Shown: piece by piece, positions 1-42,801 of the stretch | Layout of the letters: every line of letters starts with the position of its first letter | Position numbering within the stretch: position 1 is the first letter of the stretch | Assembly: GCA_035289125.1 (NCBI GenBank) | Contig: DATDXW010000039.1 | Coordinates: 1-42,801 of the forward strand | Length of the DNA: 42,801 nt | Reading direction: 5' to 3' | DNA from: an archaeon | GTDB taxonomy: Archaea; Aenigmatarchaeota; Aenigmatarchaeia; GW2011-AR5 | Notes under the pieces: generated by a model | The model's database searches: none | What the model saw: the letters and a program-made list of their open reading frames with translations, nothing else | Told to the model about the DNA's origin: nothing | Program-made: the position numbers and the translations under genes

Positions 1-123
1 TACATGATTATCTTTCGTTCTGAAATATGGTTCTATATGATCTACTTCCAGTACTACTTCCGGGGCTTTCCGACCGCAATACTGGCACGTAAAGTTATCT
101 CTTTTTAGTATCTCAAACCTCAT
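1..123 (-). CDS. HNH endonuclease, N-terminal part only (gene runs off the window edge)
   Basis: Not in the ORF track because it is partial. ATG at 123-121 on the minus strand. My translation is MRFEILKRDNFTCQYCGRKAPEVVLEVDHIEPYFRTKDNHV. It has CxxC followed by a DH dyad, as in HNH/McrA-like nucleases. Confidence 0.6.
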   Translation of the reverse strand, partial: MRFEILKRDNFTCQYCGRKAPEVVLEVDHIEPYFRTKDNHV

Positions 124-142
124 TTTAGGTGAAACGGGAAGC

Positions 143-472
143 TCACGTTTTATTACTTTTCTCTTCATCCATGGCCGTACTAATTGTCTTATCTTTTTCC
201 TTGTAGAAAATCGACATACGAGGTTCTATTCGTACCAATTCGTTGGACGCTCGTTTGTTTTTCCTCAAATGTTCCAATATATCTTCTTTGTTTTTGTATT
301 CCTCGTCACAACCAGGACATAAGGGGAATCCTCCATCAGAAATCTCTAACTTCAAAGGACTTTCCAAGAGTTCCTTTTTGTAATCATTGAGTTCCTTTAA
401 TAGTCTTTTAGCTTTAATCATTTGCAACCTATCTTCTTTTGTTTTATCGGGGTCAGACTTCCAAAACAGCAT
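143..472 (-). CDS. Hypothetical Lys/Glu-rich protein with a CPGC motif, immediately upstream of the HNH gene
   Basis: 109-aa ORF ending 20 nt before the HNH start on the same strand. Visibly AT-rich. No family recognised. Confidence 0.45.
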   Translation of the reverse strand: MLFWKSDPDKTKEDRLQMIKAKRLLKELNDYKKELLESPLKLEISDGGFPLCPGCDEEYKNKEDILEHLRKNKRASNELVRIEPRMSIFYKEKDKTISTAMDEEKSNKT

Positions 473-493
473 AAAGTATCACAACACTTTTAA

Positions 494-1504
494 TCAGATT
501 ATCCCCGTCGTCCTCAGCACGTCTTCCGCCTTCTTCGCATCAAGCTTCACTTCGTTAAGTATCGTATATCTGTCGCGCGCGTCCTTCGCCGTTATCATCG
601 CCTTTATCATGATTTTCTTTGATATTCCAATGGCGCCCAGCGTGACAGGCAGCGCGAAGCTTTCACACAGTTTCTTTATTCTCGCCCAGTCGCCCCCCTG
701 CAAATAAGACGTGACAATGGAAGCGAGCGCGACCTGCTCGCCGTGCAACGCTCCCGCGCCCAGCGCATCCAACGCATGGGAAATGTTATGCTCGCTTCCA
801 GAACACGGACGAGACGAGCCATAGACGTTCATCGCGAAGCCCGAGCTTATCAGCGCCCAGAGAAGCATCTCCGCGCCGTGATCCGTCATATTCCTTATGT
901 CCGATATGTTTTCTTCCACCGCCTTCACGGAAAGCAACGAAAGTTCCGCCATCACCGTATGGTATTTCTCTTTCCCGGCTTTGTCGGCTATCCGCCAGTC
1001 TTCCACCGCCGAAATATTGGATATTACGTCTCCGGCTCCCGATGCATTGTTCCTGTAAGGCGCTTTCTTTATCACGTCCAAATCCGCAACTATCGCCGCC
1101 GGCTCGACCGCCTCAACACTCGCTTTCACGCCGTTCGAGTCAAGCGACGCGCGCGAAGAAACAACACCGTCGTGGCTCAACACTGTGGGAAATGCAATCC
1201 ACGGCTTCTTTGCAATAAAAGCCGGATATTTTGCCGCGTCTATTGCGCGCCCGCCTCCCATGCCTATCACGAAGTCGTAACTTTCAAGCGTCTTAGCTAT
1301 CTCTTCCAGCCGCTTCTTCTCCATCGAATCCGGCGTTATGAACGAGATGTCGAAACGCGAAAGCGCCCTTTCCACGTTAACAATTTTTCGTATGCCTGGA
1401 TCGGTGATTATCACGCACCTTTTGCCAAATCCTTCCAATAGCGACGGCAATTCTTTGGCTATGCCCTTGCCGATGAGCACACTTGACGGAAATCTCTTTA
1501 TCAT
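494..1504 (-). CDS. egsA: Glycerol-1-phosphate dehydrogenase [NAD(P)+] (archaeal lipid backbone synthesis)
   Basis: 336 aa. Iron-ADH/DHQS-like motifs GMGGGRAIDAAKY, SGSEHNISHALD and HGEQVALASI. Size and motifs match archaeal G1PDH. Confidence 0.85.
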   Translation of the reverse strand: MIKRFPSSVLIGKGIAKELPSLLEGFGKRCVIITDPGIRKIVNVERALSRFDISFITPDSMEKKRLEEIAKTLESYDFVIGMGGGRAIDAAKYPAFIAKKPWIAFPTVLSHDGVVSSRASLDSNGVKASVEAVEPAAIVADLDVIKKAPYRNNASGAGDVISNISAVEDWRIADKAGKEKYHTVMAELSLLSVKAVEENISDIRNMTDHGAEMLLWALISSGFAMNVYGSSRPCSGSEHNISHALDALGAGALHGEQVALASIVTSYLQGGDWARIKKLCESFALPVTLGAIGISKKIMIKAMITAKDARDRYTILNEVKLDAKKAEDVLRTTGII

Positions 1505-2298
1505 AATGCCCCTCCCAGTACTGCAACGATAACGTTCCCGTAAACCGCCGTCATTATCAGGGTTATGGGATAAACAGGAACGAACCGCACGCCTTCCTTT
1601 ATTATGACTTTTTTCTTTTTCCTCTTTATATCCGCCACTTCTTCTTTAGTCATCCCCCGCCACACCATGTCATCCAGCACATCCCCTTCCCTTAGCTGCG
1701 CGGAGCTTATCTCTTTCCTGAAGACATGCTTTTCTATCACGAGCGCATATCGCCAGAATACTGCAAGCAAGGACGTGATTGCGAAAACCGAAAAGGCGTA
1801 TTCTGGCGTTATTCCAAGGGACAATGAAACGACGAGTAACACGCCCACAAGTCCGACAACCCAGTGAAACGCCTTGTTATCCTTCGCGTCTTTTACCAAC
1901 AACGAAAAAACTTCCGGGTTCATCGCGCCGAGCGCTAACGAGTAGACTATCATATACGCCGAGCTCACGATGCTGAAATTAACCGCGTAATCAAAGAGTA
2001 TAGGCGCGTTGCCCAGCACAGGAACCATGAACAGTATCGAAGCCGGCACCCACGCGTCCGCCTCGCCCCACTTGCCTGCTCTGTACAGCAGCAAACCGGG
2101 CACAAGAAAAGCAAGTCCGGAAAGCAGCGACAGCACGAAAGGCGCGATGCTTTCCGCAAACAGCGACGCAACAAACCAGTAAAACAATCCGAAAGCGCTC
2201 ATCGCCACCGGAAGCTCATCCGGCACTTCCGTCGTTTTCAGGTCCCATAGTCCTGCTATCGCCGAGCCGGCTGCGGCAAGGGGGAAAAGAATGTTCAT
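1501..2298 (-). CDS. A24-family prepilin/preflagellin peptidase-like membrane protein
   Basis: 265-aa polytopic membrane ORF. Two candidate catalytic Asp motifs: WDLKTTEVPDE near the N-terminus and GKWGEADAW (GxGD-like). It overlaps the egsA start by 4 nt. The window contains many class III signal peptide substrates. Confidence 0.6.
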   Translation of the reverse strand: MNILFPLAAAGSAIAGLWDLKTTEVPDELPVAMSAFGLFYWFVASLFAESIAPFVLSLLSGLAFLVPGLLLYRAGKWGEADAWVPASILFMVPVLGNAPILFDYAVNFSIVSSAYMIVYSLALGAMNPEVFSLLVKDAKDNKAFHWVVGLVGVLLVVSLSLGITPEYAFSVFAITSLLAVFWRYALVIEKHVFRKEISSAQLREGDVLDDMVWRGMTKEEVADIKRKKKKVIIKEGVRFVPVYPITLIMTAVYGNVIVAVLGGAL

Positions 2299-2372
2299 TA
2301 AGATAACTTCTGCAATGCGTTTATATATATTTCCGATTCATTTACTATAAGTTATAGCAATTAGGTGTTGGA

Positions 2373-3080
2373 ATGATACCAAAACATGTGGGAGTAATTA
2401 TTGACGGCAACAGACGCTTCGCGAAACAGCTCATGAAAAAACCGTGGGAAGGCCACTTTTACGGGCTTGAGAAGAGCCGCGAATTTCTTGAGTGGGCATG
2501 CCAGAACAGCATAAAGCATCTCACGGCGTACACGCTTTCGCTGGAAAATATGAAGAGCCGCCCGAAGCGCGAGCTGGCGTTTATATTGAAGTGCCTTAAG
2601 GACGAGATGAACGCTGTATTGAAAGAGAAGACGCATCCCTCGCACCGCTACGGAATACGGATACGGTTCATAGGCCGACGGAACGTCCTACCGGACGACG
2701 TGCAGCGCCTCATGTCAGCAGTAGAGAAAGCCACGTCCGGATATTCAAAGCACGTTCTGAACTTGGCGGTCGCCTACGGCGGGCAGCAAGAAATAGTGGA
2801 CGCAATAAAAGAGATAGCCGCGAAGTGCATGAAGGGCATTCTATCGCCCGCCCAACTGGACGAGGCGCTGGTGAAAGAACATCTCTACACCAACGGCTCG
2901 CCCTATCCTGACATGATAATCCGCTCCGGCGGCGAGAAGCGGCTCAGCAATTTCCTTCCGTTCCAGTCCGCCTATTCCGAGCTTGTCTTTACGGACAAGA
3001 AATGGCCCGAGCTGACGAAGGAGGATTTCAAGGGCTTTCTCCGCGAGTTTGAGCAGAGGCAAAGGCGGTTCGGGAAGTAA
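2373..3080 (+). CDS. uppS: cis-prenyltransferase (undecaprenyl diphosphate synthase family)
   Basis: 235 aa. N-terminal GVIIDGNRRFA motif and C-terminal RSGGEKRLSNFLPFQSAYSEL and EFEQRQRRFG are typical of UPP synthases. Confidence 0.9.
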   Translation: MIPKHVGVIIDGNRRFAKQLMKKPWEGHFYGLEKSREFLEWACQNSIKHLTAYTLSLENMKSRPKRELAFILKCLKDEMNAVLKEKTHPSHRYGIRIRFIGRRNVLPDDVQRLMSAVEKATSGYSKHVLNLAVAYGGQQEIVDAIKEIAAKCMKGILSPAQLDEALVKEHLYTNGSPYPDMIIRSGGEKRLSNFLPFQSAYSELVFTDKKWPELTKEDFKGFLREFEQRQRRFGK

Positions 3081-3123
3081 TTGCCAAATGGCGCATAGCT
3101 TGCTTATTTTTCTGTATAGACTT

Positions 3124-3372
3124 TGTAAACTGCCCGCTAGTGAAGGACGCAAAGGAACTGGACAGCGAAGCTGTCATGCAGCATCGTGCGTCAGTTGCTC
3201 GTGACGCGCGGCAAAAGCGAAGCTGTCATGCAGTCGCGTCATTGCAAGAAGCATTACGAAAATAGTAGGAAAAGACTTTCCGCGCGTGATTCAATTTTTA
3301 GCAGGGCGTGCTCGTTTTCGCCTTTACCTACCGCGGTATCCATGCCGCCCAGTCTGGATTTGATAGTGTAAA
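3124..3372. repeat. Degenerate copy of the MITE-like intergenic repeat family, carrying an inverted copy of the 40-nt gcaacttgacgcac core module
   Basis: The 5' end tgtaaactgcccgc resembles gtaaactacccgcc at 32875 and 34513. 3165-3204 is the reverse complement of 32888-32927 with about 4 differences. agcgaagctgtcatgcag is repeated at 3164 and 3216. A half palindrome aaagactttcc lies at 3276. The 3' end is gtgtaaaag. Confidence 0.5.
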
Positions 3373-3530
3373 AGCTCTTTGCCAGCATCCAGATATTCCG
3401 TTACATGAACCGCCATCTTCATCTCATTTGCAGCATCGCCCGGAACGTATTCTTCCATAAAGCGGATACAGGCACGAAGAGCATTCTCTTGGCGCTGGGC
3501 GGCGCGCATCGTTTCCGTGACAACAACCAT
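3324..3530 (-). CDS. Possible small hypothetical protein (68 aa)
   Basis: ORF with tatataaaa about 35 nt upstream on the minus strand. Its 3' end overlaps the repeat element. No family recognised. Confidence 0.25.
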   Translation of the reverse strand: MVVVTETMRAAQRQENALRACIRFMEEYVPGDAANEMKMAVHVTEYLDAGKELLHYQIQTGRHGYRGR

Positions 3531-3562
3531 AATCTTATTTCACGTCAATCTATTAAAAATCA

Positions 3563-3571
3563 TTTTATATA
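3563..3571 (+). promoter_or_regulatory. TATA-box-like element for trmI (could also serve the divergent small ORF)
   Basis: ttttatata lies about 25 nt upstream of the ATG at 3593. That spacing fits an archaeal promoter with a short or absent leader. Confidence 0.4.
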
Positions 3572-3592
3572 CCCTCCCGCGCATTTTTCCTT

Positions 3593-4312
3593 ATGATGGT
3601 TCTGCTTGCGGGAAAAAGAAGGATATTGATAGACACCTCCGCAAAGAGCGTGAACACGGACTTCGGAAAAATAAACTTGACGAAAATAAAGAAATACGGG
3701 CAGAAGATAAAATCGTCAACCGGCGATTCATTCGTCGCGCTCAAGCCTTCGTTTGTGGACTTACTGAAGAAAGCCAAGCGGGGACCGCAGGTAGTAACGC
3801 CAAAGGACGCGGCGCAAATCGTCGCGCTTACGGGCGCCGAGTCGGGCTGGAACTGCCTTGATGCCGGAGGCGGTTCGGGCTTTCTTTCGCTGTTCATCGC
3901 GAACATCGTGAAGCCGGGCGCCGTTACAACGTATGAAAGAACGAAAGAGTCAGCTGAAAAAATAAGGGGCAACGCGAAGCTTTTCGGCTTGAACAACATA
4001 ACCGTGAAAAACAAGGACGTGCTGAAGGGCTTCAACGAGAAGAATCTTGATTTGATAACTCTCGACATGCTCGGCGCGGAGAAAATGGTGAAGCCGTGCC
4101 ATCGCGCCTTGAAGGAAGGCGGATGGCTTTCCATCTACAGCCCGCACATTGAGCAGCAGCTCCGCTGCATAAAAGAGATGGACAATCTGAAAATGGAACA
4201 CGCAACGGTGGAGAACACGCGCCGCTTCTGGAAATCCGAAGCCGGCTTCACGCATCCCTTCCACACGCAACTGGCGCACACCGGCTTTATAACGGTGGCG
4301 CGGAAAATCTGA
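3593..4312 (+). CDS. trmI: tRNA (adenine-N1)-methyltransferase, Trm61/TrmI (GCD14) family
   Basis: 239 aa. RGPQVVTPKDAAQIV followed by the SAM motif LDAGGGSGFLSLFIA matches the TrmI architecture. Confidence 0.8.
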   Translation: MMVLLAGKRRILIDTSAKSVNTDFGKINLTKIKKYGQKIKSSTGDSFVALKPSFVDLLKKAKRGPQVVTPKDAAQIVALTGAESGWNCLDAGGGSGFLSLFIANIVKPGAVTTYERTKESAEKIRGNAKLFGLNNITVKNKDVLKGFNEKNLDLITLDMLGAEKMVKPCHRALKEGGWLSIYSPHIEQQLRCIKEMDNLKMEHATVENTRRFWKSEAGFTHPFHTQLAHTGFITVARKI

Positions 4313-5521
4313 GTGATTGACATGATTCAGGAAAAAGCGGAGAAGATACTGAAGCAGCCTGTGTGCGACAATTGCCTGGGGCGCCAGTTCTCCCGCTTGC
4401 TGAGCGGCTATACGAACGAAGAGCGGGGAAAAGCGATAAGAAACGCCATTGCCATGGACGTTGACGCTGCCACGTCCTTCGGCGAAATGGATGCGTCCAA
4501 CTTTTCCTCGTGCGGGATGAGAAACGTAAAAGCTCCTGCGGAGAAAGAATGCTCAATATGCAAAAACGTTTTTGCCCGTCTTGGAAGTTACGCGAAAGCC
4601 GCCGTCACGAAGGCAAAGCACATAGAATATTCCACGTTCCTCGTTGGCACCCGCCCTTCTTCCGAACTTGTGTATGGTGAAGAGGCGCTCTGGGAAAACG
4701 TGGGCATAGATTTCTGCGAGCCGATAAAAGGCGAGATAAACAGGGAAACGGGGAAAAAAATAGAAAAGCTTTCCGGCAAAAAATTCTCGCCGAAAGGCGA
4801 CGTGATTTTTCTCATAGACATGGACTCAGGCAAGGTCGAAGTGTCAATAGCGCCCGTTTTCATATATGGCGAGTACCAGAAGTTAAAGCGCGGCATCCCG
4901 CAGACCAAGTGGCCCTCAGGCAAATACAAGACTTCGGTTGAACAGATAATCGCCAAGCCGTATATGGCTGCGACGCGCGCTGAAGCGCATAAACTGCATG
5001 GCGCAGGGCGCGAAGATATAGACGCGCGTTGCCTGGCGTGGCGCCCCTTCGTGCTTGAGCTACTGGGCGCAAAGAAGCGCGCCATTGATATAGCGAAGCT
5101 GGCAAAAAAAATCGGGAAAGAAGTGCGTGTGAGAAACCTGCGGCTCTCAAATATCGTTGAAGTCCGTTCAATCAAGGACGCGAGATACGACAAGACTTAC
5201 CGGGCGAAAGTGAAGTGCGGACCTGTGAAACGCGCGGCGCTGAAAAAACTTTCCGTGCTCTCGGCAATAGCGCAAAAAACGCCGAAGCGCGTCCTTCATA
5301 GGCGCGCGGACTTGACGAGGAAGAGGCTCGTTAAAAGCGTGAAAACGCGCTTCATAAACTCAACGGCATTTGAGCTTATCGTGCGTGGAGAAAGCGGGCT
5401 CTATATAAAAGAGCTTATCTCCGGAGACAACGGTAGGACAACGCCTTCCGTTTCCGAACTGCTCGGCGTGCCGTGCAAGTGTGCAGAATTAGACGTAATA
5501 GACATCCACGTGAAAAAATGA
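4313..5521 (+). CDS. pus10: tRNA pseudouridine synthase Pus10 (psi54/55)
   Basis: 402 aa. N-terminal zinc ribbon CDNCLGRQF...CSIC. Catalytic region GAGREDIDARCLAWRPFVLEL. C-terminal YIKELISGDNGRTTPS. Start is GTG 4313 or ATG 4322. Confidence 0.9.
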   Translation: MIDMIQEKAEKILKQPVCDNCLGRQFSRLLSGYTNEERGKAIRNAIAMDVDAATSFGEMDASNFSSCGMRNVKAPAEKECSICKNVFARLGSYAKAAVTKAKHIEYSTFLVGTRPSSELVYGEEALWENVGIDFCEPIKGEINRETGKKIEKLSGKKFSPKGDVIFLIDMDSGKVEVSIAPVFIYGEYQKLKRGIPQTKWPSGKYKTSVEQIIAKPYMAATRAEAHKLHGAGREDIDARCLAWRPFVLELLGAKKRAIDIAKLAKKIGKEVRVRNLRLSNIVEVRSIKDARYDKTYRAKVKCGPVKRAALKKLSVLSAIAQKTPKRVLHRRADLTRKRLVKSVKTRFINSTAFELIVRGESGLYIKELISGDNGRTTPSVSELLGVPCKCAELDVIDIHVKK

Positions 5522-5623
5522 AGTTCTAATAGTAAAGAACATTAATTTTGGAACATTTGATATGTTCTTTACATATAGTAAGTTGCAGCTAAATGTTCCA
5601 TTATCATTGCAATTTACTATAAG

Positions 5624-6763
5624 TCAGCATTGCGGGCGTGCCGTGTAAACGCCCTGCGCGTCGGCGCACTGCGTCGTGACTCGTACAGATGAAAAGTCTG
5701 ACGGGCATGAAAGCACGCCTTTCCCGTCGTCAAATTTCCAGTATCCAACAAGGTCGTTGGTATTCGGAACCGCAAATGCGCCCATGTTCATGCTGTCGTT
5801 TATCTCGTTGCCTCCGAGCGAGCGATTCCACACCTGCACTTCGTCTATCGTGCCGTTGTAATATCCACTGACAGCATCTCTCAGCTTGCCTATATTGAGA
5901 TCGAGTGCCGACACAAGCAGGTCCCCGTTGCTGGGAATCCATGAAGAGGAGTTCTTTACTGTTCCGTCAACGTAAAGCATTGTGGAGTTCCCTGATTTGG
6001 AGCCTGTGCATGCCACATAATACCATATTCCCGGCTGGGCCTCCTTATCAAAACTCTGGATATACGTGCTGGCATCGGCAAATTCGCATCCCCAACCAAA
6101 CAATGCGTCTCCCCCGCCTAGAGATATCGCGTAAGGAGGCACACTGAGAGATGCATCAAATTTCTGTACGACTCTATACCATGTCACAGTTTTATTCGCT
6201 TTCAGCCATGCCGCTACTGTTATCTCTCGGAGTATGTTGAGAGCTGAACTGGTCGGGACCCTCACATAATCATCCACGCCGTCAAACGACATGGCACCCC
6301 CTTTCTTGCCGCTGAGCAGGTAAGCGCATGTCTGATTTCCTGCGCTCATGCCATAGCATATTCCATTGTTGATTCGCAACGAAGAATCCGCCGTGCCGTT
6401 CGTGTTGTACGGCATCTTGAACGTAAGCGTTCCCATTTGCCCAACGTTCAGCGTAAGCGTGTTGTTTGCCGAAAAATTGTTGCCCAGCCTGTCGTAAAGC
6501 TGCCCGCTCGTCACTGCGAGATTGTCCACGTTGCCGCTGTTCTGAACGATAACAGACGCCGTGCCGTTGTTTCCGGCGCCGATGAAAACGTTATTAATTG
6601 TTATCGCCGAAGAAGAGCACGATAGGGCGGAAGCCGTCCTATTGGACACTTCGTTTTGCGACGAAGAGAAAGTAGACGTCGTCCATCCGGAAACGATAGA
6701 AGCGACAGTAACGGTTATCGCTATCAGCAGAATCGAAGCGAGCAACGGAGATATTCCTTTCAT
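5624..6763 (-). CDS. Type IV pilin-like protein with class III signal peptide and an internal LamG (concanavalin-like) domain
   Basis: Likely start is MKG/ISPLLASILLIAITVTVA at 6763; the ORF track start at 6829 is an in-frame leader. LamG_3 signature: MSFDGVDDYVRVP...LYVDG...YNGTIDEVQVWNRSL. The C-terminus keeps the Cys-x(n)-Cys tail shared with the short pilins. Confidence 0.8.
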   Translation of the reverse strand: MKGISPLLASILLIAITVTVASIVSGWTTSTFSSSQNEVSNRTASALSCSSSAITINNVFIGAGNNGTASVIVQNSGNVDNLAVTSGQLYDRLGNNFSANNTLTLNVGQMGTLTFKMPYNTNGTADSSLRINNGICYGMSAGNQTCAYLLSGKKGGAMSFDGVDDYVRVPTSSALNILREITVAAWLKANKTVTWYRVVQKFDASLSVPPYAISLGGGDALFGWGCEFADASTYIQSFDKEAQPGIWYYVACTGSKSGNSTMLYVDGTVKNSSSWIPSNGDLLVSALDLNIGKLRDAVSGYYNGTIDEVQVWNRSLGGNEINDSMNMGAFAVPNTNDLVGYWKFDDGKGVLSCPSDFSSVRVTTQCADAQGVYTARPQC

Positions 6764-6764
6764 A

Positions 6765-6830
6765 TCCCCTTGTTCACTTCGGCAACTTGACGCACTTCGT
6801 GCGTCTGACAGCATCCAAGCCGATGCCATG
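6765..6830. repeat. Left arm of the 66-bp inverted repeat (5' leader of the LamG pilin gene)
   Basis: Reverse complement of 8192-8257, identical at 64 of 66 positions by hand alignment. Contains the SD-like aagggga directly 5' of the ATG at 6763. Confidence 0.9.
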
Positions 6831-6875
6831 TTCTATGTTTCATGCGGATATTTTCACGTCCTCGATTTAAGAGTC

Positions 6876-8114
6876 TTACAGCGCCCGCGCCGACGCACCG
6901 GCATGCCAACTCTGCCTCGGCTTAATCCTGATTTTGTATATCCGCTCCGAGTCGTCGTCCAAGATTATAGCCGAGCCTTTCAGCTTCGGCAGTTCGTTTA
7001 TGTATTTTGCGATGTTAAAGAGAACGTAAGTCTGCATTATTGACTTCAGCGAATCCACGTCATTTTCAGCCGTAAGTCTGTGTGAAATGATGATGTCGCA
7101 TTGCGACAGCGCATCGGGATGCAGTTTCATCGGCCGTTGCGTGGCAAGAACCAGCGAGATACCGGGTTGTCGCCCTTCCTTCACTATCTTGCTTAATATC
7201 TCGGACGATGGACTCGACGCATCGGACGGCAAAAAGTTATGCGCCTCGTCTATGAAAATCCATGGAAGCGGCACGCCCGAGCCTTCGGAAAACTCCATCT
7301 CCCCTATCTCCTCGCGCCTGCGCGCCGCCGTTCTTTCCGCGAATATCTTTCGCGCGATGACCGCCACGAGTAGCGAGCGCACGTTCTGCGACGTAAGACT
7401 GAAGTCAAGCACGGAAAGCTTGCCGGGCGCAAGAAACGGCGGCATGCCTGCATTGCCGAATATGCCCCACGCCTTGGCATTCTCCAGCATGCCTTCCAGG
7501 GCAATCTTCTCGTGCTCAAACCCGCGCTCTTCGCGGAGCGCCCGTATAATATCGTCTATGCTGAACGGGTTGCTCATTTTTCCTATGACTAACTGAAGCA
7601 GAGAACCTAAAGGAGACACGGGGGAAAGATTGAAAGTCGCCAGCCAGTCCTCCTGCGTCAGCTCCTGCGGCGCGAGCGAAAGCACTCCGTCATAGTCCAC
7701 CCCTGCGGCTGAAAAAGCCTTTGCCTGCCCTTCCGGCACGTATACGAAAGCCGGGAAGCCCCTGACGGTCTCGCCCCATTCATGGAGAAGCGCCGTTTCT
7801 TTTTCGTTCGGAGTCTTCATCGTCCAGAATACTCCCTGCGTATCGATTATTATCGTGCAGAGGCGGTCCTTTATTTCCCGGGGCGCGTTCTGCAAACCTT
7901 CGGCTATGGTTCCCATGCTGTACGACTTACCCTCGCCCCTCTTGCCGCAAATCGTTATCACATGCGGCCTCACTATATCAAGCATCACTGGCGTCGTGAG
8001 ATGTATATCCTCGCCTTCACCCGCAAGACTTTTGCCTATGTCTATGGCTCCTCTTGAGCCATACGTTTCTTTGTCCTTGATGTCCCTGCCGATTATCGTT
8101 TCCATAACGCCCAA
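6876..8114 (-). CDS. HerA/DUF87-like P-loop ATPase (FtsK-HerA superfamily)
   Basis: 412 aa. Walker A CGKRGEGKSYS, Walker B PWIFIDEAHNF, then LVLATQRP and IISHRL motifs typical of DUF87/HerA ATPases. No NurA or other nuclease partner is adjacent. Confidence 0.7.
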   Translation of the reverse strand: MGVMETIIGRDIKDKETYGSRGAIDIGKSLAGEGEDIHLTTPVMLDIVRPHVITICGKRGEGKSYSMGTIAEGLQNAPREIKDRLCTIIIDTQGVFWTMKTPNEKETALLHEWGETVRGFPAFVYVPEGQAKAFSAAGVDYDGVLSLAPQELTQEDWLATFNLSPVSPLGSLLQLVIGKMSNPFSIDDIIRALREERGFEHEKIALEGMLENAKAWGIFGNAGMPPFLAPGKLSVLDFSLTSQNVRSLLVAVIARKIFAERTAARRREEIGEMEFSEGSGVPLPWIFIDEAHNFLPSDASSPSSEILSKIVKEGRQPGISLVLATQRPMKLHPDALSQCDIIISHRLTAENDVDSLKSIMQTYVLFNIAKYINELPKLKGSAIILDDDSERIYKIRIKPRQSWHAGASARAL

Positions 8115-8191
8115 AAAATATTGTCTTCGTTATTATTTATCGCTCTGCCAACGTCATAGAGAAACAGTGATGGCTAGGATGAGCAGGATAA

Positions 8192-8257
8192 CATGGCATC
8201 GGCTTGGATGCTGTCATATGCACGAAGTGCGTCAAGTTGCCGAAGTGAACAAGGGGA
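8192..8257. repeat. Right arm of the 66-bp inverted repeat (orphan leader copy)
   Basis: See 6765-6830. This copy is followed by a stop after 24 codons (MASAWMLSYARSASSCRSEQGEKT*) and not by a pilin ORF. Confidence 0.9.
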
Positions 8258-8268
8258 GAAGACATAAT

Positions 8269-8304
8269 ATGGCATCGACTTGTGAACGAAGTGAACAAGG
8301 GGAT
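8269..8304 (+). repeat. Short deletion derivative of the same leader module
   Basis: atggcatcgacttgtgaacgaagtgaacaaggggat retains both ends of the 66-bp unit but lacks the roughly 40-nt gcaacttgacgcac core. Confidence 0.8.
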
Positions 8305-8313
8305 ATTGATATA

Positions 8314-8895
8314 TCATAATGCGGTGGTGGTTGCCAGTATGAGCAGGAAGCAGAGCACCCAGAATTTCGCGTCCCATGCGAAGACCTTGCTACCGTCCAG
8401 CGGCGGGAATGGTATCATGTTGAACAGAGCAAGCTGCAGATTCACCCGCGCTCCGATTGCCGCAACGTCGCCCAGATATCCACCCAGTAAAAAGAACGCC
8501 AGCGCAATGAAGACGTTGGAAGCCGGGCCCGCTATGGATATGATTCCGTTCATGCTCTTCGTTATCGCCTTTGTTCGCCCCCATATGTCAGCCCGCGATT
8601 GTATGTATACGGCGCCCGGCGCCGCAAATATCACGCCAAAGAGGGATAGCGCAAGCGCTGCCACTATTCCGGTATTCCACATCCTGTACTCCGCATAAGC
8701 CCCGTAGGCACGGGCAACGAACCGATGGCAAAGCTCATGCAGCACGAAACCCGATGACACAGAAGCAAGGAACATCCCGACCGCGTAAAGCGAGAGCCCA
8801 TCTATGCCCGAAAGCCCGCCGTTATCCGCCAGCGCAAAAGCCACTGCCAAAGCCACAGCCGAAACCACTATGTCCTGCGCTTCTTTGCGTTCCAC
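8314..8895 (-). CDS. Site-2 protease family (M50) membrane metalloprotease
   Basis: HELCHRFVARAYG (HExxH) and NMIPFPPLDGSKV motifs. I moved the start to the in-frame GTG at 8895, because the first 64 codons of the track ORF overlap the SRP RNA gene. Confidence 0.8.
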   Translation of the reverse strand: MERKEAQDIVVSAVALAVAFALADNGGLSGIDGLSLYAVGMFLASVSSGFVLHELCHRFVARAYGAYAEYRMWNTGIVAALALSLFGVIFAAPGAVYIQSRADIWGRTKAITKSMNGIISIAGPASNVFIALAFFLLGGYLGDVAAIGARVNLQLALFNMIPFPPLDGSKVFAWDAKFWVLCFLLILATTTAL

Positions 8896-8909
8896 TGAAT
8901 CACCATGAT

Positions 8910-9280
8910 GGAGGCGCGCCCTCGGTAGACAGCCCGCGAACAGCAGGTTTGTCCTCCGCGATTGCTCGGTCCGGCGAACCCGCGAGCACCCCGTGTACGG
9001 GTTACGGTTGCTGCCTTCCAGCCCTGGCCGGTTTGCCGCGCAGGAATCCCGCAGGACCGGGCGTCTTCGCTCCTGCGAAGGGCCCACTATCCGCGTGCCG
9101 CCGTCCTCAGGCTTCGGCCCCGGCTGAAGCGGTTTGCCGTTTATGAACCGTGCATGGCATTACATGGCGGAATCTACGATTCCGCCCGTACAGGTGGAGC
9201 TTTGCTCCACCATGTATATGGCACTGCTTCCTGTGCATCGGTTTGTCATAGGTGCCCGCTAAACACCCGGCCTAGCCTCC
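8910..9280 (-). ncRNA. ffs: Signal recognition particle RNA (7S/SRP RNA)
   Basis: GC-rich, highly self-complementary stretch. The minus strand starts GGAGGCTAGGCCGGG and ends GCGCCTCC, so the termini pair. An internal CCAGGGCTGGAAGGCAGCAACCGTAACCC matches the conserved helix-8 pattern (GGAA tetraloop plus AGCA). Ends are approximate. Confidence 0.8.
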
Positions 9281-9329
9281 AAGAATTATTCGGAAGGAAT
9301 GTACTTAAACGGGAAAAATCGGTTCTGTC

Positions 9330-9371
9330 GGGCTTATAACAGATGCCAAGGATTAACTGATTTATAAGCCC
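9330..9371. promoter_or_regulatory. 10-bp inverted repeat GGGCTTATAA/TTATAAGCCC upstream of the putative restriction gene
   Basis: Perfect arms at 9330-9339 and 9362-9371 with a 22-nt spacer. Each arm contains a TATA-like TTATAA. It lies 19 nt before the ATG at 9390. Confidence 0.3.
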
Positions 9372-9389
9372 TGTTGCCCATGAATTTTC

Positions 9390-9872
9390 ATGGCGATAAA
9401 GACAGGAGTTTTCAAATGGAATATTACGGAAATATCAAAAGCCCTCAAAATAAAGGAAGCGGACGTAAGACTCTATTTCACGGACGGGCGCAGAGTTTCT
9501 TTCATACTTGAAAGAAGAATCGCCTATGAAATACTAAAAGGTTCGCTTGCCCCAAGCGAAGGGGCGGGTTATGATGTTCTTGATACCGATGGCGGGAAGT
9601 GGGAAGTAAGAAGCATAAGCAAGGATGGCATATATTTCTGTCCGAGTTATATGGTAGGGTCTGGTCGCAAGTTTGAATTACAAGGTTTCCTAAAGAAACT
9701 GAAAGAAGTGAGAGGTTATATAATTTCAGATATAGAGTCTTTCCCAGAAGTGCCGTTTTGGATAATACCCGTAGAACAGGTTAAACGGTGGTGGGAACAC
9801 GGAAAGTTAGGAAAGAATACGAAAATTACCCGTGCTACTGCTTTAAGTCTTATTGCTAATTTGTCTGGATAG
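9390..9872 (+). CDS. Putative type II restriction endonuclease (PD-(D/E)xK-like)
   Basis: 160 aa, convergent with the methyltransferase and overlapping it by 30 nt. Candidate catalytic stretch is GYDVLDTDGGKWEVRSISK. AT-rich like its partner. No family recognised by eye. Confidence 0.45.
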   Translation: MAIKTGVFKWNITEISKALKIKEADVRLYFTDGRRVSFILERRIAYEILKGSLAPSEGAGYDVLDTDGGKWEVRSISKDGIYFCPSYMVGSGRKFELQGFLKKLKEVRGYIISDIESFPEVPFWIIPVEQVKRWWEHGKLGKNTKITRATALSLIANLSG

Positions 9873-10655
9873 AAAAGCTTGCGATAACTTATCCCGTGAA
9901 ATCTTCGCATAGTGCGGGTCTATCTCAAAGCCTATGAATTTGCATCCTAATTTCTTCGCCACTACACAAGTCGTTCCAGAGCCGAGAAATGGGTCCAAAA
10001 CTACTGTGTTCTGATTATGACCGTGAAGCTTGATGCACATTTCAGGCAGTTGTTCGGGAAAAGAAGCGGGATGCTCTTTTTCAGACTGCACCGTTTTGTA
10101 GGGAATGAACCATATATTGCCTCTGTCTCTTTTATCTCCGTTGGATTTCCCGTGATTCCATCTATCTATATTTGACTTGTCTGCATAAGGAACGCCCGTA
10201 GCTAATTTATCTATATTTACATTCTTATTTTTTGTAAAATGAAAAATATACTCATGGCAGTTGTTTAGAAGCTTCCGGCTATTTACAGGCTTGAAATGCC
10301 CTATATTGATTTTGTGTTCTGGCACGGCAATGGATTTAACCCAATGGATAGTATTCTGTAATCTCAGGCGTTCACTTATCTGTCTCGCCGTTTCAAACGC
10401 CTTAAACTCGTCCGTTGCTTTGTCACCTATGTTGAAGAATAAAGAACCATTTTCCTTCAATACGCGTTTACAGGCTTTCCCGAATTCAAGCATCCACTTC
10501 AGATATTCGTCATATTTCAGCTTGTCCTTGTAAGTTTTGTATTGAACACCGATATTGTAAGGCGGAGATGTAACGATTATATCTATACTGTTTGCCTCTA
10601 AAACGCCGTTCATTCCTTTTATGCAATCCATTTCATAGATTTGATTTACTTCCAC
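9843..10655 (-). CDS. DNA methyltransferase, beta class (N4-cytosine or N6-adenine; N4/N6 MTase family)
   Basis: 270 aa. Motif IV IIVTSPPYN is near the N-terminus and motif I VLDPFLGSGTT near the C-terminus. GTG start preceded by ggggtg. Confidence 0.9.
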   Translation of the reverse strand: MEVNQIYEMDCIKGMNGVLEANSIDIIVTSPPYNIGVQYKTYKDKLKYDEYLKWMLEFGKACKRVLKENGSLFFNIGDKATDEFKAFETARQISERLRLQNTIHWVKSIAVPEHKINIGHFKPVNSRKLLNNCHEYIFHFTKNKNVNIDKLATGVPYADKSNIDRWNHGKSNGDKRDRGNIWFIPYKTVQSEKEHPASFPEQLPEMCIKLHGHNQNTVVLDPFLGSGTTCVVAKKLGCKFIGFEIDPHYAKISRDKLSQAFLSRQISNKT

Positions 10656-10817
10656 TTTCTACACCCCATATGAAGCTGCCTTATCGGCGCTAATCACTTA
10701 TTCTTGTCAAGCTTTAAGTCTATTTTCGCCTCATCTTTTATCATTATCATTTGTGTTAGCAATTATGTTAGTTATGTTAGAGAAAGTATTTAAATATCTG
10801 ATAGTCAATATGTTAAC

Positions 10818-10955
10818 ATGGCTACTCTGGACAAGCCTGCTGGCATAACTGTGACACTTGTTAACAGGAAGAAGAACAAAAGCAAGAGTTTTGTAGTCTA
10901 TGATATATCGTTAGAAGATGCGGAACGCGTAATTAAAGAGGCATTCAAGAAATAA
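10818..10955 (+). CDS. Possible 45-aa small protein next to the R-M module
   Basis: Hand translation MATLDKPAGITVTLVNRKKNKSKSFVVYDISLEDAERVIKEAFKK. tatttaaata lies about 30 nt upstream, and three TGTTAG direct repeats lie upstream. Below the ORF-track size cutoff. Confidence 0.25.
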   Translation: MATLDKPAGITVTLVNRKKNKSKSFVVYDISLEDAERVIKEAFKK

Positions 10956-10964
10956 TTCAGAAAA

Positions 10965-11414
10965 CTACGCGCACACCGGAGTCTCGCCCGCAGAACCGTA
11001 CTCGCCGGAAACGCCGCATCTTGTTGAAATAAAGGCGCGGCTGAAGTTCGCGCAGGCCGTTATCACGTTCGTCATGTTGAGGCTTACGCTTGCCTGCGAC
11101 CCGCGTGTTAAAGTCACGGGTAGCTGCGTCAGGTTCGTGGTTATCTGCCCGCGCGTATTCGTTATCGACGCGCCATTTATGGAATCGTCATCAAAGCCCG
11201 AGTTCCTTACGATTATCCGCCCAACCGAGTTTGCCATGTCCAGGTATACCTTTTCTATTACAACGGCTGCCGTATTGCATTCCATAGTCTTGTTCCTTAT
11301 ATCGTTGCCCGTGGACGCCTGGATATTGACCATCCAGTTCAGCGTCAGCGTTGCAACGACTAGCACTATGCCCACAAGAATCACTGCCGCCACGAGCGTA
11401 GATATTCCTTTCAT
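10965..11414 (-). CDS. Short type IV pilin-like protein (class III signal peptide)
   Basis: MKG/ISTLVAAVILVGIVLVVA N-terminus. Shared paralog motifs ECNTAAVVIEKVYLD...IIVRNSG and C-terminal CANFS...C. Confidence 0.8.
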   Translation of the reverse strand: MKGISTLVAAVILVGIVLVVATLTLNWMVNIQASTGNDIRNKTMECNTAAVVIEKVYLDMANSVGRIIVRNSGFDDDSINGASITNTRGQITTNLTQLPVTLTRGSQASVSLNMTNVITACANFSRAFISTRCGVSGEYGSAGETPVCA

Positions 11415-11851
11415 CAGCAGCCCTCCGCCCTTGTAGTCTCGTCTGACAGGCAGCTCGTGGTTATCACGGATTTGCTGTAATTCGCGCAGGCCGGCAACGC
11501 GCTGCTGAGGTTAAATGTTATGAGCGCCCGCTGGCCCCGCGACATGTCCATCGGCAACTGCGACGCATTGGCAAGCGCCATGCCGACTCCTCTCTTGTTC
11601 AGTATACTCGCGCTCACCACCTGAGCGTCGCCTTTTGCCAGAACGTACATCCTGCTCACGTTATTCTGGAAATCCAGATAAACGTTTTCTATGGTAACGA
11701 CGTTGCATTCCGTGACGAACGAGGACTTGTTTGAGAGTGCCTGCGTATCTTTCCGCACAAGCGTAAGAGCCCACGGACTCAAAATAGTGGCAAGCGTGAA
11801 AGCTATTGCCAGCAGCAGAACGGAAGCTATCAGCGGCGATATTCCTTTCAT
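11414..11851 (-). CDS. Short type IV pilin-like protein (class III signal peptide)
   Basis: MKG/ISPLIASVLLLAIAF (start taken at the second ATG). ECNVVTIENVYLD and CANYS...C motifs. Its stop overlaps the start of the downstream pilin gene. Confidence 0.8.
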   Translation of the reverse strand: MKGISPLIASVLLLAIAFTLATILSPWALTLVRKDTQALSNKSSFVTECNVVTIENVYLDFQNNVSRMYVLAKGDAQVVSASILNKRGVGMALANASQLPMDMSRGQRALITFNLSSALPACANYSKSVITTSCLSDETTRAEGC

Positions 11852-11897
11852 AATCAATATTTTGTGCCGATTCTATATAAATAAGTCTTTGCCGTGT

Positions 11898-14843
11898 TCA
11901 GCCTATAGCTCTGTTGATTATTTTCACTTCGTCTATCACGCCATTGAAGAATGATGTTGGATTGTCTCGGCGGGTGGCGCCTATAGTAAATCCCGTATCT
12001 GCGTTGCATACATTGCCCGTAGTAGGCACGGGCGCGCTCGCATCAAGAATTCCATCAACATAAAGCATGATTTGCATGCCATTGTAAACCATAGCGCCAT
12101 GATGCCATGCGTTATCATTGATAATCGTATTTCCGGTGATGTCAAATCTGTTTGTTGGATTAACACAACCGCCCGTATAGCCCGCGCCGTGCAAAGTTCT
12201 TTCTGTCGGATATTTGATAATCACGATGCCCGAGCCGCCCGAGCCGCCATTATTAGTTCCCGCCGCGCCTCCGCCTCCTCCTGTATTCGCAGTGCCTGAT
12301 GCGCCATTGCCTCCAGAAGCGCCCGCTCCTCCTCCGCAGGTGGCGGAACCTCCTGAGGTAGCTCCGCCTCCTCCTCCTCCGCCCGCATAACAGACGGAAG
12401 AACCGGAGATGCTGTTGCTTGTTCCGTTTCCTCCCGCTCCTCCAGCATTTCCATTTCCATTTGCTCCTGCCGAGGAAGCTCCACCGCCACCGCCTCCACC
12501 GAATGCCTTTGTAACGCCATTGCCGCCATTATTTCCTTGCGATGGAGAAGTGCTTGGCGTGTTGCCCGCGCCTCCCAAGCCCGGAGTATGAGCCTCTCCG
12601 CCGCCGCCGGAACCACCTGCTGCTCCATTAACATTTCCTCCCATACTGCCTGCTGTTCCTCCTCCACGGCCTCCGCCTGTTGCGGTTATCGTGCTGAATA
12701 TAGAAGCTGTGCCATTTTCATTATTTACGCTATTGGGAACGGCTCCCACGCCTCCAGCTCCAACCGTTACGGTGTATGCTTGAGCGGTAATGCCGAAAGA
12801 CGGATTATACCTATATCCTCCCGCTCCGCCGCCGCCAGAGCGTCCGCTACTATATGAGCCGCCGCCGCCGCCGCCAACAACGAGGACTTCGGCATTAAGA
12901 TTTCTATTTGCCGTGAATGTTCCGCTACTTGTAAATGTGTGAATGGTATAACCTCCACTGTATGTTATTGTTCCGCCTGTTACATTATCACTGCCCGTGA
13001 ACATGGTAAATGCTCCGGGACTAAACCCTGACGCAAATTTATCAAATATTGTCCCGCTCGTGCTATTTGAATTGGACGTTTTAAACCATCCACTAACTGT
13101 AAATGATGTAGTGTTTTGCCACGCATAATCGGAATTCACGACATAATCATTAATGCCGTCAAAAGTGAGTGCTTTCTCATATCGGCCAGTGTAATCATAT
13201 ATGTGCGAGTCATACGCCGTCGTGCCTGTGCCTTCTTCAAATCTCCATGCTCCTACAATACCGTGTCTTACCATTACGTTATTCATGCTCTGATTTATTT
13301 CTGCCGCATTCAATGCGCGATTCCAGATTTGGACTTCATCAATGGAACCAGTAAAATAAGTTTCCATGCCTGCATTGGAATTGTAACCTATAGTCAAAGG
13401 ATAAATATAGTTAGTCATCGTGATAGCGCCACTTACTGGCAAACTCGTTACCGCCACATTTCGCAATTTCAAATAGTTACCGCTTCCTCCTGTCCCAGAA
13501 CCGTCATCCAATTTGAATCTAACATACAGAGGCGTAGTAATTGAGGAACCTGTATAAGAGAGGTCTTGCCAGTTGCCGTTGGTGGAACCTGTTGTTTGAC
13601 TTTGTGTAGTCCATGACGTTCCATCGGTACTGGTTTGTAAGTGAACTGTTGTGCCCCAGTTAGAGCCGCCTACTCCTTGTGCTGAAACAGTGCCTGACCA
13701 CCTTTTGGGAAGTATGGTAGCATTTTTCCCAAGTTGAAGAAGGTGACTTATGCCCCATCCACTTCCTCCTTTCCCTCGCACCTCTGTGCCCTGGTAGAGA
13801 ATGGCCGCTCCTCCTTCCGTTGCCGCAGTAATATCAAAATATTTTAGAGCATCTGCTAATGAATTAAGTTCAATAACAGAATTAATGGCTTCAAACTGCG
13901 TGGACCTATTTTCAGTACCTTTTAGTACTCCATTAATATATATTGATGCAGTAAAATCATCATATGTTCCTACTAAATGATACCAGCCCGTAGATGTAAT
14001 ACTATTATCTCCGCCTGTTACCTCTATCACAGAAGAATTACCAATGACTGCAAATCTAATCTGGTTTACTCTTGATAGAGATGCCCTATCATCCCAAAAA
14101 ACTGCATATCCGTCTGCACCACGAATATTTGTTCTTGACAATATATATGCAACATGATTATCTAACGAAGCAGAACTCGTATCAATATAAACCCATGCAG
14201 ATACTGTTACGGTATTAGTTGGATTTAAACTTGACGAATTTAAAATATTGACATAATCATTAATCCCGTCAAATTTCATCGCGTTCCCGTACTTCCCATC
14301 TACCTGTGCAGGGCAATCAGGACACGCGGGGCGCAATGTCCCGTCATTCCAGCTCTCGCCGGAAAACGTGCCGTCGCTACCACCGACGGAATCTTTAACG
14401 ACTGTGCTCAATGTTGCGTCATCAAACTGCCAATAATTGGAAAGAACAACCGGATTGTCCGCGTCTATTTCATTTCCTGCGGCGACTATTTTTATTTTTC
14501 CAACTGGCAGACTCGCCAGCTCTATCTGATTGAAAACCAGCGTGCCGACCCTGCCCGGCGCTATCGGGGATGCGAGCGTCGCTGTAACGGGCGTTCCGTT
14601 CATCAGCGTGGTTACCTGCGTGACAGGCGACGAGCCTACGTTCTTTATCGTAATCGTCCCGCTGCCGGATGCCACGGGTCCTATTAACTGCCCCTGCGTG
14701 AAAATTTGCGACTGTGTTGCCTGCTCGGCTTGTGTGCCGCTTTGCACGACAACCGTCTGGAAAAACGCAGCGGTGAAGCCGATTATTGATATCGTGATGA
14801 GAAGTAATAATATTATCGCGATGACGGACGTTATTCCTTTCAT
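11898..14843 (-). CDS. Giant pilin-like surface protein: class III signal peptide, several LamG domains, and a glycine-rich domain nested in the last LamG domain
   Basis: 981 aa. N-terminus MKG/ITSVIAIILLLLITISIIGF. Three LamG signatures: KFDGINDYVNIL, GSIDEVQIWNRAL and LTFDGINDYVV...NGVIDEVKIINRAIG. Gly-rich block YTIHTFTSSGTFTA...VVGGGGGG...GGSGIVIIKYP. Confidence 0.85.
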   Translation of the reverse strand: MKGITSVIAIILLLLITISIIGFTAAFFQTVVVQSGTQAEQATQSQIFTQGQLIGPVASGSGTITIKNVGSSPVTQVTTLMNGTPVTATLASPIAPGRVGTLVFNQIELASLPVGKIKIVAAGNEIDADNPVVLSNYWQFDDATLSTVVKDSVGGSDGTFSGESWNDGTLRPACPDCPAQVDGKYGNAMKFDGINDYVNILNSSSLNPTNTVTVSAWVYIDTSSASLDNHVAYILSRTNIRGADGYAVFWDDRASLSRVNQIRFAVIGNSSVIEVTGGDNSITSTGWYHLVGTYDDFTASIYINGVLKGTENRSTQFEAINSVIELNSLADALKYFDITAATEGGAAILYQGTEVRGKGGSGWGISHLLQLGKNATILPKRWSGTVSAQGVGGSNWGTTVHLQTSTDGTSWTTQSQTTGSTNGNWQDLSYTGSSITTPLYVRFKLDDGSGTGGSGNYLKLRNVAVTSLPVSGAITMTNYIYPLTIGYNSNAGMETYFTGSIDEVQIWNRALNAAEINQSMNNVMVRHGIVGAWRFEEGTGTTAYDSHIYDYTGRYEKALTFDGINDYVVNSDYAWQNTTSFTVSGWFKTSNSNSTSGTIFDKFASGFSPGAFTMFTGSDNVTGGTITYSGGYTIHTFTSSGTFTANRNLNAEVLVVGGGGGGSYSSGRSGGGGAGGYRYNPSFGITAQAYTVTVGAGGVGAVPNSVNNENGTASIFSTITATGGGRGGGTAGSMGGNVNGAAGGSGGGGEAHTPGLGGAGNTPSTSPSQGNNGGNGVTKAFGGGGGGGASSAGANGNGNAGGAGGNGTSNSISGSSVCYAGGGGGGGATSGGSATCGGGAGASGGNGASGTANTGGGGGAAGTNNGGSGGSGIVIIKYPTERTLHGAGYTGGCVNPTNRFDITGNTIINDNAWHHGAMVYNGMQIMLYVDGILDASAPVPTTGNVCNADTGFTIGATRRDNPTSFFNGVIDEVKIINRAIG

Positions 14844-14992
14844 GATATATATTGCACGTCCGTAGTATTAAAATTAAACGTACCGTCAGGGCTTTGTTTA
14901 AATAATCTGTCGCAATACGATGGGTTGCGATGTTTGCTTTCTGAAACACAACGAGCTGTGGTATGAAACCATTTATTAAACAAAGCCTACCG

Positions 14993-15466
14993 TCAGCATC
15001 CCTTTGGCACGCCATCAAATCTCACGGAATCGCACGCGCTCCCCACTATTGCGAAAGAGAAATTGGCGCATGCCGGTATCAACGAAGACGTATCAAAGTT
15101 GAAATAGGCGTAGCCTCCTCTCGTCACGTTCACTGGAAACTCCGTGAGGTTCGTCGCCGGCGTTCCCGTGTTGGAATAAACCACAGCCGAGCGCACCTGT
15201 TCGTTCGTATAGCCGGAGTTTCTTACTATCATCCTTGCGCGGCTGTTCGCATTGTCCAAGTATACGTCTTCTATGCTCAGCGACGCCGCGTTGCATCGAA
15301 CGGTCTCATCCGTCTTGTTTTCCACAGTCTTCGTCGTTGAGCCGATAAGCGTGTTGAACCATCCGGCAAATATCGGCACGACCGTGACAGCTATGGCTAC
15401 CATAAGCACCGCCGCGAGAATCGGCGAGATTCCTTTCTTATGCGATGAACCTGACATTCTTTGCAC
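14993..15466 (-). CDS. Short type IV pilin-like protein (class III signal peptide)
   Basis: KKG/ISPILAAVLMVAIAVTVV. RCNAASLSIEDVYLD...MIVRNSG and CANFS...C motifs shared with 10965 and 11414. Confidence 0.8.
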   Translation of the reverse strand: MQRMSGSSHKKGISPILAAVLMVAIAVTVVPIFAGWFNTLIGSTTKTVENKTDETVRCNAASLSIEDVYLDNANSRARMIVRNSGYTNEQVRSAVVYSNTGTPATNLTEFPVNVTRGGYAYFNFDTSSLIPACANFSFAIVGSACDSVRFDGVPKGC

Positions 15467-15519
15467 CCCTAATCTTTTGAAACATTTTGTCGTCGGCGGT
15501 TATAAGTATGACAGATACA

Positions 15520-15750
15520 TCAAGAACGAGACGCATAGCGTTTGCCCCTCCACTCCCTAACTATGTCCGTCATATTGGGACTTTTTTTAGAGGACACTTC
15601 CTTTCGTATGATGTCCATGGCATTGGAAGCCCTCTGTATTTTCGCATTATCGCTATATTTTGACACCGTCATATACTCAAATCTCCCTCCCTTGTGTCTC
15701 TTCCGCATCCTGTCCTGAAACGCCATGACTTTCGCCATTTCTATTATCAT
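15520..15750 (-). CDS. Hypothetical 76-aa protein
   Basis: ORF with tttaaataaaaa about 20 nt upstream of the ATG on the minus strand. No family recognised. Confidence 0.4.
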   Translation of the reverse strand: MIIEMAKVMAFQDRMRKRHKGGRFEYMTVSKYSDNAKIQRASNAMDIIRKEVSSKKSPNMTDIVREWRGKRYASRS

Positions 15751-15840
15751 GAGAATATGTGACGCGCTTTTTATTTAAACTTTCTTGCCGCGAACACTTG
15801 TCACGGTAAAGACTAAGACGCGCCAGTCAAACTGCTGAAA

Positions 15841-15968
15841 GAAAAGGACTCATCAGGCATGGTTGTATTTTAGCGGTGCGGTTCGTCTTCGGCTTTATTA
15901 CAAGGAATTCGTAGAATTCCTTGTATGCCCAAAGACTTTCCACGGAAAGTCTTTGTTGTACTTGTTGC
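15841..15968 (+). repeat. Core of a MITE-like intergenic repeat (copy 1) with two long palindromes
   Basis: Aligns with 34558-34684. Palindromes are caaggaattcgtagaattccttg (15901-15923) and caaagactttccacggaaagtctttg (15930-15955). Weaker similarity extends to about 15820-16065. Confidence 0.85.
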
Positions 15969-16071
15969 CGTCCTGTCAAAGAGTGAACCACTAATCCGCA
16001 CCCATCTCAGCTGCCCGCCAAAGATGTGCAGCTTTCGTTATGCAGGAATGTATTTGAAAGAACAAGCGGGA

Positions 16072-16209
16072 TTATAAATTATTTCTTTTTCCGAGCTCCA
16101 CAGCAATGTCATATAAAACGTTTATATGTGTGGTTTCTTCCTTATCACTGTCCGTTATACCTCTTTCCAATTTCCTCTGTACTACATGGTTACTATATCT
16201 TAATTTCAT
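16072..16209 (-). CDS. 45-aa ORF resembling the N-terminus of DUF4258-type small toxins (possible truncated remnant)
   Basis: MKLRYSNHVVQRKLERGITDSD resembles the common MKIRYSxHAxxRMxERGI start of DUF4258 proteins, and the ORF then ends early. gaggg precedes the ATG. Confidence 0.2.
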   Translation of the reverse strand: MKLRYSNHVVQRKLERGITDSDKEETTHINVLYDIAVELGKRNNL

Positions 16210-16219
16210 TCCATAGCCC

Positions 16220-18220
16220 TCATAAACATTGCTCGTAATACACGTCGCTGCCGTAGTAGCTGTCCGTGACTCCGGGGCAGTTGTCCGTGGCAAAGCGGAC
16301 GCGGTCTATGGAAGAAACAGGCATACACATGCCGCCTGTATCATAAGGATACCACTTGGTTATCACCTTACCCGATGTATCCTCCACTTCCACCCGGAAT
16401 TCTGTGTTCGCCTTCGCGTTCTCGTAGCGGGTATAATACGAAGACGCGCCGTTCTGGTTCGTGGACTGGTTTACAAGACCGGTAGCGTTGAAGAGGCGCA
16501 CGAACATTATATTGGGATAAGTGACATTTATGTTCAGCGTTACGTTGAAAGAACGGTTAAACGACGAAACGCGCACTTCGTCTATCGTGCCATTGAATGC
16601 CAGCGTTTTGTTTACCGTGGCATTCACCCCGCCGATGAAAGAATTGCTCCCGAAGACGACCATGCCGCGGTTGGAAGACGAATTTACCAGATGGCTATCC
16701 AGATACAGCGATGCCGTGCTGTCATTGTATGTTCCTGCGACATTGTGCCATCCCGTCGTCCATGAAGATACGTCGTAGCCTGCCGAAGTGTTGCCTGCCG
16801 TAAACCGCATCGTGGTTCCCGTCTTGTGCAGGGAAAGCCCGCCGAGATAGCGGTCGCGGATTTCCTCGGGAGAGAGCGTCCTGTTGTATATGGCAACTTC
16901 GTCTATCGTGCCGTTCCAGAAGTATGCGCTATCTCCCGACTGCCCGCCCACAAACAGGTTGACGTCATTCCACATGGCATCTCCTGCCGTGTATGTAAGC
17001 GTTTCCCTGGGAATGCCGTCCTGATACGTTTTCCAGTTGGCGGAAGCCAGCGACTTGTCGTAAGTGACGGCTATGTGAACCCACCGGTTTAACGCGGACG
17101 TGTCGCCCCACAGCAAGCTAGTTGTACCCGGTGCCAGAAACCACTTTTTACTCGCGGCGTAATAACCAACGGCTAATCTGCCCTGTGCATAATAACTCTT
17201 GGAAATCCAGAAGCTCCATTTGTCCTGCTTTAGGTACACCCATCCCATGATTGTAAGGGTGCCGTTGATTTTCAGGCGTGCCGGATTCCCGAAATCGATG
17301 TATTGGTTGACACCATTTAAATCCCACCCCGTCCCGAACCTGCCGCTGTTCGTGAACGTCGGGCTGTTCGTGGCAGTGCCGGAGTTGCCGTAAGGCGACG
17401 AGTCTTTTACGCCGCTGGAACCCGTGCTGTTCTCCGAAAAGTGCGTCAGCAATACCAGCCCTGCATCCGTGTTGCTTATCTGCGACGGCGTGGCGAATAT
17501 TGTGTAGTTGTTTGAAGCGATATTCTTGTTCATGTTTATCCACGCTTCCACGGTGCCCGTGTTATTGCTAAAACTGCTGGAGGCAAGTTGCACGTAGTCG
17601 CCAGCACTATCAAATGTTATCGCCGAGCCGAACTTGCCGCTGCTGTTCCATGCGGGGCATTGTGCCGCGGCGCCCTGGCACACCGTACTGCCGTTGAACA
17701 GCGTTCCGGTTATACTTGAAGAATTGTCCGTGGCGTTTGTCCCGCTACTATAATCAAAGTGATAAAGCATCGTCGTGTTCGTGTCGTTGAAGTAAGCGGC
17801 ACGGGTGTCCATCGTTCCGACGGGCATGCGGGGCGACGCCCAAATCTGTATGGCATTGAAAGCTTCGTTCGTCGTGGAGCCGGCGCTCAGCGAGGAAGGA
17901 GTGCCGTAAAGGACGTGGGATATTCCGTTGCTTAACGTTATAATGATGTTTGACAGCGAAACGCTCTGCGAACCAGTGTTTTCTATGGACGCGTTCAGAG
18001 AGTAAGGCGAGCCTGTGAAACAGTTATAATTGCACGCAACCGAGACATTACGAACGTAGAAAGAAGCCATCTGGCACGCAAGCTTCGTGGTCGTCTGGTT
18101 CTTCAGCTCCTGCCCCTGACTCTGAAAGAGAGACGTCGCCCATCCTGATATGATGGAAGCCGTCGTGACAGTGATGATTATCATCAGTATGGCTATTATA
18201 AGCGGGTCTGCCCCCTTCAT
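16220..18220 (-). CDS. Type IV pilin-like protein with class III signal peptide and two LamG domains
   Basis: Start taken at MKG/ADPLIIAILMIIITVTTA (18220); the track ORF starts 28 codons earlier. LamG signatures ITFDSAGDYVQL, WNGTIDEVAIYNRTLSPEEI and FNGTIDEVRVSSF. Cys-containing tail. Confidence 0.8.
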   Translation of the reverse strand: MKGADPLIIAILMIIITVTTASIISGWATSLFQSQGQELKNQTTTKLACQMASFYVRNVSVACNYNCFTGSPYSLNASIENTGSQSVSLSNIIITLSNGISHVLYGTPSSLSAGSTTNEAFNAIQIWASPRMPVGTMDTRAAYFNDTNTTMLYHFDYSSGTNATDNSSSITGTLFNGSTVCQGAAAQCPAWNSSGKFGSAITFDSAGDYVQLASSSFSNNTGTVEAWINMNKNIASNNYTIFATPSQISNTDAGLVLLTHFSENSTGSSGVKDSSPYGNSGTATNSPTFTNSGRFGTGWDLNGVNQYIDFGNPARLKINGTLTIMGWVYLKQDKWSFWISKSYYAQGRLAVGYYAASKKWFLAPGTTSLLWGDTSALNRWVHIAVTYDKSLASANWKTYQDGIPRETLTYTAGDAMWNDVNLFVGGQSGDSAYFWNGTIDEVAIYNRTLSPEEIRDRYLGGLSLHKTGTTMRFTAGNTSAGYDVSSWTTGWHNVAGTYNDSTASLYLDSHLVNSSSNRGMVVFGSNSFIGGVNATVNKTLAFNGTIDEVRVSSFNRSFNVTLNINVTYPNIMFVRLFNATGLVNQSTNQNGASSYYTRYENAKANTEFRVEVEDTSGKVITKWYPYDTGGMCMPVSSIDRVRFATDNCPGVTDSYYGSDVYYEQCL

Positions 18221-18392
18221 GCTATTTCTTTCGCGGTGGCGGTATTTATTTGTGGAGTAAAGGCTAAAGACAGGGATTTCGGCAAGGCAATCTAGCTGGC
18301 GCACGTGAGGTTAACGAACCCGCCATGAAACAAAAAGATTCGCGATGCCCTTTTCGTCTCTACTCTCCCGTCGCAATGCCGCAAAACCAACC

Positions 18393-18400
18393 TTTTAAAT
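18393..18400 (+). promoter_or_regulatory. TATA-box-like element for lysS
   Basis: ttttaaat ends 21 nt upstream of the ATG at 18422, which fits a short or absent leader. Confidence 0.35.
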
Positions 18401-18421
18401 TTTGCCAAGCAAGACTAACGA

Positions 18422-19960
18422 ATGAGCGAACGGCTTGCCCAGACGCGGGAAGAAAAAATCAAGAAGCTGGAAGAGCTGCGGCGCGAGGGCGTCGAGCCGT
18501 TCGGCGCCAAAAAGTTCGTAAGAAGCCATAAGATTAAAGACATCGTGGATAAATTTTCCTCCCTGAACGTAGATGAACGCAGGGAAAACGAGAAGGTCTC
18601 GGTCGCCGGCAGGATACGCTCAATAAGGCGCCACGGCGGCGGCGGATTCGCCGACATTGAAGATGTTTCGGGAAAAATACAGTTATGGATTTCCACTGGC
18701 AACATCGGCGAGAAGAGCTATTCGATTTTTGAGAAAACGGACGCTGGCGACGTCGTGGGCGTTAGCGGCTACGTTTTCAAAACAAAACGCGGCGAGTTGA
18801 GCATCTGGGTGCAGAGCTTCACCCTGCTCAGCAAGGCACTGCGCCCTCTGCCGTCGTCATGGCACGGATTGAAAGATACGGAAACCCGTTATAGGCAGCG
18901 TTACGTTGACCTTATCATGAATCCGGGAGTCAAGAACACGTTCTTCACGCGCAGCAGGATAATCCAGGGAATGCGCGAGTTTTTGGTGGGCAGAGGCTAC
19001 TTGGAAGTGGAAACGCCCATCCTCCAGCCGATATACGGCGGCGCGTTCGCCCGCCCGTTCGTGACGCATCATAATTCGCTGGACATGAAGATGTACCTAA
19101 GAATTTCCAATGAAATGTACTTGAAGCGCCTCATAGTAGGCGGGCTTGAAAAGGTCTTTGAGTTCTCTCCGGATTTCAGGAACGAGGGAATAGACACGTC
19201 GCACAACCCCGAGTTTACGCTCTTGGAAGCGATGACCGCTTACGATGACTACAAGGACGGCATGGACCTCGTGGAGAATCTTATAGCGCACGCATTGAAG
19301 AAAGCGCTCGGCTCCGCGAAAGTAAAATATCAGGGAGTGGAAATTGATTTCAAAGTTCCTTGGAAACGGATTAAGATGGTGGACGCGATAAAGGAGCATC
19401 TCGGCATAGACGTCATGAAGAGCAGCGAACAGGAACTCCGAGATTACGTGAAGAAGCGCGGCATAGAAGTCAAGGACCGCGCTAAAAAGGGGGAGCTGAT
19501 GAATCTCGTGTTTGAGGAGTTCGTGGAATCAAAGCTTATCCAGCCGACGATTGTTTATGAGTATCCCGTCGAGATTTCCGCCCTTGCCAAGAAGTGCGAT
19601 GGGAATCCGGCGTTCACCGAACGCTTTGAGATGTTTATCTTTGGCAGGGAAGCCGGCAATAATTACACGGAAATCAACGACCCTCTGGAACTGAGAAAAA
19701 GGTTTGAAGAAGAGCTGAAGCGCGGCAAGGCGGGCGATGACGAGGCGCACCCGATGGACGAGGACTTCCTGCGTGCCGTTGAATACGGCATGCCCCCGAC
19801 CTGCGGCATAGGGATAGGCATTGACCGGCTCGTCATGATAGCCACGGATTCCCCGTCAATACGCGATGTTATTTTATTCCCTGCATTACGAATAACGAAA
19901 GAGGAACTGCACGGCGACGAGGATAAAGACAGAATTCTGAAGGTCAATAAAGGCAAGTAA
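18422..19960 (+). CDS. lysS: Lysyl-tRNA synthetase, class II
   Basis: 512 aa. OB-fold N-domain (VSVAGRIRSIRRHGG). Class II motifs FRNEGIDTSHNPEFTLLEAMTAY and GIGIGIDRLVM. Confidence 0.95.
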   Translation: MSERLAQTREEKIKKLEELRREGVEPFGAKKFVRSHKIKDIVDKFSSLNVDERRENEKVSVAGRIRSIRRHGGGGFADIEDVSGKIQLWISTGNIGEKSYSIFEKTDAGDVVGVSGYVFKTKRGELSIWVQSFTLLSKALRPLPSSWHGLKDTETRYRQRYVDLIMNPGVKNTFFTRSRIIQGMREFLVGRGYLEVETPILQPIYGGAFARPFVTHHNSLDMKMYLRISNEMYLKRLIVGGLEKVFEFSPDFRNEGIDTSHNPEFTLLEAMTAYDDYKDGMDLVENLIAHALKKALGSAKVKYQGVEIDFKVPWKRIKMVDAIKEHLGIDVMKSSEQELRDYVKKRGIEVKDRAKKGELMNLVFEEFVESKLIQPTIVYEYPVEISALAKKCDGNPAFTERFEMFIFGREAGNNYTEINDPLELRKRFEEELKRGKAGDDEAHPMDEDFLRAVEYGMPPTCGIGIGIDRLVMIATDSPSIRDVILFPALRITKEELHGDEDKDRILKVNKGK

Positions 19961-20197
19961 TGCGCGCGTTTTTTACCGCTCTTCAAACATTCCCAGACGG
20001 AACAAAAGAGTTCCCGTTCTCATTGGGTGTAACATGGAATATGTTATTAATGCCGCACAGAAGCTTGCATAACTTCCCACGGCACTGCCAGAGAACATAT
20101 AATCATCTCCAGCCGCGCGGCGTCCAGCTGCCTTTAAACACTGATAGTTATGCGCAAAGTTTCCGATGAACCCCATAATTACCTATTCGTGCAATCC

Positions 20198-20605
20198 TTA
20201 TAAAATTTTCGCCGCCTCCCTCAATGCGTTCTTCTGCGCACTGTGCTTCAGCTCTTTCATCGCCTCGCCGTAGGACACCCACTGGTGACCATCGTGCTCC
20301 TCACCCGTCTTCACGTCTCCCGAAGACGAGTCAACAACGAACACGCTCTGCATCGCGCCGCTGTACTGGGACGGGTGCCCGCCGGGATAATTATATTTTA
20401 TTATGTACGGCACGCGGGCGCGTATCGCCACGTTTTCCAGCCCTGTTTCTTCTTTTATTTCCCGCAGCAACGCGTCTTCCTCTTCCTCGCCCTTGTCTAT
20501 GCCGCCCTTGGGAAATTCCCAACCCTTCCAGTTGCGGACGCGGCGGAGAATCAGGAACTTTCCTTCTCTCATGATTATGGCGAGAACGCCTTTCCGAAGT
20601 GCCAT
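20198..20605 (-). CDS. Nudix hydrolase
   Basis: Nudix box GGIDKGEEEEDALLREIKEETGL. Confidence 0.85.
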   Translation of the reverse strand: MALRKGVLAIIMREGKFLILRRVRNWKGWEFPKGGIDKGEEEEDALLREIKEETGLENVAIRARVPYIIKYNYPGGHPSQYSGAMQSVFVVDSSSGDVKTGEEHDGHQWVSYGEAMKELKHSAQKNALREAAKIL

Positions 20606-20689
20606 AATAAAGTTATGCAGGGAATGTTATAAAATAATGAAAAGCGGGGGACGAATAGTGAAAATCTGCCACTTTCCTCTTAAAAATAC

Positions 20690-21739
20690 TTGCTTAAAAA
20701 GATGTTTGCAATATACTCTTCCATGTCAAGGGCATTGGATGACATGGTGATTATAACTTCTCCGCAAGCTGAAGCGTTTGCCAGAAGTATGTATGGTGCT
20801 TTGCTGAAAAAGGCCGGAAAAGGATACGACGGCATTCCATTCAGCACTATATCCGTAGAACCCTTCAATAACGGGGAGATTGGCGTTCAGATACCGCAGA
20901 ATCTTAGAAAGCGGGACGTCTACGTCGTGCACACATTTTCCAATGGCGGCGTATATGAGCCCAATACAAGCCTTATGGAATTGTATCTCATTGACGATGC
21001 TGTAAGGAGGGCTTCTGCCACTGAAATAACATATGTTCTTCCTCACATTCCATACCAGCGGCAGGACATGAAAGACAAGCCGCGGGTCCCGATAAGTGCC
21101 AGAAGGGTGATGGATATGCTTATTCTTTACAGCAACCCACCGACCCGCATAGTCACGTTTGACATGCATGCCGGCCAGATTCAGGGATTCAGCCAGTGCC
21201 CTGTGGACAATCTGGAGGCTCTTCCTCTGTTCTTGGAACATTTCAAAAGCGACGGATTCCCTCCCGATATTACAGTCGTTTCGCCTGATGCAGGAGGCGT
21301 CAAGCGAGCAAGGGCTATGGCGCATAAAATGGGCGCCGGTTTGGCGATAATAGACAAGCGCAGGCTCCCGCGGGACGAAGCGGAACCCATGGGATTGCTC
21401 GGGGAAGTCACACCAACAGCAATAATAGTGGACGATATGGTTGACAGCGGCGGGACGTTGCTAAAGGGGGCAAGCCTCCTTAGAGAGCACGGCGCCAAGG
21501 AAATATACGCGTGTTGCACGCATGCTATCCTAAGCCCTTCAAACGGGACAACCGCCGAAGAAAAATTTGCCAACTCCGGCATCAGACTGGTAGCAACGGA
21601 CACTGTGCCAAGAAGCGATGCTTATCTGGAAGCCAACAAGAGCTGGCTCACGATGCTGTCTGTTGCGGATATGGCAGGCGATGCCATCCACAGAATCCAA
21701 ACAGGAGCATCGGTAAGCGAATTGTTCCGGGGATATTGA
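20690..21739 (+). CDS. prs: Ribose-phosphate pyrophosphokinase (PRPP synthetase)
   Basis: FNNGEIGVQI, VSPDAGGVKRA and the PRPP-binding loop IIVDDMVDSGGT. The start may be one of the internal Met codons. Confidence 0.9.
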   Translation: MLKKMFAIYSSMSRALDDMVIITSPQAEAFARSMYGALLKKAGKGYDGIPFSTISVEPFNNGEIGVQIPQNLRKRDVYVVHTFSNGGVYEPNTSLMELYLIDDAVRRASATEITYVLPHIPYQRQDMKDKPRVPISARRVMDMLILYSNPPTRIVTFDMHAGQIQGFSQCPVDNLEALPLFLEHFKSDGFPPDITVVSPDAGGVKRARAMAHKMGAGLAIIDKRRLPRDEAEPMGLLGEVTPTAIIVDDMVDSGGTLLKGASLLREHGAKEIYACCTHAILSPSNGTTAEEKFANSGIRLVATDTVPRSDAYLEANKSWLTMLSVADMAGDAIHRIQTGASVSELFRGY

Positions 21740-21773
21740 TTTGCGAAAATGCGCGAAAAGAATCCGTTAACAC

Positions 21774-22343
21774 TCAATAAGGAGGGTTTGAAACGTGCTT
21801 ACTTAGTGTACCATCCTTCACGAACTGAGCTACGTTAAAGCCTACTGCCCTGTCGGCATCTCTCTGCCGTATAAGATGATACTGTATAAGCTCGTCATCA
21901 GAAACCGCAAGAACTTTAGAATATTGACCATCTATAACTCTCATCACATACTCAATAGTTTCGTGCGGTATATCTCCCGAATATGCCAGTGCAAGGCAAA
22001 AGCGTTCGCCAAGGTGGATGCAATCGCCGGGGGCGACACTTGCCACTGTATTCTTCCCTGTTCTCACAAGCCTATAATCATTGTTTCTGACCATCGCCAC
22101 TGCATTGGCAACGGCGGCTTTCTTCACAGGAACCGAGAATTGGGTGAATACGTCAACAACTTGCATTACCCTGACAGGCCCATACCAATCTATATGGGCA
22201 TCTTGTGTGAAATACCCGTCCATGATTGTTGAAACATCGTTATATAATGAAAATAATGGAGCGGACTCTTCGCCGTCTCGCAGTTGCCAAGGCAATAGCT
22301 GAAATTCCCTAACCCACGAACTGAACGTATGAGTTGGTATCAT
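21774..22343 (-). CDS. Hypothetical protein (189 aa), AT-rich
   Basis: Long ORF. ttataaatatc lies upstream on the minus strand. No family recognised. Confidence 0.5.
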   Translation of the reverse strand: MIPTHTFSSWVREFQLLPWQLRDGEESAPLFSLYNDVSTIMDGYFTQDAHIDWYGPVRVMQVVDVFTQFSVPVKKAAVANAVAMVRNNDYRLVRTGKNTVASVAPGDCIHLGERFCLALAYSGDIPHETIEYVMRVIDGQYSKVLAVSDDELIQYHLIRQRDADRAVGFNVAQFVKDGTLSKHVSNPPY

Positions 22344-22402
22344 TATATAATAATGGCATTTAGATATTTATAATCAATCATGCCATTCAAAGAAACAAAT
22401 AA

Positions 22403-22532
22403 TGCGAGGGGCAGGATTTGAACCTGCGAAGGCACTAAGCCACTAGGTATCTCCGAACACCGTCTGAGCCTAGTCCCATTGGTCGGACAGGTCGCCTAAG
22501 CCTAGTCCCATTGGCCGCTAGGGGACCCTCGC
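22403..22532 (-). tRNA. tRNA-Leu (type II) with about 46 nt of intron-like insertion and an internal 16-nt duplication; anticodon TAG, or CAG from the duplicated copy
   Basis: Minus strand: GCGAGGG..CCC-D loop-GGG, anticodon stem CTAGG/CCTAG, long variable arm TGGCTTAGTGCCTTC, T arm GCAGG-TTCAAAT-CCTGC, acceptor CCCTCGC, discriminator A. CCAATGGGACTAGGCT occurs twice. Confidence 0.75.
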
Positions 22533-23129
22533 TTCTGCGACTATATTCTTGGGGAAGACATTAAAAGCCTTTTCACTGCTGCCGCTTATTCTCTCCACGA
22601 TGAGCCCGTTTTCCCGCAAAAAGCTAGTCAACTCTTTTTTGTCGTAAAGATAGTAGTATCGCATGTGCTTCGCGCCGCCGTGATTCCACGGCACGACCGC
22701 TTCCCTTTCCGCTTTCTCAAAGCGCGGCTGTTCCCTGTTCCACACTGTAACGAGAATGCGCGCGCCGTTGCGCGCGGCGCGCGCGCACTCGCGCATGCAT
22801 TCGCTCCGTTTTTTCATCGTATGAAGCGAATTAACGAGCAGTATTTTTTCAAAAATGCGCGGCTTGAACGGCAGCGCCGCGGCATCGGCGCGGACGAGCA
22901 GCGCTTTTGCATTTTTCTTTTTCGCCTCGCCCCGCGCCGCTATGAGCATATTTCTGGAAAAATCCACGCCGACAAACGTTTTCCCTGCAACGAAATTCCT
23001 GCCCGAGCCGCAGCCAACGTCCAGAATAACGTCGCCGTCCTTGACAAATTCTTCAGCCTCCGGCAGTGCCCGCGTCCTGTACTGCGCCCACGACGGCGCT
23101 ATGCGTTCCCAGACTTCGCGCTGGTCCAT
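22518..23129 (-). CDS. Class I SAM-dependent methyltransferase
   Basis: 203 aa with SAM motif ILDVGCGSGRN. Its last 15 nt overlap the 5' end of the tRNA-Leu gene on the same strand. Confidence 0.8.
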   Translation of the reverse strand: MDQREVWERIAPSWAQYRTRALPEAEEFVKDGDVILDVGCGSGRNFVAGKTFVGVDFSRNMLIAARGEAKKKNAKALLVRADAAALPFKPRIFEKILLVNSLHTMKKRSECMRECARAARNGARILVTVWNREQPRFEKAEREAVVPWNHGGAKHMRYYYLYDKKELTSFLRENGLIVERISGSSEKAFNVFPKNIVAEARVP

Positions 23130-23145
23130 ACGAGTAAGTAAGAAG

Positions 23146-23222
23146 TAAAAACTTTAATTGCAGCTACCCGCTTCGTACAGTTGCGCGGATTCGTTTTCGG
23201 CTTTACTTGTTTATCGTTTAGC
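23146..23222 (+). repeat. Short copy of the MITE-like family, lacking the two palindromes
   Basis: ctacccgc...cgttttcggctttacttgtttatcgtttag matches the flanks of the 33000 and 34600 copies, with the roughly 63-nt double-palindrome block absent. Confidence 0.5.
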
Positions 23223-23236
23223 GTCTTACGAATGCA

Positions 23237-23773
23237 TCATCCGATAAACACCGTTATCGCCGGCCCGAACTGATAAGCAATCAATGCGTTGACTAAAAGA
23301 TACATAACAGCGCTGAACCAGTTTATCGGCTTGCCCAGCAACACGCCTTCCGAAAGCGCGTAACCCACGTCTTTAAGCAACGTTACAGCCACGGCGAGAT
23401 AGAGAAACGGCAACGTTGCGAACATGCCTGCCACGGCGCCGCCCAGCGCGTCCACGACGTTGTTGGGATGCGGCACAAAAAGCGGCCAGTCCGGCTGCTG
23501 CAGGGGCAGCAGCACGAACCGCATTGAATGAAGAAGCGGTATCACGACTATGCCGAAAATGAAAGCGGCTATCGGCCCGTACGCGATGCCGAGCATTAAC
23601 GTCGCCATCGTCGTCAGTTCTATTCCAAAATACTTCAGCGTATTTATTATCACGATTTTGTCTATCCATATCAGCACGTAAACCGCAGCCAGCACAAACC
23701 CGCCTATCAGGTAGAATAATCCTGCCCCGACAAGCAACGTCAACAGCAAAAGCAGAGCTTTGTTTATTTTCAT
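23237..23773 (-). CDS. Hypothetical polytopic membrane protein
   Basis: Start moved to MKINKALLLLLTLLVGAG (23773). Several hydrophobic spans. No family recognised. Confidence 0.5.
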   Translation of the reverse strand: MKINKALLLLLTLLVGAGLFYLIGGFVLAAVYVLIWIDKIVIINTLKYFGIELTTMATLMLGIAYGPIAAFIFGIVVIPLLHSMRFVLLPLQQPDWPLFVPHPNNVVDALGGAVAGMFATLPFLYLAVAVTLLKDVGYALSEGVLLGKPINWFSAVMYLLVNALIAYQFGPAITVFIG

Positions 23774-23808
23774 ATAACAAGAACATCTGGCGACAGGGTT
23801 AAAAACCA

Positions 23809-23900
23809 ATGCTCCCGGCGGGATTCGCCGGAGGACGTGCGTCCTCCGGAGGCGATGAAGACTCTGTCTTCATCGTGAACCTTCGGTTCAAATCCCGATA
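23809..23900 (-). other. Duplicate of the tRNA-Glu 3' end plus two perfect hairpins (tRNA-derived remnant)
   Basis: The 17-nt atgctcccggcgggatt occurs at 23809-23825 and at 23900-23916. Hairpins are ccggaggac-gtgc-gtcctccgg (23828-23849) and cgatgaagac-tct-gtcttcatcg (23853-23875). An inverted T-arm-like ggttcaaatcc lies at 23885. Confidence 0.5.
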
Positions 23901-23988
23901 TGCTCCCGGCGGGATTTGAACCCGCGTCACAAGCTTGAGAAGCTCGTATCCTTTCGACTTATGATGGGCCGGGCTAGACGACAGGAGC
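23901..23988 (-). tRNA. tRNA-Glu (CTC) with about 13 extra nt in the D-loop region
   Basis: Acceptor GCTCCTG/CGGGAGC. Anticodon arm CGAGC-TTCTCAA-GCTTG. T arm GCGGG-TTCAAAT-CCCGC. Discriminator A. 88 nt, versus a typical length of about 75. Confidence 0.8.
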
Positions 23989-24036
23989 CTATCCAACGAT
24001 AAGTGGGAATTCAATATTTAAGCTTTCTTTTCTCTG

Positions 24037-24780
24037 TCACTTCACAAAACTTATTGTCGCCCATATCAATACCATTCCTGCGAGCATGGAAGTGAGCTGC
24101 ACCACCGAAACGCGGGCACCGCGCTGTGCGACAAGCTGTGGCAGAAGGTCCGCGCTTGCTATATAGATAAAATGCCCTGCCGTATAAGCTAGAAGATAAG
24201 GCAGCGCGGTCTCAAGATGAGTAAGGAAGAAGAACCCGACTATGCCTCCTGCCACGGCGGCAAGCGCGGAAAGAAAGTTGAACATTATGGCTTTCGTCCT
24301 CGTGAACCCTCCATAAATGAACAGGAAAAAGTCGCCTATCTCCTGCGGTATCTCGTGAAATATTATCGCCATAGTCGTGGTTATGCCCAGCGCTGGAGAA
24401 GAAAGAAAGCTCGCTGCTATCACGATGCCGTCAATGAAATTATGGAACCCGTCCCCTATCAGGTTCAGGTACGTGAAGGCGTGCCTGTCCTTGGCGGCAT
24501 GGTGGTGATGCCAGTGGATGAATTTTTCCAGCATGAAAAAGCTCACGATACCAAAAAGCGTGAGGAGCATGACGTTAGGCGCCCCGTAATCAAGCGCCTC
24601 AGGTATCAGGTCCAGGAACGCCGCAGCCAGAAGCGTGCCCGTAGCGAAGCTCACCATCGCCGGCAGCATCCTGCCAACCAGCTTCTTGCTTGCCGAGAGG
24701 GTCATCACTCCAATAAGCGATACGAGGCTTACTGCCAATACTGCCGCAAGTATTTCAACGAGAACCATATCAATGACCAT
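24037..24780 (-). CDS. ZIP-family divalent metal transporter
   Basis: 247 aa, multi-TM. His-rich loop HWHHHHAAKDRH and the ZIP signature HEIPQEIGDF. Confidence 0.9.
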   Translation of the reverse strand: MVIDMVLVEILAAVLAVSLVSLIGVMTLSASKKLVGRMLPAMVSFATGTLLAAAFLDLIPEALDYGAPNVMLLTLFGIVSFFMLEKFIHWHHHHAAKDRHAFTYLNLIGDGFHNFIDGIVIAASFLSSPALGITTTMAIIFHEIPQEIGDFFLFIYGGFTRTKAIMFNFLSALAAVAGGIVGFFFLTHLETALPYLLAYTAGHFIYIASADLLPQLVAQRGARVSVVQLTSMLAGMVLIWATISFVK

Positions 24781-24943
24781 GCGAGGCGACGTCCAGCAAC
24801 TGTTCCGCCACGATTACAACGCCCATTATCAAAAGAAACATCGGCTCAAGCATCTGACCGGAAATGCCGCGCAATATGAGAATCACGCCTATGGCTATGG
24901 TTATCATGTTCACGACAAGGTCGAACATTCCCACGCCTTTCAT
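24770..24943 (-). CDS. Possible 57-aa two-TM membrane peptide, translationally coupled to the ZIP gene
   Basis: Hand translation MKGVGMFDLVVNMITIAIGVILILRGISGQMLEPMFLLIMGVVIVAEQLLDVASHGH. Its last codons overlap the ZIP ATG (CATGGTCATTGA). Below the ORF-track cutoff. Confidence 0.4.
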   Translation of the reverse strand: MKGVGMFDLVVNMITIAIGVILILRGISGQMLEPMFLLIMGVVIVAEQLLDVASHGH

Positions 24944-24959
24944 GACAGTATATCATCGG

Positions 24960-25021
24960 GTTAATAATAAATACTTTCATTGTTAATAATATTTCCATGA
25001 AATACGAAAGGTGTTATTAAC
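24960..25021. promoter_or_regulatory. Operator-like repeats GTTAATAAT (x2 direct, 22-bp spacing) plus one inverted TTATTAAC in the ZIP/NikR divergent region
   Basis: gttaataat at 24960-24968 and 24982-24990. ttattaac at 25014-25021, at the nikR-like start. Confidence 0.4.
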
Positions 25022-25403
25022 GGCAAAAATCGTGTCCGTGTCTTTAAGCGAAGCGCTACTGGACAAGCTGGACGCCGCTTCTGCGGAACTCGGCTTTTCG
25101 GGCCGCTCCGAAGCCGTGCGTGCAGGCGTGAACGCGCTACTGGACGAAGCCAAGAGCAGCGAGCTACGCGGCGAAACAGAGTGCATAATGCTCGTCATGC
25201 ACTCGCCGAAAGGGGAGGATGCCGTGACCAGGACGAAGCACGATTATGAGGGCATAATAAGAACGCAATTGCATTCCAACTTAAGCAACGGCAAGTGTAT
25301 GGAGATATTCGTCCTAAACGGCCCGGCAGAAAAAATAAAGGAATTCTACCACAAGGTCCGCGCCACGAAGAAAGTGGAAAGCGTCAGGCTCGTCGTGGCG
25401 TGA
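25011..25403 (+). CDS. nikR: NikR-family metal-responsive regulator (ribbon-helix-helix plus ACT-like metal-binding domain)
   Basis: RHH N-terminus IVSVSLSEALLDKLD...GFSGRSEAVRAGV. C-domain CIMLVMHSP...HDYEGIIRTQLHSNLSNGKCMEIFVLNG parallels the NikR His/Cys ligand pattern. Confidence 0.75.
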   Translation: MLLTAKIVSVSLSEALLDKLDAASAELGFSGRSEAVRAGVNALLDEAKSSELRGETECIMLVMHSPKGEDAVTRTKHDYEGIIRTQLHSNLSNGKCMEIFVLNGPAEKIKEFYHKVRATKKVESVRLVVA

Positions 25404-25408
25404 TGGGT

Positions 25409-25493
25409 GTTTCTTTTTCCAAGGTTTTTCTTTTGCAAATGGGCTTTCATTTATAAGATGTTTTCTTTTTCCAAGGTTTTTCTTTTGCAAAAA
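25409..25493. repeat. Two 31-32-nt T-rich direct repeats; the proximal one forms a terminator-like hairpin right after the tRNA 3' end
   Basis: gtttctttttccaaggtttttcttttgcaaa at 25409-25439 and, with one extra t, at 25460-25493. ttttcttttgcaaaaagaaaa is self-complementary. Confidence 0.7.
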
Positions 25494-25505
25494 GAAAAAG
25501 CTTAA

Positions 25506-25624
25506 CGGACCCGACGGGATTCGAACCCGCGACTTCTTTGGACCAAACGTTGGTCCGAAGCTTCGCTTTTTTCGCTTTACATGGCGAAAAATCAAGCGCT
25601 CTATCCAAGCTGAGCTACGGGCCC
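25506..25624 (-). tRNA. tRNA gene with about 44 nt of inserted sequence (two hairpins); anticodon not resolved by eye
   Basis: Minus strand: GGGCCCG-TA-GCTC-AGCTTGGATA-GAGC ... AAGTC-GCGGG-TTCGAAT-CCCGT-CGGGTCC-G. The middle holds TTTTTCGC-CATGTAAA-GCGAAAAA and GGACCAA-CGT-TTGGTCC. The Lys/Arg-like body and G discriminator are suggestive only. Confidence 0.7.
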
Positions 25625-25795
25625 GATTAATTATAGTCCGCAAGGCTTAAAGCAGTTTATAAAGGTTGCTGCGTTCCATTTTATACGCAGTATGTGATAA
25701 GACGCGGGCGAAAAATGGAAAAGAAACCGCCACGAATGCGATTGAGAATATGCCATAAATACGGGCATATGTTTAACTAACAGAAGTGAATTAGA

Positions 25796-26269
25796 ATGCG
25801 CACGGGGCAAATGATAACACAGATGGAAGGAGATGAGACTTCATTACCGCGAAGGATAACTGTGTATACATCGGATATGAGGCAGGTAGGTTTACAATAT
25901 GACCGCCCATGGGAAACAGTCGTCATTAATTCTGCAGAGAATCGAGGATGCCCAGAATTTGGTGACTATATCTTACACGCGGAAGGACTAGAAGGACGTG
26001 CATTGCATCATTATCATGTTGTTGTCGAAATGCGAAAGCATGGTTATATGCCAATTTCCCATCAAGACGACTTTGAAGAAAGAAGGAAAGATGAAGAATG
26101 CGAAGCGCTATGTGCAGATCTAAATGCGTTAAGTATTGTATTTGCAAAACTAAACGGCATAAAAATTTGGAATGAACGATTGGCCGAAATTCCAAACTTG
26201 GCGTTTACATCCGAAGAACTTGAAAAAATAAGATTTCTGAAATATTTACGAGATTGCGGAATGATTTAA
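25796..26269 (+). CDS. Hypothetical protein (157 aa), AT-rich
   Basis: Isolated ORF between a tRNA gene and gatB. No family recognised. Confidence 0.45.
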   Translation: MRTGQMITQMEGDETSLPRRITVYTSDMRQVGLQYDRPWETVVINSAENRGCPEFGDYILHAEGLEGRALHHYHVVVEMRKHGYMPISHQDDFEERRKDEECEALCADLNALSIVFAKLNGIKIWNERLAEIPNLAFTSEELEKIRFLKYLRDCGMI

Positions 26270-26347
26270 CCGAGTAATTTTCTGTCGTCTATCGAATATT
26301 TTCTGAAACCAGATAATTTTTGTGAGCGCCTGAATTAGACTTAACAA

Positions 26348-27709
26348 TTATTTCATTGCTTTCTCTACTGCTTTCCGCGCCGCCTCGGGCTTCGCCCTGC
26401 CCTTCGTCTTTTTCATGAGCTGCCCGATGAGGAAGTTTAACGATTCTTTCTTTCCGGCACGATAGTCTTCCGCCGCTTTCGCGTTTTCTTTCACCACGTC
26501 CTTTGCCAGCGCGTCCAACTTTTTGTCATCGCCTATGGCGGCAAGACCTTTCGCCAGCGTTTCCGGCTCCTGCGGCTTCTCCACCATCTTTCTGAATATT
26601 CCTTCGCCCGCCTGTTCCGTAATCTTGCCTGAGCTAACCATCGTTAATAGCTTGATTATCTGCTCATCCGTTATTCCCGTGTCCTTCATTCTCACGCCGT
26701 TATAATTCAGCGTCTTCTTTATGTCGCCTGCGAACCACTTCGCCGCGAAAGGCGCGTCTATCTTCTTTGAAACGCCTTCAAACATCTGCGCCAAGTCAAT
26801 CTCCGACACGATGGCTTCCGCCAGCACGCCGCTTACGCCCATCTTCGCGTATCGCTTTATCTTGTCCCGAGCCATCTCAGGTAGCGTCTTCTTTATCGCT
26901 TCTATAGATGCCTTTGCCAGCGTAACGCGCGGCAAATCCGGCTCAAATATATAGCCGTAATCGTCTTCCTCTTCTTTCGAACGTTGCGAGCGCGTGATGC
27001 CTGTGAGCGCGTCCCATCCACGCGTTTCTCTGGCTATCGCCACGTTGCGCTTTATCAAGTTGTTCTGCCTTATGCCCTCGTACGTCAGCGCCCGCTCCAA
27101 TTCCTTGAAGCCCGTGATGTTCTTTATCTCCACCCGCACGTCGCTTATGGAAATGTTCCCGTCCACTCTCATTGAGCCTTCGACAGACGGGTCCATGACA
27201 CCCAGATATTCAAGTATGCTCGCCAGCTGCTGAAGGAACAGCCGCGCCTCTTTCGGCGTCGCAAAATCCGGCTCAGTAACTATCTCGCACAGCGGCACGC
27301 CCGAGCGGTTGTAGTCCACTAAGACGTAGTTTTTTTCGTGTACGATTCGCGCCGGGTCTTCCTCCATCTGCACGCGCCGTATGCGTATTTTCTTGCCGGC
27401 TACGTCTAACGCCCCGCCCTGCGCTATCGGCATTTCGTATTGTGTTATCTGGAAGTTCTTGCCCATGTCCGGATAGAAATAATTCTTGCGCGAGAAGAGC
27501 ATCTCTTTTGGAAACGCACAGTCGAGCGCCAGTCCTATCTTCGCCGCCGCCTCAACGGCTTTTTCGTTCAGCACAGGCTTGCTGCCGGGAAAGCCGAGGC
27601 AGTATTCGCACGTTTGCGTGTTGGGCTCCTCGCTGTGCCGATTCGGGCACGCGCAGAACAGCTTCGTCTTTGTGAGCAGCTGAACGTGAACTTCCAGTCC
27701 GATTTTCAT
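26348..27709 (-). CDS. gatB: Asp/Glu-tRNA amidotransferase subunit B
   Basis: Start moved to MKIGLEVHVQL (27709); the track ORF extension overlaps the GNAT gene. Conserved CEYCLGFPGSKP, DYNRSGVPLCEIVTEPD and a C-terminal YqeY-like tail. Confidence 0.9.
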   Translation of the reverse strand: MKIGLEVHVQLLTKTKLFCACPNRHSEEPNTQTCEYCLGFPGSKPVLNEKAVEAAAKIGLALDCAFPKEMLFSRKNYFYPDMGKNFQITQYEMPIAQGGALDVAGKKIRIRRVQMEEDPARIVHEKNYVLVDYNRSGVPLCEIVTEPDFATPKEARLFLQQLASILEYLGVMDPSVEGSMRVDGNISISDVRVEIKNITGFKELERALTYEGIRQNNLIKRNVAIARETRGWDALTGITRSQRSKEEEDDYGYIFEPDLPRVTLAKASIEAIKKTLPEMARDKIKRYAKMGVSGVLAEAIVSEIDLAQMFEGVSKKIDAPFAAKWFAGDIKKTLNYNGVRMKDTGITDEQIIKLLTMVSSGKITEQAGEGIFRKMVEKPQEPETLAKGLAAIGDDKKLDALAKDVVKENAKAAEDYRAGKKESLNFLIGQLMKKTKGRAKPEAARKAVEKAMK

Positions 27710-27714
27710 GATTA

Positions 27715-28269
27715 TCACTTCAATTTTTTGTAAACGAGCATAAGATCCACCCACTTTCCGTAGTAATCTAAAGCTTTCGGTATTTTTCCCACTTTCTTGA
27801 ATCCCATTTTTCTGTGAAATATCATAGATGCCCTGTTGTTGGCGAAATAAGAGGAATATATCATATCCACGTAAATGTCTTTGCATATTTTTTCGACAGT
27901 TCCCAGCATCTTCTTCGCAATTCCAAATCTCCTGTAATCATGAGAAACGGAAAGTCCGAGCTCTCCTATTCTATATGTAGCTCCCCGGCCGATGCGTATT
28001 CCCAATCCGCCTATAATCATTCCACTGGACTCGGCACAAACATAAATGAGTCTTTTCTCATTCGAATTGCCAATAGCTTCTTTGACCCACTTCTTTTCTT
28101 CGCCAAGTGTGTACTTCTTATTATCAAGTATCTTCGCTCTTTCTGCTACCAGAGAGTTTATTAGTTTAAGGAGCCCCTTTGCGTCACTCCTCTTAACGAA
28201 ACGTATTACTACTTCCTCGCCGTTCTTCAGCACGAATTTGTCAATCACTTTCCCTTCCGTGAATATCAT
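27715..28269 (-). CDS. GNAT-family N-acetyltransferase, embedded between gatA and gatB
   Basis: 184 aa. Acetyl-CoA motif region VSHDYRRFGIAKKML...NNRASMIFHRKMGFK. Its ATG overlaps the gatA stop (ATGA). Visibly more AT-rich than gatA and gatB. Confidence 0.8.
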   Translation of the reverse strand: MIFTEGKVIDKFVLKNGEEVVIRFVKRSDAKGLLKLINSLVAERAKILDNKKYTLGEEKKWVKEAIGNSNEKRLIYVCAESSGMIIGGLGIRIGRGATYRIGELGLSVSHDYRRFGIAKKMLGTVEKICKDIYVDMIYSSYFANNRASMIFHRKMGFKKVGKIPKALDYYGKWVDLMLVYKKLK

Positions 28270-29612
28270 TCTTTCCCCTCGTAAGCGAAAGCGAGCGAAA
28301 TTATTTTTTCCTCCTGTAGATGGTCGCCGATTAGATGGATGCCCGTCATTCGCGCGCAGGGCACGCTCACCGCCGGCATTCCCGCGAGATTGTGGGGCAC
28401 CGTAAGCGCATCCATCTGGTAAGTCTGCATCGGCGTAAGCTTCTCTATTTCCGAAAACTTCGGCGGGAGCGCAGGCATCGTCGGCGCGGCTATCGCGTCG
28501 AACTTTGAGAAAATCCGTTTAAAATCTTTGATTACGAGCGTCCGCATTTTCATTGCTTTGAGATAATAAGCGTTCCTGTATCCGGCCATTCTTGCATACG
28601 TTCCGAGTATTATCCTACGCTTAGCTTCCGCGCCAAACCCGGCAGTGCGGACGGACGTAAAGTATTGGTTGAAGTCGCCCTTCATTGCCTGTTCCATGCC
28701 GTACCTCATGCCGCAGTAGCGGGCAAGGTTCGTGGACGCTTCAACCGTCGCGATTATGTAATATGCGTAAAGTGCGCTCTGCGTCGTGGGTAGCGAAACT
28801 TCCTCGTACGTAACGCCGTCTGACTCAAGTCGCTTTATCGCTACCCAGGCATTTTTTTCCACGTTTTTCTCCACGTTGATAAAATATTCTTTCGGCACCG
28901 CCATCTTCATCCCTTTGACGCTGCGCGTTTTCGTGTAATCTTTTTTCTTCGCGTCCAGCGACGTTGAGTCTTTTTCGTCTCTCCCTGCTATCAATGAAAG
29001 CGCAAAAGCCGCATCCCACACGCTCTTCCCCATCGTTCCTATCTTGTCCAGCGAGTTAGCGTAGTCAATGAGACCGTAACGAGAAACCAATCCATACGTC
29101 GGCGTGATGCCAACGACACCGCAGAACGCCGAGGGACATGAAATCGAACCACCCGTGCTTTCAGCGAGCGCGACGTGCGGCACGCTCAAAGCCGCCGTGA
29201 GCCCGGCTGCCCCGCCCGAAGAGCCGCCGCACGTTCTCTCTGTATCCAGCGGGTTCTTCGGTATGCCCCAACCGGAATTCACGGAAAACGTGCCGAAACC
29301 GAACTCGTCTTGATTCGTCTTGCCTATGATGCTGCCTGCGTCACGCATCTTCGTAACGGCAGTGGCGTCAAACGTCGGTTTGTATCCTGCAAGTATGCGC
29401 GACCCTGCGGTGCTCTGCATTCCTTTCACGCAGATATTATCCTTGACGGAAATGGGCATCCCTTTCCCCTTCATCCCTTCCTCGTGCTGGAAGAATTCAT
29501 GCTTGCGCAGCGCTTTCAGTTCGCGGTTGAACGCTTCGTTGAAATCCTGCTGGTCAACGCTACCGGCTTTCAGCGACGCGAGAAACTCTTTTACGGAAAT
29601 ATTATACTTCAT
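28266..29612 (-). CDS. gatA: Asp/Glu-tRNA amidotransferase subunit A (amidase signature family)
   Basis: 448 aa. Amidase signature GGSSGGAAGLTAA...STGGSISCPSAFCGVVGITPTYG. Confidence 0.95.
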   Translation of the reverse strand: MKYNISVKEFLASLKAGSVDQQDFNEAFNRELKALRKHEFFQHEEGMKGKGMPISVKDNICVKGMQSTAGSRILAGYKPTFDATAVTKMRDAGSIIGKTNQDEFGFGTFSVNSGWGIPKNPLDTERTCGGSSGGAAGLTAALSVPHVALAESTGGSISCPSAFCGVVGITPTYGLVSRYGLIDYANSLDKIGTMGKSVWDAAFALSLIAGRDEKDSTSLDAKKKDYTKTRSVKGMKMAVPKEYFINVEKNVEKNAWVAIKRLESDGVTYEEVSLPTTQSALYAYYIIATVEASTNLARYCGMRYGMEQAMKGDFNQYFTSVRTAGFGAEAKRRIILGTYARMAGYRNAYYLKAMKMRTLVIKDFKRIFSKFDAIAAPTMPALPPKFSEIEKLTPMQTYQMDALTVPHNLAGMPAVSVPCARMTGIHLIGDHLQEEKIISLAFAYEGKE

Positions 29613-29881
29613 TTGTCAATCACTTTCGGGCCCTTGAAAAATCCTTTCTCCTTGTGTCTCGTGTTTGAAAGCGCTTCCTCGCGTGTTAAGCATTTTCCGG
29701 CGGTGTCGTCGCGCATGACGTTCTCTATGTCAACCGGCCGGAAGCTCGGCTCTTCGCCTTCGGCGACGCTCAGCGCATCAAACGCTTTTATCACGTCACC
29801 GAGCTCCCGCGAGAATCTTTCCACTTCTGCGTCCGTTAACTCAAGTCGTGCCAGCTTCGCGATTTTGCGCACTTCATCCAT
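29609..29881 (-). CDS. gatC: Asp/Glu-tRNA amidotransferase subunit C
   Basis: 90 aa. MDEVRKIAKLARLELTDAEVERF is the typical GatC start. 4-nt overlap with gatA. Confidence 0.85.
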   Translation of the reverse strand: MDEVRKIAKLARLELTDAEVERFSRELGDVIKAFDALSVAEGEEPSFRPVDIENVMRDDTAGKCLTREEALSNTRHKEKGFFKGPKVIDK

Positions 29882-29911
29882 TCAGATAGTTACAAAGCAT
29901 ATTTATTAAAT

Positions 29912-30211
29912 TCATCGCCTGAGGAGCTTTTCCGTTCTTTCCAGCAGTTTCTTTCCTTCTTTCAGCTGCTCCAGCCCCTTCTCCGTGGAGCGGTAATAAT
30001 TCTTGCCGTCTTTTTCAACATAACCGCCCGCCTCAAGCAGAAACAGAACTTTATACGACGTCACTTCGCCCGGCAGGAACGCGAATCTTTTTTGCACCAG
30101 CGCCCTCAACTCGCTCCGCTTGCGGGCTTTCTCTTTGAGAAGCGCCACAAGAAAAATCCAGAGGTTCTCCTTAAGGAGCTTTTCCTCCAGCCGCTGGAGA
30201 GGCGTACGCAT
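29912..30211 (-). CDS. PadR-family winged-helix transcriptional regulator
   Basis: 99 aa. LWIFLVALLKEKARKRSELRALV...GEVTSYKVLFLLEAGGYVEK matches the PadR wHTH pattern. Confidence 0.75.
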   Translation of the reverse strand: MRTPLQRLEEKLLKENLWIFLVALLKEKARKRSELRALVQKRFAFLPGEVTSYKVLFLLEAGGYVEKDGKNYYRSTEKGLEQLKEGKKLLERTEKLLRR

Positions 30212-30214
30212 AAG

Positions 30215-30274
30215 TTTTTACAGTCTGTGAAACTTAAATAGTATCGCATACAAGAAATTTTACAGTCTGTAAAA
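30215..30274. promoter_or_regulatory. Two copies of the palindromic operator-like site TTTACAG-T-CTGT(G/A)AAA between the PadR gene and ino1
   Basis: Site 1 at 30215-30232 and site 2 at 30258-30274. The centres are 42 bp apart. ttaaata lies between them. The sites fill the 71-bp divergent intergenic region. Confidence 0.6.
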
Positions 30275-30282
30275 GTGATATC

Positions 30283-31356
30283 ATGGATAAGATAAGGGTT
30301 GCAATCATAGGCGTGGGCAATTGCGCCTCGTCGCTCGTTCAGGGAATCCATTACTATAAGGACGCGAAAAACTCCGTCCCGGGAATAATGCACACCGACA
30401 TCGGCGGCTACCACATCGGCGACATAGTGGTAGTCGCGGCGTTTGACATAAACAAGACCAAAGTCGGCAAGGATTTGAGCGAGGCTATTTTCGCCGCGCC
30501 GAACAACACCGTGAAGTTCTCGGACGTTCCGCATACGGGCGTTACGGTGGAACGCGGCATGACGCACGACGGCCTCGGAAAATATCTATCGCAGATAATA
30601 GAAAAGGCCCCGGGGCCCACGGCGAACATAATAGGCATCCTGAAAGAAAGGAAGGTGGACATCGTCATCAATTATCTTCCCGTAGGCAGCGAGGAAGCGA
30701 CGAAGTGGTACGTAGAGCAGACACTGGCAGCCGGATGCGGCTTTGTCAACTGCATTCCCGTGTTTATCGCCCGCGAAGAGTACTGGCAAAAGCGGTTCGA
30801 GCAGGCGGGCGTCCCGATAGTCGGCGATGACATAAAATCGCAGGTGGGCGCCACGATTGTCCACCGCGTCCTCGCCAATCTTTTCAGGAACCGCGGCGTA
30901 CGCTTGGACAGGACAATGCAATTAAATGTGGGGGGAAACATGGATTTTCTCAACATGCTTGAGCGCGAGAGGCTTGAGTCGAAGAAAATATCCAAGACAA
31001 ATGCCGTGATTTCGCAACTGGATTATGAGATACCGAAGAAAAACGTCCACATCGGTCCTTCTGATTACGTGGAATGGTTGGACGACAGGAAGTGGGCTTT
31101 CATTCGTCTGGAAGGCACGTCTTTCGGCGACGTTCCGCTCAATATAGAATTAAAGCTGGAAGTCGTGGACTCGCCGAATTCGGCGGGCGTTGCCGTGGAC
31201 GCGATACGCTGCTGCAAGCTTGCCATGGACAGGAATATAAGCGGCACGCTGACGTCACCGTCGTCATACCTGATGAAGTCCCCGCCAAAGCAGTTCACGG
31301 ACGAAGTCGCGCGCCAGAATACGGAAGAATTCATCACCGGGAAGCGGGAGCGGTAA
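30283..31356 (+). CDS. ino1: myo-Inositol-1-phosphate synthase
   Basis: 357 aa. N-terminal [23 protein letters not shown] is the hallmark NAD-binding start of prokaryotic MIPS. Confidence 0.9.
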
Positions 31357-31569
31357 TTGTTATCCCAATCATCCCATAGCAGTGTAATAATCAAAAACGG
31401 CAGGTTATTCTACCTTCCCTAAATTCTTCGGGTGTAAAGACGTATCCCATAACCAAATAAGAAAGAGAATCGTTAAAACCACAAAAAAGCCAGCAGGCGG
31501 GAGAAGAGAGCGTACTTGATGTTCGTTTCCTTCTCCCGCTGCCGCTATGGGGTGTGGTACCTATAAGGT

Positions 31570-32604
31570 TCAGTGGAGCATCTCTATGCCCAGTTCGTGG
31601 CCTACTTTCGCGGCGACTTCCTCGCTACGCGTGGGTCCGAGGACGTAAGCGGATTTGACGCCTGTCACCACGGTTATCACCTGTATCTTTCCGCGGTATT
31701 CGGGCAGTATCCTTGCTCCCCAGATGACCTGCGCCTTCGGGTCCAGTTCGCTCTGGATCCGGCCACCTATAAGGTCTATCTCGTCCAGTCGCATATCGTC
31801 CCCGCCTATAACCTGGATAAGCGCGCCGCTTGCGCCTGCGTAGTCCACGTCAAGCAGCGGATGGTTCATCGCCTTCGTGACGGCTTCTTCCGCCCTGTTG
31901 CTGCCTTCAGCCTCGCCGACGCCTATCGTCGCCACGCCGCCCGAGCGCATTATTGCCCGTACGTCCGCGTAGTCTAAGTTTACTAGTGATGGCTCGGATA
32001 TCGTCTCGGTTATGCCCTTTATCATCGTCGCCACCAAGTCGTCAGCTATGCCAAACGCCTGCTTCAGCGGCATATCTCCCGCCAGTTCCAGCAACCGCTG
32101 GTTCTCAATAACGATTACCGTATCGCATATCTCGCGCAGGTACATCAGCCCTTCTTCGGCTTTCCTTATCCTTGCGCCTTCCAGCTTGAACGGCAACGTC
32201 ACAACAGCTATTACTATAGCGCCTGTTTCCCGTGCTATGCGTGCCACGACAGGCAAAGAACCCGTTCCCGTACCGCCTCCGAGGCCGCACGTGACGAATA
32301 CAAGGTCCATTCCCTGCATTATCTCACGTATGTCTGCCTTCGTTTCAAGAGCCGCGTTCCTGCCTACTTCAGGATAGCCACCCGCTCCCAAGCCACGGGT
32401 TAGCTGCCTGCCGATAAGAATCCTCTTGTGCGCTTCCGTGACTCTAAGATGGTTCACGTCCGTGTTTATTGCCACTGTTGTAGCACCGCGAATGGTTTTT
32501 CTCGTGAGCGCAGTGATCGTATTGCAGCCACCGCCGCCCGCTCCTACGACCATTATTCTCGCTTTGTGCGACTCAAAAACCTCCTGTTCTGACATATTGA
32601 ACAC
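31570..32604 (-). CDS. ftsZ: Cell division GTPase FtsZ
   Basis: 344 aa. Tubulin signature GLGGGTGTGSLPVVA and N-terminal VVGAGGGGCNTI. Confidence 0.95.
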   Translation of the reverse strand: MFNMSEQEVFESHKARIMVVGAGGGGCNTITALTRKTIRGATTVAINTDVNHLRVTEAHKRILIGRQLTRGLGAGGYPEVGRNAALETKADIREIMQGMDLVFVTCGLGGGTGTGSLPVVARIARETGAIVIAVVTLPFKLEGARIRKAEEGLMYLREICDTVIVIENQRLLELAGDMPLKQAFGIADDLVATMIKGITETISEPSLVNLDYADVRAIMRSGGVATIGVGEAEGSNRAEEAVTKAMNHPLLDVDYAGASGALIQVIGGDDMRLDEIDLIGGRIQSELDPKAQVIWGARILPEYRGKIQVITVVTGVKSAYVLGPTRSEEVAAKVGHELGIEMLH

Positions 32605-32682
32605 CCCTCTTTCGGAATTTATATTTTGGAATATGGAATAGCTTTTATAGTGAGTATGCCTATATTCCCCCTAGAAACAGCT

Positions 32683-32756
32683 TGTCCGGTTGTTTCGTGT
32701 CCAATGTCCAAGCGATTGTCCAAATCGCAGCTAATCTTCATTTTTGCGCGTTGTCC
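32683..32756 (+). promoter_or_regulatory. Five same-orientation TGTCC(A/G) repeats upstream of ftsZ
   Basis: tgtcc at 32683, 32698, 32705, 32717 and 32752, about 80-150 bp upstream of the ftsZ ATG and beyond a ctataaaag TATA-like box. Confidence 0.3.
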
Positions 32757-32873
32757 AGACGCGTAAAATACAATTCTATTAGCATATCCTGTTTTAAACC
32801 ATTTCTATTTTTGAAAATATATGTTACATTTCATGCACGCTGTGCTTTGCACAAAAACTTCGCCCAAAACACA

Positions 32874-33179
32874 TGTAAACTACCCGCCACGAGCAACTTG
32901 ACGCACGATGCTGTATGACGGCTTCGCTTTCCGATGGCGCGTCTTCGTGAGAGGCGTAGTAAGGGGCGAACGTTCTGTGCATGCGACGATGACGGAGCGG
33001 GTTACTTTTCGACTTTTATTACGGGGAATTCGGAGAATTCCTCGCATACCCAAAAGACTTTCCACGGAAAGTCTTTGTTGTGCTTGTTTACCGTTTAGTT
33101 ATGCTAACCCGCCATTATCTAACGCCTGGGACGCACCAGCAACGCCGCTTCGGTGGCTTTCGGCGCGCGGGTTGTAAAA
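32874..33179 (+). repeat. MITE-like intergenic repeat (copy 2, about 305 bp) with terminal gtaaactacccgccac ... gcgggttgtaaa, the 40-nt core module and two palindromes
   Basis: Shares a 16-nt identical 5' end and a similar 3' end with 34513-34768. Palindromes at 33022-33044 and 33051-33077. Confidence 0.85.
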
Positions 33180-33568
33180 GAATTCATTATGGAAAGGTTT
33201 CTAAATGGAAAATGGTAAGAAATGCGAAATTTTGATAAGGTGATTTTATGAAAACCGAAGCAGAAAGTGTTCAAGTATTTGAAGTGCGGATGTGGAGCAA
33301 TAAATATTATGGAAAGCGAATAACACGCAAAGACCCTGTCAACATATACAATGGGATGATGTAATGGACGGTAAAACAAAAGAAAATTTTCACTTTCATT
33401 GCCGGCAAAATTGGTGGAAATAATAGAAAAGCTGCATGTAAAAACCAAAAAAAGTAATTATGACTTTTAAACACGTTTCCGACTTATCAAACAGAGGTCC
33501 CTTATTAAACAAAGCCAGCCTGCGCCAAATCTTTTTATACTGAATTCTACATAAATAAAGAAGGTGAA

Positions 33569-33991
33569 ATGGTGGCAAAAGGTATAACCTCAGTGATTGC
33601 GGTAATACTGCTACTCCTCATAACTATAGCAGTAATCGGATTCGCTACGGGATTCTTCCAGACCATCGTCCAAACGTCCGGAACACAGGCCACGGACGCC
33701 GCACAGCAGACTGGCGACAGGTTGCAGAAAACCGTAGAGTTTGTCGCGGCATCCGCTGATACCGTGACTGTCAAGAACGCAGGAACGACTACGATGACTA
33801 CTGCAACCGATTTGACCGTGCTCATAGCTGGCGTGCCCAAAACATGCACATGGTCTGCGGCTTCTGTCGCAGCCGGTACGACGACAACCTGCACCATAAC
33901 AGCAACAGCCGGCAACGACTGCACGCCATCAGCGGCCGCGATAACCGTGGTAGCGCCCGGAAATGACGACACGTCTGGAAAATGCCCGTAA
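33569..33991 (+). CDS. Type IV pilin-like protein (candidate major pilin, class 2 N-terminus)
   Basis: MVAKG/ITSVIAVILLLLITIAVIGFATGFFQT. Thr/Ala-rich 140 aa. cataaataaa and aaggtga lie upstream. The N-terminal 45 aa are nearly identical to the giant protein at 14843. Confidence 0.85.
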   Translation: MVAKGITSVIAVILLLLITIAVIGFATGFFQTIVQTSGTQATDAAQQTGDRLQKTVEFVAASADTVTVKNAGTTTMTTATDLTVLIAGVPKTCTWSAASVAAGTTTTCTITATAGNDCTPSAAAITVVAPGNDDTSGKCP

Positions 33992-34126
33992 ATTAGCTTC
34001 TTTCTTTTTTTTTAACTATTTTGATTTAATGTGTAAAAATCCACTGCGTTCAGGCATTGGATTTGCATACCGAATTCCCCAGAATCGATATTTAAAGTTA
34101 AGACTATTAAATTATGAGGTCTATGT

Positions 34127-34516
34127 ATGGAAAAGAAACCCAGTACAATCAAAAACCAGAAGCCCGGAAGCTTCGTTCTCATTGATGATGTCCCTTACAA
34201 TGTGGAAAAGATAGAAATATCCAGACCCGGAAAGCACGGCGCATCAAAGGCAAAGCTCACGGCGTCCGGCGTCTTTGACGACCAGAAAAAAATCATCGTC
34301 CAACCGGCAGACGCGCGCATAGACGTCCCGATGATAGAGAAGAGGACGTGCCAGATACTCAGCTTTGCCGGCGACAACGCGCAGATAATGGACGTGGAAG
34401 ATTTCTCCCAGGCTGATGTCAAAGTTCCCATTGATCTCAAGGGCGCGATCAAGGAAGGCGACGAAGTGCTCGTATGGCGCTTCGGCAGTTACCTGATGAT
34501 AAAGGGCAGGAAGTAA
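34127..34516 (+). CDS. eif5a: Translation initiation factor 5A (aIF5A)
   Basis: 129 aa. The hypusine loop SRPGKHGASKAK is in the expected position. Confidence 0.95.
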   Translation: MEKKPSTIKNQKPGSFVLIDDVPYNVEKIEISRPGKHGASKAKLTASGVFDDQKKIIVQPADARIDVPMIEKRTCQILSFAGDNAQIMDVEDFSQADVKVPIDLKGAIKEGDEVLVWRFGSYLMIKGRK

Positions 34517-34768
34517 ACTACCCGCCACTAAAGCGGCGGGCGTTATGAAAAGGAGGGAAAAGGACTCCTGCGCACGGTTCGGTTTTTGGCGGAGCTTGGT
34601 TTCGGCTTTATGACGAGGAATTCGTAGAATTCCTCGTATACCCAAAGACTTTCCATGGAAAGTCTTTGTTGTACTTGTTTACCGTAGCACAGCGGGGACT
34701 GGTATATTAACCCGCCCTTGCCTCATCCACCCGCTCAAGCGGATGGCTTTCGGTGTGCGGGTTGTAAA
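34513..34768 (+). repeat. MITE-like intergenic repeat (copy 3, about 256 bp)
   Basis: Same termini as copy 2. Palindromes at 34614-34636 and 34643-34668. Its first bases include the aIF5A stop codon TAA (34514-34516). Confidence 0.85.
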
Positions 34769-34812
34769 TATCTTGTGCCAATTCAAGCAAAGCTTTCCCG
34801 AATTTCTCAAAG

Positions 34813-34893
34813 CATAATATGGCATCGCCTCGCGAAGCGAGGAATAGTCAGATATAATATGGGATACGACGCATTCGCAGAATGCGGGGTATG
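34813..34893 (+). repeat. Orphan copy of the leader-like module (ATAATATGGCATCG ... GGGGTATGG)
   Basis: Aligns with the aspS leader (reverse complement of 37167-37262), including the second box ataatatgggatacg and the downstream ATG. Here the ATG is followed by only one sense codon and then a stop. Confidence 0.7.
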
Positions 34894-35070
34894 GATACAG
34901 ATTCACGAATGAAATGAGTGAAGGGTATTGGGAATATGTAAGCAGCGCGTAATCATATAATTATAGCATCGACTTTTTGACGCAGCAAAAAGGGGATATG
35001 GAATCGCTTTATTTCCCTTGTAAAAACGTATATATATCCCACAGCTACAAATAACAGCAAAGGTTTCGAT

Positions 35071-35286
35071 ATGGCAAGAAAAAAAAGAAATGCAAGACCA
35101 TCGCGCAGAAAGAAGCAGTCATTTATGACAAGCCATGATGAAGACAAGTTATTGCTCTTCACGGGCGGGCTTCTACTGGGCGTGGGGCTGTCCGTGTCCA
35201 TATTCCTCCAGCAATGGTGGTACGGCGGTCTTGTAGCGGTGGCGCTTGGAGTTGTGCTCCTGCTCATAGAGCAGAGACATGAGTAA
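35071..35286 (+). CDS. Small membrane protein (71 aa), basic N-terminus and two hydrophobic spans
   Basis: ORF MARKKRNARPSRRKKQ... followed by LLLFTGGLLLGVGLSVSIFL and GGLVAVALGVVLLLI. Confidence 0.4.
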   Translation: MARKKRNARPSRRKKQSFMTSHDEDKLLLFTGGLLLGVGLSVSIFLQQWWYGGLVAVALGVVLLLIEQRHE

Positions 35287-35366
35287 TTTTTGATGCTTAT
35301 TATTTTAATTTTTATCTTGTAGCTCAGTCATTTACCTTTTAATTCAGAGTATGTCATAATCATGTT

Positions 35367-35852
35367 ATGGAGAGTTTTCTAACGGAATTAAACCGTTTCC
35401 TGTGTAAAGCCACACTATCCACTTACGCAGGCGGCGGCCCGGAAGCAGATTTTGTACAAGGCTTCACAGAACTGGAATACGACGAAGGAGAATGGGCGTA
35501 TAAGGACAGTTATACCGGCTTTTTCCGCTCATGGGGTAGGGAAACAATATGGCATAGGGGAAAGCCTTTCTGGACCCAGTTGTATGGAGGAGGAATGGCG
35601 GCAAAGTTCCATAGTAACAAGGAATTCGCTCTCAAAACATTTGAATTTCTTAGGAAAGCGCTGTCCTGCGGGGAAAAACGAAAAGCATTCCAGCCGCGCG
35701 GTCCGAAGAAATTTTCCAGTGGCACGTGGAAATACATCTGCAATTGGAACGGCACCATTTCAAAATTCGAAGGAAGCGAAAAAATCCTGTTCAAACGCGA
35801 TGTGGTTTTCACCCATGCTTTCTTAGGCGGCCTGATTCTGCCGGAAAAGTGA
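35367..35852 (+). CDS. Hypothetical protein (161 aa)
   Basis: ORF with good coding appearance (LSTYAGGGPEADFVQGFTELEYDEGEWAYKDSYTGFF). Family not confidently recognised. Confidence 0.5.
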   Translation: MESFLTELNRFLCKATLSTYAGGGPEADFVQGFTELEYDEGEWAYKDSYTGFFRSWGRETIWHRGKPFWTQLYGGGMAAKFHSNKEFALKTFEFLRKALSCGEKRKAFQPRGPKKFSSGTWKYICNWNGTISKFEGSEKILFKRDVVFTHAFLGGLILPEK

Positions 35853-35873
35853 ATGAACAACCTTACTCTTCAA

Positions 35874-37166
35874 TCACGGCGTGAGCCTCTTCCTGTCACG
35901 CGGGAAGAGAACGCACTCTCGCACATTCTTAGCGCCCGTCAGCACCATCGTCAACCTGTCCAGCCCTATGCTCCATCCCGCGTGCGGCGGCATCCCGTAT
36001 TTGAAGGCGCCAAGATAGAACTCAAAATTATCGGGATTCATCCCCCTGCGTTTCATTTCCTTGACCAGCTCTTCGTGTTTATGAATGCGCTGCGCACCGG
36101 AAGAAACTTCTATGCCGTCTATCAGCAAGTCATACGCCCTGCATATTTTGGGGTTGCCCGGTTCCGGCATCGAATAGAACGCCCTCAAGTCAGTCGGCCA
36201 CTTCGTCACAATAGCCGGATTGAATTTCTTGTTTATTATCCTCTGCATTTCCGGCGAAAAGTCCTGCCCCCACTCAAGTCTGGATTCTTTGTTGACTATG
36301 TTCATTGCTTCATCATACGTTATCTGTTTTATCCTGTCGGGCACGTCCGGCTTTCTTCCCAGCATCTTTAATTCTTCCTTCGCTTCTTTGTTAATCTGGG
36401 AATAGATAAACTTTACGACACCCTGCATGTAGGCAAGCGCGTCCTGCTCGTCTTCAACGAAAGCCAGCTCTATGTCCATCTGCGTTGACTCGTTCAAGTG
36501 GAACGAGGTATCGTGCTCTTCCGCGCGGAAGACGGGACACTGGATTATGACCTTGTCCAGCGACGATGCCATCAGCATCTGTTTGTAGAGCTGCGGACTT
36601 TGCACGAGGAACGCCTCCCGTTCAAAATAGGATATGGGAAAGAGATTCGTCCCGCCTTCGGTCGCCGCGGCAACTATCTCAGGCGTATTGACAAGGATGA
36701 AACCGTGCTCTTCCAGATAGCGCACGAAAGAGCGCTGTATGATATCACGTATCCTGAAAATCGCGCGCACCTGCGGCCTTCTCAAATCTATATAACGATA
36801 ATTCAACCTTGTGTCTAAAGAGGAAGTTATATTCGGGTCCGTCTCCATCGGAAGCGGCTTCTCGGCGCGGTTAATTACCGTAACGCTCGTCGGCACTATC
36901 TCCTTCCCGCCAGGCGCTTTTTCGTTTATTCTCACTTTGCCGCGAACGGCTATAACATCCTCCCTGTCCAGCGACTTTATGGTGTCCCTCACCTTCTCGT
37001 TCGTCTCGCCCGCTTTCGCGATGACCTGCGTCTCGCCCGTGCGATCGGCAACGAACAAGAATGTTATTTTCCCGCTATCGCGCACGTTACGCGCCCAGCC
37101 GGCTATCGTAACTTCCTTGCCGTCACTTTTGGCGTCTATGTCGGAAAAATAATGTGTCCTTATCAT
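35874..37166 (-). CDS. aspS: Aspartyl-tRNA synthetase, archaeal type (probably non-discriminating, given gatCAB)
   Basis: 430 aa. OB-fold N-domain (VTIAGWARNVRDSGKITFLFV). Class II motifs FRAEEHDTSFHLNE and GWSIGLDRLTMV. Confidence 0.9.
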   Translation of the reverse strand: MIRTHYFSDIDAKSDGKEVTIAGWARNVRDSGKITFLFVADRTGETQVIAKAGETNEKVRDTIKSLDREDVIAVRGKVRINEKAPGGKEIVPTSVTVINRAEKPLPMETDPNITSSLDTRLNYRYIDLRRPQVRAIFRIRDIIQRSFVRYLEEHGFILVNTPEIVAAATEGGTNLFPISYFEREAFLVQSPQLYKQMLMASSLDKVIIQCPVFRAEEHDTSFHLNESTQMDIELAFVEDEQDALAYMQGVVKFIYSQINKEAKEELKMLGRKPDVPDRIKQITYDEAMNIVNKESRLEWGQDFSPEMQRIINKKFNPAIVTKWPTDLRAFYSMPEPGNPKICRAYDLLIDGIEVSSGAQRIHKHEELVKEMKRRGMNPDNFEFYLGAFKYGMPPHAGWSIGLDRLTMVLTGAKNVRECVLFPRDRKRLTP

Positions 37167-37262
37167 ACGAATCCACCATACCCCTCGCTCACTTCGTTCG
37201 CAAGTGCGTATCCCATATTATCATTTGCTCCTTGCTCCACAAGTCGATGCCATATTATTATA
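37167..37262 (-). repeat. Leader-like repeat module forming the 5' leader of aspS
   Basis: Minus strand reads ataataatatggcatcgacttgtgg...ataatatgggatacg...gaacgaagtgagcgaggggtatggtggattcgtATG. Related copies at 6765-6845, 8185-8257, 8263-8304 and 34813-34893. Confidence 0.75.
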
Positions 37263-37287
37263 CGTGGCGTCGCCCTTATCACCGGTA

Positions 37288-37542
37288 TCATGCGACGCCA
37301 CCTATGTTGTAGAGAAGCGTAAAGAGCACGTACCATGTCATCGCATAAATGTACGCGCCGTTGTTGAGCAGCCATTTGTAGTCCTTCGGCTTCAGCCATA
37401 ATTTCAGCACGCCCGACACGACGGCAACTATCAGCAACGCTATAATCAGCCCGTTTATCGGAACGCGCGCCACGCTTGACGCAACGGCTGCGGCAACGCC
37501 GGCAACGCCATAAACAATCATAGCCTTAGTCTCGTTCTGCAT
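37288..37542 (-). CDS. Small membrane protein (84 aa)
   Basis: Three hydrophobic spans. Overlaps the rnhB stop by 17 nt on the same strand. Confidence 0.45.
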   Translation of the reverse strand: MQNETKAMIVYGVAGVAAAVASSVARVPINGLIIALLIVAVVSGVLKLWLKPKDYKWLLNNGAYIYAMTWYVLFTLLYNIGGVA

Positions 37543-38185
37543 TCAACCACTTCAGTGTTTTCTGTTCCTTTCCCGCTAAAAGAGCCTGCGAAGTTATCCA
37601 CGACTTTCTTGCGAAGTCAGGCAACCCTTTATTCCTTTCCAGCCAATCTTTTAAAAACGTTATAGTCCTCTCGTCAGACGTATAGCCGGTGCCGAAAAAG
37701 CCGTATTGCGCATGCAACGTCGCCACCTCCTTCTCGCGCTCGCTTTTGGCGAGTATTGACGCGGCGGAAACTTCAACGTGCGTAACATCCGCATAGTTCT
37801 CCGCCACTACGGGCGTTCTCGCCATAACAGAAAGCCTCTTTCCAAAACGCACCGTGTTCGTCTCGGGACAATCCACGATAGCTTTGTCCGGCCGAAGCGC
37901 ACGTATTATTTCCGCCATTTTTTCCATTTCCAGCACGTTTAAGTTTCCCAGTTCAACGGCATCGTCTATCTCATTGACGCCCACCTTCAGCACGACGTAA
38001 TCGTCCGCAATATCGCGCAACTTCGCCGCAATCTCTTCGCGCTTCGCCGCCACGAGCAGTTTCGAGTCCTTCGCGCCCAATGCTTTCAGTGTTGCGCGTT
38101 TACTTTGGTCTATAAGGTAGCCGCATATCATCATGCTGCCAAGAACCGGTCCCCGTCCTGCCTCGTCAATGCCAAGAATTTTCAC
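37526..38185 (-). CDS. rnhB: Ribonuclease HII
   Basis: 219 aa. N-terminal ILGIDEAGRGPVLGSM active-site motif. Confidence 0.95.
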   Translation of the reverse strand: MKILGIDEAGRGPVLGSMMICGYLIDQSKRATLKALGAKDSKLLVAAKREEIAAKLRDIADDYVVLKVGVNEIDDAVELGNLNVLEMEKMAEIIRALRPDKAIVDCPETNTVRFGKRLSVMARTPVVAENYADVTHVEVSAASILAKSEREKEVATLHAQYGFFGTGYTSDERTITFLKDWLERNKGLPDFARKSWITSQALLAGKEQKTLKWLNAERD

Positions 38186-38360
38186 ATGGTTATTAGTGCT
38201 GCTGAAAATAAAAAGCGTTCAACGAATGGTGAAAGTAGCAAAGCCCTACCGATGTTACCGTAGGATGCTTGCCGTTCAACGATGCTTGACATTTTTCACA
38301 ACCAGTTTTCCAATCCGTTCTCTCACACCTATTTAAGAATATCCCCGAAAGAAGAGTCTT

Positions 38361-38435
38361 AGCAGGGTAGAGCAGCCTGGAGTGCTCATTGGGCCCATAA
38401 CCCAAAGGTCGTAGGTTCAAATCCTACCCCTGCTA
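38361..38435 (+). tRNA. Initiator tRNA-Met (CAT), intron-less
   Basis: 75-nt cloverleaf. A1:T72. D arm GAGC/GCTC. Anticodon stem TTGGG/CCCAA with three G:C pairs next to the loop CCCATAA. T arm GTAGG-TTCAAAT-CCTAC. Discriminator A. Confidence 0.9.
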
Positions 38436-38488
38436 TATTTTTCATACGTTCGTTGCATGAACGGCAGAAATCCAAGTCCTGCTTATCC

Positions 38489-39224
38489 ATGAACTCCGTT
38501 GTTACCCCGTTTCCCGGCACTCCAAGATAGACCATAGGCTATCCAGATAATTGCCAAGGAATGGAAAACTGCACGCCGTACACGGACTTTCTCCAGAGAA
38601 TGGTGGACATACACGTCAAACGCAACCCGAATCCCGTACGCATCTCCGTAGAGAATAAGGGCGAGTACGGCGGGCAACTGTCGCCAAGGGGCTTGCACAA
38701 TAACGATATAGCCAACGTTCTGAAACGGGCACCGGATATGTGCGTAGTCCTTGCGGGAACCAACAACCTTGGCATGCTGTACATGTATACAGGCGACGAA
38801 AGAGCTCAGAGACTTGGCGTCGCAATAGGCTATTTGACGTCAATATACAAAACGCTTCGCAACGCGCATATCGCGCCCGTGGCAGTGACCGTTCCTCCTC
38901 TTCGCATACCGGCGAGCGTAGTTCCGCACGAAGAACGCCAGAGCGTTTCACGCAGGAATCAGGCAAGAATTCAACAAACGAATCACTGCGTACACGACTG
39001 AAAACAAGATACCTTTGGCGAATCTCTATGAGGTCATGGCGAACGAAGAAGGCATGACGCGAAAGGAATATGGCACTCCCCCTGATTCTATGGGGCAGCA
39101 ACACGATTGGGTTCACTTCAACCACGCAGGATACGAAAAGATGGCCGAAGTCGTCTTCCAGACGCTGTTGCCTTTCATAGACCACTGGACGGGGCGCGAG
39201 TATCAGTCAACTATGTCTATCTGA
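38489..39224 (+). pseudogene. SGNH/GDSL-family hydrolase, disrupted (frameshift near 38920; in-frame TAG at 38528)
   Basis: Block III VVLAGTNNL is in the frame of ORF 38561-39001. Block V DWVHFNHAGYEKMA is in the frame of 39015-39224, which stays open back to 38922 (FRTKNARAFHAGIRQEFNKRITAYTTENKIPLANLYEV). No intact GDS block was found. Confidence 0.55.
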
Positions 39225-39240
39225 CGCTTCCAACCAGAAA

Positions 39241-39376
39241 TGGGTCCGGGGAGATTTGAACTCCCGTCTGAGCCTCGTTCGCAGCCGGGTTTTCTTTTGA
39301 ACCCAAGGGCCTTTTCTTTTGAAAAAGAAAAGGGGCTTCCCGAAGGCCCGATCCTACCAAGCTAGACTACAGACCC
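39241..39376 (-). tRNA. tRNA with about 60 nt of extra sequence; probable tRNA-Pro (CGG)
   Basis: Minus strand: GGGTCTG-TA-GTCT-AGCTTGGTA-GGAT-C-GGGCC-TTCGGGA-..., T arm GGGAG-TTCAAAT-CTCCC, acceptor CGGACCC, discriminator A. The insert has two TTCAAAAGAAAA repeats and the hairpin CCTTTTCTTTT-TC-AAAAGAAAAGG. Confidence 0.65.
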
Positions 39377-39448
39377 TTGCGTAATACATGGGCATTACGG
39401 ATTAAAATATTGCAAATGCTTAAATACTATAGCGTTTTATAATACACT

Positions 39449-39667
39449 ATGGCAACGACAATTCAGATAAGCAATAAACTTATGGAAGAACTCAAGGAGA
39501 AGAAAATGTCCGAGAAAGAAAGTTACGAGGACGTGATATGGAATCTTCTGGAAGATAGTATGGAACTTTCCGCGGAAACCAAAAAGGAAATAGAGCAGGC
39601 AAGGAAAGAAATAGCGCAAGGCAAATTCCACACGCACGAGGAAGTAAAACGGAAGCTGGGTCTCTGA
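39449..39667 (+). CDS. Putative antitoxin of the RelE/ParE module
   Basis: 72 aa and acidic. Stop abuts the toxin ATG (TGAATG). The C-terminal KKEIEQARKEIAQGKFHTHEEVKRKLGL is typical of small archaeal antitoxins. Confidence 0.7.
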   Translation: MATTIQISNKLMEELKEKKMSEKESYEDVIWNLLEDSMELSAETKKEIEQARKEIAQGKFHTHEEVKRKLGL

Positions 39668-39922
39668 ATGTATTCCCTTGTCTATTCCGATATTGCCCTC
39701 AAACAACTGGAAAAAATGGATAACAGCGCAAGAAAACGGGTCATATCAGCACTAGAAAGATGCAGAATCCGCCCGTATGCTCATGTCAAGAAATTGGTAG
39801 GAAATTCTTACTTCAGGCTGCGCGTAGGTGACTACAGAATTATCCTGGAGATTAGAAACGAGCAATTTGTCATACTTGTAATAAAAGTAGGGCATAGAGG
39901 AAATATTTATGAAACAATCTGA
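39668..39922 (+). CDS. relE: RelE/ParE-family type II toxin
   Basis: 84 aa. YFRLRVGDYRIILEIRNEQFVILVIKVGHRGNIY is the classic RelE/ParE core. Confidence 0.85.
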   Translation: MYSLVYSDIALKQLEKMDNSARKRVISALERCRIRPYAHVKKLVGNSYFRLRVGDYRIILEIRNEQFVILVIKVGHRGNIYETI

Positions 39923-42036
39923 GCGTTCAATTCCGTCATCACCCTCTCCGCCGTTCTTTTGCCGATGAGGCGGGCAAGCTCGTCGGGCTGCAGCTTCTTC
40001 ACGTCCGCCTTTTTCGTCACGCCGGCGCGAAAAAGAGCGCGTGCTTTGACGCGCCCTATGCCTTTTATCATTACGAGCCGCAGCAGCTCGTCTTTAACGC
40101 CGTAGTGCATCCGCAGGCGCGTCTTGTTTAGTTCTTTCGCCTCGCTTTCTTTGCCTGCCAGCATCGCAAGCTCCCGCGCCGCATAGAGGAGCCAGCCGGC
40201 GTTCTTCTTCTTTGAATGAAGCTCGCCCGGCGCGATGCCGTATTTGTCAAGCAGCGCGTCCTCGCCCCGCTCTTCCATCCAGTCAAGAAACATCAGCGAA
40301 GTTTTAAACTTGTCCAGAAATTCCTCATAGTCCAAATCCCACGCGTCCGGTGGCGTGACGTCATAAGTTTCCATTAAATTTTCTATGTCTTCAGCCTCCC
40401 GCGCTTTCACGCGCAGCATCGGCCGCATCTCAAGGCAGTGGTTTATAGCCATTACGTGCTCAAGCGCGCTGGAACCGGCGTTCTTCACCAGATGGTTAGC
40501 CGAAACCGGGTCAATGTAAAGTTCGGCGACGCGCTTCCCAAGCAGTGTCGCTTCCAATTTCTCATCTCCCAAGTCAAACGCCGGCATAAATCCGCCAAGC
40601 TTCGCCGCGCTATCCTTGAAAAAGGAAAAGCCCTTCAGCATTTTTATGACCCTGCTTATCTTCTCCATCATTGACTCCATGTCGCCGTACTGCTTGGCGT
40701 AAAGCGTTTTTGAAAAGAAAGAGCGCAGGTCTTCCGTTGACGATGCAAAACCCGACGCGACGAGCCCGAGCACATGCATCCGCAGCACCGGCTCTACTGC
40801 AAGCTTGGAGTATATGTCTTCCATGTCGCCGTTTATGTAGCGTTCCTCCATTTCACGCTTTTCAGCGTCGCTCTTCGCCAGAAGCAGCGCCTCGCCCTCC
40901 GTGTCGTAGCGCGGGCGGCCTGCCCTTCCGAACATTTGATGAATTTCTATGTTAGAGATGTAGTCCATTCCGTGGACGGTAAAGCGACGTGTATCCCGCA
41001 CGATGACGCGCCACGCCGGTAAGTTCAAGCCGTACGCAAGAGAAGGCGTTGCAGTTATGAACTTTATTTTTCCGCTCTTGAACGCGTCTTCCACGAGCTT
41101 CCGCTGCTTCGCCACGAGACCGGCATGATGGAAAGCGACGCCTTTGCGCACCACTACTCCAAGCCGCTTACATTGTTTTGTAGCCACGGGCAATGCTTTC
41201 TCTATGGCACCGGCTAAAGCGTTTAGTTCCGCCGAAACGACAGGCACAGCCTTCGCTATCTTCTCCGCTTCCGCTTCTGCGCCGCGGCGCGTGGAAACAA
41301 AGACGAGCGCCTGCTTTCCCTTGCGAAGCGTGTCCTTGCACAGCGCGAACTCTTCCTTGCCGCTCGCTATTAAAATTTCTTCGTCGCCGAAATAATTCTT
41401 GCCGTCAAGATGAACGCCTTTTTTCAGCTTGACGGGGCGGTAGTCGCTTTTCACCAACGTGGCACTAAGCCAGTCAGCGATTTCCTGTGCGTTCTTTATC
41501 GTTGCCGAAAGCGCCAAAACTTGCGAGCGTGTCTCGTTGCACAACCGCGTCAAAACGATTTCAAGTGTCGGCCCCCGCGACGCATCATCCAGAAGATGCA
41601 CTTCATCCGAAATAACAAGCGTCACATCCTTAATCCACGCCGCGCGATGCCGCAGCAGCGAGTCCATTTTTTCATTGCTGGCAATTATTAGGTCGTAGTT
41701 TTTCAGCCACGCGTCATCCGTGTCCATGTCGCCGATGCTTATCGCTATTTTCATTCCCGCCTTCTCGTACTTCGCCTTGAACTCGCCGTATTTCTCCGAT
41801 GCCAGCGCCTTCAATGGCACAAGATACACCGCCTTGCCGCCTTTTGAGAAATGATTAAGGAATGCCATCTCCGCGATCATCGTTTTGCCCGATGCCGTTG
41901 GCGAAGAGACGACGATGTTTTTGTTTTGCAATAAGCCCGCATTTATCGCCATCTCTTGCGGTGGGTTGAGATTCTCCGCCTCGCTTGACAATATCTCAAC
42001 AAGGCTTGGCGGGAGAGGCAGGGCTTTAGTAAGCAT
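39907..42036 (-). CDS. hel308: Hel308/Ski2-like DNA helicase
   Basis: 709 aa. Walker A SSPTASGKT, DEVH box, HHAGL, QMFGRAGRP, and a C-terminal helix-hairpin-helix-like tail. Confidence 0.9.
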   Translation of the reverse strand: MLTKALPLPPSLVEILSSEAENLNPPQEMAINAGLLQNKNIVVSSPTASGKTMIAEMAFLNHFSKGGKAVYLVPLKALASEKYGEFKAKYEKAGMKIAISIGDMDTDDAWLKNYDLIIASNEKMDSLLRHRAAWIKDVTLVISDEVHLLDDASRGPTLEIVLTRLCNETRSQVLALSATIKNAQEIADWLSATLVKSDYRPVKLKKGVHLDGKNYFGDEEILIASGKEEFALCKDTLRKGKQALVFVSTRRGAEAEAEKIAKAVPVVSAELNALAGAIEKALPVATKQCKRLGVVVRKGVAFHHAGLVAKQRKLVEDAFKSGKIKFITATPSLAYGLNLPAWRVIVRDTRRFTVHGMDYISNIEIHQMFGRAGRPRYDTEGEALLLAKSDAEKREMEERYINGDMEDIYSKLAVEPVLRMHVLGLVASGFASSTEDLRSFFSKTLYAKQYGDMESMMEKISRVIKMLKGFSFFKDSAAKLGGFMPAFDLGDEKLEATLLGKRVAELYIDPVSANHLVKNAGSSALEHVMAINHCLEMRPMLRVKAREAEDIENLMETYDVTPPDAWDLDYEEFLDKFKTSLMFLDWMEERGEDALLDKYGIAPGELHSKKKNAGWLLYAARELAMLAGKESEAKELNKTRLRMHYGVKDELLRLVMIKGIGRVKARALFRAGVTKKADVKKLQPDELARLIGKRTAERVMTELNAQIVS

Positions 42037-42066
42037 AAAATTACTTTGGAAGAAGGAGTTAAATGT

Positions 42067-42801
42067 TCATCGCGGCATAATTTCATCCAGCAAATCTTTC
42101 TTAAACTTTGCGCGAAATTGATATTGAAGATTGTTCTTTCTCTCGAAATCCTTATAATCAATCTCGTAACGCCGGATTTCGTCGCGTAGCTTGCTTCTTA
42201 TGTATCTCACTTGCTCAGAGGTTTTGGCTGCATCTCTCAATATGTCAGCAGGACCATCGTCAAAAAAGTTCCAGCAATTTTCTAAATAATCAAGCTCCTC
42301 CAGGAAGGCATCTACCATGAAATGAAAGGCTTCTTCATTATCGCTCCTGCTCAGAATATTAAACATAGCCTTCCCTCCGGAAGAAAAAACGAAACACGTG
42401 TAACTTTTGGATAATCTTTTCCCCGCCTGTAAAACTTCGTATTCGGTCTCGGGAGATGTATCCATCTCTGACAGTGCCTGTAATGCAACATCCCTTGTAG
42501 CGGGGTTATAGTCTTTCTGTACAATGCCTGCTAAAAAACTTTCGTTGACCTCGCCGAGTTTAATCAATGCCTCAAAATACGAACTCCTGCGGGGATTCTT
42601 TTCACCGAGGTAGGTATCAAGATAATATTCGTCCATGAGATGAAAATTATCATCATCGGGCGCGATCCATCCCTCCCCGCTATGCTCTGAAATCACATAG
42701 TACCAAGCGTACCTGCCGTTCGTCCTTTTCATCAGAACGTCTGCCGCTTCCGCATATGAAAACTCGCCCACTACACGTTTATTATGGTTGTACCCGTCAA
42801 A
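42067..42801 (-). CDS. Hypothetical protein, AT-rich; the reading frame stays open to the window edge
   Basis: The track ORF starts at GTG 42771, but there is no upstream stop before position 42801, so the true start may lie outside the window. No family recognised. Confidence 0.45.
   Translation of the reverse strand, partial: FDGYNHNKRVVGEFSYAEAADVLMKRTNGRYAWYYVISEHSGEGWIAPDDDNFHLMDEYYLDTYLGEKNPRRSSYFEALIKLGEVNESFLAGIVQKDYNPATRDVALQALSEMDTSPETEYEVLQAGKRLSKSYTCFVFSSGGKAMFNILSRSDNEEAFHFMVDAFLEELDYLENCWNFFDDGPADILRDAAKTSEQVRYIRSKLRDEIRRYEIDYKDFERKNNLQYQFRAKFKKDLLDEIMPR

Follow-up and report, generated by a model that had tools for sequence, protein, structure and literature searches.

Probable archaeal type IV pilins with LamG modules, nested within the pilin head in two of them, encoded by a gene island of an Aenigmarchaeota genome

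Members of the DPANN archaea are believed to be host-attached, and their means of recognising and holding a host are largely unexplained. Korotkov and Hol are said to have reported in 2008 that GspK, a minor pseudopilin at the tip of type II secretion systems, carries a large extra domain within its pilin fold. GspK is bacterial, its insert is alpha-helical and without a lectin module, and so bulky a subunit fits at the filament tip only. To our knowledge, GspK has no sequence relation to the pilins called A and F below, for which it is a precedent for a domain placed inside the pilin fold.

Bacterial modular pilins with a concanavalin-A-like (ConA-like) lectin module are known to bind glycans (PMC9934059). 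In Streptococcus sanguinis, PilC is composed of a pilin moiety with an Ig-like and a ConA-like lectin module and PilB of a pilin moiety with a vWA module (PMC9934059, PMC8179133). The proteins described here resemble PilB and PilC, minor subunits thought to be placed at the pilus tip and to act in adhesion, in combining a class III signal, a pilin moiety and a bulky adhesive module, which is of the ConA-like/LamG superfamily as in PilC. They differ in two respects. PilB and PilC are bacterial, whereas the head fold and the signal motif are archaeal here, and the modules of PilB and PilC are C-terminal, whereas those of A and F are nested in a loop after which the pilin fold resumes with a Cys tail; D alone has appended modules. 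Since modular pilins are already established in bacteria, the nested archaeal form is an archaeal twist and not a new kind of system.

The archaeal filaments closest to these proteins are built of the 'flagellar-like' pilin of Pyrobaculum calidifontis (8FK7; PMC10334743) and the pilin of P. arsenaticum (6W8U; PMC7347861), which have the same N-terminal helix and beta-sandwich head; the match to 8FK7 is full-length at ~26% identity. The Aenigmarchaeota pilins, known from genes alone, add a C-terminal extension with three cysteines, and the solved pilins have no inserted module. Expansions of LamG proteins linked to type IV pilus loci have been described in DPANN for the Micrarchaeota Mia14 (PMC5498576), and LamG/jelly-roll proteins also in Undinarchaeota (PMC7414124). 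These too are small genomes rich in LamG surface proteins, for which a role in contact with the host is assumed. In the consulted passages of these two papers, the LamG proteins are described neither as pilins with class III signals nor as nested, whereas every complete LamG protein of the present genome is a pilin. Papers on DPANN genomes often state that no pilin genes could be found, or take LamG proteins for unspecialised products of Sec export (PMC9563170). A further LamG-like region occurs in TafC, a minor fimbrial subunit of the haloarchaeal Tat-fimbriae (NF052521; PMC11821415), to the LamG part of which A and D score 30 and 67 bits. Membership of the TafC family was rejected, as these 30-67 bits compare with a cutoff of 410 bits and concern the LamG region only. 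The Tafi subunits are Tat-exported (PMC11821415), and a related paper describes their assembly as one of strand donation and not of type IV filaments.

The window, that is the whole stretch of DNA that was analysed, is a 42.8-kb contig from a 770-kb genome of the Aenigmarchaeota (DPANN). A sequence-only reading had listed six clustered pilin-like ORFs and a seventh at 33569; all seven are present and all have a class III-type start. Six are on the minus strand, namely A (5624..6763; 379 aa), B (10965..11414; 149 aa), C (11414..11851; 145 aa, overlapping B by one base), D (11898..14843; 981 aa), E (14993..15466; 148-157 aa depending on the start) and F (16220..18220; 666 aa). G (33569..33991; 140 aa) is on the plus strand. 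B, C and E are short non-modular pilins, G is likewise short, and A, D and F are the members with LamG domains, publicly annotated as 'LamG domain-containing protein' only. E, D, C and B likely form one gene run with E first. As part of an explanation that we consider likely as a whole, the interval is read as an island of type IV pilin genes of archaeal kind that stands alone.

Each of the seven ORFs starts with (M..)KG, then I/A-S/T/D-P/S/T and then about 20 hydrophobic residues. The NCBIfam model TIGR02537 (archaellin/type IV pilin N-terminal domain; cutoff 20 bits) matched A, C and E above the cutoff (26.6, 22.4 and 25.8 bits) and B, D, F and G below it, with G at 18.3 bits just under. Pfam Pilin_N (cutoff 25.2) stayed below threshold in all seven, five of them scoring 15.6-19.6 bits. 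Searching the whole 770-kb genome with an HMM made from the pilin N-termini gave only 13-14 matching frames, seven of which lie in this 42.8-kb contig (B scoring 46 bits and G 48.6 bits). The naive binomial probability of this clustering is 2e-6 for the seven in the contig and 3e-8 for the six in 12.6 kb. The archaellin model Arch_flagellin was matched with an E-value of only 0.058, by pilin E. Weak matches of the UpsA/B and BasA types were seen among the pilin ORFs, the UpsA-like match of B being weak and full-length.

Alignment of B, C and E showed the common motifs ECN..IE.VYLD....R.IVRNSG and ACAN(F/Y)S....C....C, and the Cys motifs proposed for the short paralogs do line up in a proper multiple alignment. 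B can be aligned over its full length with C, E and the C15 and C54 pilins. The ORFs had been regarded as a single pilin family. They are type IV pilin paralogs, but they fall into two subfamilies, the first with A, B, C, E and F and the second with D and G, and have only the N-terminal signal and helix in common. D and G are 55% identical over their first 69 aa, G being of the same type as D and the C48 and C43 pilins. Subfamily 1 shows a 4-8-fold enrichment of N-glycosylation sequons. Pilin E has one homolog with 41% identity (P0063), and since a word-based homolog search with this short pilin gave two proteins only, the relatives had to be sought by a full profile scan with HMMER. A profile built from seven short paralogs matched 8FK7, the solved type IV pilin of P. 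calidifontis, across positions 2-136 with an E-value of 5.4e-8. An AF2 model of one short paralog has a helix at 6-51 and eight strands; its top PDB match was 8fk7_A (E-value 3.9e-5, TM 0.60/0.66, 150 columns) and the next was the P. arsenaticum pilus 6w8u. Each product would begin with a class III signal peptide and a hydrophobic N-terminal helix, followed by a small head, an Ig-like beta-sandwich that four conserved cysteines staple together. Ordinary subunits of the filament would be B, C, E and G, and A, D and F would be modular pilins with ConA-like (LamG) binding modules.

The statement that the window contains no assembly ATPase or platform gene proved true, as neither T2SSE nor T2SSF had a match on this contig. 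When pilB and pilC homologs were sought in the rest of the genome, three loci with both T2SSE and T2SSF were found, on contigs C43, C46 and C63. Their ATPases are FlaI-like (142-422 bits to the FlaI model) and their platforms TadC/FlaJ-like. The motor missing from the window is accounted for by three FlaI/TadC-type pairs on other contigs, and the HerA-like ATPase described below is not needed for this role. Archaeal pilin genes commonly stand alone at a distance from their motor genes (Makarova et al. 2016, PMC4858521). An archaellum was considered and rejected, as the KaiC-like protein next to the C46 ATPase has 34 bits to ArlH (cutoff 215) and the ATPases fall under the 550-bit cutoff for archaellum motors. 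The prepilin-peptidase-like gene that had been noticed at 1501..2298 (minus strand) encodes a candidate class III signal (prepilin) peptidase of the A24/FlaK-like type. Its match to Peptidase_A24 is marginal (23.6 bits as a protein and 27.2 bits in a six-frame genome search, cutoff 26.5) and is the single one in the whole genome. Candidate catalytic residues are Asp19 (LWDLKTTEVPD) and Asp81 (GEADAW), and the gene is syntenic in a congeneric genome. This single A24 peptidase would remove a short leader after KG, and polymerisation of the subunits may be the work of at least one of the three FlaI/TadC-type machineries on other contigs.

It could be argued instead that the N-termini act as common Sec signal anchors and that, in line with the usual view of DPANN LamG proteins, we are dealing with LamG surface proteins of a generic kind, secreted or anchored, that have nothing to do with type IV filaments. 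The public annotation as merely LamG, the sub-threshold Pilin_N scores and one DPANN paper that puts LamG proteins under Sec export (PMC9563170) would all be in line with this. Given that the KG-I-S-P start and hydrophobic helix are common to short proteins matching a solved pilin by both sequence and fold, that TIGR02537 exceeds its cutoff in three members and that both a prepilin peptidase and three assembly loci are retained in the genome, such anchors are very unlikely.

The type IV pilin genes share the interval with genes for a HerA/DUF87-like P-loop ATPase (6876..8114, minus strand; DUF87 29 bits, HerA_C 21 bits), M50 (8314-~8900), the archaeal SRP RNA (8908-9282) and an N6_N4 DNA methylase (9843-10655). 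The suggested R-M module is half verified, the methylase having been found but the neighbouring 160-aa ORF having no Pfam match. A leader cassette (6760..6832, minus strand) ends in the ATG of pilin A and forms an inverted repeat with 8190-8262 (73 nt, 95% complementary). A pilin phase switch made of this repeat was set aside, since the cassette is found as partial copies on many other contigs and inversion would leave the pilin's own leader unchanged.

The order of M50, HerA-like ATPase and pilin A genes is kept in the congeneric genome, where a second LamG pilin is present on the other side, and the ATPase has distant similarities of the CedB/CedD/VirB4 type. These observations would fit a new type of motor dedicated to assembling or secreting the LamG pilins and composed of the ATPase and the M50 protease, and such a motor would explain a window without PilB and PilC. 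However, the whole neighbourhood (Pus10, GCD14, UppS, A24, Fe-ADH) is collinear in the congeneric relative, so the linkage of HerA with pilin A may be plain synteny. The HerA-like gene adjoins pilin A orthologs within the same genus only, and the linkage is lost at a more distant ortholog (L014), which has neither HerA nor M50 adjacent. Against PDB HerA chains the ATPase gave an E-value of 2.7e-14, its best matches being cytoplasmic HerA helicases, and the genome has canonical pairs of ATPase and platform at other loci. A special motor of this kind is therefore extremely unlikely, and the HerA-like ATPase is probably a mere neighbour outside the pilus system.

Laminin_G_3 (Pfam PF13385) was matched far over threshold by A (68 bits), D (149.5 bits in four stretches) and F (116.5 bits in three stretches), and the genome has no other complete LamG proteins. 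Pilin A consists of the class III signal and helix (1-45), a six-strand pilin sheet (46-123), a LamG module at ~124-348 (Laminin_G_3 161-322) and a Cys-stapled tail (349-379). F has a subfamily-1 N-half (~1-140), three LamG modules with a beta-rich block, and a Cys tail of the form C-x15-C-x16-C (631-666); its N-half and tail can both be aligned with the short pilins. Aligning A and F to the short paralogs required a single insertion, between strand 6 and the tail, which is a 225-aa gap in the case of A. The equivalent site in 8FK7 is the loop that leads into its last strand, 'YIVKVVTA'. With one gap in the alignment and with N-half and Cys tail both kept, the LamG block of A and F is truly nested, being inserted at a single site of the pilin head ahead of its last beta-strand and Cys-stapled tail, and the proposal that it is inserted and not appended stands for these two proteins. 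The AF2 model of A keeps the six sheet strands (54-116), followed by LamG and then two tail strands (357-373), though the model is a moderate one (pLDDT 67.9) from which the N-terminal helix is absent. Alignment and secondary structure together suggest that the tail strands of A pack against the pilin sheet. Foldseek with this model found LamG, pentraxin and trans-sialidase lectin-domain matches with E-values of ~1e-7; against the PDB all matches were of LamG type and uninformative on the pilin part. In A and F the modules would occupy the loop just before the last head strand, and the pilin fold would close around them with the conserved Cys tail.

Nesting had been claimed for all three LamG pilins. 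D has a subfamily-2 pilin domain (~1-125) and then two LamG domains, LamG1 being split by an F5/8C-like block and LamG2 by Gly_rich_2 (638-878; 67 bits). As this LamG array is appended after the pilin domain, and as D is without the Cys tail, there are two nested members and not three. A 736-aa pilin of L013 was considered as an F ortholog and rejected; its similarity to F is at the level of LamG only and it resembles D instead.

The explanation we favour, and regard as probable, is that these are modular type IV pilins displaying adhesin modules and encoded by a DPANN pilin island. A, D and F are, judging from their sequences, probable pilus-borne adhesins. The bulky modular pilins may be placed at the tip or sparsely along the filament, and the displayed variable lectin-like modules may bind glycans or proteins on the surface of a host or substrate. 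Processing, filament formation and ligand binding are all predicted from sequence for these proteins. A, D and F have bulky heads that would be a poor fit in a tightly packed filament, archaeal class III signals are known from binding proteins other than pilins, such as the sugar-binding proteins of the bindosome (PMC13705601), and the matches of BasA and UpsA/B type, weak as they are, point the same way. The class III signals might then belong to surface receptors outside any filament, membrane-anchored or tethered to a short pseudopilus in the manner of a bindosome, with the pilin N-terminus acting as anchor and processing signal only. We think this unlikely, given that the short paralogs show, in full, the fold of a pilin solved as part of a filament, that A and F keep that head and that bacterial modular pilins with equally bulky modules do enter pili (PMC9934059).

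In relatives of the nested pilins the scaffold is far better kept than the insert. The 12 full-length orthologs of A keep the N-half and tail and have invariant C49, C353, C366 and C379; within the family, identity is 54-58% in the scaffold and 33% in the LamG core, which is the least conserved part. Three full orthologs of F (P0213, P0214 and P0217) also keep N-half and tail, and P0217 has one LamG, not three. P0194, a metagenome relative, has a Kelch propeller alone in the same site (148 bits). In P0073 and P0082, likewise from metagenomes, a LamG in this site is split by a Kelch-like propeller, the Pfam Kelch matches being weak and sub-threshold, and P0072 has propeller-like repeats when inspected by eye with no Pfam match. 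The nested LamG appears to be strand-permuted, with the 'LVGYWKFDEG' strand after the core and not before it, which suggests that the inserts were cut from tandem LamG arrays in a shifted register. It may be, and we offer this tentatively, that the loop before the last head strand is an evolutionary 'socket' into which one or more LamG modules, a propeller-split LamG or a Kelch propeller are swapped while the helix, sheet and Cys tail stay constant, which would provide these episymbiont-type archaea with a re-targetable pilus-borne device for host recognition.

The pilins A and F are a natural case of a pilin head tolerating very large insertions, which is relevant to protein display. Adhesin-decorated pili on a host-attached small archaeon would be a reasonable picture for this organism. 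The nested topology, with its conserved scaffold and its fast-diverging or exchangeable insert, yields candidate host-binding subunits that can be tested. In this one Aenigmarchaeota lineage all complete LamG proteins appear as type IV pilins, which would tie the candidate adhesin modules directly to the pilus.

The window is one entire contig (C39, 42.8 kb) of a 770-kb genome that comprises 72 contigs and is ~90% complete. The presence of an archaeal SRP RNA and of archaeal housekeeping genes (Pus10, a GCD14-like methyltransferase, UppS, FtsZ and GatA/B), together with nearest public homologs of the studied proteins annotated as 'Candidatus Aenigmarchaeota archaeon', indicates a small-genome DPANN archaeon. 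The seven pilin-like ORFs proposed in the sequence-only reading were all recovered: A (5624-6763), B (10965-11414), C (11414-11851), D (11898-14843), E (14993-15466), F (16220-18220) and, on the plus strand, G (33569-33991). All seven have the class III-type N-terminus claimed for them: KG closes a short leader and is followed by I/A-S/T/D-P/S/T and ~20 hydrophobic residues. The NCBIfam model TIGR02537 (archaellin/type IV pilin N-terminal domain; 20-bit cutoff) was exceeded by A, C and E, while G reached 18.3 bits and Pfam Pilin_N gave a sub-threshold match for five of the seven. A pattern scan and an N-terminus HMM found only 13-14 such frames genome-wide, seven of them on this contig (naive binomial P ~2e-6 for the clustering). 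Laminin_G_3 (LamG, a concanavalin-A-like module) matched well over threshold in A, D and F, and alignment bore out the motifs described for B, C and E. The observation as a whole stands.

The N-termini define two subfamilies. KGISPL...SGW is common to A, B, C, E and F and to four short pilins on contigs C15 and C54 of the same genome (subfamily 1). KGITSVIA.ILLLLITI..GF..FFQT is common to D and G (subfamily 2), which are 55% identical across 69 residues; it is also found on a short pilin of contig C48 and on a 329-aa pilin of contig C43 immediately adjoining an ATPase-platform locus. The C43 region (4070-11773) is a complete pilus locus. Its 329-aa pilin has a linker rich in Thr and, at the C-terminus, a Cys-rich domain without a Pfam match; besides this pilin, the locus encodes a FlaI-like ATPase, two platform genes of half size and three more pilin-like ORFs.

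Pilin identity was examined with a profile (A3) of seven short subfamily-1 members. It matched the sequence of 8FK7, the solved subunit of the Pyrobaculum calidifontis 'flagellar-like' type IV pilus, over profile positions 2-136 (E 5.4e-8). An AlphaFold2 model of C54b, a short paralog on contig C54, places a helix at residues 6-51 ahead of eight strands (pLDDT 75, head 80-88); its top PDB match was 8fk7_A (E 3.9e-5, TM 0.60/0.66, 150 aligned columns), with the P. arsenaticum pilus in third rank. The short-pilin family is large: a search of 1.84 billion entries with the A3 profile retrieved 1732 cluster representatives at E<=1e-3 (248 of them at E<=1e-10), mostly of 145-160 aa. Subfamily 1 has 2-3.9 N-glycosylation sequons per 100 residues, compared with 0.5 for the genome's long ORFs; this density is compatible with extracellular archaeal pilins. 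The head domain also occurs outside pilins: one metagenomic relative, P0211 (613 aa), lacks a class III signal and carries the pilin head with its Cys tail twice in tandem.

Alignment of A with the short paralogs of its own genome showed a single gap of ~225 residues (A residues ~124-348). On one side lies the strand 'GTLTFKMP' and on the other the tail 'LSCPSDFSSVRVTTQC..C', which aligns with '(S/A)CPA.F..L.VTTNCGG....T..P.C' of the short pilins. On the 8FK7 alignment the site maps to the loop that joins 'GTIQTINVPG' to the last strand 'YIVKVVTA', and thus the insertion in A is internal to the canonical pilin fold. In its AF2 model (pLDDT 67.9), A has the same six strands (54-116), a LamG jelly roll and then tail strands at 357-364 and 370-373; we infer that the tail packs onto the pilin sheet. 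In F, a subfamily-1 N-terminal half and a tail of the form C-x15-C-x16-C enclose ~490 inserted residues in the alignment. Both ends are kept in the F orthologs P0213, P0214 and P0217, but the last has one LamG where F has three.

The C-terminal end of D, however, is a LamG domain with no Cys tail, so its modules are appended. Thus the proposal that LamG lies inside the pilin scaffold in three members holds for A and F, each with one insertion before the tail, but not for D. Each of the two LamG domains in D is in turn interrupted. In the first, model positions 1-111 and 117-151 are set ~160 aa apart with an F5/8 type C-like match between them; the second is broken by a 240-aa Gly_rich_2 domain (638-878). 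The only other LamG-bearing ORF of the genome (contig C40, 2-1300) runs off the contig start and lacks its N-terminus; it could be a fourth modular pilin.

Long matches from the A3 search were surveyed for what occupies the insertion site, or socket, and formed a nested and an appended group. Among nested relatives, P0074, P0077, P0116 and P0196 contain LamG only, P0072, P0073 and P0082 have LamG halves flanking a propeller-type repeat block, and P0194 has a Kelch propeller alone (148 bits). The repeat blocks of P0073 and P0082 gave weak, sub-threshold Pfam Kelch matches and that of P0072 was recognised by eye only. Modules following a complete tail are LamG in P0170, P0183 and P0201 and FG-GAP in P0192; P0138 also belongs to this appended group. 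Judged from motif order, LamG looks permuted in the nested members, among them A and its orthologs P0002-P0013. In these, 'DSS..GNNGT' comes straight after the pilin sheet and the 'LVGYWKFDEGKG' strand follows the LamG core, directly before the Cys tail (A residues 124-134 and 337-348), whereas that strand precedes 'DSS..GNNGT' in D (residues 126-150) and in appended relatives such as P0183 and P0201. One possible origin of the nested insert is excision, out of register, from LamG domains arranged in tandem. In the orthologs P0009, P0013, P0073 and P0082, the part of the called ORF that precedes the real start includes one to three additional, incomplete repeats of the first 12 codons ('KGISPLLATVLK'); such repetition suggests that recombination or duplication has acted at this conserved 5' end of the pilin gene.

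Twelve full-length A orthologs (40-65% identity) have invariant C49, C353, C366 and C379. Pairwise identity in the A family averages 0.56 in the helix, 0.54 in the sheet and 0.58 in the tail but falls to 0.33 in the LamG core. In a sample of 201 genomes of the phylum, this genome and one congener were the only ones with full-length A; short pilins of the family extend across the family and order. The 73-nt leader of A (6760-6832, ending in its ATG) has a 95% inverted copy at 8190-8262, beyond a HerA-like gene, followed by a second short copy at 8268-8306. A pilin-specific invertible switch was considered and rejected since blastn-short found partial copies on many other contigs (C27, C26, C17, C9, C25, C69, C48 and others), indicating a dispersed leader/hairpin cassette.

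As the sequence-only reading had noted, the window holds no assembly ATPase or platform gene: a genome-wide search for T2SSE and T2SSF gave no match on this contig and three ATPase-platform loci elsewhere, on C43, C46 and C63. Their ATPases scored 380, 422 and 142 bits against the FlaI model, under its equivalog cutoff of 550, and the KaiC-like neighbour on C46 was rejected as ArlH (34 bits against 215). An archaellum was rejected on these grounds and the machineries are of pilus type. C43 and C46 have split platform genes and pilin-like accessory genes, and C63 a long ATPase and one platform gene, arrangements resembling 'system 1' and 'system 2' of a recent classification (PMC13705601). The sole A24 peptidase candidate of the genome is the prepilin-peptidase-like gene at 1501-2298, which has Asp19 and Asp81. 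Pilins and ATPases are likewise apart in the congener G057, whose assembly is less fragmented: contig C2 carries the pilin island, and C1, C3, C4 and C8 carry the ATPases. The separation is thus conserved. Stand-alone pilin genes with distant machineries are usual in archaea (PMC4858521).

The top matches of the HerA-like ATPase are HerA helicases. The gene order M50 - HerA-like - pilin A is also seen in the congener, there inside a fully collinear neighbourhood, and is lacking around a more distant A ortholog. The ATPase is treated here as a neighbour and not as a pilus component. Also between pilin genes, an N6_N4 DNA methylase (9843-10655, minus strand; 191 bits) is convergent with a 160-aa ORF (9390-9872, plus strand) without a Pfam match, a candidate restriction partner.

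Overall, the earlier reading is partly supported. In the mechanism proposed, prepilins would enter the membrane via the N-terminal helix, the A24 peptidase would cut after KG and a FlaI/TadC machine would build the filament of short pilins. A, D and F would join as minor subunits, probably at the tip because they are bulky, displaying LamG modules for adhesion. The scheme has an analogue in the modular pilin PilC of S. sanguinis, where the ConA-like module has been proven to be a lectin (PMC9934059). LamG expansions in DPANN archaea, sometimes adjoining pilus loci, are already described (PMC5498576, PMC7414124). Modular pilins are already established in bacteria; less familiar is an archaeal pilin head with modules nested inside it, in a socket whose content is exchangeable.

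Follow-up and report, generated by a model that had tools for sequence, protein, structure and literature searches.

Inverted hairpin-unit repeats and a natural DNA inversion adjoining a pilin gene in an uncultivated Aenigmatarchaeota archaeon

Is the ATPase gene that stands between two near-identical, inversely oriented repeats next to a pilin gene carried by a segment that turns round in nature, and if so, by which process and with what consequence for the pilin? The question was addressed in a stretch of 42,801 nucleotides, here called the window, which is a housekeeping region of an uncultivated Candidatus Aenigmatarchaeota (DPANN) archaeon. The locus is rich in pilin paralogs and has the following features.

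5624..6763, minus strand: gene encoding a LamG-domain (Laminin_G_3) archaeal type IV pilin; within 170 nt the gene lacks a TATA box of its own
6760..6832, minus strand: left arm, a long-form hairpin unit directly upstream of the pilin gene; variant cagacgcac (6803, 6805)
6782..6815, minus strand: nested hairpin insert of 34 nt, gatgctgtca GACGCAC gaa GTGCGTC aagttgc; mirror copy at 8207-8240
6833..8189, no strand: invertible segment of 1357 bp; opposite orientation in eight public contigs, the window's orientation in one
6876..8105, minus strand: gene of a predicted HerA/FtsK-superfamily (DUF87) ATPase, 409 aa from ATG; conserved in DPANN with 41-86% identity
8130..8141, minus strand: putative TATA-like promoter element of the ATPase gene, gataaataataa, about 27 nt upstream of the ATG; position predicted from the sequence
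8154..8189, minus strand: pseudo-copy of the M50 3' end, ILLILAITVSL plus stop, adjoining the right arm on its inner side
8190..8262, plus strand: right arm, a long-form hairpin unit pointing outward to the M50 3' end; variant catatgcac (8217, 8219)
8264..8306, plus strand: short unit, ataatatggcatcg - hairpin - aaggggatat, the basic form of the repeat family
8314..8868, minus strand: gene of an M50-family membrane metalloprotease; its 3' end faces the right arm and the short unit

A repeat search and direct comparison gave two arms of 73 nt (6760-6832 and 8190-8262), which are identical at 69 of 73 positions (95% complementarity in the repeat search) and have 1357 nt between them. The preliminary description had reported a near-perfect inverted repeat of 66 bp inside these arms (6765-6830 and 8192-8257), and the count of 64 identities in 66 positions was reproduced. 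The internal differences are solely those at 6803/6805 versus 8219/8217 (cgtctg versus catatg). The longest exact inverted match in the window was 38 nt, compared to 13-18 nt when the window was simulated 20 times with a first-order Markov model. It was also correct that the arms enclose exactly one gene, that of the ATPase, and that the left arm, which terminates in aaggggat, abuts the pilin ATG at 6763. The right arm indeed opens a small ORF, with 23 codons instead of the 24 claimed.

The ATPase ORF spans 6876-8114 when read from a TTG; the ATG at 8105 is the start in public gene calls. The product matched Pfam DUF87 with 29.1 bits (cut-off 23.2) and fell short of the NCBIfam HerA equivalog with a best score of 60.5 bits (cut-off 850), while matches to HerA in the PDB span residues 225-385 only. 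Judged by these matches, the enclosed gene is a predicted HerA/FtsK-superfamily ATPase and not a HerA orthologue. The pilin scored 26.6 bits with TIGR02537 (class III signal peptide, cut-off 20) and 19.6 bits, which is under the cut-off, with Pfam Pilin_N; its N-terminus, MKGISPLLASILLIAITV, is paralogous to those of other pilins in the window. The M50 gene comprises at most 8314-8868, because the ORF 8314-9087 and the SRP RNA gene (8908-9282) overlap. SRP RNA and tRNAs were the sole Rfam matches in the whole window in gathering and E-value modes, and both modes were negative for the arms and the units.

The orientation of the segment was compared with public metagenome assembly contigs of strains about 99% identical to the window; exact-protein look-ups with the 412-aa ATPase, both versions of the pilin ORF and AsxRS returned no contigs. 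The samples from which L001-L008 and L217-L219 derive are the ENA assemblies ERZ28563625, ERZ4903055, ERZ4903072, ERZ4903137, ERZ27254752, ERZ27254754 and ERZ27254767, JGI 3300025317 and 3300025323, and the SRA runs SRR3989342, SRR3989344 and SRR2090153. The segment was inverted with respect to the window in eight contigs (L001, L002, L003, L004, L005, L006, L007 and L217), and one contig, L008, was collinear with the window and had the segment in the same orientation. The flipped orientation is thus the commoner one among the contigs. Flanks were 98-100% identical in contigs of both orientations. L004 equals the window with 6765-8257 inverted and shows essentially no other difference: the length is kept, and the flanks are collinear with 99.5-100% identity and an offset of +167 on both sides. 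The inversion between the arms that had been suggested as possible from the window was therefore found in near-identical strains. Because both orientations occur in metagenome assemblies, we concluded that this is a real, natural DNA inversion adjoining a pilin gene.

In all eight flipped contigs the long right arm adjoins the 3' end of the ATPase gene, and a long pilin-side arm is present in each of the seven that reach there (L217 begins within the ATPase gene). On its left side the un-flipped L008 carries a long arm, on its right side nothing but short units; because a long right arm is missing, its orientation is unambiguous. Position 6834 is G in both window-orientation contigs (the window and L008) and T in all flipped contigs. 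This tracking of orientation suggests few events and not free switching; as a correlation it is as compatible with rare events as with switching. Between haplotypes the arm variants form a mosaic. In the pair of window and L004 the arm-specific SNPs remain with the flanks, which places the crossover in the inner 27 nt of the arm. These 27 nt contain the conserved box of the repeat family, ATGGCATCG, which could equally be the target of a site-specific enzyme. The left junction of the window, including G at 6834, matches L008. The right junction, with the long arm beside the pseudo-M50 end, recurs in none of the independent contigs, and co-occurring strains may have been merged into a chimeric window haplotype. 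JGI sample 3300025323 contains at least two right-side versions (L008 and L218, with the orientation read for L008 alone). No flip was seen in a second, poorly matched inverted pair of units (30 nt, 83%): the window and the contigs L222, L223 and L224 agree in its orientation.

None of 21 related Aenigmatarchaeota loci has the repeat bracket around the ATPase gene. In the closest relative (L011) a spacer of 40 nt separates the M50 gene from the ATPase gene that follows it, and the pilin has an ordinary leaderless promoter. The co-directional order of M50 and ATPase genes in the window is the ancestral order in relatives. By its position the pseudo-M50 end is probably the homologue of the real M50 3' end in L011, and this positional homology favors the view that it is a duplicated M50 3' end. 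Together with 8314-8348 it makes up a direct repeat when the segment lies as in the window, and an inverted repeat when the segment is flipped. Its interpretation as a relic of a pilin N-terminus is less likely, with a similarity of about 70% including a gap and a misfit in strand and position.

What, then, are the arms? They are long forms of a lineage-specific family of two-tier hairpin units and not dedicated recombination sites. Outside the arms, units of the family were located at 8264, at locus L099 (seven units, 351-671) and in two further intergenic regions of the window.

34814..35000, plus strand: four to five units in an array, sense orientation, with the IF5A gene on one side and a 71-aa gene on the other
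37180..37258, minus strand: two tandem units between a 77-aa gene and the AsxRS gene, sense orientation

The two-tier hairpin was common to all nine full units with z-scores of -1.6 to -4.0. Pairing was judged by per-unit folding; the MAFFT alignment of the units was insufficiently structure-aware. The basal stem covaries (AUC/GAU versus AUAC/GUAU), and the upper stems come in five different versions, each of which is fully complementary. Comparison of long and short forms showed that the long arm differs from the short unit by the nested 34-nt insert. Thus the 36-nt element at 8269-8304, previously taken for a deletion derivative of the arm, is the basic short form instead, and the arms are short units extended by the nested hairpin. 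Nested inserts are present in some strains and absent in others, and in L224 one unit of the 34814-35000 array bears an insert of 33 nt. Number and type of units vary even between strains of about 99% identity; on the right side other strains have one to three short units, and short units occur on the pilin side too. The 3' end of the unit is SD-like. The units sit in co-directional intergenic spacers, always in sense orientation, and the genes downstream of them (AsxRS, a glycosyltransferase, the 71-aa gene) are unrelated. The description of the arm as the 5' leader of the pilin gene is right in that the arm lies directly upstream of it; it is not unique to this gene, the arms being copies of a dispersed family. 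No target-site duplications were seen around family units. Their stems differ with compensatory changes and the window has no transposase gene, unlike what is expected for mobile repeats of the REP/BIME or MITE type. One metagenome scan with a 16-nt degenerate unit pattern, which was too unspecific, gave chance matches at 117 of 120 loci; L099, L109 and L168 were related.

In appearance the units are intercistronic modules that combine a hairpin with a Shine-Dalgarno sequence, and not promoters. As promoter cassettes they were rejected: their TATA-like ATAATAT box scored poorly on a matrix from 18 leaderless genes of the window, and there is no strong TATA upstream of the pilin. An N-terminal extension of the pilin was likewise considered, since arm and short unit are open in the pilin frame (ORF calls of 401 aa and 432 aa). 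It was dropped because, ahead of AsxRS and of the L099 glycosyltransferase, the same unit lies in another frame or is interrupted by a stop.

Most genes of the window are leaderless with a TTTAWATA box that ends 18-29 nt before the start codon (8-12 bits). With the matrix from the 18 leaderless genes, no TATA match above 5.6 bits was detected upstream of the pilin in any haplotype. Direct reading of the interval from the ATPase stop codon to the pilin ATG (6764-6875) revealed no T-run. The TATA-like box of the ATPase gene is kept in L011 and moves with the segment. Because the units are not promoter-like, the pilin is without a good TATA and the genes are co-directional, the ATPase transcript may run into the pilin gene. 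A small position-weight matrix and the missing T-runs are the basis of these statements on promoters and read-through.

Taken together, we consider it probable, with a likelihood of roughly 0.6, that the arms are inverted copies of the hairpin unit and that a conservative, most likely homologous recombination flipped the ATPase segment, with presumed consequences for expression. On this reading, conservative recombination between the arms has inverted the 1357-bp segment together with the ATPase gene and its promoter. The most likely mechanism would be homologous recombination of the RadA type, or gene conversion, over 70-125 nt of near-identity. Recombination between arms would explain why the natural population holds both orientations and unit-number variants. 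The data, with few events sampled, agree with inversion where homology is long: long arms were present in the flipped contigs, the un-flipped L008 was without the long right arm, and the 30-nt pair of 83% was un-inverted in four contigs. In the orientation of the window, where M50, ATPase and pilin genes follow each other on one strand, the ATPase transcript is predicted to pass through the left arm into the pilin. In the flipped orientation it would cross the right arm and enter the M50 gene as antisense, leaving the pilin uncoupled. The repeat and its family, the two orientations, the conservative flip and a window with no recombinase gene in its sizeable ORFs were observed directly; we infer the recombination mechanism, the read-through and any effects on expression from sequence.

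Could the two orientations be due to the assembly, i.e. to a de Bruijn graph that orients a segment between inverted repeats arbitrarily? Assembly graphs do break there, since two Logan contigs (L009, L010) terminate within arms and two further contigs (L218, L219) begin within units. The right junction of the window without a second witness would also agree with an artefact. Yet MEGAHIT contigs with k=141 read across the 70-75-nt arms into unique sequence on either side (the inverted-repeat blocks measure 70-75 nt and 54 nt and are thus shorter than k), and the 19-22-nt insert by which the two sides differ in H3 contigs removes the ambiguity. In addition, L008 shows the orientation of the window with exact inverted matches of 20 nt at most, and the order of M50 and ATPase genes in the window is the one found in relatives. 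An assembly artefact is thus highly improbable. We give just as little credence to the right arm being the leftover leader of a lost pilin paralog, which the preliminary description had offered as an alternative. The arm and the sequence upstream of the pilin are almost the same, down to the SD-like aagggga end, and many pilin paralogs are present at the locus. On the other hand, units of the same family also precede the AsxRS, glycosyltransferase and 71-aa genes, the right-side units range from a long arm with one short unit to three short units, and the closest relative has just 40 nt between M50 and ATPase genes. The short unit is 7 nt (8307-8313) away from the M50 stop with no pilin-like remnant after it, and the inner side of the right arm bears the second copy of the M50 3' end instead.

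A programmed phase variation would rely on an unlinked tyrosine or serine recombinase, encoded outside the window, that recognises a core in the inner arms; frequent flips of the promoter-plus-ATPase cassette would then turn the LamG pilin on by co-transcription and off by uncoupling. We regard this as unlikely, even though several observations agree with it. Both orientations were found in strains from apparently related sample series, at least two right-side versions share the JGI sample, and the crossover between window and L004 falls within the inner 27 nt with the conserved box. Furthermore, the segment holds the sole decent promoter, which faces through the arm to a surface-filament gene without a TATA of its own, and chromosomal invertons have been reported in archaea, though barely studied (PMC10028968). 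However, no recombinase, integrase or transposase domain was detected by Pfam in the sizeable ORFs of the 42.8 kb, as had been stated before. Classic inversion sites are short and fixed; the arms described here have 70-125 nt, are variable in number and come from a dispersed family. None of the related species examined has the bracket, orientation and the SNP at 6834 segregate together, and the second inverted unit pair, which has the same conserved box, is un-inverted in four contigs. Equally doubtful is a DPANN phase switch in which hairpin repeats seed recombination sites and the flip of a promoter-plus-ATPase cassette toggles the LamG pilin from co-transcription to silence and back, with antisense transcription into the M50 and SRP RNA genes. 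We favor the view that recombination between hairpin-unit copies inverted the segment.

DPANN archaea are thought to depend on host cells. Pilins with lectin-like LamG domains are obvious candidates for DPANN host contact, and the LamG type IV pilin of this locus is a candidate host-attachment adhesin of an episymbiont. If the inversion couples the pilin to the sole nearby promoter or uncouples it from there, it would be a rare and testable case of archaeal surface variation by DNA inversion. If the flip is a mere by-product of repeat recombination, a fast-evolving two-tier hairpin family would reshape intergenic regions and gene order within one groundwater population. Even then, assemblies of the population break or differ at the repeat sites.

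The locus resembles bacterial invertons such as fimS with FimB/FimE in E. coli, the capsule promoters of Bacteroides and the Hin H-segment in Salmonella in the inverted-repeat bracket, the occurrence of both orientations, the internal promoter directed outward to a surface-filament gene and the length-conserving flip. It differs in that bacterial inverton arms have roughly 9-35 nt and those described here have 70-125 nt, vary in number and belong to a dispersed family. Moreover, an invertase gene is missing from the vicinity, a whole conserved gene lies within the segment, the flip leaves the sequence abutting the pilin unchanged, and the flip is known between assemblies.

Inversions by homologous recombination are known between inverted dispersed repeats like IS copies, rRNA operons and REP/BIME clusters; ISH-flanked inversions of the L segment of Halobacterium phage PhiH are an archaeal example. 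Common to these and the present case are inverted multi-copy repeats, orientation polymorphism, mosaic arm variants and independence of a dedicated enzyme. Here, however, the repeats are tiny non-coding hairpins (43-73 nt) and not IS elements or operons, and the inversion is found in a DPANN archaeon.

Short intergenic elements include REP/BIME, small dispersed or nested palindromic repeats, e.g. of cyanobacteria, and MITEs. The units share with them the tandem arrays, the strain-variable copy number, the hairpin nested in a loop and the intercistronic position. In contrast to one conserved palindrome, the upper stems are wholly different between units with compensatory changes. The units further have an SD-like 3' end, are always in sense orientation in co-directional spacers and are without target-site duplications. 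To our knowledge, neither a RAYT nor a transposase is a partner of the hairpin-unit family.

Chromosomal invertons in Archaea have been minimally investigated so far; PhaVa (Chanin et al., PMC10028968) yielded 12 putative archaeal invertons in isolates of Euryarchaeota and Crenarchaeota, with no DPANN among them. The present case is similar in that a chromosomal inversion occurs between inverted repeats in an archaeon. The PhaVa cases were found as heterogeneity within cultures by long reads of single isolates (PMC10028968), whereas the inversion described here was observed between assemblies of an uncultivated population.

Direct comparison confirmed a near-perfect inverted repeat with one gene between its arms, and, as described, the left arm abuts the start codon (ATG at 6763) of an archaeal type IV pilin gene with a LamG domain. 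The arms are 73 nt each at a spacing of 1357 nt and agree in 69 of 73 positions, with 6803/6805 vs 8219/8217 as the sole internal differences. Exact inverted matches within the window reach 38 nt at most, compared with maxima of 13-18 nt in 20 first-order Markov simulations of it. The locus is composed as follows:

5624-6763, minus strand, LamG pilin gene
6760-6832, minus strand, left arm
6876-8105 from the ATG, ATPase gene, 409 aa
8190-8262, plus strand, right arm
8264-8306, plus strand, one short unit of 43 nt
8314-8868, minus strand, M50 membrane metalloprotease gene

The ATG of the ATPase gene is the start in public gene calls. The protein matched Pfam DUF87 above cut-off, fell far below the cut-off of all NCBIfam HerA equivalogs (60 bits vs 850), and PDB HerA structures matched its ATPase core only. 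Thus it is a HerA/FtsK-superfamily ATPase, not a HerA orthologue. Orthologues in other Aenigmatarchaeota (L021-L026, L028, L030) gave two-piece matches with ~350 to 1250 nt between the pieces, which suggests inteins or other insertions in several species. Because the long ORF 8314-9087 overlaps the archaeal SRP RNA (8908-9282), the M50 gene can span no more than 8314-8868, and the gene call in L004 has this form too. The right arm leads only to a short ORF as had been stated, its length being 23 codons instead of 24. With the M50 stop codon 7 nt beyond the short unit, the suggestion that the right arm is the relic of a lost pilin paralog was not supported.

The ATPase protein is encoded by exact match on 10 public contigs. 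Contigs were compared with the window by BLASTN and junctions were read directly.

Arrangements of the segment between the arms
H1: window; orientation as window; pilin side, long arm (cagacgcac); M50 side, long arm (catatgcac) and short unit
H2: L004; flipped; pilin side, long arm (cagacgcac); M50 side, long arm (catatgcac) and short unit
H3: L001, L002, L003, L005, L006, L007; flipped; pilin side, short unit, 22-nt mini-unit and long arm (catatgcac); M50 side, long arm and short unit
H4: L008 (JGI 3300025323); orientation as window; pilin side, long arm; M50 side, three tandem short units without long arm

L004 (ERZ27254767, a k141 contig) corresponds to the window once 6765-8257 is reverse-complemented. 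On either side of the segment the two are collinear, at 99.5% and 100% identity, and since the offset is +167 in both flanks the flip conserved length. In a further contig, L217, the right junction is of the flipped type, the ATPase gene ending next to the right arm. In all, 8 contigs from 8 assemblies are flipped, and the window and L008 are unflipped. L218, from the JGI sample of L008, begins inside the long right arm, so that JGI 3300025323 holds at least two versions of the right side; Logan contigs L009 and L010 end within the arms. A conservative inversion between the arms thus occurred at least once among ~99%-identical strains, and the proposed invertible segment was borne out as a natural inversion polymorphism. 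Phase variation at this segment is unproven.

We rejected the view that orientation is an assembly artefact. The inverted-repeat blocks measure 75 nt in L004, and 70 nt plus 54 nt in L001 and L005 with a 19-22-nt insert on one side only. Since k=141 exceeds the length of all these blocks, the MEGAHIT contigs are built on k-mers that bridge from unique flank into unique segment. In L008 exact inverted matches do not exceed 20 nt. The order of the window, M50 followed by a co-directional ATPase gene, is common elsewhere in Aenigmatarchaeota too (L011, L012, L014-L016, L019, L020, L027, L029, L030, L032). The right junction of the window, where the long arm lies next to 8154-8189, is without a second witness among the contigs, and the assembly may have merged co-occurring strains into a chimeric window haplotype. 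The left junction of the window, G at 6834 included, matches L008 exactly. Position 6834 lies 5 nt from the arm; the two unflipped contigs have G there and every flipped contig has T. The inverted segment is otherwise nearly invariant between strains. All four allele combinations of 8159 (C/A) and 6897 (T/C) are present, therefore strains recombine. In the pair of window and L004 the arm-specific variants remain with the flanks, which places the exchange within the 27 innermost nt, aacatggcatcggcttggatgctgtca. The catatg variant is found in both long arms of H3, where some right arms read attacatcgg; this arm mosaic indicates further exchange or conversion.

The closest relative, L011 (sister MAG JACQIE01; 83-85% nucleotide identity), has the ATPase gene after M50 on the same strand, with a 40-nt spacer that holds one hairpin and no units. 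In the window 8154-8189, just upstream of the conserved ATPase promoter gagcgataaataataac, encodes ILLILAITVSL* at the position of the true M50 3' end in L011 (FLLILAATVVL*); a second copy, at a distance of 160 nt, now forms the end of the M50 gene (8314-8348, FLLILATTTAL*). We infer from this an insertion of ~160 nt in the window lineage, made up of units and a new 3' end for M50. Repeats flanked the ATPase gene in none of 21 other Aenigmatarchaeota loci, and the relative orientation of M50 and ATPase differs in L018, L021 and L023-L025. The inverted segment lies at the edge of a large pilus/adhesin locus: 10965-18304 is a cluster of class-III-signal pilin genes, including 981-aa and 694-aa LamG proteins, and 1501-2298 (minus strand) weakly matches prepilin/preflagellin peptidase (A24/FlaK). 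At 9390-10655 an N4/N6 DNA methylase gene and a convergent 160-aa ORF without family match overlap each other. L011 lacks both at the equivalent position (pilins, SRP RNA, M50), and the pair looks like an inserted restriction-modification-type module.

The arms are not unique, as units of the form ataatatgg + [cauc or gauac] g(a) + 5-8-bp stem + loop + stem' + gg + [gau or guau] occur in several places:

8264-8306, plus strand, the short unit beside the right arm
37180-37258, minus strand, two units before the AsxRS gene
34814-35000, array of four to five units
L099 (contig of a related strain), seven units in the 320-nt spacer between a histone and a glycosyltransferase gene

All nine full units gave the same two-tier hairpin fold (z-scores -1.6 to -4.0). 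The basal stem covaries (ggCAUCg...ggGAUat vs ggGAUACg...ggGUAU), and five unrelated upper stems are fully complementary (CUUGU/ACAAG, CUUGC/GCGAG, CGCAUUC/GAAUGCG, CUUUUUG/CAAAAAG, UUCAC/GUGAA). Rfam gave no match to units or arms. The long arm is a short unit with 34 nt (gatgctgtca-GACGCAC-gaa-GTGCGTC-aagttgc) replacing 4 nt in the apical loop. A closely similar 33-nt insert (gatgggaacc-GACGCAC-agcg-GTGCGTC-aattcactcc) interrupts the unit at 34857 in L224 (contig of L001) and is absent from 34857-34897 of the window and from L222 and L223, all three matching L224 there in every other respect, a sign that nested mini-hairpins were recently gained or lost. Because such inserts vary in presence, the short form is basic and the arms are derived, and the identical nesting makes them recent copies of each other. 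The 36-nt copy had been taken for a deletion derivative, which is the reverse of this order.

Other repeats were seen in the window. One, gcgaagctgtcatgcagcatcgtgcgtca(a)gttgctcgtg (3160-3193 and 3210-3245, plus strand; 32899-32932, minus strand), partly resembles the 34-nt insert, and two copies form an inverted pair (34 nt, 91%) 29.7 kb apart. A ~170-nt repeat (15888-~16060, 33015-33180, 34601-34770; also L234 1-175, L168 ~3458-3623 and the sister MAG) forms two perfect hairpins (acgaggaattcgtagaattcctcgt; caaagactttccayggaaagtctttg), and its 3' part, ggctttcgg.g.gcgggttgtaaa, is conserved. Rfam gave no match to it and many public contigs end in it; this repeat may be a mobile element or a gene for a structured RNA. 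A 119-nt Rfam tRNA match (25506-25624, minus strand), missed by ARAGORN and possibly intron-containing, adjoins a perfect 30-nt direct repeat (25410-25439/25462-25491).

Window genes are mostly leaderless, and their TTTAWATA box has its end 18-29 nt upstream of the start codon. With a matrix from 18 such genes, typical promoters scored 8-12 bits and the ataatat box of the units below 3 bits. Outside the inversion locus all units lie in sense orientation in spacers between co-directional genes, each with a terminal AGGGG like the SD-like motifs before the internal genes FeADH, GNAT and pil154. On these grounds we rejected units as promoters; they look like intercistronic hairpin-plus-SD modules. 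Ahead of the pilin, over 170-240 nt in H1, H2 and H3, scores did not exceed 5.6 bits. The pilin orthologue of the sister MAG (64% amino acid identity) has an ordinary ttttatat box 22 nt before its ATG and no unit. The sole reasonable promoter is predicted inside the segment (8130-8141), and direct reading of the stretch from the ATPase stop codon to the pilin ATG showed no T-run. With the segment oriented as in the window, the transcript of the ATPase gene could run on across the SD-bearing arm and reach the pilin gene. With the segment flipped, it would cross the right arm and the short unit and become antisense to M50, while the pilin would face the back of the ATPase promoter. By symmetry, a sense-oriented arm would always abut the ATPase 3' end. 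The arm (6764-6844, minus strand) is open in frame with the pilin, giving a 401-aa ORF (432 aa in L002). In a second frame, there and in L002, it holds a short upstream ORF with its TGA overlapping the pilin start codon (atATGA). These two features are probably incidental, since ahead of other genes the same units are not open.

Inversion most likely proceeded by ordinary homologous recombination or conversion over 70-125 nt of near-identity, because the arms are dispersed, variable repeats and no recombinase gene is nearby: domain searches found no recombinase, integrase or transposase in any sizeable ORF of the window, as first described. The same is argued by the flipped contigs, with long arms on every side spanned, and unflipped L008, which lacks the long right arm, and by a second inverted unit pair (34814/37258; 30 nt, 83%) that keeps one orientation in the window, L222, L223 and L224. 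A site-specific enzyme encoded elsewhere is a less likely alternative. The window as a whole is a housekeeping region (FtsZ, GatA/B, two class II aminoacyl-tRNA synthetases, Hel308, RNase HII, Pus10).

A genome-wide paired-read survey reported no inversions in six archaeal datasets, and a long-read survey (Chanin et al., PMC10028968; PhaVa) listed 12 putative invertons in 42 Euryarchaeota and Crenarchaeota datasets, calling the topic minimally investigated. Our literature search for Aenigmarchaeota and inversion found nothing relevant. The hairpin repeat family to which the arms belong is previously undescribed, and the host is unusual for inversion between inverted repeats. Like a bacterial inverton, the locus has a predicted promoter on a flippable segment adjoining a surface-filament gene. 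Unlike one, it has no adjacent invertase, its arms are long and variable, and it is not conserved. Recombination between inverted dispersed repeats is the better fit.

What the first reader, a model, noticed from the sequence alone, without database searches (positions are those of the whole stretch)
12195..12980. Glycine-rich domain inserted inside the C-terminal LamG domain of a 981-aa pilin-like giant
- The last LamG domain starts normally (ALTFDGINDYVVNSDYAWQNTTSFTVSGWFK...) and ends normally (...WHHGAMVYNGMQIMLYVDG...FFNGVIDEVKIINRAIG).
- It is interrupted by about 260 aa: TITYSGGYTIHTFTSSGTFTANRNLNAEVLVVGGGGGGSY...GGAGG...GGSGGSGIVIIKYP.
- That block looks like the glycine-rich domain known from phage tail-fibre-like and other surface proteins. 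Its usual pattern is an FTxSGTFTVP start, a poly-Gly core and a GxVxIxY end.
- A class III signal peptide, several LamG domains and a nested Gly-rich module is a combination I do not recognise as described. It suggests a pilus-tip adhesin.
Basis: partly seen in the sequence, partly recalled or inferred. Interest (0 to 1): 0.6.

Follow-up and report, generated by a model that had tools for sequence, protein, structure and literature searches.

The report
Phage-fibre module nested in archaeal pilin
A tiny symbiotic-type (DPANN) archaeon encodes a pilin-like surface protein whose two sugar-binding-type (LamG) domains each carry a second domain in a loop; one of them is the receptor-binding module of phage tail fibres, so the protein is most likely a multi-headed adhesin, a new arrangement of known parts.

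Summary
ORF 11898-14843 (minus strand, 981 aa) has a class III signal peptide, an Ig-like stalk and two LamG domains, not several.

- **The reported insert.** A complete Pfam Gly_rich_2 domain (aa 621-878) splits the C-terminal LamG. Its flanks match LamG profile positions 1-50 and 66-145. They match as one domain when spliced, and they align to an uninterrupted LamG in a same-genus genome.
- **A second insert.** The first LamG is also split, by a 156-aa weakly discoidin-like guest (aa 323-478).
- **What the guest is.** It models at pLDDT 94.7 and resembles the receptor-recognising TNF-like/glycine-rich part of the cyanophage Pam3 tail fibre. It also resembles hundreds of predicted viral proteins.
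- **How rare it is.** The domain occurs in 5 of 371 genomes of the phylum and in none of four congeners. Among those five it is nested only here.
- **Whether it is real.** Five near-identical copies from other assemblies argue against an assembly chimera.
- **What is not shown.** Closure of the jelly-roll has only indirect structural support, because no coordinates or PAE were available. The adhesin role and a pilus-tip position are inferred, by analogy with the modular pilin PilC of Streptococcus sanguinis.

Verdict: a new variant of a known kind, of moderate interest.

The parts
11898..14843 (-). Whole ORF, 981 aa plus stop: a modular type IV pilin-like surface protein (P0001)
   Evidence: Five near-identical copies in independent assemblies.
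14754..14843 (-). Class III (prepilin-type) signal peptide and hydrophobic N-terminal helix, aa 1-30 (MKG|ITSVIAIILLLLITISIIGF...)
   Evidence: Weak Pilin_N, UpsB and arch_flag_Nterm matches. The same KG-I-S/T-P motif occurs in five paralogues of the window, three of which pass TIGR02537. 53% identity to the N-terminus of a same-genus pilin.
14439..14753 (-). Ig-like (CARDB-like) stalk region, aa 31-135
   Evidence: Weak CARDB and Agd3_C matches only. The same-genus homologue has three or more such 'V(T/S)(I/L)KN(V/T)G' repeats. This assignment is tentative.
13878..14288 (-). LamG domain 1, N-terminal part, aa 186-322 (HMM matches end at aa 317-319)
   Evidence: Laminin_G_3 profile positions 1-110. 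Own HMM states 1-125.
13410..13877 (-). Guest domain 1 nested in LamG1, aa 323-478 (156 aa): probably a discoidin / F5-F8 type C (galactose-binding-like) domain; it varies most between strains
   Evidence: F5_F8_type_C E 3.2e-5, 24.5 bits, below the cut-off. PDB 3f2z (BF3579) E 0.0097. 27 of 39 sites that vary among the five copies lie in aa 320-478.
13272..13409 (-). LamG domain 1, C-terminal part, aa 479-524
   Evidence: Laminin_G_3 positions 118-151. The spliced construct matches positions 1-151 in one piece, 97 bits.
12984..13178 (-). LamG domain 2, N-terminal part, aa 556-620
   Evidence: Laminin_G_3 positions 1-50. Own HMM states 2-65. AF2 pLDDT 74-93 for aa 560-599. Aligns to an intact same-genus LamG.
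12210..12983 (-). Guest domain 2 nested in LamG2, aa 621-878: a complete Gly_rich_2 (PF21722) module, a TNF-like beta-sandwich plus a glycine-rich lattice of the phage tail-fibre receptor-binding type
   Evidence: AF2 pLDDT 94.7, pTM 0.92. Foldseek: Pam3 fibre 7ypx E 1.6e-5. BFVD TMq up to 0.89. PHROG 2295 E 2.3e-52.
11901..12209 (-). LamG domain 2, C-terminal part, aa 879-981
   Evidence: Laminin_G_3 positions 66-145, E 1.7e-16. AF2 pLDDT 82-93 over most of it. Foldseek hits to LamG/LNS/pentraxin domains.
10965..11857 (-). Two small pilin paralogues (149 and 147 aa) immediately downstream
   Evidence: Class III signal peptide motifs. UpsA-like and arch_flag_Nterm matches.
14993..15466 (-). 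Small pilin paralogue (157 aa) immediately upstream
16220..18304 (-). 694-aa pilin-like paralogue with a complete LamG nested inside another LamG
   Evidence: Own HMM: N-part aa 226-311, complete LamG aa 324-489, C-part aa 495-585. Pfam finds 3 LamG stretches.
5624..6829 (-). 401-aa pilin paralogue with one uninterrupted LamG
1501..2298 (-). Candidate prepilin peptidase (Peptidase_A24-like)
   Evidence: PF01478 E 7.1e-5, 23.6 bits, just under the 26.5-bit cut-off

Best explanation
The gene encodes a modular, type IV pilin-like surface protein of a small-genome (DPANN-type) archaeon. After cleavage of a class III signal peptide, its hydrophobic N-terminal helix anchors it in a pilus or in the membrane. 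An Ig-like stalk then carries two LamG (concanavalin-A-like lectin) domains.

Each LamG serves as a scaffold for a guest domain grafted into a surface loop. LamG1 carries a 156-aa, probably discoidin-like domain. LamG2 carries a complete 258-aa Gly_rich_2 module, grafted with about 3-residue linkers into the hairpin between strands 'AFTMFTG' and 'RTLHGAG'.

The Gly_rich_2 guest has the fold of the distal, receptor-recognising part of phage tail fibres: a TNF-like sandwich whose loops form a glycine-rich lattice with a variable tip. Both of its chain ends lie in the sandwich, so it can sit on a hairpin and point its tip away from LamG.

I infer that the protein works as a multivalent adhesin presenting up to four potential binding surfaces, most likely for glycans or surface proteins of a partner cell. 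I also infer that the Gly_rich_2 module was acquired horizontally, because its closest relatives are in CPR bacteria and uncultured phages.

Shown: the domain identities, the nesting, the lineage restriction, and the presence of pilus assembly genes in the genome. Inferred: binding function, ligand, pilus (tip) location, and the donor.
For: Nesting:
- The Pfam profile coordinates of the flanks are complementary (1-50 and 66-145), with a full-length Gly_rich_2 between them.
- The spliced flanks match as one LamG.
- My own HMMs give the same picture, with the junction between states 65 and 66.
- A same-genus protein (G002:C18) has an intact LamG that aligns at about 44% identity to aa 484-600 and 884-980. 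The gap between the two search matches is 31 aa there against 287 aa here.
- A same-genus pilin (G004:C2, N-terminus 53% identical) has the ground plan pilin + Ig repeats + two intact LamG domains.
- In the AF2 model of aa 540-981 both flanks reach pLDDT 74-93, and the model hits LamG/LNS/pentraxin folds.

Identity of the guest:
- AF2 gives pLDDT 94.7.
- The best PDB fold match is Pam3 gp24, followed by weak matches to the ALK/LTK TG domain. A PDB profile search also hits the Pam3 fibre.
- BFVD returns 238 matches, PHROG 2295 matches, and IMG/VR gives 382 confirmed hits.

Chain ends close together: a natural circular permutant of the guest sits inside a LamG in P0140.

Pilin context:
- Six class III signal peptide paralogues lie in the window, together with a Peptidase_A24-like gene.
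- Three ATPase/platform gene pairs lie elsewhere in the genome.

Analogy: S. sanguinis PilC is a pilin moiety + Ig-like fold + ConA-like lectin. It binds glycans and is modelled at the pilus tip (PMC9934059).

Lineage restriction: PF21722 occurs in 5 of 371 genomes of the phylum and 0 of 4 congeners, and none of the other four is nested.

Not an artefact: five copies come from separate assemblies.
Against: - No coordinates or PAE were returned, so contact between aa 556-620 and 879-981 and the 620-879 distance were not measured.
- The alignment used for that model consisted of LamG rows split across the insert, which biases the model towards closure.
- The strand just before the insert (aa 609-616) was modelled at low confidence.
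- P0001's own N-terminus scores below the curated cut-offs of the pilin models.
- No assembly ATPase lies next to the gene.
- There are no expression, localisation or binding data.
- Pam3 gp24 and similar fibres are trimers that need a chaperone. A monomeric module inserted in a loop may behave differently.
- The strain-level variation lies in the other guest, not in the Gly-rich module. The Gly-rich module may therefore not be the specificity-determining part.
Confidence: 0.62

Rival explanations
1. The architecture is the same, but the protein is not a pilus subunit. It is a class III signal peptide protein that stays anchored in the membrane or in a short pseudopilus, like the Sulfolobus bindosome sugar-binding proteins. 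There it would act as a cell-surface lectin or substrate-capture protein and not as a tip adhesin.
For: - Weak match to the bindosome protein BasA and to UpsA/UpsB, all below cut-off.
- No assembly ATPase or platform gene lies in the window.
- At 981 aa with bulky domains it could not be a major subunit.
- Many archaeal class III signal peptide proteins are not filament subunits (general knowledge).
Against: - The gene sits between three small pilin paralogues.
- The genome has three complete ATPase/platform pairs.
- The closest characterised analogue, PilC of S. sanguinis, is modelled at the pilus tip (PMC9934059).
Confidence: 0.25
2. The insertion is a neutral or damaging domain-shuffling accident. 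LamG2 no longer folds, the flanks are decaying remnants, and only the Gly-rich module, if anything, is functional.
For: - The strand preceding the insert is modelled poorly.
- The N-flank alone scores only 19.5 bits.
- No orthologue outside this species-level cluster carries the arrangement.
Against: - Both flanks keep the LamG hallmark motifs (FDGxxDYV, FTVSGW, WHH, LYVDG, FxGxIDEV).
- They reach pLDDT above 90 in places.
- Among five strain variants the N-flank has 0 and the C-flank 6 variable sites, with an intact frame.
- Nested guests in LamG recur in this genus and elsewhere: the 694-aa paralogue, G001/G002/G004 proteins and P0140. The scaffold therefore tolerates insertions.
Confidence: 0.07
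3. The Gly-rich block lies between two separate, complete LamG domains, or the arrangement is an assembly or frameshift artefact.
For: In nearly all other proteins that have both domains they stand in tandem: all but two (P0001 itself and P0140) of the 64 such proteins examined.
Against: - The flanks cover only profile positions 1-50 and 66-145 respectively, so neither is a complete domain.
- It is a single open frame.
- Five independent near-identical copies exist.
Confidence: 0.03

Closest known systems
Modular type IV pilin PilC of Streptococcus sanguinis (pilin moiety + Ig-like fold + ConA-like lectin module; PMC9934059)
   Same: Both have a class III signal peptide, a short pilin moiety, an Ig-like spacer and then a concanavalin-A-like/LamG module. 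Both are bulky 'minor pilins' encoded among small pilins. PilC binds glycans and is modelled at the pilus tip.
   Different: PilC is bacterial (a monoderm), has a single lectin module and no nested guests. P0001 is archaeal, has two LamG domains, and each of them hosts another domain. No sequence relationship beyond the LamG superfamily was tested or claimed.
Tail fibre gp24 of cyanophage Pam3 (PDB 7ypx/7yfw; PMC9608196), and more distantly the gp38 adhesin of phage S16
   Same: The guest domain gives the best PDB fold match (E 1.6e-5, full length) and a profile-sequence match that includes the C-terminal G(I/V)(I/V)I(I/V)xY strand. Both have a TNF-like sandwich plus glycine-rich motifs. In Pam3 this part is described as recognising the host receptor.
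   Different: gp24 is a trimeric fibre with an N-terminal helical shaft and a dedicated chaperone. Here a single copy is grafted into a loop of a cellular lectin domain. TM-scores to the solved structure are only 0.44-0.46.
Pfam PF21722 Gly_rich_2 proteins of CPR/Patescibacteria and other bacteria, often in tandem with LamG or SPRY
   Same: The same domain at 50-64% identity. It frequently co-occurs with Laminin_G_3 in one protein (64 of 236 proteins examined).
   Different: In those proteins the domains stand side by side (GL, LG, GGLL, LGL...). Nesting inside LamG was seen only here and, at another loop and circularly permuted, in P0140. P0116 shows the reverse arrangement, with LamG domains inside a Gly_rich_2.
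ALK/LTK TNF-like + glycine-rich (TG) ligand-binding domain (PDB 7nx1, 7lir, 7ls0)
   Same: Weak fold matches follow directly after the Pam3 fibre (E 0.04-0.4). The Pam3 paper reports the same resemblance (PMC9608196).
   Different: The probability of these matches is low (0.1-0.3). There was no Pfam PF12810 match at E up to 1. This is a resemblance of fold type only.
TafC fimbrial protein of Haloarcula hispanica (NCBIfam NF052521)
   Same: Shares a LamG-type region (67 bits).
   Different: The score is far below the 410-bit cut-off. Tafi subunits are exported by the Tat pathway, whereas P0001 has a class III signal peptide.

Membership tests
Pfam PF21722 Gly_rich_2 | Full-length match to the family profile above the gathering score | tested here: met
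   67.4 bits against a 24.3-bit cut-off, profile positions 1-225 of 226. 84.3 bits in the genome search.
Pfam PF13385 Laminin_G_3 (LamG2, split) | The match covers the whole profile once the insert is removed, and the halves are complementary | tested here: met
   N-flank positions 1-50, C-flank positions 66-145. The spliced construct covers 1-145 at 76.1 bits against a 27.6-bit cut-off.
Pfam PF13385 Laminin_G_3 (LamG2, split) | The two flanks form one closed beta-sandwich in three dimensions | tested here: inconclusive
   AF2 gives the flanks pLDDT 74-93 and Foldseek finds LamG folds. No coordinates or PAE were available, and the alignment used presupposes the split.
Archaeal type IV pilin / class III signal peptide protein (PF07790, TIGR02537) | N-terminal K/R-G followed by a cleavage site and a ~20-residue hydrophobic helix; match to the pilin N-terminal models | tested here: inconclusive
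   The motif MKG|ITSVIAIILLLLITISIIGF is present. The model scores are below cut-off for P0001 (PF07790 11.9-15.5 bits, TIGR02537 10.1 bits). Three paralogues in the window with the same motif pass TIGR02537.
Archaeal type IV pilin / class III signal peptide protein (PF07790, TIGR02537) | A prepilin peptidase and an assembly ATPase plus platform protein are encoded in the genome | tested here: met
   Peptidase_A24-like ORF at 1501-2298 (23.6 bits, just under the cut-off). T2SSE and T2SSF pairs on contigs C46, C43 and C63.
Archaeal type IV pilin / class III signal peptide protein (PF07790, TIGR02537) | Incorporation into a filament | not testable with these tools
   Needs microscopy or proteomics.
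Phage tail-fibre receptor-binding module (Pam3 gp24 type) | TNF-like sandwich plus glycine-rich lattice fold | tested here: met
   Foldseek 7ypx_A E 1.6e-5, probability 1.00, 280 columns. BFVD TMq 0.80-0.89.
Phage tail-fibre receptor-binding module (Pam3 gp24 type) | Trimeric fibre with an N-terminal shaft and a chaperone; part of a virion | tested here: not met
   A single copy lies inside a cellular pilin-like ORF in a housekeeping neighbourhood (tRNA synthetases, GatB, Pus10). There is no helical shaft.
TafC fimbrial protein (NF052521) | Score above the equivalog cut-off | tested here: not met
   67.1 bits against a 410-bit cut-off.
Pfam PF00754 F5_F8_type_C (guest in LamG1) | Match above the gathering score | tested here: not met
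   24.5 bits against 28.2 bits, covering only profile positions 55-118. Weak PDB hit 3f2z, E 0.0097. This is a lead, not membership.

The most novel reading that the evidence does not exclude
A DPANN archaeon has captured the receptor-binding head of a phage tail fibre. The source would be co-resident CPR bacteria or their viruses in the same aquifer community. The head was grafted into a loop of a lectin domain on a type IV pilin, yielding a 'Russian-doll' tip adhesin that the episymbiont uses to recognise its host cell. LamG would then serve in this lineage as a general display scaffold for swapping binding heads: LamG, discoidin-like and Gly_rich_2 guests are all seen.
Probability: 0.3. Interest if true: 0.65.

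Novelty: new variant of a known kind. Interest (0 to 1): 0.45.

Why it matters
DPANN archaea depend on physical attachment to other cells, but the molecules that mediate recognition are mostly unknown.

This protein is a concrete candidate that can be expressed. It combines a pilin anchor with up to four potential binding surfaces. One of them has the fold of a domain that phages are proposed to use for recognising their hosts.

It also shows that LamG domains in this lineage repeatedly accept whole guest domains in surface loops. That is relevant to how adhesin repertoires diversify in reduced genomes. It is also relevant to protein engineering, as a natural loop-display scaffold for a polyglycine-lattice binding head.

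The individual parts (modular pilins, LamG, Gly_rich_2) are all known, so the interest is moderate.

Tried and rejected
1. **One alignment for both domains.** I tried to build a single alignment covering both LamG flanks and the Gly-rich domain for AlphaFold2. MAFFT stacked LamG rows, or half-rows, onto the glycine-rich columns whenever Gly-only rows were present. I therefore ran two jobs, one with LamG rows only (A4) and one on the guest alone (A5).
2. **Genome scan.** A 28-aa motif alignment worked better.
3. **Foldseek on the aa 540-981 model.** It aligned only about 105-120 columns, so it could not show whether the N-flank is part of the sandwich.
4. **Recombination scars.** No direct repeats flank the insertion; only glycine-codon repeats were found.
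5. **Full-length orthologues.** None was found in 5.8 billion or 1.84 billion protein clusters. The searches were dominated by the Gly-rich domain, with LamG-array proteins making up the rest.
6. **The only other Gly_rich_2 hit in the order.** G028 carries a shorter, divergent variant in a Sec-type, C-terminally anchored 1938-aa protein, which is not comparable.
7. **TafC, bindosome BasA and UpsA/B labels.** Rejected, because all score far below their cut-offs.
8. **Membership of the ALK-type Gly_rich family (PF12810).** No match.
9. **Literature search for PF21722.** No paper found.
11. **Same loop as the LamG-in-LamG insertions?** My first impression that they share a loop with the Gly-rich insert did not hold. 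The junctions lie at nearby but probably different places, around HMM states 54-82 against 65/66.
Full report
**1. What is at the coordinates**

The interval 12195-12980 lies inside a single minus-strand ORF, 11898-14843, of 981 aa. It corresponds to aa 622-883.

Pfam finds a full-length Gly_rich_2 domain (PF21722) at aa 638-878, covering profile positions 1-225 of 226, E 2.5e-18. It also finds four separate stretches of Laminin_G_3. When I scanned the pieces one by one, these resolved into two LamG domains, each split in two:

| Domain | N-terminal part | C-terminal part |
|---|---|---|
| LamG1 | aa 192-317, profile 1-110 | aa ~487-522, profile 118-151 |
| LamG2 | aa ~575-629, profile 1-50 | aa ~898-980, profile 66-145 |

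Constructs with the inserts spliced out match the profile in one piece, at 97 bits (LamG1) and 76 bits (LamG2). HMMs I built from about 190 LamG and 200 Gly-rich domains of homologues gave the same map. The Gly-rich domain then spans aa 621-878 at 213 bits.

There are two LamG domains, not several, and both carry a nested guest.

**2. Comparative evidence that this is an insertion**

The window belongs to a 770-kb genome that is 89.5% complete.

- A same-genus genome (G002, contig 18) encodes a 966-aa protein whose second LamG aligns to P0001 aa 484-600 and aa 884-980 at about 44% identity. The two genome-search matches (P0001 aa 496-608 and 896-980) lie 31 aa apart there and 287 aa apart in P0001. 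The difference, 256 aa, is the size of the guest.
- Relative to that intact domain the guest sits in the turn of a hairpin. G002 reads '...LFGIGRQNANPAPNGVVVFETHG'. P0001 reads '...FTMFTGSDNV[258 aa]PTERTLHGAG'. The linkers on either side are only about three residues long.
- In my LamG HMM the junction falls between match states 65 and 66.
- Another same-genus genome (G004, contig 2) has a pilin whose N-terminus is 53% identical to P0001. It consists of a pilin helix, several Ig-like repeats and two uninterrupted LamG domains that end the protein. This is the ground plan of P0001 without guests.

**3. Structure predictions**

MAFFT could not align LamG rows across the insert once Gly-only rows were present, so I ran two jobs.

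Job 1 covered aa 540-981 with 29 LamG rows that MAFFT did split across the insert (A4).
- It gave pLDDT 74-93 for aa 560-599 and 82-93 for most of aa 900-980.
- The strands fall where LamG strands are expected.
- The guest, which had no alignment in this job, scored below 40.
- Foldseek matched the model to LamG/LNS/pentraxin/sialidase-CBM folds at probability 1.0. It aligned only about 105-120 columns, roughly the length of the C-flank alone.
- No coordinates or PAE are returned, so I could not measure flank-flank contacts.
- High confidence in a 45-residue N-flank is hard to explain unless it packs against the C-flank. That is indirect support only, and the alignment presupposes the split.

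Job 2 covered aa 617-882 with 89 homologous domains cut from metagenomic and viral loci (A5). It gave pLDDT 94.7 and pTM 0.92. Beta-strands lie at both ends, with long non-helix, non-strand stretches between them.

**4. What the guest is**

- The best PDB fold match of the guest model is the cyanophage Pam3 tail fibre: 7ypx E 1.6e-5 and 7yfw E 7.5e-4, over the full length.
- Weak matches to the TG (TNF-like + glycine-rich) domains of LTK and ALK follow, as does a match to a Bxb1 tail-tip chain.
- A sequence profile of the family also finds the Pam3 fibre in the PDB (E 0.004), aligned through the terminal 'GIIIVQY' strand.
- Against predicted viral structures there are 238 matches at E <= 0.001, with TMq up to 0.89. 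They include 'glycine-rich domain-containing proteins' of uncultured Caudovirales, cyanophages, Pelagibacter phage, prasinoviruses and Halorubrum phage HF2.
- PHROG 2295 matches at E 2.3e-52.
[quoted passage not shown] The glycine-rich motifs form a lattice, the distal tip is less conserved, and the fold resembles S16 gp38 and the ALK ligand-binding domain (PMC9608196).

A domain can sit in a hairpin only if its two ends are close together. A natural circular permutant supports this. In P0140, a 6910-aa archaeal-pilin-like protein with about 26 LamG domains, a Gly-rich domain is nested in a LamG at a different loop. It starts at the 'VQVLVVGGGGGG' strand and ends with the 'GGNITT..YRVHTFTSNGTFTT' strands that normally come first.

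**5. How unusual the arrangement is**

- Gly_rich_2 and LamG often occur in the same protein: 64 of the 236 Gly-rich proteins examined also have LamG. They stand in tandem in all but P0001 and P0140.
- One protein, P0116, shows the reverse arrangement, with two LamG domains inside a Gly_rich_2.
- Within the organism's order, PF21722 was found in 2 of 61 genomes and in none of four congeners.
- Within the phylum it was found in 5 of 371 genomes from 170 genera. In the other four genomes the domain is free-standing or in tandem.
- No full-length relative exists in the protein collections beyond a 90%-identity cluster of five sequences.
- Those five come from different assemblies and contigs and are 97-99% identical. 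This makes an assembly chimera very unlikely.
- The closest guest sequences (up to 63-64% identity) are in metagenomic contigs and CPR bacteria. One such cluster (P0179: Levybacteria, Portnoybacteria) has a member from the same sequencing run as one copy of P0001. This fits horizontal acquisition in a shared habitat but does not prove it.

**6. The other guest and the lineage habit**

The LamG1 guest (aa 323-478, 156 aa) gives only sub-threshold hints of a discoidin/F5-F8 type C fold: Pfam 24.5 bits, and PDB 3f2z at E 0.0097.

It holds most of the variation between strains. Of the 39 sites that vary among the five copies, 27 lie in aa 320-478, 5 in the Gly-rich guest, and 0 in the pilin/Ig part. 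Only five sequences are available and one of them contributes most of the changes, so this is a lead.

The 694-aa paralogue in the window (16220-18304) has a complete LamG nested in a LamG. So do secreted proteins of three congeners. P0140 has a third kind of guest, rich in cysteine, near the site used in LamG1. LamG therefore acts repeatedly as a host scaffold, at three or more loops.

**7. Pilin context and likely function**

- The N-terminus (MKG|ITSVIAIILLLLITISIIGF) has the archaeal class III form, and five other ORFs in the window share it. Three of those pass TIGR02537. P0001 itself scores below the cut-offs.
- The window has a Peptidase_A24-like ORF.
- The genome has three T2SSE/T2SSF pairs on other contigs.
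- The best-characterised analogue is S. sanguinis PilC, which consists of a pilin moiety, an Ig-like fold and a ConA-like lectin module. It binds sialylated and sulfated glycans and is modelled in a tip complex because its bulk fits nowhere else (PMC9934059).
- By analogy, P0001 is most likely a minor, possibly tip-located, multivalent adhesin. A membrane-anchored, non-filament surface lectin is the main rival.
- Nothing here tests binding, ligand or location.

**8. Verdict**

The nested-domain reading is well supported by sequence and comparative evidence, and only indirectly by structure prediction. The adhesin and tip role is plausible but inferred.

All the building blocks are known. What I did not find described is a phage-fibre receptor-binding module grafted into a LamG loop of an archaeal pilin, and, in the same protein, a second guest in the other LamG. 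I rate it a new variant of a known kind, with interest 0.45.

Noticed in passing
window 16220-18304 (-): A 694-aa pilin-like paralogue contains a complete LamG (aa 324-489) nested between the N-part (aa 226-311) and the C-part (aa 495-585) of another LamG. The same LamG-in-LamG design occurs in secreted proteins of three same-genus genomes (G002:C18, G001:C9, G004:C6).
   Followed up: partly
window 13410-13886 (-), aa 320-478 of P0001: Among five 97-99% identical copies from different assemblies, 27 of 39 variable sites fall in the guest domain of LamG1 (17% of its positions, against 0-6% elsewhere). Most of the changes come from one sequence. This may indicate a fast-evolving binding surface.
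   Followed up: partly
P0116 (L118:101-3970): The reverse nesting: one Gly_rich_2 domain is split into three pieces (HMM 31-98, 99-185, 188-260) by two inserted LamG domains.
   Followed up: no
P0140 aa 1098-1486 and 3467-3818: A 6910-aa protein with a class-III-like N-terminus and about 26 LamG domains. One LamG hosts a circularly permuted Gly-rich domain at a different loop. Another hosts a ~190-aa cysteine-rich guest.
   Followed up: partly
window 1501-2298 (-): A 265-aa membrane ORF with a Peptidase_A24 (prepilin peptidase) match just under the Pfam cut-off, about 10 kb from the pilin cluster. The assembly ATPase and platform genes lie on other contigs (C46, C43, C63).
   Followed up: partly
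P0179 / P0256 and P0250: The CPR (Levybacteria/Portnoybacteria) protein cluster whose representative is 63% identical to the guest, the highest identity in the representative search, has a member from the same run-derived assembly (SRR3989344) as one strain variant of P0001. Possible donor and recipient therefore share a habitat.
   Followed up: no
L027 (G028:C2) 2655-8471 (-): The only other PF21722 hit in the order is a short divergent variant (~190 aa). It sits in a 1938-aa, cysteine-rich protein with a Sec-type signal and a C-terminal membrane anchor. My HMM of the canonical domain does not detect it.
   Followed up: no
L210 (G004:C2) 13706-15991 (+): A same-genus pilin with an almost identical N-terminal helix, three or more Ig-like 'xKNxG' repeats and two intact C-terminal LamG domains. 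It is the likely guest-free counterpart of P0001.
   Followed up: partly

Follow-up and report, generated by a model that had tools for sequence, protein, structure and literature searches.

A single tRNA gene of a groundwater Aenigmatarchaeota archaeon appears, on balance, to encode both tRNA-Leu(UAG) and tRNA-Leu(CAG), with two mutually exclusive cassettes that are probably chosen by alternative bulge-helix-bulge (BHB) folds. The gene is located at 22403-22532 on the minus strand of the 42,801-nt stretch of DNA that was analysed (the window), is 130 nt long and carries UAG and CAG anticodon arms ahead of a single 3' half. The evidence consists of an internal repeat, two complete cloverleaves, the conservation of both cassettes in relatives and BHB complementarity.

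On the minus strand, the gene reads GCGAGGGTCCCCTAGCGG[CCAATGGGACTAGGCT]TAGGCGACCTGTCCGA[CCAATGGGACTAGGCT]CAGACGGTGTTCGGAGATACCTAG..., exactly as laid out in an earlier note on this DNA. That note also described a perfectly duplicated 16-mer with a 32-nt period, and the repeat search returned the same core coordinates (22467-22482 and 22499-22514) within two longer direct repeat copies, 22461-22485 and 22493-22517, which are 25 nt long, 22/25 (88%) identical and spaced by 32 nt. By our own estimate, the chance expectation of an exact 16-nt repeat within 130 nt is ~2e-6. The first two intron bases (CG) fall inside the 25-nt repeat, which argues that the duplication arose from an intron-containing template. 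The ARAGORN program, with introns allowed, identified a tRNA-Leu(tag) with a 46-nt intron at 37/38 and coordinates of exactly 22403-22532. The UAG construct spliced by hand is folded by ARAGORN as an 84-nt class II tRNA-Leu with a variable arm and A73, and the CAG construct, made by removing 32 nt and a 14-nt intron, also folds as an 84-nt class II tRNA-Leu, so that two alternative anticodon arms for one 3' half are indeed present, as had been proposed. The two 84-nt products differ solely at position 34 (U or C) and position 37 (G or A), and in both forms the intron lies between positions 37 and 38 (46 nt for UAG and 14 nt for CAG). The long variable arm, the discriminator A73, the Leu anticodon and the gene end ...CCCTCGCA are those of a class II tRNA-Leu. 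A single copy of CCTAG is able to serve as the 3' anticodon-stem strand; the earlier statement that only one copy exists needs the qualification that CCTAG is present a second time in the D arm, at gene positions 11-15. The features of the gene are as follows.

22403-22532, minus strand: whole tRNA-Leu gene, 130 nt, with no encoded CCA, A73 and a long variable arm (ARAGORN with introns).
22511-22532, minus strand: common 5' exon, gene positions 1-22, with the acceptor 5' strand, the D-stem 5' strand and the D loop to A21, present in both constructs; the 22/23 junction at its end is predicted from the BHB register.
22495-22510, minus strand: cassette 1, gene positions 23-38, UGGGACUAGGCUUAGG, with the D-stem 3' strand, the anticodon-stem 5' strand and the loop CU-UAG-G with G37.
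22479-22494, minus strand: linker, gene positions 39-54, CGACCUGUCCGACCAA, predicted by the BHB register scan to be intronic in both pathways; it holds three elements of the proposed cassette-skipping BHB, namely UCC (46-48) for helix B, GACC (49-52) as one strand of the central helix, and the bulged AA.
22463-22478, minus strand: cassette 2, gene positions 55-70, UGGGACUAGGCUCAGA, an arm like that of cassette 1 except for its loop, CU-CAG-A, with anticodon CAG and A37.
22449-22462, minus strand: short intron, gene positions 71-84, CGGUGUUCGGAGAU, 14 nt; its last six bases, GGAGAU, are the putative shared 3' splice strand, with the central-helix GAG and the A-U of the 3' bulge.
22403-22448, minus strand: shared 3' exon, gene positions 85-130, with A38, CCUAG, the variable arm, the T arm and the acceptor 3' strand.
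22513-22516, minus strand: D-loop GGCC, gene positions 17-20, the proposed central-helix 5' strand of the cassette-skipping BHB; its partner is gene positions 49-52 (window 22481-22484), and the predicted 5' cut follows A22 (window 22511).
22560-22566, minus strand: TTTTAAT, situated 28-34 nt upstream of the gene and a possible archaeal TATA box, judged from the sequence and from the upstream regions of relatives; it lies inside the 3' end of the methyltransferase ORF.
22388-22402, minus strand: T-rich tract TTATTTGTTTCTTTG, immediately 3' of the discriminator base and probably a terminator.

Neither a C box (RUGAUGA) nor a D box (CUGA) occurs in the intron sequence CGACCTGTCCGACCAATGGGACTAGGCTCAGACGGTGTTCGGAGAT, which gives no intron-encoded C/D-box sRNA of the type seen in euryarchaeal tRNA-Trp introns. 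C/D-box motifs are present in Leu(UAA) and Leu(CAA) introns on other contigs. The window has a G+C content of 49.5% and also carries an archaeal SRP RNA and four further tRNA genes, three of which have introns or insertions. The 30/31 intron in a tRNA-Arg of this genome forms a clean BHB, with a 4/4 central helix and a helix B of 6 bp, a point in favor of the two-isoacceptor reading; the tRNA-Glu of the window has a 14-nt D-loop insertion in which a clean BHB was looked for and none was found. The tRNA-Pro(CGG) gene at 39241-39376, with a UGG-like element in its 63-nt intron, was considered as a second dual gene and rejected; it has no cassette-skipping BHB, and the element is part of a recurrent CCCTTTTC...GAAAAGG intron hairpin which is present in many introns.

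Relatives of the gene were collected by a search of a genome collection with the methyltransferase family (A1) and by a metagenome scan with a pattern for the tRNA-Leu 3' half, ACCTWGTSGSTTAGTSCSTTCG; since the pattern covers the 3' half only, the metagenome scan was blind to the 5' part. In most of the Aenigmatarchaeota matches, the tRNA-Leu gene is just downstream of the methyltransferase. The gene of L010 (methyltransferase 78% identical) differs from that of the window in three places: A50 is G, gene position 54 (in the 16-mer of copy 2) has gone from A to G, and there is one change in intron 2. A 135-nt version is found in L011-L014 and L017 (methyltransferase ~52% identical), and a related version in L215-L217 (methyltransferase ~51% identical), whose contigs stop within the gene. 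In the alignment of window-type genes (A3), the exons vary in two respects only: G16 is replaced by U, and one acceptor pair has changed from A4:U to G:C in a compensatory manner. Cassette 1 is invariant in this alignment, and cassette 2 (UGGGACUAGGCUCAGA) shows 0 changes over 16 nt in the window, L010, L011, L014 and L217. The linker has four changes, at gene positions 39, 42 (a deletion), 50 and 54, and intron 2 is almost wholly rewritten, with 14 nt in the window gene vs 20-21 nt in L011 and L217.

These comparisons bear on the reading that the earlier note had considered simplest, a tRNA-Leu(UAG) whose 46-nt intron carries a pseudo-5'-half with CAG. In the form weighed here, the gene would be a normal tRNA-Leu(UAG) with a single long canonical intron, and the CAG copy would be left over from an internal tandem duplication, never serve as an anticodon arm and be kept structurally or by gene conversion with copy 1. 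We regard this as unlikely, although ARAGORN, given the intact gene, calls only the UAG form with its 46-nt intron. A redundant copy that is decaying should change at the neutral rate, and cassette 2 does not; it is invariant in four diverged window-type genes. Where the flanking proteins are only about half identical, DNA free of constraint would be expected to be randomised, and the CAG copy is unchanged there; it thus evolves like an exon and not like filler. Decayed intermediates are nearly absent. Extra copies of the tandem unit do occur, for example GTTTAGGCGAA upstream in L024, so the region duplicates easily, as the leftover reading would have it. Gene conversion, however, would wipe out the U34/C34 and G37/A37 differences, which are kept in all lineages.

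The reading with two isoacceptors depends on the splice motifs of the gene. In the motif at 37/38, the GAG of GGAGAU pairs with CUU or CUC, giving 3/4 central pairs with either cassette (A35·G79 is the mismatch), with bulges GG/C or GA/C and AU/A (slashes within sequences mark the cuts), a helix A of 5 bp and a helix B of 2 bp; the motif is relaxed. A BHB-like fold with either copy, with an A-U/A bulge and a 3-nt bulge at 37/38, had been described before and was found again here. The same GGAGA(A/U) strand is present in L129, L179, L202 and L209. The first intron bases are the same after both cassettes (C-G in the window, U-G-A-C in L011) and have the same helix-B strand as partner, which is why the repeat runs beyond position 37.

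The 32-nt deletion that gives the CAG form can be placed in 17 equivalent registers. The best consistent register, p=22, has predicted cuts at 22/23 and 54/55. Its central helix pairs GGCC (17-20) with GGCC, 4/4, in L010 and L011 and with GACC, 3/4, in the window (C19·A50), there are AA/U bulges on both strands, and helix B is GGG:UCC (3 bp). Helix A is weak, being essentially the D stem with an internal-loop offset. With 17 registers available, we put the probability that one of them would equal p=22 by chance at roughly 2%, which is modest support alone, and compared with its relatives the window gene carries the weakest skipping motif. The register is further supported for several reasons. 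First, its 3' strand, GGCCAA followed by the cut, is the same as the one before the cassettes in genes of the 30/31 design with CUAG-type bodies (GGCCAA/G). Secondly, L104 and L213, which have the window architecture, show the compatible changes GGUCAA/A and GGCUAA/A. Third, the change at position 54 in L010 would be intronic; as the last base of the predicted 22/23-54/55 intron, it would be harmless to the mature tRNA. Register p=20 (CGG:CCG 3/4, helix B 5 bp) is plausible and was set aside because the A-to-G change of L010 would enter the mature D loop as G21, and register p=33 (palindromic CUAG:CUAG 4/4) was set aside because it has no flanking helices. The earlier note had made alternative splicing depend on a BHB fold that removes the first copy. 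A candidate for this fold is the D-loop motif with cuts at 22/23 and 54/55, which in the window carries the C·A mismatch; the mismatch and the relaxed form of the skipping motif fit the leftover reading as well.

In the proposed mechanism, one transcript would adopt two mutually exclusive folds, and the archaeal tRNA-splicing endonuclease and ligase would yield a different isoacceptor from each. In fold U, cassette 1 would occupy the D stem and the anticodon stem, and the relaxed 37/38 BHB would be cut at 38/39 and 84/85, which would remove 46 nt including cassette 2 and give tRNA-Leu(UAG). In fold C, the D-loop GGCC (17-20) would pair with GACC (49-52) and GGG (24-26) with UCC (46-48), and cuts in the two AA/U bulges (22/23 and 54/55) would remove 32 nt including cassette 1. 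Cassette 2 would then pair with CCUAG, and cuts at 70/71 and 84/85 would remove the 14-nt intron and give tRNA-Leu(CAG). Because the 5'-exon strand and the CCUAG/GAG strand pair with one selector each, each transcript would give either the UAG or the CAG form. The two predicted mature species, ...GGCUUAGGACC... and ...GGCUCAGAACC..., would have identical bodies. We infer from the DNA that the cell makes both sets of cuts and puts both products to use. Constrained folding gave -48.3 kcal/mol for fold U and -45.0 kcal/mol for fold C of the window gene, and -57.5 and -53.3 kcal/mol, respectively, for L011, so that the two folds are within 3-4 kcal/mol of one another. In the unconstrained minimum free energy (MFE) fold of the window gene, the variable arm is mispaired with copy 2 (z = -1.5), which is uninformative.

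The combined set of relatives comprised 127 distinct contexts, of which 116 were long enough for classification. Dual genes made up 61/116 contexts, a count of phylogenetically related sequences and not of independent events, and the anticodon pair was UAG plus CAG in every one, with no other pair. The UAG cassette came first in 57 dual genes and the CAG cassette in 4 (L110/L178, L138 and L164). The other contexts were 15 UAG genes without a 37/38 intron, about 9 UAG genes whose 37/38 intron is plain and lacks a CAG element, 7 standalone tRNA-Leu(CAG) genes and, for the remainder of the 116, Leu(UAA/CAA/AAG) genes; L032 and L044 are among the loci with a single-cassette UAG gene. The plain 37/38 introns indicate that a CAG element is unnecessary for splicing the UAG form, which argues against structural retention of a leftover copy. 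The persistence of the UAG and CAG pair in 61 distinct genes and the reversed order in four of them also count against the leftover reading. A search for dual cassettes in other amino-acid families (215 sequences, loci plus window, 1.7 Mb) returned chance matches only. No standalone tRNA-Leu(CAG) was found in 493 kb of flanking loci, a weak test because it covers flanks only.

In the commoner design of the dual genes, the cassette is a 7-nt micro-exon corresponding to positions 31-37, and the layout is ...GGCGCAAG / (intron 1) GCGAA / GCUUAGG / linker ...GCGAA / GCUCAGA / intron 2 ...UGAGAA / ACCUUG.... The bodies of dual genes have CAAGG or CUAGG anticodon stems, either being possible. The design of L104 and L213 is that of the window, with the D-stem 3' strand also within the cassette. 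Thus far, the sequences point to at least two junction designs, in the D loop and at 30/31, with a cassette order that is sometimes reversed. A low-GC (32%) group with the commoner design is also nearest to Aenigmatarchaeota, as judged by deoxyhypusine synthase, and from the sequences compared the dual arrangement looks phylum-wide in Aenigmatarchaeota. Because the dual genes were chosen with a pattern, it is in part a matter of selection that cassette positions 31, 35 and 36 do not vary in the large set. Most of the standalone, intronless tRNA-Leu(CAG) genes have a CTCAGA loop (L160 has TTCAGG), so that A37 in the CAG cassette is normal and not a sign of decay. Three dual genes have C33 in the CAG cassette, which suggests a loss of function in some lineages and counts in favor of an inert copy there.

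The cassette-skipping motif was then scored strictly in 55 dual genes, as a 4-bp central helix and two 3-nt bulges cut after the second base, with flanking helices A and B, for the intron that starts after G30 of the 5' exon and ends immediately ahead of the second cassette. The central helix was 4/4 in 44/55 genes, 40/55 also had a helix A of at least 2 bp, and 36/55 had in addition a helix B of at least 2 bp; all three strict criteria hold for 0.065% of arbitrary site pairs in the same sequences. The pairing differs with the body type: CGCA:UGCG, CGCU:GGCG or GGCU:GGCC/GGCU/GGUC. In the alignment of the two strands (A2), 95% of cells were paired vs 24-42% with the partner slid by 1-3 columns, and there were 13 double-sided changes in two pairs; the observed values were reached by 0/500 shuffles. 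The first cassette is fused to the exon in L015, L018, L023, L101, L136 and L140, and thus the 3' strand before the second cassette has no other conceivable use in these genes. The covarying BHB with the 5' exon is found even in such genes (L015, L018, L023 and L136), which an inert CAG copy would not explain. The shared 3' strand, for its part, divides the dual genes. As UGAG, it pairs with both CUUA and CUCA, and the central helix of the second cassette is 4/4 in 23 genes. As UAAG, it fits UAG perfectly but mismatches CAG at C34·A, and the helix of the second cassette is 3/4 in 30/55 genes, as might be expected of a leftover copy. In L215-217, it is GAAG, which is weaker still for the second BHB of the CAG pathway. 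Mismatches in the competing helices (C·A and G·U) may set the ratio of the isoacceptors. Taken with the comparisons above, the production of two isoacceptors by alternative splicing, which the earlier note had held as its second choice, becomes the better-supported reading, with the splicing itself deduced from the DNA.

Another alternative, which we consider improbable, is that the gene makes tRNA-Leu(CAG) only, by removal of two introns, with the UAG copy in a non-canonical D-loop intron that is always discarded. A good tRNA-Leu(CAG) does result after removal of 32 nt and 14 nt, and the unconstrained MFE fold of L011 is of the fold-C type, containing the GGCC:GGCC helix and the anticodon stem of copy 2. 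In addition, of the Leu codons in 16 long ORFs of the window, CUG is used most often (170) and CUA least often (28), and the CAG isoacceptor is therefore in demand. The fold of L011 and the codon counts also speak for the dual reading. In many relatives, the skipping BHB is also better than the including one, the strict criteria being satisfied by the skipping intron in 36/55 genes vs 7/43 for the intron that retains the first cassette. However, conservation of the UAG loop (GCTTAGG in 48/52 genes) is no less strict than that of the CAG loop, more than half of the genes have a shared 3' strand matched to UAG (UAAG), and the canonical 37/38 BHB of the UAG form is 4/4 in 51/55 genes.

That the gene is a pseudogene, or an artefact of a repeat collapsed or joined chimerically in the assembly, is hardly credible: the gene was undetected by Rfam (at the gathering threshold and also at E up to 10) and by default ARAGORN, yet the identical 130 nt are found on 8 contigs from independent metagenome assemblies of several projects, which excludes an assembly artefact, the arrangement is kept across species with compensatory exon changes, both products are intact cloverleaves, and there is a TATA-like box upstream and a T-tract downstream. 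The adjoining methyltransferase (22518-23129, minus strand) likewise has 100% identical copies on contigs of several groundwater or aquifer metagenome projects, and the nearest named genomes are Candidatus Aenigmatarchaeota MAGs (DPANN).

If the choice between two cassettes is confirmed, it would be the first case of cis alternative splicing by the archaeal tRNA-splicing endonuclease. A full-text literature search, which covered few subscription journals and so is no proof of novelty, found no account of an archaeal pre-tRNA that is alternatively spliced in cis. The introns of tRNAs are usually taken as constitutive, with one gene for one tRNA, whereas here the swap of a 7-16-nt cassette would alter decoding. 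Part of the 'missing tRNA' problem in DPANN genomes would also be explained. Standard tools either overlook such a gene, which happened here with Rfam and default ARAGORN, or assign it only one anticodon; the inferred codon-reading capacity of these genomes would then be wrong and their annotation affected. In addition, the gene would provide models of tRNA gene evolution with a cis intermediate between intron-containing, split and tri-split tRNAs, and it would serve as a simple, testable system for the control of an isoacceptor ratio by competing RNA helices.

Several known systems resemble the proposed dual gene in part. Genes for tRNAs with multiple introns and with non-canonical BHB or relaxed HBh' introns occur in Thermoproteales, ARMAN and other DPANN (PMC4033280, PMC5829648), and DPANN endonucleases with an L3 loop are reported to accompany more disrupted tRNA genes (PMC5829648). 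The introns of such genes are found in the D loop, at 30/31 and at 37/38, and their relaxed motifs are processed by broad-specificity endonucleases; the introns proposed for the dual genes would be similar. However, in multiple-intron tRNAs the introns are constitutive and one gene gives one tRNA, whereas the intron sets proposed here overlap and are mutually exclusive, so that the 'intron' of one pathway would hold the anticodon exon of the other.

In Dscam, mutually exclusive exons of a eukaryotic pre-mRNA are chosen by competing RNA pairings. The proposed mechanism is similar in that one docking strand (here the 5'-exon strand, and likewise the CCUAG/GAG strand) and several selector strands, with one pairing at a time, would give exactly one cassette. 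Dscam is processed by the spliceosome; here, a protein endonuclease that reads BHB motifs would act on 7-16-nt cassettes in a tRNA.

The tRNA-Glu(UUC) and tRNA-Glu(CUC) of Nanoarchaeum equitans are reportedly isoacceptors that share one 3' half, a finding attributed to Randau and colleagues in 2005. As proposed for the gene described here, these isoacceptors differ at position 34, use a single 3' half and belong to a DPANN archaeon, the N. equitans genome being reduced. The N. equitans halves are trans-spliced, encoded far apart and have complete and separate 5' halves, whereas the window gene has tandem cassettes within an intron. The case of a shared 3' half among the split tRNAs of N. equitans is introduced in a review (PMC4033280).

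The tri-split tRNA-Gly of Caldivirga maquilingensis (Fujishima et al. 2009), whose anticodon pieces are swapped 'like a jigsaw puzzle' in the words of the same review (PMC4033280), offers the closing comparison. In the tri-split system, anticodon-bearing pieces are swapped onto common tRNA pieces to give synonymous tRNAs, with a BHB endonuclease and a ligase, and the window gene would do likewise. The tri-split pieces come from separate genes at separate loci and are joined in trans through complementary leaders, whereas the window gene is a contiguous 130 nt with one apparent promoter. The choice in the tri-split tRNA is made among separate pieces, and in the window gene it would be made by the alternative folding of a single transcript. 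The window gene has all its parts on a single strand, in 130 nt flanked by one TATA-like box and one T-tract, which is not the arrangement of a split or trans-spliced tRNA. Thus, as a single contiguous gene, it falls outside the split and tri-split class, and it would work alike in cis.

The dual tRNA-Leu gene, in which UAG and CAG anticodon cassettes precede one shared 3' half, is overlapped by 15 nt at its start by the end of the adjoining methyltransferase ORF (window 22518-22566, minus strand), an arrangement that is also present in relatives. Positions 13-15 of the tRNA form the TAG stop codon of the ORF, and the TATA-like box of the tRNA gene, TTTTAAT, lies inside the conserved C-terminal ...KAFN... 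codons of the methyltransferase.

A contig of 1943 nt (L130, OBEQ013056904.1) carries separate tRNA-Leu(UAG) and tRNA-Leu(CAG) genes in tandem, spaced by about 11 nt, and the 34 nt of 3' half that can be compared between the two genes are identical. This tandem pair is plausibly the evolutionary precursor of the fused dual gene, or a derivative of it. In four related loci (L024, L025, L117 and L139) a third copy of the unit (GTTTAGGCGAA) is located immediately upstream of GCTTAGGCGAA-GCTCAGA, and thus the 11-nt unit is tandemly triplicated there. The third copy has no bulge-helix-bulge (BHB) strand in front of it and is apparently not in use.

Other tRNA-Leu genes were also observed on the metagenome contigs. 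Eight DPANN-like contigs (L098, L108, L161, L172, L193, L201, L210 and L212) carry tRNA-Leu(UAA) or tRNA-Leu(CAA) genes with introns at 37/38, which contain the C/D-box-like motifs CTGA and (A)TGATGA and may encode guide RNAs. Three tRNA-Leu-like genes (L116, L144 and L195) have the anticodon loop (C/T)T-AAG-G, which gives the anticodon AAG. A34 is unusual in archaeal tRNA-Leu.

The archaeal origin of the window is confirmed by its SRP RNA, which is listed here with three further tRNA genes.

8908-9282, minus strand: archaeal SRP RNA (Rfam RF01857, 101.8 bits)
23901-23988, minus strand: tRNA-Glu(CUC), wrongly called as Leu(aag) by ARAGORN
25506-25624, minus strand: tRNA-Arg(UCG), wrongly called as Leu(aag) by ARAGORN
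39241-39376, minus strand: tRNA-Pro(CGG), 63-nt canonical intron, central helix 4/4 (all four pairs formed)

The D loop of tRNA-Glu(CUC) contains an insertion of about 14 nt (CCCATCATAAGTCGA) relative to the intronless ortholog in L015; a clean BHB was sought for this insertion and none was found. The inserted segment is similar to a D-loop/stem of euryarchaeal type (CCGGCCCATCAT). A 31-nt intron interrupts tRNA-Arg(UCG) at position 30/31, and the BHB of this intron is of textbook form: the central helix CGCU:AGCG is 4/4, helix B has 6 bp and the 3' strand reads AGCGAA|G. The 3' side of the anticodon stem of tRNA-Arg(UCG) has an extra insertion (CCAAAG vs CCAAG), possibly an intron near 42/43.

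Within the tRNA-Pro(CGG) intron, the element AGGCC-CT-TGG-G looks like an anticodon arm for UGG. No BHB whose excision would skip to this element exists in that intron, and the element was instead assigned to a recurrent intron hairpin family. The module, (G)CCCTTTTC(T/C)...GAAAAGG(G), recurs in this intron and in L021, L024, L026, L028, L030, L032, L046, L218 and others. The introns that carry this CCCTTTTC...GAAAAGG hairpin belong to several tRNAs (Leu, Glu and Pro) and interrupt them at several sites (D loop, 30/31, 37/38 and T loop), which suggests an intron family that is mobile or has been copied repeatedly, comparable to the one described in Thermoproteales.

Follow-up and report, generated by a model that had tools for sequence, protein, structure and literature searches.

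Intergenic hairpin repeats of an Aenigmatarchaeota genome as probable PATE-type derivatives of an IS200-type transposon, with a 61-bp element nested in one subfamily

The DNA analysed here (hereafter the window) is a stretch of 42,801 nucleotides that forms contig C39 of an Aenigmatarchaeota (DPANN) genome assembly of 770 kb, 72 contigs and 89.5% completeness (hereafter G000). It contains several intergenic copies of a hairpin-rich repeat, and the question raised by this locus is what kind of element these copies represent. A preliminary description of the window regarded the repeat as MITE-like and offered, among other readings, a non-autonomous mobile element and a structured small RNA family.

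Table 1. Positions of the repeat copies, their ends and their nested cores in the window
Feature	Position	Strand	Details
Copy A, complete PATE-type element, 303 bp from the putative TAAA target word	32876..33178	+	TGTAAA at 32874-32879
Ends of copy A	left start 32880 (CTACCCGCCAC...); right stop 33178 (...GCGGGTTGTAAA)	+	
Copy B, complete PATE-type element, 255 bp	34514..34768	+	GTAAA 34513-34517; left end from 34518
Left-end hairpin of copy B, CCCGCCAC-TAAA-GCGGCGGG	34521-34540	+	
Right end of copy B	34727..34768	+	hairpin CCACCCGC-TCAA-GCGGATGG 34727-34746, then tail CTTTCGGTGTGCGGGTTGTAAA
Copy C, 5' end missing, core present, right-end tail decayed (..CAGCTTTCGTTATGCAGGAATGTAT)	15837..16046	+	
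Copy D, left end (TAAACTGCCCGC), inserted hairpin modules and middle; no core, no right end	3126..3337	+	
Degenerate coreless fragment (..GCTACCCGC..GGATTCGTTTTCGGCTTTACTTGTTTATCGTTTAG)	23146..23222	+	under nhmmer threshold
Core nested in copy A, TA-flanked double palindrome	33019..33082	+	hairpin 1 33022-33044, hairpin 2 33052-33077
Core nested in copy B, TA-flanked double palindrome	34611..34673	+	hairpin 1 34614-34636, hairpin 2 34643-34668
Core hairpins of copy C	hairpin 1 15901-15923, hairpin 2 15930-15955	+	

Four clear copies (A to D) and one fragment are present in the window (Table 1). The two copies with matching 5' and 3' ends that had been reported at 32874-33179 and 34513-34768 are confirmed: copy A ends at 33178, where it reads ...GTTGTAAA, copy B ends at 34768, and the words common to both are (T)GTAAACTACCCGCCAC on the 5' side and GGCTTTCGGYGYGCGGGTTGTAAA on the 3' side. 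Two more diverged copies, placed earlier at about 15820-16065 and about 3124-3372, are recovered as copies C (without a 5' end) and D (without a 3' end), and the short version without a central block at 23146-23222 is indeed a family member, in the form of a degenerate fragment. The left-end hairpin of copy A is broken by a small hairpin module at ~32885-32932, which is the inverse of the module at 3160-3206 in copy D; an inverted-repeat search pairs 3160-3193 with 32899-32932. Copy B begins on the TAA stop codon (34514-34516) of an eIF5A gene that spans 34127-34516 (PF21485, IF5A).

A profile search (nhmmer) of the whole G000 assembly yields ~69 family loci, which together make up 13.5 kb or 1.75% of its DNA and are dispersed over most contigs. 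Central blocks number 21-22 by BLAST and motif extraction and 20 by an exact pattern of hairpin 2, for which a reversed control pattern gave 0 matches, while pattern searches recover ~45 ends of the left type and 30 or more of the right type; two looser pattern scans were mostly noise, and only recognisable family members were taken from them. These counts indicate that the repeat is real and far beyond chance. The best copy pairs within G000 share 92-93% identity; for example, copy C26:12206-12412 is 92-93% identical to copy A and lacks positions 132-229 of the latter. The genome-wide comparison that the preliminary description had proposed in order to define copies and ends shows sharp boundaries at 54 left and 67 right ends in G000 and the closest other species of the genus (hereafter G003).

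The end logos of these two genomes show where the element begins and stops: conservation starts with GTAAAC at the 54 left ends, with random sequence further upstream, and sequence is again random directly past GTAAA at the 67 right ends. The ends are fixed, i.e. (G)TAAA followed by CTACCCGCCAC on the left and GGCTTTCGGTGTGCGGGTTGTAAA on the right, and the GTAAA before the left end is found in 41-52 of the 54 cases, depending on the position. Near each end lies a GC-rich hairpin. Complete copies begin with CTACCCGCC..., their left hairpin (CCCGCCAC-TAAA-GTGGCGGG) starting 3 nt inside the element, and close with the right hairpin (CCACCCGC-TAAA-GCGGGTGG) and a 22-nt tail that finishes in TTGTAAA. 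An alignment of complete copies reveals a common plan, of which the 5' part consists of TAAAC-TA, the left hairpin, CGTTATGAAAG and a small variable hairpin, and the 3' part of GCGCATGGTTCGGCTTTTGGCGGAGCGGGTTCGTCTTCGGTTTTA and CTTGTTTAC (between which the TA site of the core is located), ...AACCCGCC-CTTGTCTCAT, the right hairpin and CTTTCGGTGTGCGGGTTGTAAA. Left and right ends pair on one strand at distances of 70-383 bp with no coding ORF between them. Variation is superimposed on this plan: (i) extra hairpin modules of 40-90 nt occur inside the loops of both end hairpins, in either orientation; (ii) in ends-only copies of 70-120 bp the two end hairpins are fused; (iii) truncated and mosaic copies are common; and (iv) neighbouring tandem copies have one TAAA in common (C40, C15 and G3C19).

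This anatomy does not fit the MITE-like class suggested at first. The two termini of the element, CTACCC... and ...TTGTAAA, do not form an inverse-complementary pair, i.e. terminal inverted repeats are lacking. The words ACCCGC and GCGGGT, previously taken for a weak terminal inverted repeat, have other partners: ACCCGC forms the 5' arm of the hairpin near the left end, and GCGGGT pairs with AACCCGC ~60 nt upstream. A classical MITE was thus rejected for the 250-300-bp element, whose ends are not inverted repeats and share only a direct GTAAA. Subterminal hairpins, together with the lack of terminal inverted repeats and the apparent lack of an ordinary target duplication, place it with the PATE type.

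The same boundaries bear on the idea that the copies are decayed segmental duplications or integron-like attC sites. Mosaic interiors and copies without one end could be read in this way, but the ends found in G000 and G003 (~54 left, ~67 right) are sharply bounded within random flanks and do not have the form of R''/R' inverted core sites, and the copies are scattered across most contigs, including between core genes such as the eIF5A gene. Moreover, the genomes of the genus with a match contain one or two tyrosine-recombinase hits each (none in G001), and none of these lies in a cassette array. We regard this explanation as extremely improbable.

We then looked for a transposase that could be linked to these ends. 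The lack of a transposase gene in the window, already stated in the preliminary description, extends to the assembly: no genes for Y1 transposases, TnpB (PF01385, PF07282) or DEDD transposases (PF01548) were detected in G000, which is 89.5% complete. Multi-copy IS elements are often missing from genome bins. The proposed search for a transposase gene with the same termini, unsuccessful in G000, succeeded in a related genome and in a metagenome contig. Among the four other genomes of the genus, Y1 transposase genes are present in G001 and G002. In G001 (contig C25, L128), TGTAAA is directly followed by TAATCCCGCCACTGAAGTGGCGGGCGTTACGG, then by a 156-aa ORF on the opposite strand and then by ...CATCCACCCGCTGAAGCGGGTGGGTTTCGATATGCGGGTTCTAAA / ...AACCCGCTATTGCCTCATCCACCCGCTGAAGCGGGTGGGTTTCGATATGCGGGTTCTAAA. 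The encoded protein matches PF01797 with 93 bits and the NCBIfam equivalog model NF033573 ('IS200/IS605 family transposase') with 103 bits (cut-off 55). Metagenome contig L146 contains the same ~670-bp transposon entire with both flanks (...GTGTAAA, element, CTGGGCG...). Copy B agrees with the G001 element at 52/60 positions over its last 60 nt, i.e. the right end (87%, E = 1e-17), and at 23/25 positions at the left end, in the same order and orientation.

Intermediate forms connect this transposon with the gene-less copies. Elements of 190 bp in G001 and G002 correspond to the transposon minus its gene; what they retain is the 3'-terminal remainder of tnpA and the non-coding DNA on its upstream side, and they align over their length with the coreless element of G000. 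In complete copies, what lies between the ends is this non-coding stretch, and tnpA is gone. Contig C78 of G003 stops inside tnpA: an exact left end of the element is joined there to the final 27 codons of the gene (74% identical to those of G001), and these codons are all that is seen of tnpA in G003. Related TnpA proteins (51-66% identity) occur in IS200-type elements of other DPANN genome bins, and these elements have a common end plan, i.e. GT(A/G)AAC-TA-hairpin on the left and hairpin-GGTTTCTTGCG...CTAAA on the right, with hairpin sequences that differ yet still pair. Because of the transposon ends, the deletion intermediates and the G003 left end joined to tnpA, we consider it likely, with a probability of about 0.87, that the elements derive from an IS200-type insertion sequence (IS200/IS605, tnpA only), are non-autonomous and belong to the PATE class. 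TnpB was not found in G000, G001, G003 or G004. Readings that involve omega-RNA or bridge-RNA were dropped, since TnpB and the IS110-type DEDD transposase are absent from G000.

A Y1 HUH enzyme is also linked to the bacterial REP/BIME repeats with RAYT proteins (PMC2817692, PMC8266576), which are likewise abundant, short, hairpin-bearing and intergenic and form mosaic arrangements. It is nevertheless extremely doubtful that the family is such a system with a domesticated single-copy RAYT: the linked enzyme, which passes the IS200/IS605 model, fails the RAYT model NF047646 (23.4 bits, below the cut-off of 80), its gene is enclosed by the element, whose left and right ends differ from each other, and has no inverted REPs on its sides, and the units are much longer (190-300 bp versus ~35 bp).

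Evidence for mobility comes from a comparison of all 96 contigs of G003 with G000, which share ~83% nucleotide identity in aligned DNA. Among 45 collinear orthologous gaps, 8 are filled in both genomes, 18 in G000 only and 19 in G003 only. At least ten of the gaps are clean size differences (e.g. 258 vs 11, 282 vs 29, 4 vs 286 and 11 vs 339 bp), and the gap orthologous to that of copy D also holds a family member in G003. Some copy pairs inside G000 are closer to each other (up to 93%) than the two genomes are. Of the five genomes of the genus, G000 counted, four contain the family, which was not found in G004; nor was it found in the other sampled genera, barring single left-end-like hairpins. 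Of the readings offered initially, the non-autonomous mobile element is therefore the one that stands, on account of the Y1 gene with the same ends in a sister species, the deletion intermediates and the difference at most orthologous sites.

From the end logos, the tandem copies and one orthologous empty site that bears GTAAA (...AAAGTAAA/AAAC..., C32 vs G3C19; n = 1), we infer that insertion would occur 3' of TAAA without target duplication, the flanks of filled and empty pairs not being alignable base for base at 83% identity. The GTAAA before left ends, the TAAA at right ends, the TAAA shared by tandem copies and this empty site all fit the insertion rule of IS200/IS605 elements. Nine public contigs, found through the exact eIF5A protein and 99.1-100% identical to the window, contain no strain-level empty site, and copies A and B are present wherever these contigs cover them; an apparent 100-bp difference in one of them (L019) is a run of N. 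G002 has no element after eIF5A, with flanks too diverged for a base-exact empty site.

The target word also bears on how copies are placed relative to genes. A TAA stop codon marks the start of six copies, among them copy B behind the eIF5A gene, as would be expected from this word. Based on hexamer-scored gene calls, which are crude, elements point in the same direction as the upstream gene in 41:22 cases (p = 0.02), a modest bias that is due in part to the enrichment of the family in convergent gaps (29% vs 16% background); the target word would also explain this moderate co-orientation. Left ends often lie at most 50 nt past a gene of the same direction, and several right ends lie 15-35 nt ahead of a start codon of the same direction. 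Every gap type and both orientations are occupied, and between tandem gene pairs 21 copies are sense and 15 antisense.

A module kept for a function that serves the host could draw on some of these features, namely a terminator combined with a TATA-like promoter (GGGTTATAAA or GGGTTGTAAA), or a site for a dimeric protein on the 26-bp palindrome described below. The right end finishes in TTGTAAA or TTATAAA shortly ahead of several start codons, T-runs occur within the element, and convergent gaps are enriched. We consider it very unlikely: the copies use all gap types and both orientations, their sites are mostly species-specific, many are truncated or mosaic, and the TAAA-rich end is accounted for by the putative cleavage and target word of the transposon. 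Such a function may be a side effect for some copies, but it explains neither the origin nor the spread of the family. That the host has taken over the composite element as a portable intergenic module is likewise very unlikely. Were it true, (i) elements landing after TAA stops could end transcription of the upstream gene with their T-runs and long palindromes; (ii) a TATA-like TTGTAAA or TTATAAA would be left 15-35 nt ahead of the next gene; (iii) the perfect 26-bp palindrome would be a common binding site of one dimeric protein; and (iv) waves of a transposase-less PATE could rewire gene boundaries in a sub-megabase DPANN genome with few regulators.

With the elements taken as IS200-derived PATEs, the central block needs separate consideration. 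Two hairpins had been described in it, and both are present in copies A, B and the 15.9-kb copy. The block consists of two adjacent palindromes over 61 bp, with short terminal inverted repeats (CAACAARGA...; CAACAAGGAG.. and ..CTTTGTTG) and TA on both sides; hairpin 2 of copy B is a perfect 26-bp palindrome. Coreless PATEs read ..CGGTTTTA-CTTGTTTAC.., whereas core-bearing ones read ..CGGCTTTA-[TGAC...GTTG]-TA-CTTGTTTAC... Every core in G000 sits at one and the same TA within the PATE, which suggests a single acquisition followed by spread with the carrier. G003 is the sole other species with the central block, and some of its cores are arranged head to tail with one TA in common.

G000 contains 20 instances of the second palindrome (CAAAGACTTT..AAAGTCTTTG) and G003 13 or more; five genomes that belong to four other genera have a single one each, where it is accompanied by a different first palindrome and lies in unrelated neighbourhoods (FEN1/EF-1beta, PFOR and VapBC). 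Genome G008 shows both states of a site only 118 bp apart, filled as CGCAGCA-TA-[CAAC...61 bp...GTTG]-TA-AGCCAAGCG and empty as CGCAGCA-TA-AGCCAAGCG (L005, position 1608 for the empty site vs 1490-1570 for the filled one). A single TA is thus found at two independent empty sites, i.e. in G008 and in the coreless PATEs. These filled and empty sites suggest that the core is a tiny element in its own right, bounded by terminal inverted repeats and a duplicated TA. As judged from sequence, the two long palindromes are a second element nested in one PATE subfamily and not the core of the family, and it is this 61-bp insert that shows the terminal inverted repeats and target-site duplication characteristic of a MITE. 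In the lineage of G000 and its closest relative, one PATE subfamily would have gained this unrelated element, which then would have multiplied as a passenger.

The core resembles TA-targeting miniature elements of the IS630/Tc1-mariner type in being very short, in its terminal inverted repeats of ~10-12 bp and in having TA on either side of the insert and a single TA when the site is empty. It differs from them in its two adjacent palindromes and in that, within G000, it spreads solely as a PATE passenger. A search for a partner transposase that covered DDE_3 (IS630-type) detected such genes in 7 of the 44 genomes of the taxonomic family, and none of the four loci read carries the core repeat.

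The palindromes of the core also allow DNA-level and RNA-level readings to be compared. Loops of hairpin 1 occur in both orientations (GTA/TAC, GGA/TCC and TCAAAG/CTTTGA), as do those of hairpin 2 (TATG/CATA); such reverse-complement pairs suggest repeated inversion of each palindrome while the surrounding sequence stayed collinear. Across 47 central blocks, the stems contain 2 compensatory double changes versus ~11 one-sided mismatches, and the mismatches are balanced between G.T (~6) and A.C (~5-6). The compensatory A:T versus G:C change that had been noted in hairpin 1 of the 15.9-kb copy (15901-15923) is real and is one of the 2 doubles; as a general property of the stems, compensation does not hold up, such doubles being rare. 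For copy B, folding exceeds the stability of shuffled sequence on both strands (z = -3.4 and -5.4), the minus strand folding better. Neither a search of the window against Rfam at the gathering threshold nor a permissive scan of 32800-34850 (to E = 5) matched anything other than SRP RNA and tRNAs, and the permissive scan gave no match to an omega-RNA-like family. Because of the flipped loops, the balanced mismatches, the rarity of doubles, the folding of both strands and the lack of an Rfam match, these data indicate that the palindromes behave as DNA palindromes and not as strand-specific RNA.

Structured small RNAs or 3'-UTR RNA elements, with hairpins under selection at the RNA level, would account for the folding in excess of shuffled sequence, for the few compensatory stem changes and for the many left ends shortly after co-directional genes. 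This reading, given as one option in the preliminary description, is nonetheless highly improbable and was abandoned, given the evidence just listed, the presence of both sense and antisense copies between tandem genes, ends that belong to a transposase-bearing IS, and more than 80% of positions being unshared with the closest species.

For the IS200-derived PATEs, the following mechanism can be proposed by analogy with IS200/IS605 elements. A Y1 HUH transposase acting in trans would recognise both end hairpins on one DNA strand; a single-stranded circle would be excised and inserted 3' of the short word (G)TAAA, and the target would not be duplicated. This would explain the GTAAA before left ends, the shared TAAA in tandem copies and the co-directional starts on TAA stops. 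Hairpin modules would have been inserted into the loops of the end hairpins, and fusion of the latter would have produced the ends-only copies. There is no sign of present activity in G000, as no Y1 gene was found in its assembly. For the same reason, mobilisation by an outside transposase (e.g. of a co-resident strain, a host or a virus) is a possibility, though an unlikely one. Viral contigs gave no match to the left end or the core.

The closest known counterparts are found among haloarchaea. PATEs of Haloquadratum walsbyi and Natronomonas derive from IS605-type transposons (Dyall-Smith et al. 2011, PMC3119063), and in Haloquadratum they are reported to occur also in terminal-only form, to have mosaic interiors and to bear smaller mobile repeats within their palindromes (PMC3119063). 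The elements studied here are similar in many respects, i.e. they (i) have no coding capacity and no terminal inverted repeats; (ii) possess near-end palindromes and a short conserved terminal oligonucleotide; (iii) were born by deletion of a transposon core; (iv) include terminal-only minis and heterogeneous mosaic interiors; (v) harbour smaller nested mobile repeats, also within the near-terminal palindromes; and (vi) far outnumber intact transposase genes. They differ in that the host is not a haloarchaeon but a member of the DPANN (Aenigmatarchaeota) with less than 1 Mb of DNA, the parent is tnpA only (IS200 type) and not of the tnpB (IS1341) type, the sequences are unrelated, and the TA-flanked double palindrome is a fixed passenger of one subfamily.

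Similar comparisons apply to other systems. IS608 and ISDra2 transpose as single strands by 'peel and paste' (PMC3597680), and the family agrees with such IS200/IS605 elements in having an autonomous relative with a Y1 HUH transposase, in the subterminal hairpins on either side, in the lack of terminal inverted repeats and in the short invariant word that precedes the left end and closes the 3' terminus; unlike them, the window copies carry no transposase gene and have a single putative cleavage and target word, (G)TAAA, at both ends. Geobacillus stearothermophilus contains dozens of gene-less, PATE-like IS605 elements, often with guide (omega) RNAs for TnpB (Meers et al. 2023, PMC10055086). 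As in that species, the ends here are common with a tnpA-bearing element and mobilisation is predicted to occur in trans; in contrast, the genomes listed above lack a detected TnpB and an omega-RNA-like match was not obtained.

The repeat is thus a known sort of selfish DNA in a new lineage, one with a very small archaeal genome. One transposon-derived family, and not an unknown RNA or regulatory system, explains ~1.75% of the genome and many of the assembly breaks in G000 and its sister species. It makes visible, in DPANN, a series that begins with the full transposon, continues with deletion derivatives and finishes with ends-only forms, together with a second element that hitch-hikes inside the first. 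To our knowledge, such layering of an element within an element has so far been documented mainly in haloarchaea. MITE finders that depend on terminal inverted repeats will miss the family. The species-specific insertion sites could be used as typing markers of strains or species for these uncultivated archaea. In annotation, the elements create spurious ORFs (e.g. 32908-33177 on the plus strand and 34244-34645 on the minus strand), and several genes draw their TAA stop from the word that adjoins an element.

A second repeat family, unrelated to PATE (the gene-less IS200/IS605-derived repeat), is also present in the window and consists of ATAATATGGSATRCGA, a variable hairpin and GGGGTAT. Its copies frequently stand in tandem directly before start codons. 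The presence or absence of these copies varies between the window's own genome and that of the closest species (G003). A further small hairpin module, the third repeat type (GATGCTGTATGAC...GTCATACAGCATC, GACGCAC-nnnn-GTGCGTC and CAAGTTGCTC), gave ∼45 BLAST matches genome-wide in both orientations. It occupies loops in the end hairpins of PATEs as well as hairpins of the second family. It resembles the SMR-A repeats of Haloquadratum, which target PATE palindromes.

Coordinates of additional features (window positions unless a genome or contig is named)
Feature	Location	Strand	Details
Second repeat family (GGGGTAT type)	34809-34999; 37174-37259; 6752-6835; 8188-8298		
Second-family copies facing short G003 gaps (examples), own genome	C9:11584-11699; C48:6182-6460; C67:5869-6016		
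Third hairpin module	32885-32932; 3160-3206		
Second, distinct IS200-type tnpA (locus L130)	G001:C67:15449-18281		138 aa
TnpB-type gene (locus L141)	G002:C28:20008-23202		open frame 399 aa; PF07282, 86 bits
Nested-palindrome stretch (locus L007)	G015:C3, 880-1200; 2230-2320		
tRNA match	25506-25624	(-)	Rfam, 119 nt, 43 bits
Partial tRNA match	23909-23959		Rfam; within ARAGORN tRNA-Leu 23901-23988
ORFs overlapping repeats or antisense to eIF5A	32908-33177; 33119-33448; 34244-34645	(+); (-); (-)	89-133 codons

Other transposase genes occur elsewhere in the genus. The tnpA of L130 adjoins an ORF for a 291-aa IS240-like DDE transposase (PF13610), and an inverted PATE right end lies ∼840 bp downstream, preceded by a small gene pair, one member of which is possibly a PIN-type toxin. 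The TnpB-type gene of L141 is the sole one detected among the five genomes of the genus, and no PATE ends were found across its 3.2-kb locus.

In a genome of another genus, the region between two PFOR subunit genes (L007) is dense in long nested palindromes and small membrane ORFs, and also encodes a 145-aa HTH protein (HTH_23, HTH_28 and HTH_Tnp_1). This stretch looks like an inserted mobile patch because all of these features adjoin a single copy of the double-palindrome element, the 61-bp core nested in one PATE subfamily.

Two anomalies concern assembly and binning. The public contig ERZ4903055 k141_1943564 (L020) is 99.9% identical to the window over 31373-34770 and unrelated to it left of 31372. 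This break falls in the gap separating the gene for inositol-1-phosphate synthase from that for FtsZ, and reflects either rearrangement at this point or chimeric assembly of the contig. Internal comparison of the window's own bin also reveals several kilobase-long collinear stretches with only 65-73% identity (C26 vs C31 and C62; C44 vs C61), which are either old large duplications or co-binned contigs of a second, related organism. The stated contamination of this assembly is 2.96%.

As for annotation of the window, ARAGORN reported no tRNA at the 119-nt Rfam match, which is probably an intron-containing tRNA. Hexamer scoring rejected the three tabulated ORFs; mistaken annotation of these ORFs as genes is likely.
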